Source of the DNA: Lytechinus pictus
Taxonomy: Eukaryota
DNA: 64,000 nt
Direction: 5' to 3'
Assembly: GCF_037042905.1 (NCBI RefSeq)
Contig: NC_087245.1
Coordinates: forward strand, 23,438,001-23,502,000
Part shown: piece after piece, positions 1-64,000 of the stretch
How positions within the stretch are numbered: position 1 is the stretch's first letter
Layout: each line of letters opens with the position of its first letter
The notes under the pieces: generated by a model
Told to the model about the DNA's origin: nothing
What the model saw: only the letters and a program-made list of their open reading frames with translations
The model's database searches: none
Made by a program: the position numbers and the translations under genes

Positions 1-97
1 GTTCTCTAGCTCCTCTGTGGTCATACACTGATGCCAATCCTTATCATCTCTAACCTTCTCCAGACGAGGGAATCGTAGGGTACATCCCGTCTTATAC
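1..97 (-). CDS. LIG4: LIG4 coding exon 19 (runs off the window)
   Basis: cag|[32 protein letters not shown], motif VI region. Confidence 0.95.
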
Positions 98-3000
98 CTG
101 GCCAAGAATAAAACAAAATACACTGATGTATCAAACAAGATGTATTAAACATCCATCAAGAATGAGATGGATGGCTCCCCTTGAAATGAAAAATAAATTC
201 AAGCATGAGAAAAAGTGAAAATATGAGAAAACTTCTTACTGATTTACACAGTTTTGATAATAAAGTGTTACTTTGAGGATATATTTGCAAAATATAATAA
301 CAATAAAAATAAGCATAATTTATAACACGATGTTACCAAGTGCTGCATATTATTACCACAGCTTTACCATGGCTACATGTACCTTTAATCAGGTACTTAC
401 ATTCAAAGAAATTCTTCCTACTGGATACCCATGTACAACACCTATTGTAAATAAATACCATGCCAAACAAAAGAAAGATAGCACATACATTGATCTGACA
501 TTTTCTAGTATTATTTTGGGAGTTAAATTTGTTGAGAAATCCCTGTTGGCATGAATCAGGTTTTTTTTTTTACTATGTACAATACAAGGGGTAATTGGCT
601 AATCCATGAAAGAGCAAACTTAGATTAAAGGATTAAAAAGATGTTTTATTTTCCCAAAATGAAATAGTTTTCAGGAATGTATTTGTAGGCAACAGCAGGT
701 TTCAATAATTCTGCTTTTAGACATTCGGCCTACAATATATAAACTTACGTATTTGATGAGTTGATTTCAGTAGCTTTGATCTGAACGATGAAAGAATTTT
801 GTGGCTCCACATAAAGTTCTGGTTTTTCCTAATAAAAAAACACAAATCATCTTCACTATAAAATGAAAAGATTACACAACTTATTAATATTTGTATAGCG
901 CAGTGCACATGTCCAAAAATAGCTCCTTTCATTTTGTGATTGCTTAAACATCATGTTTTCATAATAGGCTGTTGGATTTCTTCTCGTCACTATACCCTTT
1001 CACGTAATTAATTTTGCGCATTTTCTGTCATCCAAAAATAAGTACATTTATCAATTAATTAATTGCAAAATTTATTTTTTGATGCTGTATATACAGACCT
1101 ACCCTGTTTAATAAAATATCTTCAACTAAAAAAAAAAAAAAAAAAAATATTTGTATAGCGCAGCTTTTATATGGATATATTCGGCTGTGCTTGTTCAGAG
1201 CTCTTTTTACTTATGTCCACACAGCACATTTTCTTAACTAAAGAGATATGTTTTTAATTTTGATTTGAAGAGAGCCAAGGATGGAGAGCTTCTTATATCA
1301 ATTGGCAGGCTATTCCATAGTTTGGGGGCAGCAAGTGCAAATGCACGATAACCAAGTGTGACTTTTGTTTTGTAAAATGGGATCTGAAACAATAATTTAT
1401 CTGTGGAACTTCGCAGGCTTCGACATTGTGATTGGGTTTTAAGTTTGAGTAATTCTGTAATGTAATGTGGGGCTTGACCGATTAATGATTTATATACAAT
1501 TAACAGAATATTGAATGAAATTCTTTGACGTACAAGCAACCAGTGGAGTTCTCTCAGAAGAGGTGTAGTGGAACTGAACTTTGGGACATGGTAGATAAGT
1601 CTTGCACATGAATTTTTTACTCTTTGTAACTTAGAAATAAGACTATCAGGCATTCCAAACAACAAACCATTACAGTAGTCAAGCTTACTTGTAATCAGAG
1701 CATGTGCCACCAGTTTGATACTTTCTTGATCAAAGAATTTGCGAATGCGCCGAAGGTTATAGAGGAGATAATATGTTGATTTGCATACATTCGTGACTTA
1801 GGTTTCCATATTGAGGTTTGTATCAAAATAAACTCCTAAATTCCTTGCAGTATCAGAGGGTTTGACATTGGATACTCTAATTTTATACAGTTGATATTAA
1901 TTTTAGAGATCTGCTGTGAAGTGCCAATGAGCAAAAATTCACTTTTGCTATCATTTAATTTCAGATTATTATTGAGCATCCAGCTACAAATAAAAATGAT
2001 ACATTGTTCTAGCCTTGCAACACTTGTGTCTGCAGAGGTAGATGGCCTAAAAGGTATATACAATTGTGTGTCGCCGGCATAACAATGACAAGAAACTACT
2101 GGAAAATTATTCTGAGTGCTATTAATAAGGCTACTTGTGTATAATGCAAAAAGCAAGGGACCGAGTCGTGAGCCCTGGGGCATGCCAATAGGTACTGGGA
2201 AAGAATCTGAGACAGTACCATCAATAACAACTTTTTGAAGCCGATCAGACAAGTACGACTTGATCCAGTTGAGAGCAACACCATTGATACCGAAACAATT
2301 ATGTAAAATTTCCTAAAGTCTGGTGTGGTCTATAGTATCAAATGCGCTACTTAAGTCTAGTAATAATAGAAGAGTGACTTTCTGATTGTCCATTGCCATT
2401 AGAATATCACTCTTAATCCTAAGCAGCGCAGTTTCTGTACTATGACATTGTCTATATGCGGATTGATTGGTGTAAGAAGTGAATTACTATTGAGAAACTG
2501 TAAGATTTGTTGAGTGGCTGCACCTTCTACCAATTTTGAAATGTATTGTAAGTTGCTTACAATTCGTAGAACAACATTTTTATTATAAAGATTTAAATAT
2601 CTCCTGTTAGCAATGGTGGCGCTGTCAAGACATTTTGGCTGACCTAACAGACATCTACCATTGAAAGTAAGTTCAGTAATCTTCCTCTCATGAATATGTT
2701 CAGAAACATAAACTTGTTTCATTGGCCAAGTGATTACTGGAACTAGGTTGCCACTGTATTAACCCTCTGGAAATGAGAGAATTCAGGAGCTAATAGGTCA
2801 ATATTCTGTCCCGTGTAATGACCCATTACCAGGTAACATAAAAAGATACAATTCTAATATCAAAAGTAACTTCATTGCATGGTTTGCCACAGATTCAATA
2901 TCAGTTCAATTTTATTAACTTTCTTTCCATTTTCACTTCACTTCATGAACCTAAGCCATAATAATAATAATAATAATATGGAACATTTATATAGCGCTTT

Positions 3001-6000
3001 ATACAAATGTTTCTACCTGATTGGATGCTCGAGCATCCAAGGAATTCCTTCCTACTGGGTACCCATTTACTACACCTGGGTGGAGAGTGGCAAATGTAGA
3101 TAAAGGCCTTGCAAAAGGACGCGAGTGCTGTGGTGGGGTTTGAACCCCGGACCCTGTGATAATTTGAGAGCCTTACACCTTTTTCATAGGCGAACATTTC
3201 AGGAAGGTCCTGCATATATGTGGTTGGTTTACATACTTGATTATAAGTTTGATTGCATCTTTTGTGAAATAGGGGTTTTGGTGTGTTTGACTTACCCTTG
3301 TGCACTGTAACCATCTAGGCGGGTTTTCCTTATCATATTTCTTCCAGTGTTTGGCAAGTTTCTGGTTGAATTCATACAGTTCCTGTAAGGTGTACCCTGA
3401 TCCAACCTACATGCACAAGAACAATATAAACTCAGATTGTCAATTCCCATTTTCAATATTTCATTTATCCCCTAAAACTAGCATAAGGAATCAACAAGAA
3501 ATATTGCACTAAATCAAATTTTAAAGACATTGTTTAATTCAATGATGAAATTGCATGTAAAAAGATATATCTGCTTAAGTTTCAAAATGATTTAGCATTG
3601 CCTCAGTTACAGGTAAATGAAAGAATTCTTCAAATGATCAATCTCCTGGATTTCATTGACATAGTAAGATATTTCAATTCTACAATTTATACTTTTTATC
3701 TATGCTAGTGGCTGGGAATTGCCTAATTTTCACAAGCAGTTGCATTTTCTACTCTCATGATTAAAGGACTTCGACAGACAGACATACTAAGGCAACTCTT
3801 ACCTTGCAAAATGAGTAAAAGATCTTTGGGTGGTCTCCTTCCCTGCTAGGTGGAACAGCTACTGCGCACAAGAAGTGAGAGATGAGCTGTGCCCGAAACT
3901 GATCAAGCAAAATGGGTGAAATAACAAAATACTGTTACATCAAAATGATGATTGGAGAAGTGATGAACTCTTTCCCATAAAGGTACGCATTAACTTTATA
4001 ATATATTTTATTTTATAATATCATGCAGAAACAAGCTAAATGTAACAATGAATTGTGTTTAACATTGGGCTATACTAGTATCAATCTAAAGCTATTTTAC
4101 AAATGTTACAAAATATTTCCCTACACAAATATCCATGGAAAACTTTTTTACTCTCCAATATGATTATTAAACAGGAAAGTAAATTTAATAACTTTGATTT
4201 CAAATGGCTGTGTTAAAAATATGATACAGCAATGGCTGTATCATATTCTGACATTGCAGGAATGCAAAGTTGGCTGCCATACTAGTGTGCAAAGTTTATG
4301 ATTGTGAAGAGCAGGAAAGCAATCTGACAGACAGACATTACATGTACTCACAAGAACCTACCTTTATCATCAAATGTGATTAATCAGTACCCATCTCATA
4401 CAGATTGAGCACATCTTTACCTTCTAACGATACTCTATTTATGTGTATCTGTCTTACCCCTTTTCCAAAGTAGCCTCCTACTACCAGTAAGTCTAACTCA
4501 TCCATCAGATTGTCTACATACTCAGGTTTGATCTTCAACCAACCACTGCCTATCAGGAGAAATAATGAAAGAATTCAAACAAATATTGGTGATTATCATC
4601 TATATAGAGCTTTTTAACGATGCATTAAAAGTGTGTATTTTGGTCTGCATCGGTTGCCCGTGCAGTATCAGAGCATATTCCTAAAAAGGACCGAATTCCA
4701 ACGAATACCCCAAAGGCTCCTGTATATAATTTGCTATTGAATATGAGAGCAGATTCAACAGTATAGTGCACATGTGCTGAGTATCGAACGACTCTCCCTA
4801 TAGGCTTACGTGCAAAACCGGCAGACGACACACACAATATCGCACTACACAATATCGTTTACATCGCAAAAAAAATGGCAGCCTCCAAGGAGTCTAGATT
4901 TGTTTTGCTTCAGAGGATGATTTCGATGACATTTTGAGGAACAAGGAGGCCAAGAATACAAGGAAAGCTACAAGAAAATCAGTGACATTGTTTTGAGCCT
5001 ATCTGCTGGAGAAAGGACATAGCAAAGACTTTGAAAACCTTGACAAAACAACGCTCGCTTCACTGCTGGGGAGATTCTACTTGGAAGCAAGAAAAACCGA
5101 TGGTGATTTCTACAAAACCACTTTGCTTTGCTGCATTCACGCTGGTCTCAATCGCTTCCTTAACAAGGAGTATCATCATGGAATCATTTACAAAATTAAG
5201 GACAGTATATTTACAGAGGCAAATGTTTCCTTTCGGGCAGCTACTGTCCAACTCAAGAAGCTGGGAAAGGGGGATGTAGCTCATCATACACCTCTTGATA
5301 AGAATGACATTAGAGCATTGTATAGCTCTAAATCAGGTGTCTTTGATCAGTCAAGTCCAAGTGGCTTACAGAAGAAAGTTGGTTTGAACTTATGATTTAT
5401 ATTTGCCGTAGAGGTCGCAAGAATCTCAGGGACCTAAAGAAGGATCATTTTCAGGTCTACAGGGACTCGGGGATGGATTTGACTATGTATGTCCCTTAAG
5501 CCAAAGATGAATTGACAAAAAAAAACTTGTGAGGATCGTTCAACGCGAATTGACTGTGGGAGGATGTACCAAACAGGAGACAAAGATTGCCCAGTTTCTT
5601 CATTTAAGGAATACATTTCTCAGCTCAACCCATTGTGTGAAGCATTCTTCCAAACCCCTAAAACAGCCGCACCGAGTACAGGGGCAAGGTACAAAAACTG
5701 TCCAATGGGATTGAACCAGTTGGGTAATATGATGGCCCAGTTATGAAGATCTGCCAACCTATCGAGAGTCTACATGAATTACTGTCTTAGAGCCATAAGT
5801 ATAACCATACTTGATAAAACTGGATTTGCTTCACATGAGATTTGTCAAGAGTCCAGTCATAGAAATGAAGGGAGCCTAGTTTCATACGTTGGCCTTGTTG
5901 GCGAGGACAGGAAACAAAAGAGATGTCTCATGCTCTATCACGAGCTCTAGGCAAAGTGAAAGAACCAGAGAAGAACGCATGAAAACTGAAAAGCCATCAA

Positions 6001-9000
6001 CCTGTAGGCCCCCTAAGCCTAGGCCAAGACTAGCCCCAGCAACCGTAAGCAGACCCCCTGATCATGATGCAGCACCAACAGGTATTGAAACTGGGCTTAA
6101 CAATAGACCTACGGCTAGGCCTAATCTAGTTACTGAGGAGGAAGTGAACTTTGACCTTGAGTACAATGTAGAACTAACTAGTTCCCAAGAAATTGAGGAA
6201 TTTAATCTTAGTCAGTCTGAGACAACAGCAGAAGGAAACACCACCAAATCCACATTTGCTCGCAGTTCTGTATCCAGTAGTCATAACACCATGACATCAA
6301 GAGCGCATACCATGCATTTTCAGCAGAGTCCGTTCGTTCTGAACAACTGTAACGTAACCATAAATTATTACACAAACTAAACTTTTGTTGTGATTTGAAA
6401 ATAGACAAATTGGAGTTTGCTGCCATTTTGTCTCAACCTGTTGCAGTTCATCAGTGTTTTTAAAGTGTTAGACTAGTTACGAACAGTTGAATACCAAGTG
6501 ATTGAGGATTTCTTTTTTACTTGGATATGACTAAAGTTTGCTGCCATTTTTCTCAGCTTGGCATGTTCCTGTTTTTCAGTTTAGTGTTTAAAATTTTTAG
6601 AGTTGGATACCAAGTGAATAGGATTTTGTGCATCATGGAATATCAGTTTAGTGCAATGCTAAGTAGGCCTAGTTCTTTTTACCATTCATTCTGAATGTTT
6701 ATTGTTAAAGATGATAATAATTATATTGGATAGCTTAACTTCATGGGATACCAGAAATATTCCACTCGTTAGGGTCAATATTCCATTAAAAATTTCATCT
6801 TCGATTTGTGGAATATTGACCCTAACTCATGGAATATTTCCAGTATCCCATTCAGAGCCATCCAATATAATATTAATATCCTCCTTGTCACCACAACTCA
6901 TAAAACATAAGAGATAAATGAAATAATTCTAAAGATAATTGATGCTCGTACATGTATTCTGGTTTATTAATTAAGAGTCGTACCAAATACTAAATTCCAG
7001 GTTATCAATATCAATTTACACAGAAAGGTGAACAAAATTATCTTAAATTTCATACAAATTACATTGCTGAAAAATTGGGGTAAAGTGCAATTTTATTGGC
7101 CTACAACTATTATTTCCAGGAAGAAATTAAGAACGATAAATGGGCTTTCTGCATCTCTTCACATAAGTAAGGAAATCATCAATTACGTAAAAGTGGTATC
7201 CTGCTCTTGGAATGTCTTCATACACGGATCAAACAAGAAATGGTTCAAATGTACAAACAGAATTTTAATGCAGCTGCTGTGTACAGTATAGTGTGTTTCT
7301 GTATTTGATTAAAACATTCTTTTTTTTGGGGGGGGGGGGGGGTGGGTAGAAATTTTCTTATCAATGTAACTCATATACGACACCTTGCATTCAGGGGTAT
7401 ACACCTCTGCAATAAAAGTAATGTTTTAATGAACAAAATAATTCAGACCTTTCCTCTTATCCGGCCGATAGGTTGATTCTGGATGTTTGACGACAATTCC
7501 TTCTTCTCGTCTATCTATAGCGTCATTCAATGCCTCAACAACCTCAGCCCTGAAAAGGTAAACAGAGCCTCAATCACTGCACAAAATCATTGGCAGAAAC
7601 GCCCTTTATACATGTACATGTATGTATAGTCCTGATAGGGACTGTTTTTTATTTTTTTCCAGTGAAAGTTCTGACAAAACTGCATGTTTACATTTTTACC
7701 AAAAGAATACAAAATATTATTTGTCAGGACTATATTCATGGTGTTTCCACAAACATTTTCTTCTAGATTTGCTATCATACACACACTTAAAGCTCATAAA
7801 AAAATACCCGAATAGTTATCAGGGGTATGTAACATTCTATTTGAATGAAATAATAAAGAATGGCCACATCAAAGCGAGTTGGTATTCAGGGAAAAGTGAA
7901 AGGTCTTTTCCTTTTAATCGTTTATTAGTGAGACAATAATATACTGTGGTATAATTGTATCAAAGGAAAATTAAGAAAACGCCGCTGCCCCCCCCCCCCC
8001 CCCCCACATAAACATGAAGGTTTTTTTTTTATGATGGCGAGAGGCTCCCATGACTCATTAGTTGAAATATTCCAGATTATTCAACATTCACTCAATGCAC
8101 AAATACAAGAATTGCACTAAATTATGCAAAATGACTACATGTACCTGCCCTTGGGTTAGAAGAGTCATTTGCGATATAGAATAAGGTGTTGATTAATTTG
8201 TATTTGGATGCTGGGTAGGTTACTGTATTCAATGAGTGGTAGACTACACCACTTGAGGCTTTAGAAAGACATGCTTTTGTTTCCCTAGGGGATTATCAGT
8301 ACAACAAAAGATACAGACCTGGGGGCCGTTTCATAAAGCTGTTCGTAAGTTAAGAGCGACTTTAAGAACGACTGGTGATCCTTTATTGTGGTAAATGGTA
8401 TATTCATTGGCGATGGTTACGCGCGTAAGAAAGGTTCACCAGTCGTTCTTAAAGTCGCTCTTAACTTACGAACAGCTTTATGAAACACCCACCAGGATAC
8501 TTGGTACTTTAATTGGCATCTTGTATTATCATAATATAAGTCTTTAACAACTCTTTTCATACTACAAAGAACTTGGGGATTAAACAGTCTACGTGTATTG
8601 TGCCTATAAAATCATGCGTTTATATATTGCAGACTATATATTCCCCAATCTGACCACCACTCCTTTCAATCTCTCCCAAATGATCATGACATTCCTACCC
8701 TTTCCCCAACAAAATAAGTGATTCCCTAAATCTATTCATAAGCGAGTAAATAAAGTCATTATTAACACTTACTTTGTAGCTGCATCTCTCCTTTCTACCA
8801 AGACCATTCTTCCTTCTACTACAGTGAATACTCTACAATGAAATGAATACAATAAAAAAAAAACATTACGCCAGACATTATTTTGGGATGCCAGTTGGAA
8901 TTGATCAGAGGGCCTGAAAATCACCTAGAATACAATATTTTGTACACAAAAATGCTAAAACTATGGCCTGAAAATAAAGTGCCAGAGCCTGAATTCAGGC

Positions 9001-12000
9001 TTTTGCCTGAAAACTGGCATCCCTATAGGTCCCCATTGCATATAAGTTACCATTATGGTAACTTTGTCATGCAATGGTATCTTGCACGGAATCCTTGATT
9101 TTGATTGGCTGTTGATCATCGTTACCATGGTAGTTATCATTGGATGGCATAGATACCATAATGGTAACTTTTATACAATGGGGCCTAGGACTGAAAGTCT
9201 GTCATGAGAGGTTGTAATAAAATCATTGAAAATATGAGATTGAAGAAATAGTTTGATGTTGGGCATTGCTATTGTGTTTACCTGTGATCTAGCCATATGA
9301 TCGTTTACGTCCAAGTCACATTTTTTGGAGAGTGGTATAAAAAGCCAGTCCAAAGACATAAATTATCACACCTGGGGAGCATTTCATGAAAGGACTAGTC
9401 AGACCTTTTGTCCGACAAAGTGTGTTTATCCAACAGTTACCATAGTAACAGTGTTTCTCAGCCATTAAGAATCAAGGAAACAAATGTTGATAAAATGCTC
9501 CTCTGATTGGAACAAGTTTGCCAAAAACATACATGTGCAATGGTGAAGTAATAATGGTAATTTACTGCACTTTTGTGAGGCATACACCATAGCATAGTCA
9601 AACTACTATTACTACTACTCTGCATAAACATAACTCTCACTAAGAATAGTATGCATTAATAACATGGTAATTCAAATACTAATTTTCTAAGCACTTACTT
9701 TGGTAGGTAGCTGAGCCTTTCCTTCAAAGGTCGGTTTGCAAGTTTGGTGTCATTTACAAGGAGAACATCAAAGACAGCATAACATACCTGAACATCTAAA
9801 ATGAGGAATCCAATCATTAAAATCTAAATATACACACTGTTTAAAACAAAATGGATTCAACATTATGTTTAAAAGACACAAGTGAAGTTAGAAGTAATTG
9901 ATTCTAAAAATGTAGGCCTACAATAGTACCTGCAGCTGGTAAGTTTACAAGATCCAAAGTGCTCGACCCACCACTGCTATCCCTTTCCATTGCTTAATTT
10001 ATATCAGAAGTGTGCAAATATACTGATATACGGTATGAAATAAACAAACCCAACATGCACCTCTAAAATCAACTCAAACAACTAATATAACAACTGAATT
10101 ATAATGAACCTTTGTACGGTGCAAAAAAGGGGTTTTGTGAATATAAACATTTGTATTGCAAATATGAAATTATATCGCAATTTTTTTTTCTCACCTAAGA
10201 TCTCAGTTAATAGTTGATAGTTGCATATCACTACAGACTACACTTCCATTAGTGCAGAATTTATTCAGATAATGATGATTATACTTGCTGTTATCGAATG
10301 CTTAACACATAATCCATCAGAAGCCTCTCAGCGCTCTACAATAATGCATCATAATTACCATGGCTTTAGCCGAGCAGCTGAAAAACACTTGCTGTTTCAA
10401 CAAATTAATTCTTGCCAGGTCCCTTTTCACCTGGGTTGAGTGAAGCACAATATGGCTACATTTCTTGCTAAAGGAAATTAATGCATCATGGGTTAGGATT
10501 TGAACCAGTGACCTTTGATGAAGTGATGCAAGTCAGAACTGCACAAAAGCACACTCTATTATGAGTAATACAGAGTTAAATAAAAAAATGCTTTAAATTT
10601 CAAATTCATATTTACCTTCATCATCACGCAAGCTTTTGATATCAAAGTTTTCTCCTTTTGAACTGTATTTAGAAAAGAGACATATTCTCGGTTAAGAAGT
10701 TGAAAGTTGAATGTGGGTGATATTACTGACTCAAATTGATCTCATTTTAATCAATCTTTATTCCAGTTACCTCACATTAAATTTCGTAGATGAGGAGGCT
10801 ATGCTATTTTTTTTCTCACAGTGAAAAACTTGTCATAATATCACTGTTTAATACCTACCCAGAGCATTTCATTCATATTTTTTTCAGGTATTTTGAGTTA
10901 TTATCTAGCTCTCCACACATATTTGACTTTGACTTATAAATAATGATAAAATAAATAATATGTCCATTTATATAGCGCAGTTACTTTGTGCATTTATTAT
11001 TAAATTATAATCTCAAAATGTTCCCTGATGTTGTTTACGGAGAGTCCACTTTCATATGCCTGAATAAATATTTGTGTATGACAATAAAAACTTGTTTCTT
11101 CTATATCATATCAAAATTTGAAAATACTTGATATACTCACATGAAAGCTTTTGTATCAGCATTGTATGCACACATTTCACCATCCAATATACAGGAATGG
11201 ACATTACTGTAAAGAGAGATATGAGAGTCATGAACAATTCAAATTTTGTCTATTATCAAAGAATTAAATATTCCCATTCTTACTGCCCATTTACTCTTTT
11301 TAACCCATATACATCATATATCACATATATGGACTAAAACGTGAGTCAGATGGTACTCTTGGGACATTATTAGTGTGTTTGAAGAAAGATAATTGAGCGG
11401 AGAGCACAAATAAATAGTTTAATAACTAAAGGGTAGCCACAGAGTGAAGCGAATAGACCAGATTTCAAAAACAAGATCAACAGATAGAGGGAGAGATTTT
11501 ACTCATTCTGACAAAATTTAGTGGCAGGATAAAAAGAATCATCGGCTACATGAAGATCAAGATGACTCACCTCTTAAAACAGTTTGCAATGTATGGTGTC
11601 AAGCTTCCTTCCATTGGACTCTTTCCAAATGACCCAGAATAATCATGAGATCTATAAAAAAACAAAACAGGAGACATGGGAGACCATTTAATTAACAATT
11701 AGAGTACATAGGAAACTTCATAATAATCATGAAAACAAAAATAAAAAAGATAGATGAAAACCCATCATAAGGAAAAAAAATGTATGAGAACATAAAAAAA
11801 CAGCATACTACTTTCATTTTCATTTCCATTAAAAACTGAGGTCATGTTTAATTGGATATCTATTTGGAAATTCCTCTCAAACATATTTCTAAGTTGACCT
11901 CTTTTTAAGTCTCCAAAGATGAATTTTCTATTAGGAGAGTGCGCCCTCACCCTTGCTCGGACAACATGTCATCCAGCTAAACCCTTCAAAATTATATCAA

Positions 12001-15000
12001 ATCTGCTGGTGAGAAGTTTTGGTGGTATTTTTCATGTGAGTAATATTGTTAACTGTAATACATAGATTAAGAGTGAACATTATGCCTTTCAAACGTACTC
12101 TAGCAACCCCTGAAAAAGGGATATCCGAACCCCCGAAAAAATCTAGTGCGTCCAGCGGTTCGCACAGCGAAGTTCAACCCGGTGGGTCCGGGGGAACCGT
12201 AGGCGACCAATGTGCTCCAGAGTGGTTTACTTGCTTTCTTCAGAAGTTCTCAAAGCTGGAAGAAAAAATCGACAACCTTGTGATTAAGAGGCTGGAGGTT
12301 ATTGCACAAAAGGCCCAGATGAATGAGGAGAAAATTGAGGCATGTGGTGTTCAGCTGAATGAAGTTGTAGCTGAGGTGAGAAAGCTCAGGAGTGAAAAAG
12401 AGGAGTTGGACGCAAAGTTAGATGATCTCGAGAATAGGGCTAGGAGGAACAATCTTATCTTACACGGCATCCCTGAGGTAAAGAAAGAAGTTTGTGAGAC
12501 AACCATTCGTGAGTTCTTGTCTGGTTTTGTTGGGGTGTCTGAATCTGATTTCACCATTGAGAGATGCCACCGTACCCCTACTGTTAGGCGAGAAGGTCAC
12601 GATGATTCTAAACCTAGAATTATCCATATTGCCTTCACCTCGTATGTGATGAAGGAAAAGGTCAGGAAAGCTAGCATCGCCAAACTCAAAGAGGCAGGTC
12701 TGTACAAAGGGAGTCGAGTCTTTGTTTCTGAGGACTTTTCACAAAAAGTACTGAACAAAAGGAGAGAGAAGAAGGAGCAACGACTTCAGTTGAAGGCGGA
12801 GGGGAAAAAACCCTTCTTCATGTACCCGGCAAGACTGGCCTATAGGGATAAGGACGGGAGGCTAATAATTGTCTAGCCTGCTGGAGTGTAAATCTAAGAC
12901 TGTCAAGTTCACAGGACTTTTTTACTGGTTACATGTAGATTTCTTTTAAATCACCAACTCTAGTTTTAACATATTTTTCTGTTCTTACATGTGACACCGT
13001 AACCTTCTAATTCTTGAAATTTTACGAGATATGGTTGGATTATTAAAAAAAAATTTTTTTAGAAGATCCCTTTTTTCTAATAAACAAGGCTAACTATATT
13101 ACTTTAATCAATGTATACCAGCTAGATTTGGTTTTTTTTTCATGCATTTATATATATTTTTTTGCTTTCAAACCGTTACACTTGCCAAAACTGTTTTCTG
13201 ATTTGAAGTTTTGGCACTTTGTGTTTGCACTCTTTCATCTTCTGCCAGAATGAAAGTTTTGATATTGTTTTTTACTTTATTTTTTTCTTGTGACAAGTAC
13301 AGTATTGAAATTTTTTACAATGTTTTAAGATTGTTAAAATCTTCTCATGCAATGATGGTTTTAAACCAATATGCCAGGTTAATTGTTCCTATTTGTAAGG
13401 GGTCTCCTTTTATCAGTGTTTTTTGTGAACATTAATGTTACTCAAATTATGTACTTTTAATTGTAGGGGTTTGCAAGATTTTGTAAGCGCAGAAAAATCT
13501 TTCACTTTCTACGTAACACTGATTGTGATATTATTTTACTTCAGGAAACTCATTGTGGTAAAGATGACGAGAAATTCTGGAAATCCCAGTGGGGTGAGCA
13601 CTGTTGGTTTACTAACTTCTCTTCCAATAGTCGGGGTGTTGCAATACTAATACAAAATTCTATCTCAGTGAGAATGAAGTCATCCTTCTATGACCCTCAA
13701 GGTAGATTTTTAATTCTGAATTGTTTTTTGAATGACATACATTTGACTATTGTTAGCATTTATGCTCCCAACAACGATGACCCTAATTTTTTTCTAGAGA
13801 CATTTGCAGAAATGGACAAGTTTGAAAATTCGTTCTTAATCTTGGGCGGAGACTTCAATGCCACCCTTAGTGATATAGATTACCAGGGTACAAGACACCG
13901 TCATTCAAATGTTAGGGCTAGCAATATGATTTCAGATCTCATGGAAGAATACAACTTAATTGATGTTTGGAGACATTTTCATCCAACACAGCGACAATAT
14001 ACACGACATCAAAAGTCACCCCAAGTTCTCTCTAGATTGGATTACATTTTGGTTTCTAGTGATTTTATAGGTAACTGCGTTAAGTCGAAAATATCCCCTG
14101 GAATCCAATCTGACCATTCCATAGTATCTATACATTTCAACGATAATAGTCCCAAAAGAGGTAAAGGATATTGGAAGCTTAATTGTTACTATTTACATCA
14201 TGATGCAGAATATATAAATTTGATTAAGGAGAAGATCTCTGAATTTAAAAAAATCATAAGGATTCTGAATGTAATCCAAACACTCTGTGGGATGCCCTTA
14301 AATGTGTAATTACTGGTTGCAGTATGGAATACTTTGCCAGAAAAAAGAAAGAAAGGAAAAAAGAAAAGGATCATCTCAATAAAGAAATTGAGATAATGAA
14401 GTCTCAACTAAGTGAAAATGTCTCCAAGAATAAACAACTTTTAGCAAATATAGCTGATCTGGAAGATAAATTGGATAAATTATATGATTTCGAGACAAAA
14501 GGTTTGATAATCAGATCCAGGGTCAGATGGTTAGAAGAAGGAGAAAAGAATTCAAAATATTTTTGTAATTTAGAAAATAGATCTTGGCAGAAAAAAACTA
14601 TCAGTACAATCAAGGATGGAGAGGGAAAGTTGTCTTCTGACCCAGATAAGATATTAAAAGAAATTCATGACTTTTATGAAAACTTGTATAGTAATTCCCA
14701 ACATCAGAATAGCTCAGATGATAATTTCCAAGATCTATTTAATAAGATAAATATTCCTAAATTAACAGATAGTGAAAAAGAATTATTAGAAAAACCACTT
14801 TCAAAACAAGAGATAGTTGATGTCATTAAATCTATAAAAACCAACAAAGCCCCTGGCTTTGATGGTCTTCCTATTGAATTTTACGTAGAGTTTTGGCCGG
14901 ATATATGTGATATGCTATTAGATTCTTTTAATTTTTCTCTACGAAGTGGGATGATGTCATTATCACAAAGAAATGGTATTATAACCCTCCTTCCGAAAAA

Positions 15001-18000
15001 AAAACAGGGATGAACTTTTGATTAAAAACTACCGGCCTATTACGCTTTTGACGGTTGATTATAAAATATTGGCAAAATGTCTGGCAGAACGTATTAAACG
15101 TTTTATTAATTGTCTTATTCATACTGATCAATCTGCTTTTTTAAGAGGTAGAAACATAATTCATAATTTAATATTTGATATCATAGAGTACACTGAAGCA
15201 AATAATATACCAGGAGCTATACTACTACTTGATATTGAAAAGGCTTTTGACAGTGTAAATCATAATTTCCTTTTTCAGACTTTAAAACAGTTCAACTTTG
15301 AGGACAACTTCTTATCTTGGATAAAGACTCTTTATAAGGAACGTACTTCTTATGTACTAAATAATGGCTTTTTGACTAATCGCATTTCGATGCAACGAGG
15401 TATTTTTCAAGGCTGCCCTATTTCTCCATATTTATTTTTGTTTGTTATTGAGATTTTGGCATTATCAATAAGACAAAACGATAATTTGAATGGAATGAAG
15501 ATACAAGACCATGAAGTTAAAATTTCTTTATTTGCAGATGATTCTGTTTGTTTTATAGATGGGTCCAGAAAGTCATTTGATTCATTGTTTGATGTTTTGT
15601 ACCAATTTGGGAAATATTCTGGATGCAAGTTGAATTTATCTAAGACTGAAGCAATTTGGATTGGGTCAAAGAAAGGGTGCCAAGACTTCCCCATGAGTAA
15701 TCAAGGAATTACTTGGAGAAACTCTACATTTAAGTCTTTAGGGATAAATTTTTCATTGGATTTGAGTTTGATATTTGATCTTAATTATAAAGAAAAACTT
15801 AAGCAAATGACACAGACCATAAATTGTTGGCGGATGAGAAATCTATCTCTTATTGGTAAAATTTGTGTGATCAAGTCTTTCGTCTTGCCTCAACTAATTT
15901 ATCTGTTCTCTGTGTTAAGTATAAAAACACCCCAAAAATATTTTAATGAATTAAATAGTCTTTTTTCAAGTTTATTTGGAATGGTGGAAAAGATAGAGTC
16001 AAAAGAAAATATATGTATAGTGATTATATTCAATGTGGCCTAAAAATGATTGATCCTTGGGTTTTTTCTCTTGCTCAGAAAATGTCTTGGGTGAAACTTT
16101 TACTTAATGATAAATATGTTTCAGCATGGAAGTCCATTGAAGTGCTGGCTTTGGAAAAATTTCATAAGGATAACAAAATTTTATGGAAAGCATTTGCCCC
16201 AGAATCAATTTTAAAATCTCTGGAAAACTCTCAAATAGCTGATTCATTGCGAACTTGGTATGTCTCTCGTGAATATGCTACTCTAGAATCATATCACGCT
16301 AAATTCTCTGAAATTGGTACTTGTCAGATTTTGTGGTTTAATAGACTCATTCGCTCTAAATCCAAAAGGTATTTTTATTATGAATCATGGGATAACAAGA
16401 ACATCTCAAGCATTTCAGATCTATTGAACCCACCCTTACCAAACCATAAATTGTTTGAAGAATTGATTTTAGACTTTGACATTCCGAGATCAGATCGAAG
16501 AAAATATAACTTTTTGATCAAACACATTCCAGAGGACTGGTTAGACGTTCCTTTTTTATATAGTGTAAACATTCATGATTCCTTAGTTTCCTCGTGACTT
16601 GTTATTAAAAAAGTACCTAAGTATGCTTATAAGATAATGAATGTACCTCAGATCCCTGAGAAGAGGTATGATTATTGGAATAGTCAAATTACTGTTCCTG
16701 AAGAAACCATTTGGGAGAAGGTTCATAATGTCAATTTCACTTGTACTATTGACACTAGATTGCGTTCTTTTTATTAAAAATATTTCATAAAACAATATCA
16801 TTGAATAATTTTTTATTCAAAATCAATAGAAAGGAATCTCCCAACTGTGTATTTTGTGAAAAGGAAGAAGAAACGATTGTACACTTATTTTGTGAATGTG
16901 AAAAAGTGACTCCACTTTGGAAATATGTTACAAATTCGTTAGAACGTAAAAGCAATGTTATTAATCTTACGAATTTTGAAAAACTGTTTGGTATAATAAC
17001 TGATAAGTTTTTAACTTACATTTTATTGATTGTGAAATATTACATATATATTTGTAAATTTAGAGGTGATACTCCAAACGTTGAATTTTTTAAGAATTTC
17101 ATCAAATCTCAAAGGGAAACTGAATACTATATGGCCAAAAAAAGAAACAAGCTCGCTTTACATTTAAAAAAATGGAGATTTGAGCTTTGAAGAAGTTCAC
17201 TTGTAAAACACGTTGCATTTTTTTATACCCAGTAAGTACAGGTTAATATTTTGCCACGGCTCATTACCTGATAATTGTAAGTATGTGTTCAGACTCTAAT
17301 TGTTTTAGTTTGTTCTGGATGATGTTACTTGTCCCTTTTTTTTTCTTTCTTTTTTCTTTATCAATTTTGTTGTTTTATTTTTGTTTGTTTGTTTACGATC
17401 ATGTCTAATTATGTAAATATTGTGATTTTCTGTAATTGATTATTTATGAAAACAATAAAAACATAATAAAAAAAAAAAAAAAAATTCTATTAGAACTTGT
17501 TTTGCACTAAAAAAAAATCCATCTTATTGAAAACGTTGTTAAAATCCCTAGTATAGGCCTATACATATTGGTAGTACTACCAGATGGATAGAGGTTCTCT
17601 GATTGAAGATACTAATTCATGGATCATAAATGAGGTAAATGAGCCACCATAAAACAACCAACAAGTCCCAGTGGGACTTTTCCATTTTTTGGAAGTTAGT
17701 TATCATGTGAAAAATACAGGGGTCAGAAGTAAAGAGGAAATAAGTGTATTTTTTATATAATTGAAATGACTCCTTTTTCAAATCACTATCAGAAAAAGGA
17801 TTGGAGCTGAGCCAAGATTAAGCTTAATTACTTGTATATATTATGTAGCTTGGAAAGATGCTTCATGAATGATCATTATTTTTCTTCTTTACTTGCTAAT
17901 ATCTTATTATACATTTGCTACTGACAGAATGCTACATTTACAATCTTCTCAGTCACACAACTTGTTCATAAACAGCATTGATCATTTTAAACAATTGCTC

Positions 18001-21000
18001 AATACCTTGTCATTTTGCTTTTCATCCAGATTTGCGATACTTGTCCCTAATTGCTCATGATTCGAAAACTCTGGTGAAGACTTTCAAACCTATTTGAGTG
18101 TAGCCATAATGCATGAATGTCAGACCACCAATATGCAGGACATTTGCGAAATCATTTGTCTGTTTTCTACATCATATGAAAAGTTTCTCAAGTTTTGATC
18201 ATTTTTAGGAATTACCCAATTTTTCTTTCAAGATACTAACCTTCTTGAGAAATACATGTATTTGTCTCCCTCTTTGTGAAGCTGCATTCTCTCACCATCT
18301 AGTTTGATTTCAATCAGAAAGCTCTTGTGTTCCATTATACGTTCAACCTTCACATCAAACAAAAAATTTAAAGAAGTGACTTTAATACAAACAGCCATCA
18401 TATTGCTTCTAACCCTCCAACATCATCAAAAAAATAATTACAACATGCAATTTATGTACTCTGTCAAAATGAATACAAAAATTTTCATTGTTCCCAAAAC
18501 AATAATGCAGAAGAATATGTATTCTCATTAAATAGAAAAATAAGAAGAGAATACATTTCAATGATCGCATATCCAATCAATGTGAGTGGTATCAAAATCT
18601 CTTTGTGAAAACACATTACGACTTTACGATCAACTGGGATATGCAATAGACCTATATAAATATGAGCATAAAGTATTTTATACTAACAACCAATGTTGAG
18701 GGTATCATCAAATTGTTTCAATTATACTATTGCAAAAAAAATCATTGCGCTTTGAATGTGACTTAAACGTAAAAAATGTTGATCAGCATCTCAACTCAAG
18801 CTTGATATAAATCAGACCCAAATTCAGCTTGCTATAATCAAATTAAACGCAACGTTGCGCATAACTTCACAAGCAGCTTAATGAAGCAACCCCCAGGACC
18901 ATTATGTTTTATTCTGAAGAAACTGGTTTCTTGAGAATAGAGTCAACATTCCATGGTACTCACCTGAGTTATTTTTGCCCTTTCACCTAGCATAGGGCTG
19001 AAAGGGCTGAACACACTGATAGCAATCTCATTCAATCTCACACTTGGGTCAGACAGGTCACTGCAAACCTGCGTCAACAGCAATAACAAAATACAAGGTT
19101 CGAAGATAATCAGAAAAGTAGAACAAGATTTATCATGTTAAATTTCAAATAAAAATCCCAAGACTTTCTTGTAGATGAGAGGCCTAGACTTGCAATTCTT
19201 ACTTCTTTCAACGAAAGGTCATGGATTTGAATCCAAGCCAAAGCTGTAGTGTCTTTCAGCAAGAGATTCATCCACACTGTGCTGCACTCAACCCAGGTGA
19301 ACCTGGGTACCTGGTAATACATGTACTAGTATATGGATTTCATTCCTTTAAATACTTGTGCACTAAGAAGGCGGCCAGGCTAAAGCCAAGTCATTAATTA
19401 CAATTAATAGCATCTTGAACACTCTGCAGAGGGGTAACAAGTGTTCTACAAATTGCATTATTATAATAAGTCTAAGAGTACTTCCCATATGTCAATACAT
19501 GTATGTAATATCTTGTGCATGTGTCTCTGTGTTGTAGATCCCGAGACCCAAGTTTGGTTCCCAATGAGGGACAAACCTCATGTGGCATAATGAAATTCAT
19601 AAAATGCGTCATATTTTAAGCAAAATAATTGAATGAGTACTCAAAATAATGAATTATCCTGAATTAGTGCTGTAGCCGAACCGCCGAACCGAACGGTAGT
19701 TCGCCGAACATGGCACTTCCGAACCGAACAGAACCGAACCGAACACTAAGACTTGGTTCGGAAGTTCGGCAAAAAAAAAAAAAAAACGGCTTTCAGCTAA
19801 CAAATTTATAAGTTTACACCCTTTCTAATCATTATATTTGCGCATTCTCTATTTAATCTTCTTTGCAATTGTATGTTGGAAGTACGCGCTTATTTTGCGG
19901 TTACTAGATTTTGTTTTCATTTTCATGTTGACATTGTGGTTTTTACGGCCCTGATTAAGAAATGAGATCCGATGAATGATGTTGCGCGAGCTTGCGCTAT
20001 AATCATTTTACTGGCTTTCATCATCTCTCGCTCTGTGGCCGAATCGCCGAAGCATGGTAAGGAAAACCAAAACTGCATGAGTGTTCATTGGTTAAATCTA
20101 ATTATCTAAAATATTGTTGTATTTAGGTGGCGAACAAGATTCTTGTTTGAAAATCTTCAAAGTATTTTGAATGAACGAGCTCAATAAACCGAAAGTGAAA
20201 GATGAAGTACCATTAATATTACGAATTACGATACGATGTGATTAAGATCGTAACTCGTGTATTGTTGCGGCGGAGAATAAAGATCTGATTGAGATGATTG
20301 ACATTATTATTGAGGTGTCGGCTCGCTACAGTACTGTCTAGTTTTCATGATTTTAGAGAGAAGTAAAGAGTTTTGAAAACGAGAGATCCAGTGAAAGTGG
20401 GAAATAAAGTGAGTGACTGTTACAGATGAAAAGGAGAGACGCAAAACAAATAATATAGAAATGAGATGAGGTGAAGTTATCTTTTTTATTATTAACAATC
20501 AGATGAAAATAAAAATCAAACACTCATGAATGATTACGGTATAGCATATAGCAAGATCCACTTCCCCTCGTTGACAAGTTGAATGAAGATAAAGCCATGC
20601 GGAAACATTCATCTCTTGGGGGAAAATGACCCCCAATCTTTACTTTTTTCCCCTTTCTTATCAACTTCTCAAATTAACCATAAACAATTCGATGATCACT
20701 CTACTCCCCCTGTCCCATTACAGTCGTAAAACTTTGCATCCCACTTGGTCTGTATGTTCATGGTCGAATGAAATCTGACCAATGAAATCATAGAAATCTC
20801 GGGAATTGCTCTTCAATCAGTGAGCTGAGTTTCGCGAGCAGACAAAGCACGTGGCTGTATGTACCGATGCGACAATCAGCGACATGCGATTGGTGGTTTA
20901 GTTCACCCATCGAGCCAATTAGCGAAAGGCGCATTACATAAGCACGCTTTCTTCGACACGCCCCTGGCCCTACTATGCCTACAGTTCAGTGCACTGCACT

Positions 21001-24000
21001 GGCGCTGGCCGCCTCGTATGTGATGCAATTGCCAATCACGTTTGGCCGGACTAGACTGTATAGTATATAAATATTCATGAGCTCAGAGTCCCGCTACAAG
21101 GGGACTGCATGCGCTGGCCTAGCTGGTACGGGTACGGTACGAGTGCGATCGCGAGCGTAGTTAATTTGGCAAGTATCCAAAGTGTGGTCCAGGTATGGAC
21201 GACTAGGAAGAGTCGCAATTTTAGAACTGTGAGTTACCCAATAAATCTGTCATCAGATAATCAAATTCGAGATAACAGTTGATTCGTTGAGCGCTATAAC
21301 TTTCATAGTTTCATGTCAACAAGATAGAGATAAAATGGTTTGATGTGACAGAGGTACGCGCGAGCACATGCAGTCAATCAAGTACAAATTGTCTACCGGT
21401 ACGCTACGTATACCTGAATGAACTATAGCTTTATCAGTCTATCATTACCGAACCCCGAACCGAACCAATGTTCGGCAAATTTCTGCCGAACCTTGCCGAA
21501 CCGAACCGAACCCGAACATGGCGCCTGACTTGCAGCACTATCCTGAATGCTCTTGGGCAATTCCATAAAATATGTACATCCGACCCCTATATATGGGACC
21601 TTCATTAAATTTTCTTTCTCTGATTTCTAATTCTTTTGACAGTCTGTTATGTTCTCAAAGAACCATGACTTGGTCAGTTTATGAAGTGAAGTAAGACTTG
21701 ACAAAAATGATGGGTCGGATGTACAAAAAGGTTGATACTTTTATGGAATTGCCCTCTTGTATCTACAATATACATGTAGTTGAGCTAAGCCTGGGTTATT
21801 AATTGTTATTATAATAGGAAATGCATTATGATAATGAATAGGATGATTGACAGTATGCATCTATAATGCCAAAACATTTAGAGGGCAGACTCCACCAACA
21901 TAAAAGTCTTGAATGAAGACTGTCAACTCCATAATAAGGAGACAAGAAAGTGAGGTGTCAGCAAGAAAATAATTGAACTAGTAACTAATTATAATGTACA
22001 TAACCATTAAATTATTGGTGACATTAGTGGAGGAATCATTGTAGAGTTATAAATTAAAAAGTACATATATCATATCATTGTGCTGTAATTAATTGAATTC
22101 ACATCACAAGACTTGCAAAATCATATTGCATGAATGTGCAGTGCACTAAAACTGATTTTTGCAGAGCTAGAAGTGTTAAAAGAGTATAAGACTTTGGAGA
22201 GGAAGACATGCGGGTTACTTGGTTATTGAGCTAACGTTTTCCATACCACAGCAGCCTCTCCAACTCTCATCCAGGTCCTATTTTCTTTATCATGGAACAT
22301 GATTCTTCTCATTGACTTGTTTATACTTTGTATTCTGTCTGTATTTGAAATGCCAAATAAAATGATAACATTGATGACTGGGTGTTGATTTGTCATACAC
22401 CCCATTGCCTTTACCAATTGTAAGCTGCATACTTGTAATGTGGGTGAGAATTGCAAAAGAAACTGTGAAAGAAAGACTATTACTGAGGTACACCATTAAT
22501 ACCATCAGGGGTCTACATGTACAGTATTTGTTTTAATATCTTAAAATGTTCTATAAAGCATCAATATGAAATTCAAACTACTATAATTCCCTCATGCAGG
22601 TTTAAATCTCAACGGCAAAGCAAACTGTTTTCAAGATAATCTAATCAAGATTTGCTGAGGACAAACAATCTATACACTAATGATATATCTACCTTTGCGA
22701 GACTGTTTGTCACATTGAAGAAGTCTTCAGCATCCGGATGAAAGGTACCAAGAATAGACTGCTGACTAAGACCAACTTTCATTTCCTGCAAAAAAATCAC
22801 AGAACATCATCTTGTTATTATAGTTAATTATTCCATTGTACTGAATTGACAATCTATTTGTAATGTCATTTGAAATGCATAAAACCATATAATAGTCTCT
22901 ATGGGAGAGTTTCATTACCACTTGTCACTATGTCCACACCAAGTTGATTTTTTACAAAGCCTCTGTGATATCATTTTATAAAAAGCTATAATTTTTTATC
23001 TTATCCCTGGTTTAAATTCTTTCAAACTTTCATAATCAATTCTCATTGTCTATTTTTCACCTTTACCTTTAGATGGTATGTGTGTAGATATGGGTAAAAT
23101 TGTCACAACTATCATCAACATTGCCACCACAATATATAACCACCAACACTGCAACCATCAACAACAACACCATCATCACAACAACCAACACTGCCAACAT
23201 CATCACAACCATTGTCATCAACATCATCTTCATCACTACCAATATCAACAATGCCATCACCACCACCAGCACCAACACCACCACCACCAAACTCACTTCC
23301 ATTTCTCAACCATCATCCCCTCATGTTATCTGAAAGAAACGTATGTGTGTTTGTACCTTCATGATCATGCGTATGAGCCACTTCTGTTCGATTGCACTCG
23401 TTTTCCTCAGTAAGGTCAACAAACTTTGCTTGACCAAGTCTTTCTTCTTGGTAGCATTGTTCAGGGCGATTGAGTCGAGATTATCATTCACATCCTTGAT
23501 GGTTAAACTGCAAGAAAAAATAATATATATTGAAAGAAAGAAAAAAAAATATCACACAAAAGAACTGATAGCTAAATACAATGTTTTTCTGATAAGGAAC
23601 GGGGTAAATGCAACGAAAATCAAGACCCTGGAGACATCTTAAAAATTTCCATCAATAAAACAGGCTAGAACATCTCCTGACAATGGTTAAAATTCTAACT
23701 ATTTATAATTTATGGAGAAATGTATACCAACACGGTTGACAAAGGAAGAGAATTATCATGTAAAATTATTTCACATCTCCTGCTAATGGGCTGATATTCA
23801 AGTTTAGATATAGGCCTATACATGTAAAGCTAGAGGTTTGTTACATTATTCCATTCTCTGGATAAGTGGTTTTCAGGGATAGTTTTATGACGCTAACTGT
23901 GAGTTCGTTACTATGACATTCATGGAATTGATTGAAATCTGAATAACTGAATCAAATTCATCTATAATGCACTCAATATTGTACCAAGACAAAAACAAAA

Positions 24001-27000
24001 CTATATCAAAATGGTAAATTGCCAACTCGTCCACTCACCAAATGGTCTACTTTCATTTAGTATAATGCCATTCCGTCAATCAACATTTCGTCTACCAACC
24101 ATGTGGTTCACCAACCATTTGGTCCAATAACCATTTGGTCCAATCATCATTTCATCTAAACACCATTTCATCTATTACCATTTCGTCTCATAACCAATTG
24201 GTCTAATATCCATTTCATTTTCATTCATTTTGCACAATTAACACTTAGTCCAATTAGACCAAAATGAATGGTACATGGACTAAATGGCTATTGGACCAAC
24301 TGGTTATTAGACAAAATAGTGATTGGACGAAATGGCAATTAGACCATGTGGATAGTGGACGAACTGATGGTCGACCAAATGATAGTAGATGAGTTGGCAA
24401 TTGGACGTATTGGCATTAGAGGAATTGGAAATAAACCATCAAAACCACTTAAGATTCCTCTAGAAATGCACTAAAGTTGGGGATCTCACAACACCTCTAA
24501 GCATTTTCTTGGCTCATGTCGTCAATTAGGGTTGTTGGTGTCAGGGAAGGTCTGCCCTGGGGACCTGCATGTATTAAAGGGGGTTATTCAATTTGGGATG
24601 GTGGTACACAAGAGGTAGATCCCTATGGGATTTGAAATTCATTGCATCTTTATTAATACCTTCCTCTCTCTGGGCACCTGTTACGCAGAACAAAGAAAGC
24701 CACACTGGCAAAGTCTCCAGCTTCCTGTACAAACAAGTATAAAACAGGAATCATTTATAAACCACCCTCTCTCCATACATATCTCGCATTCCCCGACATA
24801 ATCTTAGGCCAGGTTTAAAATCTATTCTTTAATATCACAATATGACACACAATGTTTGAAATTTAGACAGCTTGCTAGACATCACAGCTCTTGCTAATTA
24901 CTTTCATTTCTCAAAAACCAGCCCTGAAGAAAGGGTAAATTCAAGACACACACATGTCATATACTGAAGGAGAAGCAATTTTGTTTCCATCAGTATGTGA
25001 ATGATTTCTAACTCTGCTTTATGACATACACAGATGAATGCCATAGTTCATATTTACATGAGAAGCACCAGTCCACTTTATGATGATGTGATGGCACTAT
25101 GGTTCAACAGTGCAATCCTTCTGACCTGAATATATTTGGTTAAGCACACTTTGCACAATCTCAGTGCTTAGGGGATATTGGATGGCCTTGAGTGGGATGC
25201 GAAGAAATATTGTACGAGCTGAAGAACAATATTTCTACGCATCCCACGAAAATTGGTCATCCAATATTATTATTTAGAAACCCCCACAAAGCTAAACAAA
25301 GTAATGAAGCAAAAAAAAAATGTTTTTAGTAACCATCATTTATGGCAATCCTGTAAATCATGAGCATGGCGCCCGAGTATTGTCATTTAAAAAAAAGAAA
25401 TCTCTGTAATAAAGTAAAGACGCGCTACCGTACAATGTAAAGTGCAAGCGCACTAGAATTCAATAAATTGATGCTCCTTTACCACACCTCCTGGTAACTA
25501 ATACACAATGCAATATCATTGTGACGTAACTATAGCTTCATGCGCACAATCATTAATTAACCAATGATAATCTTGTGGGTGGGGCAAAATATTCATTTCG
25601 TCCAATATTTTCAATATTGGATGGTTTTCATAGGTATGCACGTTAATAATTAGTTTTAATATTTTGTCTCTCTGAAACAACCTAGCAAGACGTCCAAAAA
25701 TATCTGCGCCTCTAAAACCCTACATCTAAATAATAGCAGCAAATATTGTACACTAACACCATACTTGAACTCATTTAGCAATAACACACTAAGCCATGAA
25801 AGGTATTTACCTGTTTTGCTGTTGGAGCTCTGTAATTCAGAAGCTTCCGAGCATCAGTGCTTTCCTTGGCTAAACCAAGGATGTCGATGTAGAGTTTAGC
25901 TAGGGTGTGCTACAAAATTGAAGAAAACGAATAGAAATCCTGTTACGTGTTAGTGTCAATGTATTAATCTGCTGAATATGATTTAATTTCACTAGAATAC
26001 GCATTTCCATAGATAGACTCAGTCCAGAATGTCTCGGACATAGGACTCAATGGGCAAAAAAGTCTTAGAACTGAAACTGGAAGACAATACATTCACTTCT
26101 ATAAAAAAAAATATCTGTATATGAAATAGAATGAGAGTAATTCTCAATTTAATGACCTAAGATTAAGTATAAATCAACTCACCTCATATATACCCCCTCC
26201 CGTGCATAGTATGCAATTATGTTATTCACATAAAACACACAATTCCATAAAACCTTATGATATAGCAATCTTATTTTGTTTTTATATCTAGAATATTTTC
26301 TTAAATTTCTTAATGACATAGATCACGTGCTACTATTACCTCTTTGATTCCATAAGCCATTCTCTCTCTCTCAAGTTGGGGCAGCAGCAGTCTCATAGCT
26401 GGATAGAAATTATCTGTCTGTTGAAAAAAAAAAAAAACATTCATTCTTACATCAAGGGATTTTCATTTCCAGTACAAAAAATCTGTCTTAAGAGAAAAGA
26501 GAAGATGTGTTAAAAGACATCAGACACAAGATTAATGTAGATGCAAGGAAAAGATGAACGGGGGAGCATTTCATGATAGGACTTGTAGGACATTTTTTCT
26601 GACAAGTCCTGTTTCGTCCGATAGCTACCATAGTAACATAACTTCTCAGCCAATCAAATACATGGAAAGTTGTCAGATCTGAGAACTTGTCAGACAAAAA
26701 TGTGAATGAAAGGCTCCCCTGGAAACACAGCTAATCTCTCAAACAAGATAAAACTTTTAAAAGAGTTTTTTATTTTAACTTCTAAATATTAACAAAGTAT
26801 ACAGATTTCATTCATTCATTCATTCTCATTCATTCGTTCGTTCGTTCATTCATTCATTCATTTATTAACTTTTTTATTTATTCATTCATTTATCGGTTTG
26901 TTTATTCATTTAATCAAAAATTGATTAATTTTAAATTTATTTATTAACAACTTCATCGTATTTTAAGGGGGGTATCACTGTTCATTTATTGATAACTGGT

Positions 27001-27250
27001 AGAGCAGAACAATGGCACTAACTGTGTTTGGGTTCTTAGCATGCAGCTGCTTGTGGAAAGCCCTCCATTTTCCCAAGAAATCCTTGAAGAGATTCTTTTT
27101 CACATCGCTCCCCTTCTTCTTCTGGACTTTCTCAAGGAATCCACAGATCTCTCCAAAAGGGATCTGGCTGGCAACAGATGGTCCAGTGGTCACTGCGGTA
27201 GCTCCTGCTGCTGAGGTGCTTGCATCATCTTTCTGGTCAGTACTGGCCAT
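1..27250 (-). CDS. LIG4: DNA ligase IV, spliced, 3'-incomplete (19 coding exons visible, listed separately)
   Basis: Manual GT-AG splicing gives a continuous frame with ligase IV signatures: [32 protein letters not shown], motif [40 protein letters not shown]. All exon phases are compatible. Confidence 0.96.
749..828 (-). CDS. LIG4: LIG4 coding exon 18
   Basis: tag|[26 protein letters not shown]|gtaagt. Confidence 0.95.
1148..2580 (-). mobile_element. 5'-truncated, decayed L2/CR1-group LINE in LIG4 intron 17
   Basis: Broken RT with [13 protein letters not shown] and CYAGDTQLY (degenerate YADD), L2-type C-terminus [12 protein letters not shown]...APKLWNSLP...[10 protein letters not shown], and a 3' tail gcgctatacaaat. 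Confidence 0.9.
2958..3165 (-). mobile_element. tRNA-derived SINE fragment
   Basis: On the minus strand: B-box ggttcaaacc, core tccacccaggtgtagtaaatgggtacc, tail gcgctatataaat followed by (tat)n. Confidence 0.75.
3296..3406 (-). CDS. LIG4: LIG4 coding exon 17
   Basis: tag|[37 protein letters not shown]|gtaagt. Confidence 0.95.
3803..3898 (-). CDS. LIG4: LIG4 coding exon 16
   Basis: cag|[32 protein letters not shown]|gtaaga. Confidence 0.95.
4458..4549 (-). CDS. LIG4: LIG4 coding exon 15
   Basis: tag|[30 protein letters not shown]|gtaaga. Confidence 0.96.
4590..6875 (+). mobile_element. Crypton-type (DUF3504 tyrosine recombinase) transposon, decayed, in LIG4 intron 14
   Basis: Frameshifted ORF from ATG 4876 to about 5950: [78 protein letters not shown]; 150-bp terminal hairpin at 6721-6870. 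The 5' boundary is approximate. Confidence 0.85.
4876..5950 (+). pseudogene. Crypton tyrosine recombinase pseudogene (KCTD1/ZMYM/QRICH1-type DUF3504 domain)
   Basis: Several stops and frameshifts; the catalytic HxxR motif reads YCLR. Confidence 0.85.
7449..7549 (-). CDS. LIG4: LIG4 coding exon 14
   Basis: cag|[33 protein letters not shown]|gtctga. Confidence 0.95.
8319..8495. mobile_element. Palindromic MITE (about 175 bp); second copy at 56163-56324
   Basis: Long TIRs gtttcataaagctgttcgtaagttaagagcgactttaagaacgactggtga with the reverse complement at the other end. Confidence 0.85.
8773..8832 (-). CDS. LIG4: LIG4 coding exon 13
   Basis: tag|[19 protein letters not shown]|gtaagt. Confidence 0.9.
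9027..9186. mobile_element. Palindromic MITE
   Basis: ccccattgcatataagttaccattatggta ... taccataatggtaacttttatacaatggggcc inverted ends. Confidence 0.7.
9699..9795 (-). CDS. LIG4: LIG4 coding exon 12
   Basis: tag|[31 protein letters not shown]|gtaagt. Confidence 0.95.
10285..10520 (-). mobile_element. Old tRNA-derived SINE copy
   Basis: ctcaacccaggtga core and B-box-like ggttcaaatcc on the minus strand; similar to 19215-19470. Confidence 0.6.
10616..10662 (-). CDS. LIG4: LIG4 coding exon 11
   Basis: cag|[15 protein letters not shown]|gtaaat. Confidence 0.9.
11141..11206 (-). CDS. LIG4: LIG4 coding exon 10
   Basis: cag|[21 protein letters not shown]|gtgagt. Confidence 0.95.
11571..11651 (-). 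CDS. LIG4: LIG4 coding exon 9
   Basis: tag|[26 protein letters not shown]|gtgagt. Confidence 0.93.
12082..12876 (+). CDS. LINE ORF1p (coiled coil plus L1-type RRM/CTD), intact
   Basis: [23 protein letters not shown] and VSEDFS motifs; first ATG at 12082. Confidence 0.9.
   Translation: MPFKRTLATPEKGISEPPKKSSASSGSHSEVQPGGSGGTVGDQCAPEWFTCFLQKFSKLEEKIDNLVIKRLEVIAQKAQMNEEKIEACGVQLNEVVAEVRKLRSEKEELDAKLDDLENRARRNNLILHGIPEVKKEVCETTIREFLSGFVGVSESDFTIERCHRTPTVRREGHDDSKPRIIHIAFTSYVMKEKVRKASIAKLKEAGLYKGSRVFVSEDFSQKVLNKRREKKEQRLQLKAEGKKPFFMYPARLAYRDKDGRLIIV
13435..17190 (+). pseudogene. LINE ORF2 (endonuclease-reverse transcriptase), disrupted
   Basis: [65 protein letters not shown]...HLFCEC, spread over several frames with in-frame stops near 16595 and 16775. 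Confidence 0.93.
18241..18347 (-). CDS. LIG4: LIG4 coding exon 8 (adenylated lysine, motif I)
   Basis: aag|[35 protein letters not shown]|gttagt. Confidence 0.95.
18964..19068 (-). CDS. LIG4: LIG4 coding exon 7
   Basis: cag|[35 protein letters not shown]|gtgagt. Confidence 0.95.
19215..19470 (+). mobile_element. tRNA-derived SINE copy
   Basis: ctcaacccaggtgaacctgggtacc core and a (att)-rich tail. Confidence 0.6.
19665..21540. mobile_element. Non-autonomous hAT-like DNA transposon (1.9 kb) in LIG4 intron 6
   Basis: TIR tagtgctg(t/c)a...tgcagcacta, perfect 8-bp TSD tcctgaat (19657-19664 and 21541-21548), subterminal (ccgaa)n arrays. Confidence 0.92.
22693..22785 (-). CDS. LIG4: LIG4 coding exon 6
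   Basis: cag|[31 protein letters not shown]|gtagat. Confidence 0.95.
23095..23320. repeat. Degenerate (CAH)n trinucleotide repeat
   Basis: caa/cat/cac runs; explains the low-complexity ORFs here. Confidence 0.9.
23357..23507 (-). CDS. LIG4: LIG4 coding exon 5
   Basis: cag|[14 protein letters not shown]...[15 protein letters not shown]|gtacaa. Confidence 0.95.
24013..24437. mobile_element. Non-autonomous DNA transposon with internal ~20-bp repeats; inverted copy at 60910-61266
   Basis: GG...CC termini, near-perfect 8-bp TSD atcaaaat/atcaaaac, internal gtccaa/gaccaa tandem units in inverted halves. Confidence 0.8.
24660..24724 (-). CDS. LIG4: LIG4 coding exon 4
   Basis: cag|[21 protein letters not shown]|gtatta. 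Confidence 0.93.
25174..25630 (-). mobile_element. Putative non-autonomous Crypton-like element in LIG4 intron 3
   Basis: Terminal hairpin atattggatggcc...gtgggatgcg..gaaatatt / aatatttc..cgcatcccac...catccaatat resembles 6721-6870; aatattggatgg is repeated at the far end (25613-25624). Confidence 0.6.
25811..25909 (-). CDS. LIG4: LIG4 coding exon 3
   Basis: tag|[33 protein letters not shown]|gtaaat. Confidence 0.95.
26340..26417 (-). CDS. LIG4: LIG4 coding exon 2
   Basis: cag|[26 protein letters not shown]|gtaata. Confidence 0.95.
26560..26722. mobile_element. MITE (related partial copy at 9371-9530)
   Basis: ggggagcatttcat...atgaaaggctcccc termini. Confidence 0.7.
27023..27250 (-). CDS. 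LIG4: LIG4 coding exon 1 (MASTDQ...HAKNPNT)
   Basis: ATG at 27250, acceptor tgtag 6 nt upstream of it, donor gttagt; [18 protein letters not shown] matches the ligase IV N-terminus. Confidence 0.9.
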
Positions 27251-28714
27251 TGGTACCTACACATAGAGATTAGTAACATGATCTACAAATACATATTGTG
27301 ACCTTAATTTGTGCACAACCTTTTTGCAAAGCTTGTAGTAAAGAAATCAAGCAGATAAAGTTAGGATAATTGTATCAGATTGAGGTTAAAACGCGAATAA
27401 GTCGGTTGGTATCACATATTACTAAATTGCTATGTTTGAGACCTCTGCTTGCAAAATGGCGATTTCTTTATAGCATGATGATGCTTGCCAATATTTCAAA
27501 AATTTCATCTTTTCCTAATGTTAAAGAAAATTACTAACAATAACATGTCATGACTAACGTTAGGCCACTTGTTCACTGCTACCACCCTGCCTGTGTGGAA
27601 TCTAAATGTAGATCTATGCAGTGTACAACACACATTTTAAGAATTCATTAAAATGCCACTTTGTAACAAAAAATACTAATTTTTTTATACGTTTGCAATC
27701 TATTTTTCATAAGTAACGTGGGGATGATTTTTGTATTCACCGGAGCTCGGAGCACTAAAAATATTCAACTTTTGGCATATTTTTGTGCAGGCCCTCTATT
27801 GGTGAAAAATAAAAATTCAAGAAAATTGTCATTTTTCAATCTCTAGACCTCTATCTTCAATTTAGAAAAAGTAATTAAAAGGCTTCAATTTACTTAAGAA
27901 CCAAGTTATTTGATGAACAGTTGTAATGGAAACTGACAGTGTAAAAACATCAAGCATTTGTCTCACACTAGTGCGAGGTTAGTATACAAATAATGCACGT
28001 AAGCGCGTACATGCAGGGCAAAATAATGTGCGAGAAGAGCCAATGGATATACCGCACCGAGGTCCGCAGGACCGAGTGCGGTATATATCCATTTGGCTAG
28101 CCGCTACTCACCGGAAAGAGCCCCAGTGAGTAGCGAGGAGTTTCAGCAAATATTACTTATGTAATGAAGCAATGTTTGCCGACTACATAGAAATCCAGGG
28201 CCAAACGCGGTTCGGTGTACAAGGGTAGTATACCCAGTTGTTGTGTGTCTGGACAGGTTGTGTGTAGCCTGTACTCTGGAGGCTCCTGGAGAGTACAAAT
28301 CAGTTTACTATAGGTAGGCTTACTCTCCACGAAACCTGGGACGGCATGCCATTGCTCCATGCGCACCAAGTATTTTGGAGACAACAATGTTGCTCCAAAG
28401 TACTAGTTTTCTCTTAGTTTAAGCCAAAGGTTTTGAGCCCAAACTAAAAAGACATATCATGGAATAAAATGTAACACAAATTATAGAAAATATTATAAGT
28501 AGAGAGGCGTTTACTTACAGTCTGTTATTGTCACCATCTTGCCGTCTTTGTTATCGTAGCCAAAGATACTAGACGCGTAAAGAGGGCGACAATATCATGA
28601 GCAGTGCCAACTTAGATTTAAAAAAATACTTGCGTTGACCGACGTATATCATGCATTGTAAAATACTTGCATTGGCCGATAAATATCATGAAGTGTAATA
28701 TATTAGGCAGACAT

Positions 28715-29304
28715 GGGAACTCTCCAACATGGGGTTGAATGGGGTCGCAATTGCACTCCAAATAAAAGTGAAAAAAATAAATTATGCACTTAGGAGTTAG
28801 GCCTACCTCGATTATATAATGATGGATGAAGATCTAGATCTATCCACTCACATGCATTGCGAGGTTAGCACTACTAGTACTACTACTACTACTAGTACTT
28901 TTAGTAGTATACTAATGATCTATCATCAGTAGAGGCGCACGGCCAATATGGGAGAAACTCTCCAATATGGGAGACTACAATCTCCCATATTGGATTTGGA
29001 GACTTGCTTTGCAAAAGAATAAAAGAAACGACACCAACAAAAGTCAAAAGAATAATTTTTTCCACCCAAAAATTTTGTCTCATTGACATTGTCATAATTG
29101 AGGTCAGAACAGAAGCCCATTCGTTTTGTGTGTGGATAACAAAAAAAATCCTAATCAAAACAAAACAAAACTCAAATTAAAGTAGACAGTGAATTTTTTA
29201 AGACTAGTCTAAGTAGACAGTGAAAAGGGGTAATTTTTCATGAGGAATCTGCTTATCACATTTTGCTATTGCGATCCCATTCTACCCCATTTTGGAGAGT
29301 ACCC
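28715..29304. mobile_element. Non-autonomous TIR element (GGG termini, PIF/Harbinger-like)
   Basis: About 36-bp imperfect TIR gggaactctccaacatggggttgaatggggtcgcaa / ttgcgatcccattctaccccattttggagagtaccc. Confidence 0.65.
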
Positions 29305-29388
29305 GGGGCCGGGCCTGGGCCCTGGCTCTGCCCTGCTAGGCTAATAATAACACGGACAAGTCCTGGGCTCCCTGCTGTTAGTTACATG

Positions 29389-29520
29389 TACCTCGCCCGG
29401 GCGAAGTTCGTGCAGGTTCCACTCCACTACCGCTACACTACGGTCTACGCTCCACCTTCGGGTGGATGGAGCGTAGTGGAGCCTGGCCTGGCTGCACGAA
29501 CTTCGCCCGAGGACGAGGTA
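29389..29520. mobile_element. Small GC-rich palindromic MITE
   Basis: tacctcgcccgggcgaagttcgtgcag ... ctgcacgaacttcgcccgaggacgaggta. Confidence 0.65.
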
Positions 29521-31571
29521 CCGGTACCGCACCCAAGGGTTCATTACATGCCGCAGCTCAGCGCACAGAAAAATCAAGCCATAGGCCTAGAACTTAGAAG
29601 TCGTGTGTTGTGGACACCAGAAGTGAGATCCCCGCACTCGCGACCCACTAGTTAGAAATCCACTGCCAAACGCGGTTCATGGTAATATACCCAGTTGTTG
29701 TGTGTCCGGACAGGTTGTGTGTCCAGACGATCAATTTTAGAAAGTCATTTGGAAAAATTTACAAGGAAAGTTTTAACTTTTAATTTGTTTTGTCAATTTT
29801 TAGTACAAAATGTCAGGAAATATTATAGAGAACAAAATAGAAGATGATTACAACTATTGATTTCGTATTTGTAGTGTAATCCAATGACAAAAAAGAAGGC
29901 TTCAAAAATATAAAGTGTCCGGACACCCGATCCCCCATCCTACTAACCTCGCAATATGTGTGAGTGCCGGTACCGTACCTGTCTGTTGTTATATTGTTAT
30001 TTGTTACTTAGTGTGAGTCTGTGACTGTGAGACTGAGAGTGAGTGGACGTGGGTCTATCTACGAACGACGTTTGTTATATTAATAATATATCATGTACCT
30101 TATCAGTCTAGTATTGACTAATTGTCGAGCCAAATAACTTTCTTACCAGCTTACCTTGTATCAAATCTTATTGACTGTAAAGGTCAATCATAAAATCGGA
30201 GTGAAATCTAGTACGACTATGTAGAAAATTAGACATGGGCGCTGACATGTTTGTAAAATATATTTTCGAACGCTAGCTGGCGCTAAAGCACGATCACTCA
30301 TCTCAACGAATTTCACTTCATCGATGATCACTTGCTGTCTTTGTCAAGGAATACAAAAAATAAAGAAATAAGATGGAGTGAGAAAACGACCATTGACCAA
30401 TGAAATGTGACCTTGATACAATTTTTTTACTAATCTTTCTTTTATCGATTCTTCCCCCAGTCTGACATTGATACTCCCGCACTCTTCAATCAAACCTAGT
30501 ATACTGTATACCAGTATATAATAGCGGGTATAAAATAATTTGTCAGTTGATAAACTGAAGCTACCATAAAAACCAATTTTCTTTCTTTTATTATTAATTT
30601 TTTTAAATAGAAAATGACATTTCGTTGATTTTTTATTTAATTCACGATAGGCCTACGTGGGAAGTTGCTCGCATATGACGTCACAAATTAAGAATTAAAA
30701 TTCTAATGACTTATTGATGGATTTGATGGATTTTCCTCAAACTTTCACAAATATATTTTTCCTCCTATAATGATTTACAAAATATATTTTTAAAACTTTT
30801 TATCAGGATGAACTTCCCCTTAAACATTGCCACACCACATGGGATGATGTATACATTAAATGTAACTTCATTCCTTCTCTGCAAAGTCTTGTATTATACA
30901 AGACTTTGCAGAGAAGGAATGGATTTGTGTGCGAGGGAGCGTAGCGAATGAGCAAGAATTTACTGTTAAAGACGTAATGTTGGCCTATAATGATATATGA
31001 TAATAAAAAAGTAACAATATATGATTTCAAAACTATTATTCACAGGGCCGAGGTCAAGAATCTCGTAATAATAAATATGCCAAGAATGGGCCTACGCCCT
31101 CTATATAAAACATTCAAAGTTTATAGTTCTCGAACTTTGGATTCAGTGATATGACGGGGGTAATTTAGTCGCTTAGACCATGGAGCTATTAATAGCTCTA
31201 TGCTTAGACAGTATACTACGTCAAAAATGCCATATAAATCAGGCCTTATCAGGGCCCTGTCCACGTATTGTTCGGTGCTGAGCATTGTCACACCACACTC
31301 AACAACAATATGGAGATAATGCTCCATGGTATCATCATTCCTAATAAACTTTTTTTTCAGAAAGAGTGGGGGGGGGTAATATTCCAAGGGGTCAGAAAAA
31401 TTAGGTTTTAACTGTATATCACACTGTGATCTTATCAGGCATGTATGCTACAGATTTTCAAGTAATTTCTTAAAATACTCGTGTTATTTTTCAAGTGTAG
31501 CTGCTTAAAGATTTTCTAACATAGAATGTCTGTGAGCAGCTACTGCGACTGGGTATAAATTATTGTCTTAA

Positions 31572-32330
31572 CCCTAAAAAGACTGGGGGGAGGGGGCTGA
31601 TTCAGCCCCCCCCTCGACATTTTTCGCGATAAATCTGTAACGCGAAAAGCTGGCGCCGCGCAGTTCCATTACTTTTTTCTTTCAAGTCTTGCGCAACTTT
31701 TGAGACCAAATTTGCGACACCCGGGTACGTGGTTCCGAAATTACGCAACATTTTGTAAGTGCATGGCGACCCGAAATTGCTCAAAAACGTGAATTTGTGT
31801 ACAAATCCAATGGAAATTGTGTTTTTAGCTAAAATTCATAAATGTATCATTATTTTCAATTTTACTAATCAAACTCAATTAATTTCATCTTGTTTATGGT
31901 CAAAATAAAGTAGCGGACGATTTCCATTGAAAAAACAATAAAAAACAAAAAGTCGAAAAACAAAGAAATACATAAGAAATTTTAAAAACAATAAAATACA
32001 TAAGAAAAGAATTGAGATATTGAATTTTTTAAAAAGAAAATTTGATCAGAATCCTTCAAAGAGTCTGTGAATCAAAAATTGGCAGTTTAGAGGCCTTATT
32101 TAGTTAATTAGAGCAAATCTTTGATTTTACGCATAAATTAGCATAATTAATGAATTATGAGATTTTTCGGAAAATTTGATCCTACAGTCTTGGAGATTAT
32201 GCCATGGGTAATGCACGTGCCAATTTTCATCGCGATCGCGCGGTCGACGGCCGAGATCATAGGGGGGGGGGGCTGAATCAGCCCCCCCCCCAGTCTTCTT
32301 AGGCATCAAAATAGCCCAGTCTATTTAGGG
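31572..32330. mobile_element. Non-autonomous piggyBac-like element
   Basis: TTAA TSD on both sides, ccctaaa(a/t)agactggg TIR, internal inverted gggggctgattcagccccc. Confidence 0.9.
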
Positions 32331-33835
32331 TTAAGTAGGCACGTCAAAGCGAAGCGACCAAGCAAGCAAAAAAAAAAGAGGACAAAATAAATATGAAAAC
32401 TTACAATTTTGCGACATAGTTTAACACAATATCCAGAAATGTGAACAAAACTATACCTTGCTCATGGACACCACCTAACCAACCATCACGCTCTTCGCTC
32501 GCTCGCAATAATGAAAATACAAATTTGACAGCCCTTTTAACTGGATGCGGTGACCTCAGACATGTCAGAGACGTTTTTATGATCATAATGATGGGGTTAG
32601 ATTTTAATTAGCATTCAACATTTTCGGCAGACGTAATGGCAGGGAGTTGGCAAAACCAGGGGGTGTTATAATTTTTAAACTCTATCATGAAAATGTAATA
32701 TTTAAGGCATATTTTGGGCTGGGAAACTATGACAAAATACTTATTTAGGCTAGGCCTACTCTGAGATCGAAGAATGTTTACTTGTTTCATATGTTTATGG
32801 TCATTTCTGGCTTTAAAATATTTTCATTCTTTTTTCTTTTTATTTCCAGTGACAGTACAATCATGGCAATCAAAATGACAAAATACGCATCAAGGTATAA
32901 TCAAACAATATAGATGAAGATTTATGACTCACTTTTATGTTGCATATAATTTATCCTTTCCTACTTTCCATTCACTGAAAGAAATATTAAGCGAATGAAA
33001 TGGAACAGAAATTTATATCCAAGAACGAGCATGACCCCCCCCCCCCCATGCACAACGTCCGTCCCCGGGCTTGCACCCTAACAATGTCCATTCAGATGAA
33101 AAGAACAAATATGTCGATTATTAAGGACCAAAGTTTATATCATTAGGCCTTGATACGGACATTATTTTGTTTTATCTTTTGTATTTACAGAACGTTGTGA
33201 TGAACCAGAACATGACCGTACACGGAATTTTTTTTTCCAAGGGGGGCGGGGGCGTATAAACGAAATTAGGAGAAAATCGAAAGCGAGGTAGTGAAGCCAC
33301 TTATAGGCTTGTCAATTTTAGGGCGCCTTTGCATTTCTAAATCGATAATTGAAGGATTTCTTGTACATTTTGTGTGATTTTTGTTTTGAAAATAATTTTT
33401 CAAAATATCTGGGAGGCCACTGCCCCCCTGTGTACAGCCATGATCCCGATGACATAAGAATGTGTTATACCCTCAACCTATACTTTAATGTGTGGACACA
33501 ATGCGACCGAAGGGCCATGCAGGAAAGGAATCAACCGATATAATTCTAGTCATGATTTCACACATATTTTTGTTTGCCCATCTGCCACAATAATTCAACC
33601 TGCCAAATCTGTCAATATATCAACGAGTTGGTCGGTATTTAAACATTCGCATGCCATCAGATTTTGTCAAAATCATTAATTCGATTGATTACTCTGGAAA
33701 AACACGCCACATTATGCATCTGCTTCTAATAATAGATGTTTGAATTTATTCATCATTCAGGCGCTTCTTTCGTTTCATCATTTTGACTGGATATCAGGGA
33801 ATGTTTGTGTGTATTCACGCGTTTCAACAACCAAC

Positions 33836-36800
33836 ATGAAAGATAATCTAAGCCTATCTAAAGAGAATAACTCCTCTCAAGTTTCCGAACCAATTGAGTC
33901 AGAAAAGGACTCGTCACCAACAGTCGACGTCAATGTTCGTGACGGCAAAATCGACGAGACTGGACCACGAGCATGTCTCGTGATCGTGTCCCTCTTCACT
34001 ATCGGATTGCTGGAATTTGGCATCATCAAAGGTTTTGGCGTCCTGGTCGATGAACTCGTATTCCAATTTGAAACTGAGATTGCTACTATTGGCTTCATAC
34101 TTGGTCTCTCTAATGGTATATCCTACCTGTTAGGTAAGCGTGCAGTTGGGGGAGATGAGGCTATACACTGTTAGAAAATTTATCCTTAAAATAAAAGAAG
34201 TTCCTGCAGCAGAGTCTCGAGAACACCTGTAATCTTACCAGAATGCGTAATCTTACAGGAAATTGGTATTTGGTGTATGGAATCTTACAAATTTCCTTAA
34301 ATAAAACACCCTTTTCCCCTTTTTAAACAGACCTGTTCTATTAAATCGCAGAAAAATTCCTGTTTTATGAATTTACAGAATGATTCTGTTATTGCTTTCT
34401 GCAAAATCTTCTTTTTCTGTAAAATCACGGTTTTTTTAACAGTGTATAATCGTAATGCTTTTTGAAGAAAAGAAATATTAAATATTCCATTACCAATAAT
34501 GACCGAACAAGATAAAAATACAAGCAAGCAAAATTCTTTATTTCGACGTACCCCCTCCCCCCCCCCCTCTAAGGGCCAGTGATGTGACCACAGGCAAAAG
34601 GTGAAGTTGCGGCCCCTAGCCGCTGCATGATTATGGTTTCTTATTTCATGTATATGTGTAGTATCAGGGGCGGCTTAATGTATTTTCGTTGGGGGGGGGG
34701 CAAATTAAAAAAGGCATTTATATGCCAAAAAGGGCATTTTGGTGCAAACGGATATTTTCACCATGAGATTATTATCCGTGTAAAGCAGTTGTTTGTTTTG
34801 TAGTAATTAAGTTGAGCAAAGTTTTTTTAAGTGATTTCTGATTGATATATATTTAGGTTTTATTTTTTGCTTGGAAAAAAATTCAAATCTGAAGTTGTAA
34901 AACTCACTTTTGGTCAATTATGGACCTAATTACTACCAAGGGCATCTATGTGAGATGTTGCAAGCTTGAATCACGAGCTCAAACCTTTGGAAATTTCATG
35001 TAATAAGACATAAAACGTAAACATTCCGAGCAGTTTTTGTAATCATGAGAAAAGGATGTGAATCTAACTAAAGAATTAACGCGAGCGCGAAGCGCGAGCT
35101 GAAATTTTTAATATACTGACCAGAAAAGGAACCTTTAACGACTGTATTTGGTGACTCATGAATAGGATACGCAATCGAATAATGCGAGCGCGAGCTGAAA
35201 ATTTGTGATATTATAACCAGAAAACTGGACATTCTATAGGCATTTTATTTAACAAGGATCAGAATGACTACCTTAATATACATATTGATGCGAGCGCGAA
35301 ACACGAGCCAAAAATATGTAATATTCCAACCTGAAAACTGGACGATCTGTGCATTTTGTAACCATGAACGGAACGTTCGAATACCTTATACTCAACAATA
35401 ATTGATGCGAGCGCGAAGCGCGAGCCAAAACAATTGTGATTTCCTAACCTAAAAGGTATTGTGTTTTACTTCAAAAAGGGTATTTCATTTTGAAAAGGGG
35501 CACATTAAATTTTTGAAAAGAGGGCATTTTCCATTTTGAAAAAGGGGCATTTTTTCCTACGGGGAATAGGGGCGGGGGCCGGGGCAACCCCCCGGTTCCG
35601 CCGCCCCTGTGTAGTATCCGTTTAAGAATGAGATTTTACAGGCTTCCGTCGCATCGAATCCGTTTTAAGAATGAGATTTCACTCTTCCGTAATATCGATT
35701 CCGTTTTAAGGATGGCACTTAACCCTCCCCATCACATCGATTCTCTTTTATGAATGACATTTCACCCTAATTCCGTCAAAACCACTCGGTTTAAAAAACG
35801 ATATTTTACCCTTCCGTCGCATCGACTCCGTTTTATTGACAATTCAACCTTTCGTAACATCGACCACTTATTAAGAATGACCTTTCACCCTAACATCGAT
35901 CCCGTTTTAAGAATGACATTTTACCCTTCCGTCATATCGACTTCGTTGATGGATTAAATTTCAAGGTTCATTTCGATGAAATGCAGTTTTCAAGAGAACT
36001 CATGCAATTGACACTCATATCATCGGAACAAAAATTGAATGAATAAATAAATAGATATTTAAAAACAAGCCAAAAACTTTATCGTCGGCCATATATTTTG
36101 GAAGAAGTCTGTGATAAAATATAAATACCTTGTTATGTTACTTCTTAAACAGCTCCTTTCACGGCACCATTATCAAATCGACAGGCGATAATTAGACCAA
36201 TGATGATGTTTGGAAGTGCCGTCATGGGCATTGCAATCTCTCTTGCTTCCCTTGCTTCTGGTGTAGTTGGGTTTTCTATCGCCATGTTTACTTCAGGTGA
36301 GACAATACAGACATTTTCTTTCGAAATAATTTGTTGAGAATTCTTGAATTTATATTTTTTTATTGTGTAGTCTTGGAGGCTGAGCAAAAGATATATAGTA
36401 TCTCACAAAATACCGCATCAAATGCGTGTAACTGAAAGAGACTGTGATTAAAAAAAACAACCACGAAAATTGATGTCGGCACCTTTCTATACATTCTCCA
36501 AAGTTCATGATTACCAAATTATGATCAAGTTTAATTCTCTAAATTATCATCATGATCATTTTGTGCAATGTATGTCTTTTAAAATTCATTGCAGGGGCTG
36601 GATTTGCTTTGGTCTCGCTACCTTCTATAGTTGTCTGCAATCGTTATTTTACCAAACACTTCGGGGTTGTCGTAGGGATCACTGAAAGCGGTTCTGCCCT
36701 GAGTCTGGTCTTTCCCCTGATGACTAAAATGTTACTGGATGCTACTGGTTTGAAGGGAACCATCCTTTTACTAGGAGGGTTGTCTTTGAACATGGTTGTT

Positions 36801-39800
36801 TGTACGACTCTCCTTCGTGACCCAAGGACCCTGAGGAAGAATGGACGTCGTGATAAGACAGTAGGCCAACCGAGGGGAACAACCTGTGCAAACGACGCCG
36901 ACGACCGTGACGCCGAAAACGAGTGTCAGTTGGACATGCTGAGTGACAGCCTGAGTTCCGACGAGGATGAGAAAGAACAGCGCTCGTCTGAATGCGGATG
37001 TCTTCAAGAAGACTCAACATTACTCTATCAACAGAAAATTACTCACGGTCGTGCAGGGAATGATGGAGAGTTAATACAAAGTAAGGTACCTATGCAACTG
37101 ACCTCTGCAAGGATTGTTAATGGACGGATCGATTCGTTTCAATTTGAATCACAAAATTATGTAAGAACCGAGCGAACGTTCACTGAAATTCTAATAAGTC
37201 CGTTCCAGTGGCTTTGGCGTTTCCTTGACTTCTCCCTTTGTCGCGACGAACCATTCCTGAATTTCATCTATCTATCCACCTTCCTTTTTGCGATGGTTCA
37301 TTCCGCCTGGTACATATTCTTTGTTGCTCATGCCTTGGCCAAAGGGATAACACTTTCGAATGCCGTTCTGATCAATCTAGTCAGTGGGATTGGTGAAGGG
37401 ATTGGTGCTTTCATACAAGGACCCGTTACAGATAGAGGATGGATGACGCCACGGGGAATGTTCATGATGTTCTCTTTAATAAACAGTGTTGTTTTATTCC
37501 TTGACCCACTATTATCAAATACTATGCTTCTGACAATAGCGGGATTCACCAACGGCCTTTTCCTTGGCGGCAGCTTAACATTAACGTCAGTTATGCTTAA
37601 GGTAATTTCAAGCGTTTTTTTTATCAGGTTACGGGATAAAACTACTTTAAAAAAACATAATATTATAATAATGAAGGAAAGGAAACTTTAAACTACGATG
37701 TGTAGTATATGGTCTCATTTATTTTAATTTTTTTACCATACTACTGGGTTACTTTTACCTTAATCGGTAATTATGATAGGATGAATTCATCATAAAGCTC
37801 CCATAAAGCTCACCAACTATTGGTGACCGTCCTGGCCAGGAGATAAATCATACCTTTTCATTTTTTTCATATTCTATCTATAGGATACCGTATCCGAAGA
37901 TCGATTTTCGACATCCTACGGCTTGAGTAGTCTGACATATGGGCTTGCAGGACCTACTGGTGGTCTTGTTGCAGGTATTTATTATTTTGCCTACACCTTA
38001 AGATTTACGGAACATAATTTGATAACCATTTTCTATCACTGCTTGTAATCTCTATTTTGGCTCTCCCATTGGCTTATCGTCACCATTTATTCCAGTTATA
38101 AATTTATATTATTAATATTATTATTGAAGTTTATTGAATATACTTATTAACGACGATGATGACGATATATCGTCAATAATGATTATCATTTTATTATTAT
38201 TTTATTTGGCATTTCAAAAAACAAAGAATACAAACAGATCAGAGACAAGATCAATCAAAGTTGTACATGATTTTACAATATTCATTACTCCTTTACTATG
38301 GAATCATTTTGATTGATCTCGATATATTGTATCTTGTATGTTTTTTACAGATGTGAAATAAATTAATTTGAAATTTGAATCAGAGAAAATAAGACCTGGA
38401 TGAGAGTTGGAGAGGCTGCCTGGGTATGGAAAAGGCTAACTTAATAGCCATAACCCACAGGTCCTCCTCCCCAAACCTCCCAACCCCATCCAGGTCAGAC
38501 TAGTGGTAAAAATAAAATGAAGATATTTCGAATCGGCAAAATACAATGGTCATACATGTGACTTGGTCACTTCAAGCCAACCCCACAATACCTTCCCCAA
38601 TCACATTATTAAGAATCTACAAGCATTAGAATGATAAGCATCAAACATTAAAGCAATCGTAAATTTAAAAATATAAATACATAATACTACATCTATCATA
38701 AGTAATGGGATATAAGACGATAAGAATATATAAAAAAAAAACCATGTAAGAGTGATCAAATGACATAATATTGAGGTTGAAATAGGCCGGATTAGATTTA
38801 GTGTATAAATTATGAATAAACCTGCTCTTCAGTTGAAATTGGTCAATGAGGAAAGTAATAAATTAAGCATCATAGAAGGAAGTGTCATTATAAATCAGAC
38901 ATCTAATTATTCAAAAAACAGAAACATTTTCACGACGAAGGAGGTTCAGAACTTTTGAGATGTTTCCAGATACAATTTCATCTTTGATATATGTGAGGGC
39001 ATACTTTCCCATATAATCGGAAATCTATGTATTGCAGTTTGGTGCAAACGTTCGGTTCTGGCTTTCATGTGGTGGAATAGGATTGTGTGTTCACTCTGGC
39101 GTGATCGTACCGTTACTTTGTCCTTGACCGCCTCACATGATACAATGTTATACAGGTTTTTTTTTATTACAAATGACATCATTAGATACTTCCTTCTTGA
39201 TTCAAGAGTAAACCAAGAAAGGGTCTGTAAGCGCTGTGGGTAAGGCATTTCCTGTTGCCTTTGTTTCAAGATTACTCGCGTTGCCCTTCGCTGAACTCGT
39301 TCCAGGGCTTCAGTATGTTTCCTTGTGAAAACATACCATGACGGGACCCTGTATTCCAGGATTGGCAACATAAAGTGATTTGTACAGATAGCATTCTATT
39401 TGCCCTTTTAATTACGGTACATTATCAACCTGGTCATCCACAGGTCACACAAGAATTTAGGGTGACCCCGAGGTACTTGACAGAGTGTTCTTGTTCTATC
39501 ATTGTATCATCAATTGTGTACTCTGTTTGCCCTTTTTCTTACGAGGGGCAATCATAAGAACTTTAGTTTTTGTAGCATTAAGTTGCATTTTGTTTGATTC
39601 ACACCAGTTAATTACACATGAAATGTCAGCTTGGAGTAATTGTTTATCGGACTCATTTCGTATTATACGGTATAAGAGCGTGTCGTCTGCAAAGAGCACA
39701 CATTGCGATTTTACTACATGAGTGATGTCATTAACGAACAGATTGAATAATCTTGGCCCTAATACACTTCCCTGAGGTATTCCTGAAGTAACTTTTGACC

Positions 39801-40818
39801 AGCATGATCGTGATCCCCGGAACTGAACGGTTTGCTCTCTCCCACAAACAAAATAATGATAAAAGTAACATGGAAATATAATAAAATGGTGCAAAGGTTT
39901 TGACTTGCCTTGCCCAAGTGATGACACTGACCACATGAAATCGCTGACGTCTGTAGTTGACTTTCAGCGTCACAATCCGAAAGAACTGAACGTGAACTAG
40001 GGCTCGAACCTCGGACCCATCAATCTGATTGTATTTTGTACGTGCAACTGGATTACAGATACATGCCACAACGTCCCTGGCCACTGAGTCTTTCATTCAA
40101 GTGGCGTTTTGTGTTGTTAATGGGGGGGGGGGGGGTAGGGATTAGTGCTCTTAGCGAAGAAGAGACCAAAAAAAGAAGAAAAGAAAGAAGGAACAAAATG
40201 CTATTTTTACCCCTACAATATAATACAAAGGAGTAGATTCGTTTGACTGTTTGGGGTTTTTAAGAGAACGCTTTTCTACTACTTAGTTTTGTGCGCGTTT
40301 TCCTTAGTTTTGTACCTTGTATTATCCCATGTTTTAGAATATCATACCACGCCTTCTCCATAAAAAAAAACTTTCAACAAGCTTTCTTTTAAAAGGGGTT
40401 CGGAAATTAAAGATATACCAATAACATTGTTGTTGTTTTATTCATTATTCCGAAGGCACAAGTTTCATCAGGTTGTTACAACACAACAAACTTTTGACAT
40501 TTTGGCTTCCATTTTTTTTTGTGCACGATTTTTGGATAATGATATAGACGACGCGGGTTAAATAATTGTTAATTATAAATCAATTAATCAATTAATTAAT
40601 AAATGAATAAATAAATTAATTGATCATTGTCTTTTTTTCTTAAATCACATTCAGGATGGATAGCATCAGTAGCTGGTTATGAAATGACATTTGTTTTTCT
40701 TGGAGGGTTGAATGTTGCTGCTCTACTAACAATGATTCCTGCTTATTACCACTACGACACCAAGCCTAAACACCGAGAAAGAGGAGATCAAAATGACGAA
40801 AGAGATACACCAATCTAA
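33836..40818 (+). CDS. Monocarboxylate-transporter-like MFS protein (SLC16 family), about 567 aa; exons 33836-34133, 36153-36296, 36595-37601, 37884-37974, 40655-40818
   Basis: GT-AG exons in compatible phase total 1704 nt; hydrophobic TM segments; MCT-like motifs GIIKGFGVLV, GAGFALVSLPSIVVCNRYF, GTILLLGGLSLN and LAGPTGGLVAGWI; large central loop. Confidence 0.9.
34166..34444. mobile_element. Non-autonomous CACTA/EnSpm-like element
   Basis: ta|cactgttagaaaa ... tttttaacagtg|ta. Confidence 0.8.
34665..35609. mobile_element. Non-autonomous hAT-like element
   Basis: caggggcggc...gccgcccctg TIR, 8-bp TSD tgtagtat, internal gcgagcgcgaagcgcgagc repeats. Confidence 0.9.
35617..35960. repeat. Degenerate ~40-bp minisatellite
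   Basis: Units resemble ccgttttaagaatgagattttcacccttccgtcgcatcgat. Confidence 0.8.
38780..39860 (-). mobile_element. 5'-truncated CR1-group LINE fragment in transporter intron 4
   Basis: VTSGIPQGSVLGP, LFADDTLLYR, PILEY...W, LERVQRRATR, TLESRR. Confidence 0.88.
39870..40095 (-). mobile_element. tRNA-derived SINE-like fragment
   Basis: Minus-strand B-box ggttcgagcc followed by a cttgggcaag core. Confidence 0.45.
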
Positions 40819-40958
40819 CACCTTCCATGTTCTTACAATATTATGTACAACGATTCCAGCTTATAACCACTATATGGCACCAATCTGAAACACCGAGGAG
40901 ATCAAATGATGACAGAGAAACACCAATCTACACACTAAGAAATTCGGGTTCAATTTTA

Positions 40959-41510
40959 CGGTTACACTTCGTAATTCCGAAGGTTCGTAATTCCGAAACA
41001 CGTAAATTGCCTATACCTCGATGTTCGTTAATCCGAAAACGTAAAAGGGTTCGTTAATCCGAACATTTGTGGCGTTATTCCAAAGGTTCGTTGTTCCGAA
41101 GGTTCGATAATACGAAAACGAAATAAGGTTCGATGTTCCGAAGGTTCGTTAGTCCGAAAACGAAATAATGTTCGTTGTTCCAAAGGTGCGTTAATCCGAA
41201 AACGAAATAAGGTTTGTTGTTCCGAAGGTTCGTTAGTCCGAAAACGAAATAAGGTTCGTTAATCATTACGTTTTCGGACTAACGAACCTTCGGAATTACG
41301 AACCTTATTTCGTTTTCGGATTAACGAATCTTCGGATTTACGAACCTCATTTCGTTTTCGGATTGACGAACCTTCGGAATTACGAACCTTATTTCGTTTT
41401 CGGATTCTTCGCAATTACGAATCTTCGGAATTACGAACCTTCGGAAATACGATCCTTCGGAATAACCGAACCGTCGGAATAACGAAGCTTCGGAATTACG
41501 AATGTATGCG
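40959..41510. mobile_element. Foldback MITE built of ttcg/cgaa repeats (nested)
   Basis: Inverted halves of ccgaaggttcgttaatccgaaaacgaaat units. Confidence 0.8.
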
Positions 41511-42166
41511 AATTTGGTACCCCTAGGGGTGCACAGGCTTGTCCCTATATACGAGTACCCCTAGGGGTGCACACGTACACCCCGAATAGGGGTGTACAGT
41601 GTGCAGTGTGCACCCCTATTTGGGGTTTCCATCTGCACCTCAGACGGTGTACACGTACGTCTACCCCTGAGGGTGCATAATGTACCCCACCTAAAATAAC
41701 AAAAAGATTGTCGAGATTTTCGGCCCATTTACTTTCTGTATCGATTTTTTAGTTACCTTGGTTGAGACTCGAACTCGCCTCGTTGTGTCTGTAGTCAAGA
41801 TTCTTCCCGCTATGCCAACGAGAATCGCTGAATCCGGAGGAGGTCTCCAGGGATATGATCCGCTTCCTTTTTGACTTGTGCTGATAGTTGTGATTCAAGT
41901 AGCTCTATTTACTGTTTCTCCAAATGTATACGTAATCAAATGGGTTTTGAAACAAATAAATATTAAATATTAACAATTTACGTAGATAAAGTGTGGCGTT
42001 AGTGCATTGTTATTTCGGGTAATCTTCGATCACAAATCAACTTTATCTATATCATACGTCTATCATGCAGCGAGACTGGTGGGGTGCACGCAAAGAGTAC
42101 AGGGGTGTACAACAGACACGTAATCTCGCAAAAGAGCTAACTTGCACCTCGATGGTTTTGCGAGGT

Positions 42167-45100
42167 CGGCCCTAATCTGGCAAAAGGGTCTATCTGCAAA
42201 ATTTTGGATTTTTTTTTTTTTTCATATCTAGGGTTTATGAGGCCAAAATTTTCATCTGGCCAACTCTCAGTGGTGCTCGAGCTTTCGTTTTCGAGATACC
42301 AGAGGACACCAATATCAAATTCCATCATTTTACTGGTATCTAATCTGGCAGAAGGGTCTATCTGCACATAGACCCTATAAAAAGTGGTAGTAATCTGGCA
42401 AAGGGGTTTATCTGCACATAGACCCTTTTGCCAGATTACATGGTGGAGAAGACGTATTTATTTAATCAGGCAAAAGGGTCTATCTAGTCCAGTAGATATG
42501 TGAAAAAGATGCTCGAATCTGGCAGAAAGTGTAAAATTTGGCATACAGGGGTATTTTGGGGCGCTGATTTCAAAAATTGCCGGCCCCAAGCGATTTTACC
42601 ATCGGGTTGGCTGCCATTTTGAAATGCAAGATGGCCACCATGAAAAATCATTAAATGTCATTTTCTTGAGTTTTACATGGCATGTGACACTGAAATTTGG
42701 CATATAGGGGTATTTTGAGGCACTGATTTCAAATATTGCCGGCCCCCAGCAATTTGACCATTCGGCCGGCGGTAAAATCACCGCCATTTTGAAATCCAAG
42801 ATGGCCGCCATGATATATTATTGCAATCATTTTCTCGACTTTTATATGAACTGCGGTATTGATATTTGGCATATAGGTTTAATTTGGGGTGCTAATTTCG
42901 AATATTGTCGGCCCCAAGTGATTTGACCATCAGGTCGGCTGCCATTTTGAAATCCAAGATGGCCGCCATGAGAAATCATTAAATGTAATTTTCTTGAGTT
43001 TTACATGACATGTAACACTGAAATTTGGCATATGGGGGTATTTTAAAGCACTGATTTCAAATATTGCCGGCCCCCAGCAATTTGACCATTTGGTTGGCAG
43101 CAAAATGGCCGCCATGAAATATCGTTGCAATCATTTTCTCGAGTTTTATATGAACTGCGGTATTGAAATTTGGCATATATGCTTAATTTTGGGCGCTGAT
43201 TTCAAATATTGCCGGCCTCAAGCGATTTGACCATCGGGTCAGCCGCCATTTGAAATCAAAGATGGCCGCCATGAAAAATCATTGAACTCATTTTCTTGAA
43301 TTTTACATATGTGCCACTAAAATTTGTAGTATATGGGTATCTGGGTGCGTTAATAAAAAAAATTGCTGGCTCCAAGGAATCTGACAATTGGTCGGCGGAA
43401 AAATGGCCGTCATTTTGAAATCCAAGCTGGCTGCCATAGAAATTTTGCAATTATTTCGTTGAGTTTTATATGATCTGCGGCATTGCACTTTGACATATAG
43501 AAGTAGTGTGGGGAGCTTATTTCAAATATTGCCGGCCCTCAGCGATCTGATCCCCTGAGTCAAGGTTATACGGGCGTAATTACAACTGGCAGGCCAAAGA
43601 TATTCATTCGAGCAAAGCCACCCTAAATTTTTAATTTTGATATTGCTGATTTTCAAAAATTAATATGATTGATAATCTTACACTAATTCTAGGGAGGGTA
43701 ACTTTACTGAACTTGCTTTTTTAAAATTGGGAAGAATATCACCACTTTGGAACTATTTTTATACTGGCGGAAGAAGTATTGCCATTTTACTGTCTCAAGC
43801 CATGAATTTGATCCTGTCAGGTGTAGTCTTCATAAATGCCGATTTATTTTTAAAATGAGCTGCTCGAGGTACCCTTTTCTTAAGATGGCTGCCATGAAAA
43901 CAAAATACATACATGTACATAATACCAATTTACAGTGTCACATGTAATGTATAGCTCAGGAAAGATATTTCATAATAGCCATCCTAGATTTCAAAGTGGC
44001 GGCCATTTTCAGCTGACCTGGTGGATCAATCAATGGGGCAGCAATATTCTAAAACCAGCAGGCCAAAACCTGCCTGTACATGTATGTCTAAAATGTAGTG
44101 CCTCAAATTATTTAAAACTCAAGAAAATAATTTGGATTTTCATGACAGTCGATCCTCTCTAGATTTCAAGATGGTGGCCATTTTGCAGCCTATCTATTGG
44201 ACAGACTACTGGGGGAAATTTCAATACCCCAAGTGTCAAATTTCAAAATAATATCTACGTTATAATTATAATACCTGATTTTTTTAAATAATTTTGTTTT
44301 CATGGCAGCCATCTTGGATTTCGAGATGGCTGCCAGTTTGCAGCTGAGGTATCACGGGCCTAAAATATTTCCCATAGACTCGTGTGTTAAAGAGGCGCTC
44401 AAAAAAAGGATGAAATTCGAGAATTGAATGTTCACTACCAGTGGATAGGATACATGTCTGACATTCCATATCTGACCAGAAAAGGGTACCTCGAGCAGCT
44501 CATTTTAAAAATAAATCGGCATTTATGAAGACTACACCTGACAGGATCAAATTCATGGCTTGAGACAGTAAAATGGCAATACTTCTTCCGCCAGTATAAA
44601 AATAGTTCCAAAGTGGTGATATATCATCCCAATTTGAAAAAAGAAAGTTCAGTAAAGTTACCCTCCCTAGAATCAGTGTAAGATTATCAATCATATTCAT
44701 TCATTTTTGTCAATCAGCAATATCAAAATTAAAGATTTAAAATGGGTTTGCTGGAATGAATATCTTTGGCCTGCCAGTTGTAATTACGCCCGTATAACCC
44801 TGACTCAGGGGATCAGATCGCTGAGGGCCAGCAATATTTGAAATAAGCTTCCCACACTACTTCTATATGTCAAAGTACAATGCCGCAGAACATTGCAAAA
44901 GGTGAATACAGATTTAAGAAAAGAAGGATAGCACGAAAGAAGAAGAGTAGAGAAAAAGAACAGGAGAGCAAGGGAGAGAGGAGAAAAAGGCAAAAAATAG
45001 AAGAAATGAAAAAACACAATTGGTAGATGTTAGACTGCCATATAAAAAATAAAATCATAGATTTTAGAAGAAAACATATAGCTCTTAAAGAATGAAAGGC

Positions 45101-46626
45101 AAAGTAAAACTCTTCGTCAGTCTGTGGCATGAGAAAGAGAAATCAAAATACAATTGGTTATAATTAATGAAGATCTTATAAGATGGATTAAATTTAAAAA
45201 AAATATTGTTATGCCCAACTTTATAATTGATTAATTTTGTATAATCAACAATATCCTTGCCAATTAAGTGTAAAATCTTGGATAGTGTCATCATTATTAT
45301 TATTATTTTATTTATTTATTTATTTATGTATTTTTTGTTGGGGGGGTTAGGTTTTACATTTTTCAATCGCTAAGACACCCTGTGCATCCAACCAATTGCT
45401 TTCAGAACAAAGTAAACTAGTTATGAACGCCTAGTAAATCAAATGGTTTTTGTAACATTCCTGGGAGACCAAATGGCTGGCTGTGGACCAAATGCCTACT
45501 TAGACCAATTAGTTACGGACCAAACGCCTAGTAGATCAAATGTTTTTTGTTACATTCCTGGTCGACCAAATGCCTACTTAGACCAATTAGTTACGGACCA
45601 AATGCCTAGTAGACCAAATGGTTTTTGTAACATTCCTCGTAGACCAAATGGTTGTGGACCAAATGAAATGACTACTTAGACCAAATGGTTGTGGACCAGA
45701 CGCCTAGAAGACCAAATGCTTGTGGACCAAATGCATAGTAGACCAAATAGTTTTTTTTTTTTTATCAATGCCTAGTAGACCGAATGGTCGTGGACTCAAC
45801 GCCTAGTAGACCAGTGGTTTTGTAACAACGTCTAGTAGACCAAATGCTTATGGACCAAACACCTAGTAGACCAAATTGTTGTGGACCAAACGCCTAGTAG
45901 ACCAAATGGTTGTGGACCAAACGCCTATTAGACCAAATGGTTTTGTAACAACGCCTATAGTTGTGGACCAAACGCCTAGTAGACCAAATGGTTTTGTAAC
46001 AAATGCCTAGTAGATGGTTATGGACCAAACGGTCAGCAGACCAAATGGTTTTGGACAAAATGGATAGTAAACCAAGTGGTTGTAGACCATGAAGTTGAGA
46101 GTCCTGCGCAGCCTGTCCAATATTATAATAGTTTACCAACCGTGCAGATATACCTTTCTACCTGGTTAAATTAACACAATTTCCCTTTGTAACAGGGTGT
46201 ATCTGCAGATAGACCCCGTTTGCCTGATAAAATAAACATATTATCTGCCATCATTTAATCTGGCAAAAAGGTCTATGTGCAGATAGACCCTTTTGCCAGA
46301 TTACAGCCAATATTTATAGGGTCTATGTGCAGATAGACCCTTTTGCCAGATAAATATCACTGTCTTTGCTCCCGAGATTAATCTGGCAAAAGGGTCTATC
46401 TGCATTAAATTGGATCTTACAAGAAAAGTAAAGGGATTCAAATAATAAAAAGGGACTAAAAATAATTTTTTAAAGATAAACTAAGTGATAGAATAGAGTC
46501 CACCAGCTAAAATTAACTCTCAAGTATTCTACAAGTAAATTAAATGCTCAAACTTCAAAGCTGATATTCTCAGAAAGTTTTTCGAGGGCGAATGTGCAGA
46601 TAGACCCTTTTGCCAGATTAGGGCCG
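42167..46626. mobile_element. Nested TIR element with 4-bp TSD (Sola-like)
   Basis: 32-bp TIR cggccctaatctggcaaaagggtctatctgca, TSD aggt on both sides, subterminal copies of the TIR motif. Confidence 0.85.
45425..46100. repeat. ~30-bp tandem repeat (cctagtagaccaaatggttgtggaccaaacg)
   Basis: About 20 degenerate head-to-tail units with no unique spacers. Confidence 0.9.
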
Positions 46627-47165
46627 AGGTGTACGCACGTATCGTACACCCCATTTGCACCGGGATTTCTTAGTGTGTAACCTTTCCTTGTTTTACAATC
46701 ACAAAATATTATTCCCGCTTATTACTTCTATAATACCAATCTGAAACACAGAGGAGATCAAGTGATGATGAGAAACACCAATCTAACACCTTCCATGTTC
46801 TCACAATTATTATGTACTATATGATTCCAGCTTATAATCACTATGGTGCCAATCTGAAACACCGAGGAGATCCAAAGGATGACAGAGAAACACCAATCTC
46901 ACACTTTTCCATGTTCTTACAATAAGTATGGACAATGACCACTGTAGCACCAATCTGAAACACCGAGGAGATCAAAAAGAGGATAGAGAAACACAGATCT
47001 ACACTTTCCTTGTTTTTTCAATCACGTACAATGATTCCCGCTAACACCAATCTGAAACACCATATCAAGAGATCGGGGGGGGGGGGGGGGGGGAGGGACC
47101 CACGTGTAATGGTGGTTGGTTGGTTGAGTTTAGTGGTGGTATTATGTGCGGCCATTAAAAACCCC

Positions 47166-47659
47166 TTTTTGTCTCGCCCACCAGAGGTGAAGGCGAGACT
47201 TAGTGATCAAAATGTCGTCCGTCCGTCACAAACCTAATGACACATAACTCCACAACCGTAAGTCGCTTTTCAACCAAACTTGGATGGTAGATGGACTTGG
47301 GGGACCTGCATGTTATGCTGCAGTCGGAGGTCACATGGTTAGGTCAAAGTTCATTTTCAGGTCAATGTTAAAGTTTACATGAAAGACTCTTATGACACCT
47401 GACTCCGCAACCGTAAGTCACTTTTCAACAAAACTTGGATGGTAGATGGACTTGAGGGATTTGCATGTTATTGCTGCAGTCGGAGGTCACAGGTCAACAT
47501 TTAAGTTTACGTGCAAGGCTCTTATGACAAGTGATATTCCATCCCAGTCATTTCACAATGAAGTTTCGATACAATTATGTTGCGTGCCCCCGCAAATCAC
47601 GATATTTCTGGTTATTTTCAGCATAAGTGGGCGAGACACAAAATCGCTTTTGCCTTGTT
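47166..47659 (+). mobile_element. Helentron-associated HINE / DINE-1/Tsp-like element
   Basis: Starts in a T-run; subterminal IR gtctcgccca...tgggcgagac, (gtcc)n microsatellite, two tandem core repeats, 3' short stem then TT. Confidence 0.8.
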
Positions 47660-47837
47660 ATGCCTTGTCAGCATTGCAGTTCCCGAACATATAATTTTCA
47701 CCCTTTTTTTTATTTACCACCCCCCCCCCGTTCCTAAGCCGCTTATTCCAGGCATCACTTCTCGAAGACCCCATGCTCAATTCCAGTTTGACACCCCCAT
47801 AAGCAGAGGGCCATCTAGTATAGCAACTTAAGTTCTT

Positions 47838-48880
47838 TTTTATAATTCAGTTTTTATTGATATAATTATACAAACGGCAATAAAAAACAATTACATGAAA
47901 TATCACACATTAAATACAATATAAACAAAATTGAATAAAAAAGAATTGAAAAGGGAATAAAGGAGCGACACGAATTTCAATACATAGAGATTGATAAAGA
48001 TAACCATGAACATTCACAGCAAATTACAGCTCAAATCTCCATTTGCGGAAATGAAGAGTTGGTTTACCTTGCTTTTTGGCTATCCTATACTCTGTTTCTC
48101 TATTAACGTTCAAATAAATCTAAAAAGCTTGGTAGGTGGGAGAGTTATTTTGGAATTTACAAATATAAATAAAAAATTTAAGTAAAAGAACAATATAAGT
48201 CACAAATCTATCGTCTTTGTATCCAAACATTCTTTCAAAGGGTGTAAATTTAATGTTATGTATTTTCATATTTATAGATTTAACCACTTCCAAAGAGGTT
48301 GAATGTGGGTGCATTCCATAAACAAATGTACAAATGTTTTTGGTTTGCTTTTACAAAAATCACAATTTGGAGAGTCCTTTCTTTTAATCTTATGTAAAAA
48401 GAAATTAAGGGCAATTGCTCTATGAAAGAATTTGACATAAAAAGAACGAAAACGGGTATTGATCGAACATTTAAAAATTTTTAGATTAATTTCTTTCCAA
48501 TTCAAAGGTACATCTTTACAGAGAGCATTCCAGTATGCATGGTATGATAAGGCGTTTTCAGGAATACAGTCCTCCAACATCGTATTATACACATATTTAA
48601 GAACCTTGGATATTTGCATAAGTTTGGATTTGATCCTATCAAAAATATTATGCTGGTTGAAATCAGAGCTAACAAGCCAGCCTTCTGGAATATTTTTCAT
48701 CAAAAAATTAAGTTTCCTCCTGTCGTGTAAATCAACACCATAATCAAGAACAATGTCTTCAAATAATTTACTACCTGGAATAGGAGGGTCAAGTAAATTG
48801 CTAATATAAATCAAATTTTTATCCAACCAGTCTTCATATAAAAAGTAATGTTTTGATTTGGATCTAATATTCCTGTTAAA
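47838..48880 (-). mobile_element. 5'-truncated L1/Tx1 LINE, related to the element at 11935-17484
   Basis: ORF2 C-terminus (KLFEDIVLDY, INTRFRSFY, SPNCDFC...HLFMEC); 16-bp TSD agcaact(t/g)aagttctt at 47822-47837 and 48881-48896. Confidence 0.92.
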
Positions 48881-49342
48881 AGCAACTGAAGTTCTTATTC
48901 CACATCGCTACCCTTTCAAAATATGAGTGCCCGAGGTTATCACTACCATGACCACGACACCAAGCTGAAACACCGAGGAAATCGTAACGATGATAAAGAC
49001 AACACCAATCTCCTGGACATAATCAGATTACCATGTGGATCCATAATTTTATTCTGTATTATGTCTTCTAAAGAATAGTGGTTCTTGTCACATTTTTCTT
49101 TTGTTTTTAAAATTTCATGTCTGCCAATTATAATGCAAATTTGTGATTTAATTTGATTTGAAACGATAAAACATGCAATGAAAAATATATCTGAATATAA
49201 ACACTTTCTATGTTCTTACGTATTCATTTCCGCCTGTACCAAGCCAAAACACCGAAGAGATCAAAACGATGATAGATATCAAAAACACCAAAACATGTAC
49301 GATATACTGTCTCTGTTCTTTCAATAATGATTCCCTCTTTAA

Positions 49343-49922
49343 AGGTTAAGTCCACCCCAGAAAAATGTTGATTTGAATAAATAGAGAAAATTCAAACTAG
49401 CATAATGCTGAAAATTTCATCAAAATCGGAATTAAAATAAGAAAGTTATGTCATTTAAAGTTTCCCTTATATTTCACTAAACAGTGATATGCACAACTCA
49501 GTCGATGATGTCCCTCACTCACTATTTCTTTTATTTTTTTATTGTTTGAATTATACAATATTTCAGTTTTTTTTTTCAGATTTGACAATAAGGACCAACT
49601 TGACTGAACCATACAGTATTAAACAATGCTAATTCCACATGTCCAGGAAGGAATTAATTGTTGTTTCACCTGAAAATGAGGAGAAAAAGATAATATTTCA
49701 TATTTCATATAATAAAATACAAAATAAATAGTGAGTGGATGCCGTAATCAGTCTCCTCATTTGCATACCGACCAGGATGTGCATATAGCTGTTTTGTGAA
49801 ATTAAGTGAAACTTTAAAAATGTCATAACTTTCTTATTTTACATCCGATTTTGATGAAAATTTCAGTGTTGGATTTTTCTCTTTTTATTTTTATCAACTT
49901 TTTGTTGGAGTGGACTTGTCCT
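49343..49922. mobile_element. Kolobok-like non-autonomous element, copy 1 of 3 (opposite orientation to the others)
   Basis: TTAA|agg..aagtccac ... gtggacttgtcct|TTAA with long imperfect TIRs. Confidence 0.88.
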
Positions 49923-50164
49923 TTAACAAAACGACACATTGTCCAATAATGCGGCTGAATCCTCACTCATATCAATTCGGTGGGTATATTTAGGATTTCT
50001 TAGGGCAGTAGACTTGTAAAAGAATCCACTGTTTCTCAAAGACAAGCACCCCGAATGACATCGTTCCCAATTACCCCTTTCCTTGGCAAAGGTGTCGGAG
50101 AGGGGGGGGGGGGGAATCATATTTTTCTCAGGGGTGGGGTTCCGCCACTGGAACGATTAGTTAA

Positions 50165-50762
50165 AGGGGAATCCAGCCTTGGCCATAAAATGTTGTGTTG
50201 GGAAGGAGAAAAATAAATTAAACAGAATGGTGAAAGTTTGAAAGAAATCGGACAAGCAATAAGAAAGTTATAGCTGCTTTAAAATTGAGATCACTTATAC
50301 TATGTAGATTTCAAATTGGCAACTGGGTAAGTTAATTATGACAAGGGACAAGGACTACTTTCCCATAGGCCATGTACTTTATTATCAGGGATTTGTGGTT
50401 TTCTCCTAAGTACCCATTCCCCTGGGGCAGTAATCTAAATATAACCCAGGTAGTATATTATTTATGTCCTCATGAAAGAAAAATATAATTTGAAATAAAA
50501 CTTTTGGGGAAAATGACATTTTAGCCATAATATGTATTGGAGAACATGAAAGAGTAGTCCTTGCCTTACATCACTATGACATCCCATATGCGGCCAATTT
50601 GAAGTCTCCATGGGTATATATATTACCAATATTTACAACTTTTAAAAATTCATAACTTTCTTGTTGTTTGTCCAATATTGTTCAAACTTTTACCTATCAA
50701 CTTGACTGTCTGATTTTTCTTTTCCTTATAAAAACAAGTTTTTATTTGGGTTGGATTCCCCT
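50165..50762. mobile_element. Kolobok-like non-autonomous element, second family
   Basis: TTAA|aggggaatcca ... tggattcccct|TTAA. Confidence 0.85.
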
Positions 50763-50787
50763 TTAATGACCAGTGCCTCGAAACATT

Positions 50788-51080
50788 GGCCCGTATTCTG
50801 AAGTCGGGTTTAATGTAAACTCTGGTTTAAGTTGTGGTTTAACTATGGAAGGCCAGTTGTCATATTTATAAATCTCTAACAGTAGAGGTTCAATGTATCA
50901 GCTCATTTGACTCCCAAAAATGCATTATTAACTGCCTGGGAAGGATAAGTATGACAATTGTCTTCACCATTAAATAATTAGTAAAGAGCACAATTAACAT
51001 GAGAAGCATTCACTGTAAACAAAATTTTGACACTTATGGCTTCCCATAATTTTAGCACTGAGACCTGACTTCAGAATAGG
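50788..51080. mobile_element. MITE with ggcccgtattctgaagtc terminus
   Basis: tattctgaagtcgggt ... acctgacttcagaata inverted ends. Confidence 0.6.
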
Positions 51081-51470
51081 TGTCACAAAGGTTAATCTTT
51101 GAATGAAATAGCCTATCGTTGACATGCGCATTTTGCTCAGTATGACTAGGGACCAATCAGAATTATTCTTTTAAATTAGCGACTAATCACTAACCTTTAA
51201 TTATATTATACGGGGCCCGGCATCATTATTTAGAAGAGAAGATTTTGAGTTGGGTTTAAATGCCAAATATTGTGTCAGACATCTTGCATGTCTTGCATGC
51301 AGCCTTTACATCATATTTGTTGCTTGCACTGCTGATGAGCCTCATAAGTTAGGCACCAAACTTTGAAGCATTGGATGAGATGTTTCCTGGGTGGGACTTG
51401 GGATGTTCCACAGTCGCAGTCAACACTATGATTTTAGAATATTGAGCAGACCGGTGGAGAGGAGGTAGGC

Positions 51471-51767
51471 TAGTGGCGGATCGGCGAGGGGGGGGGGGGG
51501 GGACAGATCCGGCCCGTGCCCCGCCGCCTTGAGAGCTATAATCAAAATTTGTAATGTAAATATGCCGTTCTTATACGCAAGTGTGCCCCCTTGAAAGTTA
51601 CAGCATATATTTTCAATTGGAATATGTCGTTCATACACAAGTTTTTTGTCAAGTTTAAATTGAACGAAATGACCTTAGATTTTAGGTGAACCCCCTTTTT
51701 TGCTTGTAATTTTTTTCTTGGGAAAATGTGCCCCCCCCCCATTTGGAAAATCCTGGATCCACCCCTG
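51471..51767. mobile_element. Short hAT-like MITE
   Basis: tagtggcggatc...gatccacccctg, TSD aggtagg(c/t). Confidence 0.75.
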
Positions 51768-52357
51768 AGGTAGGTCTACTGTTAATGAAGGAAGGCAGTG
51801 GCACAATGAGCCAAATATTTAGAGGGGCCAGACATGTCGTTTGAGGAAAAAATTCTACAAAGCTGCGAGCGAGAATTTTTTTTTTCAAAAGTCGATTTTT
51901 GTAAAATATTTTGACATATAATATCCAGAAAACCAAATAATATTTTAACATTTTCCTTTCTCCTTTTCTTCCTTTTTGCTCCCCGTTTCCTTGGTCGTGA
52001 ATCTTCTATATATGCCAGTGAAGGAAGGGGGATAGTGTAAACTATTGTGTAAGGACTCTGTTTTTTTTTCTATTCATGGAACTGCTATCATTTCACGGCC
52101 AAGGCTGGTGAAAATAATTATGATTACAGTAAGCTGAATCATCATGGTATTATTTTGTAAGCAAACAGTGCAACTTATCAAAGGGTAAAGGTCCAAAAGT
52201 CCACCAAAGGTTCACGAGGCCGAAGTCCACCGGAGGCCGAGTGGTTCCTCTGCGCACCCGTTTACTTAAAAAGATTTCCGCAAAGCCTTATACATGTATA
52301 GCCTGATCTTCAAATAAACTGAAACATACCCTTAAGAAAACACGGGGTGTGTCTTAC

Positions 52358-52963
52358 AGGACAAGTCCACCCCAACAAAAAGTTGATTTTAATAAAAGGA
52401 GAAAAATCGAACAAGCATTACCTGAAAGTTTCATCAAAATCGGACGTAAAAAGAGGAAGTTGTGATATTTTAAAGTTTCGCTAAATTTCACAAAACAGTT
52501 ATAAGCACATCCTGGTCGGTATGCAAATGAGCAGACTAATGACGTCACCCCCTCACTATTTCTTTTGTATTTTATTATATGAAATATGAAAATTCTGATT
52601 TTCTCCTCAATGTCATGTGAAACAAAATTTTATTCCTCCCTGAACGTGTGGAATTGCCATTATTTTAAAGGTTTATGGTTAAGTCAAGTTGGTCCATATT
52701 GTCATATCTGTAAAAATTGAAATATTGTACATTTCAAACAATAAAAAGCAAAAGAAACAGTGAGTGAAACAGGGACATCGGCGACTCTCTCATTTGCATA
52801 ACACTGAGTTGTGCATATAACTGTTATATGAAAAATAAGCGAAAATTTAAAATTTCATAAATTTCATATTTTACATACGATTTTTATGAAATTTTCACCG
52901 TTATGCTTGTTTTATATTTCTCTATCGATTCAAATCAACAATTTTCTGGGATGGACTTGACCT
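52358..52963. mobile_element. Kolobok-like non-autonomous element, copy 2
   Basis: Same family as 49343-49922 and 58485-59078. Confidence 0.88.
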
Positions 52964-53787
52964 TTAACCACATAGAAGTCAACCATGCACCTTTGCTTTT
53001 CGTTTTGAAATCGAATGCAAAATATAAGGCTAATCAGTAAAATATTTCAGACAAACGTTATTCTTTACCCCTGGACAATATTAAAGTGTGCTAAAAAGTT
53101 TCATTTAAGAGTAAAATGATTTTATTCATGAGTTATTGTAAAATGATGAATTCTTCGACAGGTATGGGGGTCTAATCCATCCAACCAAATTTGAGTGTCA
53201 GTCTTACTTACAAAACACCAAGAAGGAAACATTTCATAACAAACGACTAATGTTATCAATTAAGATCAGTTATTCGTTATCTATTATGATCACAGAAAAA
53301 GAAGAAATGATGATAAACATGAAAGCATTGTTAATATATATACAAAGTATTGGAAATCCAAAGTTTGGTGTTATTAATTTGATAATAAATGTCATAGCTT
53401 ATTGTTATAACGCTAGATGCAGCCTCAAGAATTCGAATCATATACTGATAAAAGACTAATCCTGATCGCTGACTCTGTTTCACCATATAAGTATATTTTG
53501 ATCCGTTCCAGACCTACATATTTCGTGTAACAGAAGTAAAGAAAAGATATGTTATTATTATGTTATTTAAGCATTTTTATAAAGGCCTAATATGACTATT
53601 GTCATTGTCACGTTTTAACGTGTATATCTAGGTTAAATATGTATATGTAAATATAATTATAGAAACAATATACTTTCAGGAGAGAGGCAAAAGAAAGAGA
53701 AAAAATGTGATCACAAACGAGTAGGCCTATATTGCCAATATTTCCTTCAGCCGAAGATATATACTGATGGGACAAAGCGCAAGATAA

Positions 53788-53937
53788 TAATAATAATAAT
53801 GACAATTATTATTATTATCATTGTTATTATTATTATTATCATTATTATTATTATTTTCATCATCATTATTATTATTATAGTCATTATGATGATGAAGATC
53901 ATGATGATGATCATGTTCATCTACATCGTCATCATCT
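53788..53937. repeat. (AAT/ATT/ATC)n simple repeat
   Basis: Direct reading. Confidence 0.9.
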
Positions 53938-54023
53938 TGGTAAAACTAACTGGTAAAAAGGTACAAAACTTAAAAATGGCGGAGGAAAACCAGGGATTTC
54001 CACGGGTTCCGCTCATGAATAAT

Positions 54024-54481
54024 CCCGGGGGGGGGGGGCAATCAAATATATTTCTGTACACATGCGTGACCAAGGAATTACCAAACACCCCCTAAACGAG
54101 TTGTTATCTGTGTGCAAAATAAGCCCCTAAAACAAGTTTTTCGCGGGCTTTATTTACACATTTTGGCCCCTAAACTAGTTGTCGCCAAAATATGACCTCG
54201 GGGAGAAAGCTTTGGAGAAAAAACATACCCTAAGCACGTTTGGCTAGTCTTTAAAAAAATCTTTTGGGGAAAAAACATACCCTAAACACGTTTGATCACG
54301 CGATTTACCATTGACCAGTCTTTCAAAACCACCCTTTTTCCTGAAAATCAGTGTTTTTTATACCCTTAACGAGTCCACGCGCGGACCGCGTCCAAAACTG
54401 AAAAACACCCCTTTAAACGCGTTTTTTTTTTTGGTCACGCGTGTGTACAGCAATATATTTGACTGCCCCCCCCCCCCCGGG
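54024..54481. mobile_element. Non-autonomous TIR element with CCC(G)n termini
   Basis: About 50-bp TIR cccggggg...caatcaaatatatttctgtacacatgcgtgaccaa; 8-bp TSD tgaataat. Confidence 0.9.
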
Positions 54482-54949
54482 TGAATAATCAATGATGGAT
54501 GGCCGATGATGAATAATAATGATGATAATGTAAAACGACATATAATTATAATGATAGTATCAATAGCATTGATAGTATAATGACAGTATGCCCGTAATAC
54601 GGACAATAACAGCAATAAGAATGACAATAACGGTAAAAATACTGCCTGAAAATTATCAACGTTCAACATGTTTTTCTACATATCTAACTGACGCACACAC
54701 ATAGACACACACACAACTTAAACAAATTAATTTATAGCATATGAAATCAGAAGAAAAACATATTACATATAAATAAGGCCTATGCAAAGCCTGAATAAGG
54801 TCCAAATGAATTGACTGAGTATTATTGTGTTTGACAAAAACACCACAAAATACGAATATATATATAAATGTGTGAAGTTATACATGTACAACAGCTTTGG
54901 CAACTCTTTTATTTAAATATTGTGTGAAAGAAAAAAAGAAGAAAAAAAA

Positions 54950-54960
54950 TATATATATAC

Positions 54961-55057
<97 letters not shown>

Positions 55058-55064
55058 CATATAT
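54950..55064. repeat. (TA)n microsatellite
   Basis: Direct reading; a second TA-rich run lies at 55381-55425. Confidence 0.95.
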
Positions 55065-55178
55065 AAAGCATCTTGGTTTTCCACGTATTGGCAATAATAA
55101 TAATAAGACATCAGAAATGCGAAACAAATTCACGAGTAATGCAGTTTTTGAAGTGCCAACAATTAAGTTCTTTTATTC

Positions 55179-55224
55179 AATCTCCAAATTTTCGGTAGAC
55201 ATCTACCTTCTTCAGGGAAGATTC
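55179..55224 (-). ncRNA. Minimal type I hammerhead ribozyme motif (mirror copy)
   Basis: Exact reverse complement of 55259-55304. Confidence 0.65.
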
Positions 55225-55258
55225 GTGAATTGAATATATTCAATTCGTGACAATTCAC

Positions 55259-55304
55259 GAATCTTCCCTGAAGAAGGTAGATGTCTACCGAAAATTTGGA
55301 GATT
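55259..55304 (+). ncRNA. Minimal type I hammerhead ribozyme motif
   Basis: aatcttcc-CTGAAGA-a-GGTAG(atgt)CTACC-GAAA-ATTT-ggagatt. Confidence 0.65.
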
Positions 55305-56033
55305 GAATAAAAGAACTTAATTGTTGGCACTTCAAAAACTGCATTACTCGTGAATTTGTTTCGCATTTCTGATGTCTTATACATATATAAATATATATAT
55401 AAATATATAAATATTTATATACACACAATATTAATTGCATCCGGAAGTTATAACTGCATGCATGCAAAGTATGCATCCATTTATTTTATTTAAAAAAAAA
55501 TCTATAAAAAGTGGAAAGATTGAACCCATTCTTAGAAATGAAATTAAGGGAGGAAAATGCAATTCAATTATAACAACCATGAAAATGATAATGATGATAA
55601 TAATTGTAAATTTAAAAGCATGAAAGCCCGCATGACAGATAACAAAATGAATTGGAATGAAATTGAAAATGAAAACGGAGCTGACCGTAAGTCAAACCCG
55701 ACCACAACGCTCATTCATTGTACATGTATAACGGCTGTGTGTGCGTATGCGTATACGTGCAATACATGTATAGCAGCTGCATGTGTGTTAGTGAATAGCA
55801 TGAACAGAATCAGAGAACCTCGGCAAATTTTATGATCCAATTACCATATACCATTAAAAAGCAGAATTTGAGTACACATTCTGAAAAAGAAGTATTTCAT
55901 CTACTTAAACAAATACAAAGTATGTACAGTATAGTACCATCTTCGCGTGAATGTGACATTTTATTATTTGCTTCGTCAGCAGTATTGTAGCCTTTGTATA
56001 TAGATTATAATTTCTCCCGCTCAATTAAGCCAA

Positions 56034-56105
56034 TCCCGTGTGGTCTAGTGGTTAGGATTCGTGGTTTTCACCCACGCGGCCCGGGTTCGATTCCCGGCAC
56101 GGGAG
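56034..56105 (+). tRNA. tRNA-Glu (anticodon TTC)
   Basis: Acceptor stem TCCCGTG/CACGGGA, A-box TGGTCTAGTGG, anticodon arm CGTGG-TTTTCAC-CCACG, T-arm CCGGG-TTCGATT-CCCGG, downstream T-runs. Confidence 0.96.
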
Positions 56106-56162
56106 AGCTATTTCTTTTCTTCTTTCGTTATGATGATCAAGATAAGGTTAGACATTACCCCC

Positions 56163-56324
56163 CTGGGGGCCGTTTCATATAGTTGTTCGTTAAGAGCGAC
56201 TTTAAGAACGACTGGCGATCCTTTCTTACACGCTAAACCATTGCCTATGGTCCATACCATTTACCATAAGAAAGGATCACCAGTCGCTCTTAACTTACGA
56301 ACAGCTTTATGAAACACCCACCTG
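56163..56324. mobile_element. Palindromic MITE, same family as 8319-8495
   Basis: Shared TIRs; the internal part is in the opposite orientation. Confidence 0.85.
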
Positions 56325-56359
56325 CCGTCTTGCGATTATTACCATTGACAGTTAGGGTA

Positions 56360-56855
56360 AAATAATATTCATCACTAAAGGCACTGAGAGTTTCCTTCTC
56401 TTTTTTCTCACGGTATACGGTACTATACTGGCTAACTTGGAAATATTTCAATTATGTGTTTCTGATGAAACACATAATGGGTTAAATAATATTCATGTAG
56501 GATAATTTTCCCCAATATTATCACTAAAAGCATTGAGAGTTTACTTTTTTCTCACGGTATACGGTACTTCTGGCTAACTGGGAAATCTTTCAATTATGTG
56601 TTTCTGATGAAACACATAATGGGTTGAATAATATTCATGTAGGATAATTTTCCTCCAATATTACCTCTAAAAGCACTGAGATTTTTTTTTTCTCACGGTA
56701 TTCGATACGACTGGTTTCATCAGAAACACATAATGGGTTGAATGATATTCATGTAGGATAATTTTCCTCCAATATTACCTCTAAAAGCACTGAGATTTTT
56801 TTTCTCACGGTATTCGATACTACTGGCTAACTTGGAAATGTGTGTTTCTAATGAA
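56360..56855. repeat. Tandem repeat, about 3.5 units of 115-150 bp
   Basis: Recurring ttttttctcacggtat...ctggctaact...gaaacacataatgggtt...attcatgtaggataattttc. Confidence 0.9.
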
Positions 56856-57184
56856 GCTATCGATTCTGTTGTATAGGCGTATAGACCTAATATAGAATTC
56901 ACTTGTAATTTCGCTATAGTTAACCTGGCTTTCGAAGTAGGGTCCATGCTTAGACGGGGGGGGGGGGGCAAAAACAAGTAAAAATAGAGTTTAAAAAAGT
57001 AATCAAGAGAATAGAGCAGACCGGAGACAATTTTATTGTAACAAAATTTCCAGAATTTGACTTATCCTGCTCAAACCTAAATAAAACGAAATAATGTATG
57101 CGTAATTTTGGCTTGACATAATTATGAATAGGTTCATACAATTACTTTAGACGCTATTATCATTTCAAAATAAGAGGTCAAGTG

Positions 57185-57396
57185 CAGTGGCGTATCAAGG
57201 ATTTTCCAAGGGGGGGGGGGCAAATTCGTCCGCCAAAAAAAAAAAAAAAAAAAAAAAGGTCTTCAAGTTCAAAATAGGAGGCCACTTGTGGCTCGTCGGG
57301 AATCAGTTGTTACTCGTCAGGGGGGCAGGGGTACGTCCCTTACATGAGTTGTGACTCGTCAGGGGGGCAGTCTCCCCCCTTAGGTACGCTATAGTG
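57185..57396. mobile_element. Short hAT-like MITE
   Basis: cagtggcgta...tacgctatagtg with 8-bp TSD gtcaagtg. Confidence 0.75.
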
Positions 57397-58484
57397 GTCA
57401 AGTGTTTCCAATCGCCTCACAACACGGGTTAATTTGAACACACTTGTGGGGCAATTGTAACACATGAAATAGTAACATTTCGTTTTTCTTTAAATTTATG
57501 CACTAGACAGTTTTAGTAAAGTGATATAGATTATGACAAAAAGCAAAAAACAAAAACATTGAAGGTTCTGATTACAATGAAAAAATAATACGCAAACTTT
57601 GTATGACGAAATTCATATTTTGCATTGTAACAAAAGAAATCTGACAGATTATGTTCTAAGTTATATGTAGCTCTCATTTCTAAACTTATAAATAAGGCTT
57701 TTTTTCCTTCTAAACAAAATAAATGATTGACAGATAAGTTCCAGGTTATGCCATTCTCTTGTATGAGCATTATTTTTAACAGTTTATAAAGTGCCACATT
57801 TGGATTTTTTTATTTATTTTAAATCTTAGCATGGGTATGGGCCTATCGATTATAATCATAGGGCTATGTATAGGCCAAGTGACTAGTGATTTCGAAACTT
57901 AGATATTTATTTCAGTGTAATTTCACTACAGACTTAACTTTTTCAAAGTAGGGCCCATGCTTAAAAAATGTGATCAGGGGAAAATCAATGGGAAAATAGG
58001 CCTCCTCCACTGGTCCGCTTTACTGAATTGGTATTACGCCATCTTTCGGTAGAAATATTACATTATTATGGTTATTAATTTCCCCCAACACATTATAGGC
58101 CCCAGAATCATGGTGATGATGATGATGATGATGATAATAATAATATTAATATTAATGATAATAATAATAATAATAATGATGATAATAATAATAATAACCA
58201 CATATATTACTCTCTAATCCAGTCTTGTTGTAAATCAAACACACAATCAATATTTCAACGATGGGGCACTCAACAAGATGATATTTCAAATATAACTTAT
58301 TTCTAATTTTCCTCTCTCTCTCACTCTGTTGTAAATCCTTTGGAATTATAATCATGTATAAGCATTCATTGGAACGCAATAACATGGCGATATAATGGAA
58401 CTCCCATTTTCTGTTTTCGTTGTCAGTATTCAAAGTGTGTTTGTTCAACCCCTAAAAACAATTGATAAATGGAATACTCTTTAA

Positions 58485-59078
58485 AGGACAAGTCCACCCC
58501 AAAACAAAGTTGATTTGAATAAAAAGAGAAAAATCCAACAAGCATAACACTGAACATTTCATCAAAATCGGATGTAAAATAAAAAAGTTATGACATTTTA
58601 AAGTTTCGCTTAATTTCACAAAACAGTTATATGCACATCCTGGTCAGTATGCAAATGAGGAGACTGATGACGTCATCCACTCACTGTTTCTTTTGTATTT
58701 TATTATATGAAATATTCTAATTTTCTCCTCATTGTCAAGTGAAACAATGATAAATTCCTCCTGAACATGTGGAATTAGCATTGTTTAATACTATATGGTT
58801 CAGTCAAGTTGTTCCTTATATAGTCAAATCTGTAAAAAATGAAATATTGTATAATTCAAACAATAAAAAAACAAAAGAAAGAGTGAGTGAGTGACATCAT
58901 CGACTCTCTCATTTGCATGTCACTGAGTTGTGCATATCACTGTTTTGAGAATAATAAGCGAAATTTCAAAATGCCATAACTTTCTTATTTTACATCCGAT
59001 TTTGATGAAATTTTCAGCATTATGCTAGCTTGATTTTTTTCTATCCAAATCAACATTTTTCTGGAGTGGACTTGACCT
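58485..59078. mobile_element. Kolobok-like non-autonomous element, copy 3
   Basis: TTAA|aggacaagtccac ... gtggacttgacct|TTAA. Confidence 0.9.
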
Positions 59079-59869
59079 TTAACAATAACATGTTTTTATA
59101 TTCTCAAAATTTAAATTAGGCCAAGATATTTGGAGAGCCTATCAAATCCTGAGCTTGGCAGGGGCTGCGGAAAAGTGGGGACCTGACCATGCAAAAAATC
59201 AAAATCAGATGGTAATTCTTACGTTTTTGTACACGGTAAAAAAAAAAAGGTGTGTGTGTGTGTGGTGGGGGGGGGGGGGGGCTCCCCCGTTTCCGCGGCC
59301 CCTGCAAAACACCGACTATTTCGAAGTCTGATTTACGTTCATTATGAAAGCTTTGAGAAAACTATAAAAACACTTACTTTGGAATCGCCCACAACAGGTT
59401 TTTATTGCGGATGTACAGCATTCTATTCTAGAATGTAAGTAAACATGATTTTTTTTTTAAATGGAAATATAGATGTTTAATATCCTTATTTTATACTTAA
59501 AATATATATTTTCAAACAAAATGAAAAAAGAGTACATTGTCATCAAACGCCTTGAAATTCATTTTGATTTTTGAGCGCTCTGTTGAACATTATATTCATG
59601 TAAAAATGATAACTTTGTATTTTTGTATCATATAGATGGAGAAATATAAATTTGCTGTGGATATATTTTTTTATTATGCTATGTAAACTATACATTTCCT
59701 GTGTATTTTGTTATGTTATGTACAGAAGTATAGTATTTATGAATTATTTTGGTATGTGAAACAAAGATGATCATGATTATGATAAATAAATAAAAAATGT
59801 CATAATAATCATAATCAATTTGACAGAATCATGCCCTCTGTGAATATATTTTTCAATCGTCAGTATTTT

Positions 59870-60309
59870 CCAACAGGAAACAATTTGTATATTTAAATGA
59901 GCAAGAATCTGATTTTAGAAATATTACTTCTGGTGTTCCGCAAGGGAGTCTTTTAGGCCCTTTGTTGTTTATTCTTTATATAAATGATTTTCATAAATCG
60001 TCCAATTCACTGTCATTCATTTTATTTGCAGATGATACTAACTTATTTTTTTCACACAGAGATCCAAATGTTCTTGTTGATGTCGTCAATGCAGAGTTGC
60101 GAAATGTTTTAGAATGGATAAGAACAAATAAACTGTCATTAAACCTTTTGAAGATGAATTACATATTATTTAGTAACTCCTTAGCTTCTTTACCGACTCA
60201 AATTATGTTTGACAATACCTCAATTAAGCAGGTTTCTCATACAAAATTCTTAGGTGTTTTGGTTGATAGCAAGCTCTCCTGGAAATTACATATCGAAAAT
60301 ATTTTTTAG
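59870..60309 (+). mobile_element. CR1/L2(Crack)-group RT fragment
   Basis: RKQFVYLN...ITSGVPQGSLLGPLLFILYIND, LFADDTNLF, NKLSLN, KFLGVLVDSKLSWK. Confidence 0.88.
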
Positions 60310-60909
60310 CTGGGAGGTGCTGCGTATAATTATTATTTACCATCTATAGGCAGCCCACCCTGGTAATGAAAATTACCATCATTTTGTAGGGAAAACTTTA
60401 TTTTTCTCTCTTGTCAAATTCAAACCAAAATCTTCCCAGGGCCATGTATGGGCAGCTTCCCCTGGAAACCAGATCGGTAGGTAAAATGAAGAAATTGGAT
60501 TATGGAGCAAAAATCTTTTTTTTTATTTGCTTGTTTAATTTTTTCAAAGTCACCTTCGTTTTGGGATGGAAACCTTTTTATTTCTTTTGTATTTCTTTAT
60601 TTAGGCCTACAGCTATACACCACTGCATTAATCATGCTTTTCCTTTTAGAACCTTTTGAGGGTTTGGCAAAAGGATATTTATGATATGATCTTCAAATAA
60701 ATCACTAACCTGGCAAGAAACATGATATGTTTATTCATGGTGGGTGTACCAAGAGGCATGGTAACCGCGGGTTAATGGGAATGAACCTGTAGGTGGATTG
60801 TCAACTGGGGGCGTGGTTCATAAGGTGGGAGGTCGGCGTCAGAGATTGATTGATTGATGATGTACGTTGACAGATTTAACATTGGCAAATTTGTATAACA
60901 TTTTTTTTC

Positions 60910-61266
60910 GGTTTATTTCCAATTCGTCTAATGCCAATTCGTCCAATTGATTGCCAACTCGTCTACAATCATTTGATCTACTTTCAGTTCGTCCACTATC
61001 CACATGGTCTAATTGCCAATTTGTCCACTCACCATTTCGTCTAATAACCAGTTGGTCCAATAGCCATTTAGTCCATATACCAATGAGTTTGAGACGAAAT
61101 GGTCATAGACGAAATGGTGATTAAACGAATTGATGATTGGACCAAATGGTTATTGGACCAAATGGTTGTTAGACGAAATGTTGATGGACGGAATGGCATT
61201 AGACTAAATGAAAGTAGACCATGTAGTGAGTGGACGGGTTGGCAGTAGATGAATGGGCAATTTGCC
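60910..61266. mobile_element. Inverted copy of the element at 24013-24437
   Basis: ggtttatttccaattc ... gcaatttgcc, flanked by (t/a)ttttttc. Confidence 0.8.
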
Positions 61267-61698
61267 ATTTTTTCGGACAGTGTCTCTATCGGAAAATCAA
61301 CAGGTCAATAAGCAAGAAGTTATGTTGAAAATGAAACTTTTTTTAACATGAAAGAAAATAAATGTTGTATAGGGCAAGATAGAGGGGTTTTGATGGACAA
61401 TTCTTTGGGCCAGACCAAACATATTTCCATCAAAATTGGTTCACATTTAAATCACTAGAGACATAATCATCAAAATAACGAGTTCCTTATAAAGCCAAAG
61501 CCGGAAAATTAAGTGAGTTTAATCAAAATTGAAAAAAATATATTGTACTCATTATATATAATGTGAGGAGAACGACGAAATAAGGAAACGGATGCATCTG
61601 TGATGACCGATATGCAGTACTTGTAGATAATTGCCACTTGGTCTAACACATATCTTGTCTACTTTCCGCTTGGTCTCGTCCCATTTGGTCTAATCCTA

Positions 61699-61961
61699 CA
61701 CTTTAAAAAATATTGGGTTACATTTTTACCACCACGAGGGTAATTATGTGTCCAACCAATATGGGGCAGTATTTTACCCAATGCGGGAAACATATTGTCC
61801 AGTAAGGTTTAAAAAATAAGCAGAAATTACTTTAGAATGGGCAAAATTTTCATCACACTAGTTGGATTAAATAAAAATGCACAATGAGAAATGCCCAATG
61901 GTGGTTGGACACATGATTACCCTCATGGAGCACTTTTACCCAATTTTTTTTTTTTAGAGTG
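61699..61961. mobile_element. Non-autonomous CACTA/EnSpm-like element
   Basis: ta|cactttaaaaaa ... tttttagagtg|ta with internal inverted repeats. Confidence 0.8.
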
Positions 61962-64000
61962 TAGTTCATTTTCACCCAGTTCAGCTATTAACCACTTGGT
62001 CTCATTACCATTCTGCCCATGTGTTATTTTGTCTAATCTCCAATTAGACTGTTAGTAGGCCTACCCATATACAATCCACTTGGCATATACTTGGTTACAC
62101 ATCCTCGTACATATGGCTAGATGAAAAGTTTATGAATCATATCTTATTTGTGTGCTATAACAAGTAGAAGATACGAAAATTATAAAATCTGGGAATTAGA
62201 CTGTATAATGTATAGGTCAAATGGCAGTTTTACCAAATTATTAGCATACTAATTTGGTCATTATAGACTATATGAGAAAAACACTAAAAAAATGATTACA
62301 AGTTTAAGCACGTTGCTTATGCCCGTCACTCTGAAAACTATTGTTTAACGTTTAAAACAAGTCGTTGGAAAAGTTCAAACAATACAAAAGGTTTATACAA
62401 CTTGTTGGTAAAGTGTAGATCAGTTACTGCATGAAGACAAAAAACACCTTCCCCCGAAAAAAAGGGTATAGGTCTGTATCACTGTACGAAAACTACAACA
62501 TACAACGAGATTGAGTGGGGCCAGAAATTCCTATGATATATGCGTTTACAATATTCAGAAGTACACATATTAAATAATACTTTTATTTTACATAAACATG
62601 AGAACTAAACTTAATGTGATAAAGATGTATTTAACGAAAAAATTGGCGTTAAAGATAAATCTTATGACCGGGTTATTTCGGTGACGAGGATAAATACAAG
62701 TGTACTTATCTACTTATTCGAAATCGGAATATCAGCTCTGGAGGGAACAAGGAAAGGACTGTTTACTACTTCAATCAAATGGGGTCAGAATTACATCAGT
62801 AATTGCCAATGATTCAGTATTCTTTGGACAGACATTCTTACAATTTAAGAAGTGCATCCCATTTGCCTGTATATAGTTGACCCCTAAAGTTCGAACGTAT
62901 TCAGCTCAAGTTTATCATGTGTTAAAACAAACTTTAATTTAGTTGATTCACACTTGACACACAAGGAAGGAATATTACGAAGATACAGAGATGCCGCGTT
63001 CTTCTCCCCATCCTGTGTGTACCTCTTTATGTGGATCATTACAGTTATTTTGAAGCTTTCCCAGTTGCAATTATTTGCATTCCACCCTACATTTATACAA
63101 AGTATCCCCGGGCATTTCCAGGGGTGGGTGGGTGGGTGACTGAAATGATTAAGAAGAAGACAAATTGATTATAAGAAATGAATTCATACCATATAAATTA
63201 AGAGAATAACATCGTCTTTAAATATTGAAATGGAAATTTCAATAAATTTATACGAGCATACTCTCGCTGCTATCTTGATCAAAGCAGGGGAACAGATGCA
63301 CACGATTAATAGTGAAAATGTGTTTTCCACGTGGGAATTCACACGAAAACATGTGGCAATGAAATCAAACTGTTTATCTAGCAAGAAAAAAAAATATCTG
63401 CCGTATATATGATTATGAGTGTTTGTTGCGAATGAGACTCTCAGCACATTATCTCGAGAAGAATTTGATATCATGATAAATTAGGAATGAGTGTTAAATG
63501 GATATGATTCAGCCAAACTGGATTTGTCTTATGACTTCAGATGATCAGATGATAGTGGTAAATATAATTATGATGACTCGGCTTGGATATTTTCTCTCAC
63601 TCTTTTTTCTTTTTGGAAGTACGATATATCTCCAAATACATTGCAAACCAGTCAGCGAGATCACCGTAAGCCTTATACTCAAATAAAATTGCATTGTTAG
63701 AAGATTAGCACGGTGCATGATTTCTTTCACCCTTTTTTTTTTATCGGTTCCCTCCTATTAAAAATTTCTTGCACTCCAAACCAGTGGCGTCCGGAGGGGG
63801 GTGCTTGGGGCCACATGGACCCCCCAAAAAAAAAGAAAGAAAGAAAAGGAAAGGATGAATTGAGATATTATTCTCTAAACATTAAAGATAACATTTATCC
63901 CAAATTCAGATAATCTAACTTTCTGCTTGCTCGCTCTCAGCTTTTAAGTATTTGTGCCCCATAACACTATTTTGGACCCTACTTTTTTTCATCACGCTAC

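Follow-up and report, generated by a model that had tools for sequence, protein, structure and literature searches.

A 310-bp insert in the 64,000-nucleotide stretch of Lytechinus pictus DNA analysed here (hereafter the window) is very probably a single recent insertion of a Penelope-like element (PLE), whose cDNA ends were broken off early and whose hammerheads are predicted to be locked in a hairpin. Its parts and its immediate surroundings are as follows.

54949-55065, no strand: left part of the target, a (TA)n tract of 58.5 copies at period 2 by Tandem Repeats Finder
55054-55067, plus: left copy of the 14-bp target-site duplication (TSD), exact match to 55378-55391
55068-55105, minus: 35-38-nt tail, on the left arm only (family contigs)
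55106-55232, minus: tailed arm, 127 bp, 5'-truncated 3' end of the element (contigs run on beyond 55232)
55179-55222, minus: minimal type I hammerhead, minus copy, predicted cut after 55186, mirror of 55261-55304
55233-55250, no strand: junction, 18 nt, apparently of short templated pieces (inner exact palindrome 55227-55246)
55251-55377, plus: untailed arm, 127 bp, 5'-truncated 3' end of the element
55261-55304, plus: minimal type I hammerhead, plus copy, predicted cut after 55297
55378-55391, plus: right copy of the 14-bp TSD
55378-55421, no strand: TA-rich tract, right part of the target (Tandem Repeats Finder)

The palindrome can be traced at 55103-55232 and 55251-55380, where the arms are complementary at 130/130 positions around an 18-nt spacer, exactly as the original prediction had described it. 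The 14-bp direct repeat abuts both ends of the insert; it finds no third site in the window, and of the 106 14-mers in the left TA tract a single one is also present in the right tract. As this duplication is exact on both sides, it delimits the insert to 55068-55377, and since the outermost 3 bp of the 130-bp arms overlap the duplication, the true arms are 127 bp long. The termini of the insert are unequal: the left terminus is formed by the tail, which is single copy within the window and unrelated to the right terminus. TA microsatellite had been noted on both sides of the palindrome; it is present on both, but does not touch the left arm, from which 35-38 nt of family sequence separate it. 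The truncation points of the two arms agree within 1 nt. With 0 mismatches in 127 bp, arm divergence is bounded at 2.3% (95%), which is in line with a young copy, gene conversion between the arms being a possible alternative.

Perfect palindromes are not unique to this site. A second exact inverted repeat within the window, which has the appearance of a young TIR element, has 145-bp arms at 43736-43880 and 44478-44622, separated by 597 bp; another pair is found at 43487/44851. A short MITE-like element with 51-bp inverted ends is present twice, at 8328-8486 and 56189-56315, and another MITE-like structure has 59-bp inverted ends with G/C runs (54015-54073 and 54431-54489), which enclose 357 bp with short internal repeats. 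An inverted array of 42-bp and 16-bp tandem units occupies 41073-41502. Read by eye, the window has the character of animal DNA and contains decayed LINE-like frames, among them a frame-shifted LINE-like element on the plus strand at 12040-17190 with ORF1, endonuclease and RT frames (a related piece is found at 48272-48907), and exon-like frames at 33689-37691 (+) resemble a monocarboxylate/MFS transporter.

Sequencing-run contigs offer a view of the family to which the arms belong. Contigs from 4 of the 8 listed runs (2, 20, 9 and 1 records) were aligned to 55066-55275, a comparison that covers the left side of the insert; 6 of the 8 runs are listed with small shares (0.04-0.18). One contig is identical to 55068-55232 (165/165), with tail and arm contiguous, and a second matches the insert at 118/119 positions. 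Among 19 listed contig pieces, 4, which come from two runs, stop exactly at 55068. Because contig pieces cover 55068-55105 and end at 55068, this stretch can be recognised as the tail of the family, present on the left arm only. A sister subfamily, commoner in the runs, has a tail 6 nt shorter. Together with the intact TSD and the absence of arm mismatches, the identity to family contigs supports the young age that had been proposed for this copy.

On the upstream side, the contigs of runs X1, X2 and X6 share letters beyond 55232 for up to 113 nt, and these letters differ from the spacer; the 30 nt of them that were displayed are AT-rich. Extension past 55232 in three of the four runs indicates that the family is longer than the arm and that both arms are 5'-truncated ends. 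The proposal that the palindrome is itself a non-autonomous PLE or retrozyme-like unit is therefore not supported, as each arm is a truncated end of a longer family sequence and no tandem copy is present in the window. Contig cover on 55066-55275 leaves 55234-55275 bare and thus bears neither for nor against the junction. Two further listed contigs (runs X2 and X4) match the hammerhead part 55183-55223 only, with unrelated flanks, so that another family in the host runs keeps the same core. This second family is an abundant repeat, and its stem II region is 3 nt shorter.

A motif scan confirms one hammerhead motif on each strand and places the predicted cut of the plus copy after 55297, as had been proposed. 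The 5' strand of stem I runs to 55267 and is followed by CUGAAGA (55268-55274) and an extra A (55275). Stem II (55276-55280 paired with 55285-55289) has a 4-nt loop and the closing pair G55276-C55289; GAAA (55290-55293) and then ATTT lead to the 3' strand of stem I, which begins at 55298. Stem I comprises three straight pairs and is extendable past a bulge. The attributes of a minimal hammerhead are all present, namely the core CUGANGA...GAAA, the extra base between 9 and 10.1, the pair G10.1-C11.1 and the palindromic 15.2-16.2 (AAUU), which supports the reading as inverted minimal type I hammerheads of the Penelope-like kind. The palindromic AAATTT of the original prediction holds in part: AAUU at 55293-55296 can form helix III of a dimer, but not all six letters of AAAUUU can, as by the standard hammerhead numbering, which we assume here, helix III in the dimer is limited to these four positions and the cleavage triplet is UUU.

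The motif is not a chance occurrence. Its descriptor matches 1 in 200,000 shuffles of the arm and 2 of 1006 window tiles, both of which are the insert copies. Rfam yields no hammerhead match that reaches the gathering score in the window, where only a tRNA does so, and no hammerhead appears among the 34 matches at 55080-55400 up to E 10; the hammerhead call hence rests on the motif and on covariation. The best sub-threshold Rfam matches are hairpin-shaped miRNA models, which we rejected as shape matches below their gathering scores. A tRNA-Glu(TTC) gene (62 bits) lies at 56034-56105 on the plus strand, 650 bp downstream of the insert.

Covariation was followed with a core-only pattern that specifies nothing beyond the core, the pair closing stem II and three letters of stem I. 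The pattern matches 110 metagenome loci and none (0 matches) among viral contigs. The three unfixed pairs of stem II all form in 76 of the 110 loci, compared with a shuffled mean of 7.1 and a maximum of 17; among the 61 distinct sequences they form in 33, compared with 3.9 after shuffling. An alignment of 16 rows, hand-picked as the window motif and 15 of the 110 loci (each family with a visible stem II contributing one or two), has 92.8% of its cells paired with 37 double changes, and 0/500 shuffles score as high; because of the picking, this percentage leans high, the unpicked count being the 76 of 110. Four Watson-Crick pair types occur at the third stem I pair in the same alignment. For the stem I counts, 1 of the 110 loci was omitted for want of flank. 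This third pair is Watson-Crick in 25 of 37 distinct motifs positive for stem II (shuffled 13.3) and in 17 of 28 of the stem II-negative set (shuffled 8.7). The stem II-negative set also pairs above its shuffled level, indicating that it holds decayed copies along with chance matches. Core and helices had been expected to covary among genomic copies; they do covary across families that share the core, the copies compared being those of other families.

Some of these loci also connect the motif with PLE proteins. A Pfam scan of 76 of the 78 upstream same-strand frames, with two duplicates of L019 omitted, places GIY-YIG above the cut-off in two (L075 and L041), the remaining 74 having no GIY-YIG match. 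The two frames end 373 nt (L075) and 129 nt (L041) before the hammerhead motif, and tblastn finds related PLE pieces upstream of the motif in L045 and L008. Longer relatives of the L075 frame contain GIY-YIG in 4/4 cases and an RT domain in 3/4, and carry a DKG motif, with a cysteine linker preceding the nuclease, both being features of Neptune and Nematis (PMC8557442, in excerpt). In the window, tblastn with four PLE proteins gives no match at E<=1, and the arm outside the hammerhead matches 0 of the 110 metagenome loci. As the arm matches no ORF-bearing locus outside the hammerhead, its link to PLE ORFs runs through the motif type and the form of the insertion. The expected adjacency to PLE ORFs is accordingly absent from the window, but is found at two loci of other families, where the motif lies downstream of GIY-YIG.

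Locus L075 displays two more features. A second GIY-YIG frame, encoded at 1841-2527 by the other strand, lies across a TA tract from the first and is oriented towards it, with two PLE-like ends arranged tail to tail, and at 1323-1480 the body end and the tail end both finish with GTGTCT before TA-rich sequence. The insert ends (55363-55377 and 55068-55082) finish with GATGTCT and GATGC. To judge by these letters, a short motif may be common to both RT start sites.

The head-to-head form of the insert is not an isolated case. We compared it with a family of 42 loci, unrelated to the insert and with the same type of hammerhead, mapped on two natural copies. Its upstream frame has no Pfam match; by eye, it resembles the endonuclease end of Penelope. 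Head-to-head pairs make up 17 of the 42 loci. A tail is found on exactly one arm in 15 of these 17 pairs and on both arms in none (0/17), a TSD of 10-15 bp with at most one mismatch accompanies 11 of 17, and the hammerhead region is kept in both arms in 6 of 17. Truncation within 6 nt of symmetry occurs in 4 of the 17 pairs (permutation P 0.02), with L090 and L018 having near-symmetric arms and 17-nt spacers. Near-symmetric truncation is thus the minority form, which counts against the PLE reading. Palindromes are found in further families too (L058 and L102).

The one-tailed pairs (L014, L018, L021, L025, L047, L050, L054, L063, L064, L067, L068, L077, L090, L093 and L099) display a marked polarity, with the untailed arm reaching further 5' in 14 of 15 (binomial P about 0.001). 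This suggests a fixed order of priming; coming from one family in one assembly, with loci that are perhaps non-independent and with insert arms that differ by 1 nt, the polarity is to be read as a lead. It is a rather unlikely extension of the present reading that in head-to-head Penelope inserts generally one RNA is primed at the untailed site before the tailed one, the earlier cDNA becoming the longer arm and the later one the shorter, that templated template-switching of the kind read from the 18-nt junction stitches the cDNA ends, and that each such event leaves a perfect hairpin masking the hammerheads, so that the insertion mechanism would itself seed the small RNAs by which the element is silenced. 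Loci L050 and L073 have an identical head-to-head junction, located about 24 nt upstream of the match and overlapping by 10 nt, while their tail and downstream letters differ; the junction may recur at a microhomology. The ten letters that immediately precede the tail in the insert (55107-55116) equal, once reverse-complemented, those that immediately precede the tail in the comparison family, a likeness for which chance is possible.

A greater level of detail on the joining of the arms is offered by the 18-nt junction. The spacer is composed of an 8-nt match to 55302-55309, a 10-nt fold-back and an 8-nt match to 55221-55228, after which the right arm begins, and 55227-55246 forms an exact palindrome inside the junction region. 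All 18 of its letters are covered by 8-nt arm matches or by the fold-back, compared with a shuffled mean of 1.07 and 1 in 20,000 shuffles as high, for a coverage criterion that was fixed only after the sequence had been viewed. We infer from these letters that the junction was probably written by serial microhomology-guided template switching, with either the RT of the element or host end-joining as its agent. Positions 55248-55253 are identical to the first six family-contig letters past 55232, so that a snap-back on a 3-bp micro-hairpin is possible as well.

Folding predictions point to a hairpin rather than to active ribozymes at this locus. In the nearest-neighbour model, whose estimates leave out tertiary contacts and protein help, the hairpin of the full insert reaches -224.9 kcal/mol on the plus strand and -223.7 kcal/mol on the minus strand; with the hammerhead forced, the value is -157.4, a cost of about 67 kcal/mol. 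The original prediction had offered self-cleavage and hairpin folding as two options. A head-to-head insert, however, is transcribed antisense arm first on either strand, so the two options are unbalanced, and the hammerhead stems have a probability below 0.0001 at all four nascent lengths that contain stem II. Only the hairpin potential is retained from that proposal, as a 127-bp hairpin is predicted on both strands and would form if the site were transcribed. For a single arm, the probability of a hammerhead-compatible fold is 0.02, rising to about 0.2 once the arm is trimmed. The active dimer, with a helix III of 4-bp A-U, is estimated at -15.4 kcal/mol, compared with -24.2 for two monomers and -35.6 for the inactive dimer, and dimerisation in cis is impossible for two motifs on opposite strands. 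Self-cleavage from the insert locus is therefore unlikely on these estimates. Minimal hammerheads are described as weak even as dimers (PMC4209133, in excerpt), the hammerhead of PAc cleaved only with protein (PMC11167929, in excerpt), and dimeric PLE hammerheads were treated by Lunse et al., as summarised in the available part of PMC6765202.

The insert has the attributes by which PLE insertions can be recognised: a hammerhead in the terminal repeat, an inverted 5'-truncated copy adjacent at the 5' end, a tail of 30-40 nt (here 35-38 nt) at one end only, and an AT-rich target with a short TSD. As far as the excerpts go, PLE insertions are described as having an inverted 5'-truncated copy, (TA)n targets and, at one end, a tail of 30-40 bp (PMC8557442), and with 9-10-bp TSDs and a 31-bp tail on one inverted pLTR (PMC3846280), where palindromes at head-to-head junctions are read as self-priming. 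PMC4209133 (in excerpt) describes minimal hammerheads in which an additional base precedes stem II, as well as pairs of motifs that occupy opposite strands at distances of 100-700 bp, and the accessible part of PMC11167929 reports that both strands are cleaved and extended and that the RT starts at two sites. By a pathway whose nicking, two-site priming, early stop and joining are drawn from the PLE literature, the GIY-YIG endonuclease of the element would nick the two strands of the TA tract at points separated by 14 bp, and reverse transcription would begin at two RNA sites about 35 nt apart, leaving one tailed and one untailed end. The cDNA synthesis would halt about 17 nt upstream of the hammerhead core, and a few rounds of microhomology-guided template switching, or a snap-back, would join the cDNA ends through the 18-nt junction. 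Carrying neither an ORF nor a tandem partner, the insert is probably inert.

The closest alternative keeps these insertion mechanics and changes the parent alone, taking the arms as ends of a non-autonomous, protein-free hammerhead repeat, a non-LTR retrozyme or similar, that borrows the Penelope machinery. We consider this improbable. No ORF was found for the insert family, its 30 displayed upstream letters are AT-rich, and retrozymes are derived from PLE pLTRs according to the available part of bioRxiv 10.64898/2026.07.22.740005, all of which would suit such a parent. However, at the loci that combine the motif with an ORF, 129-373 nt of non-coding sequence separate the stop from the motif, so that a short AT-rich upstream stretch is to be expected of an autonomous element too. 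Retrozymes are moreover described as tandem repeats of 150-450 bp, typically with canonical hammerheads, the minimal variants being assigned to PLEs (PMC7229834, in excerpt), and the window contains no tandem (direct) copy.

The remaining readings concern the palindrome as a whole, and each is far less likely again. A MITE-like or fold-back element that spreads together with its junction would have perfect arms, and further inverted-repeat elements are indeed present in the window; yet the insert has no inverted-repeat termini directly inside the TSD, the 35-38-nt tail being on one end only, and the family contigs of three of the four runs depart at 55232 with letters other than those of the spacer, which makes such a unit extremely unlikely. 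The same 0 mismatches might hint at an assembly or library fold-back artefact, a possibility that becomes very unlikely in view of a mirror that ends inside the element, where an artefact of this kind would extend into the flank as well, of differing flanks and of the exact 14-bp duplication that frames the insert, and since short-read contigs of other families independently show this form. A role of this copy in the host, whether as a functional gene for a hairpin RNA or as a ribozyme switch, could draw on the 127-bp perfect hairpin predicted on both strands and on the small RNAs that Penelope copies yield in a rotifer (PMC3846280, in excerpt). Identity to dispersed family contigs (165/165 and 118/119) and the intact duplication indicate a young insertion instead, and by eye 0 of the 52 frames of at least 70 aa in 44000-64000 resemble a host exon, leaving a host function very unlikely. 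Our literature search on hairpin siRNAs or self-priming from inverted Penelope inserts, with subscription papers outside its scope, returned one relevant paper, PMC3846280. The recent Penelope-like insertion offers the best explanation of the locus.

The head-to-head order, the single tail, the AT-rich or (TA)n target, the short TSD and the junction palindrome are shared with the PLE insertions of Craig et al. 2021 (PMC8557442) and Arkhipova et al. 2013 (PMC3846280), as far as the excerpts describe them. In contrast to these, both copies in the insert are cut to 127 bp at nearly the same point, which leaves no ORF and no direct pLTR, and the TSD measures 14 bp compared with 8-10 bp in the rotifer examples. 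With the minimal type I hammerheads of PMC4209133 (in excerpt), the motif shares CUGANGA with the extra base, the G-C pair closing stem II, the lack of a loop 3, the palindromic 15.2-16.2, the short helix I and the dual motifs on opposite strands; stem II has 5 bp here and 7-8 bp in Schistosoma. The supplements of that paper list motif alignments, in which this motif type may be included.

Animal non-LTR retrozymes (Cervera and de la Pena 2020, PMC7229834; Li et al. 2026; both in excerpt) are likewise short and non-coding, with a type I hammerhead, and likely PLE-related. The insert differs from them in being non-tandem, with its two motifs on opposite strands, and as it holds no monomer bounded by two cuts, release of a circular RNA from the locus is impossible. 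The in vitro behavior of PAc (Poseidon of Anolis; Frangieh et al. 2024, PMC11167929, in excerpt) is a parallel for both insert ends, for which extension of both strands from two RT start sites would account: two RT start sites define the tail, the target is AT-rich, and both strands are cut and extended. The parallel, as far as the excerpt goes, concerns priming and extension, and the clade of the insert may differ.

Since the minimal hammerhead and the inverted PLE form have both been published, the insert represents one more truncated PLE-like insertion, to which the templated 18-nt junction and the tail polarity of the comparison family add small mechanistic extras. The assembly of inverted PLE structures is named an open question in the available text of PMC8557442, and counts of junctions and tail polarity over many inserts could separate two-sided priming from snap-back. 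If junction-spanning small RNAs exist, inverted inserts would themselves supply the triggers of silencing. Set beside the known systems, the present copy is a clean young specimen, whose TSD is exact, whose junction can be read and in which both RT start sites are preserved.
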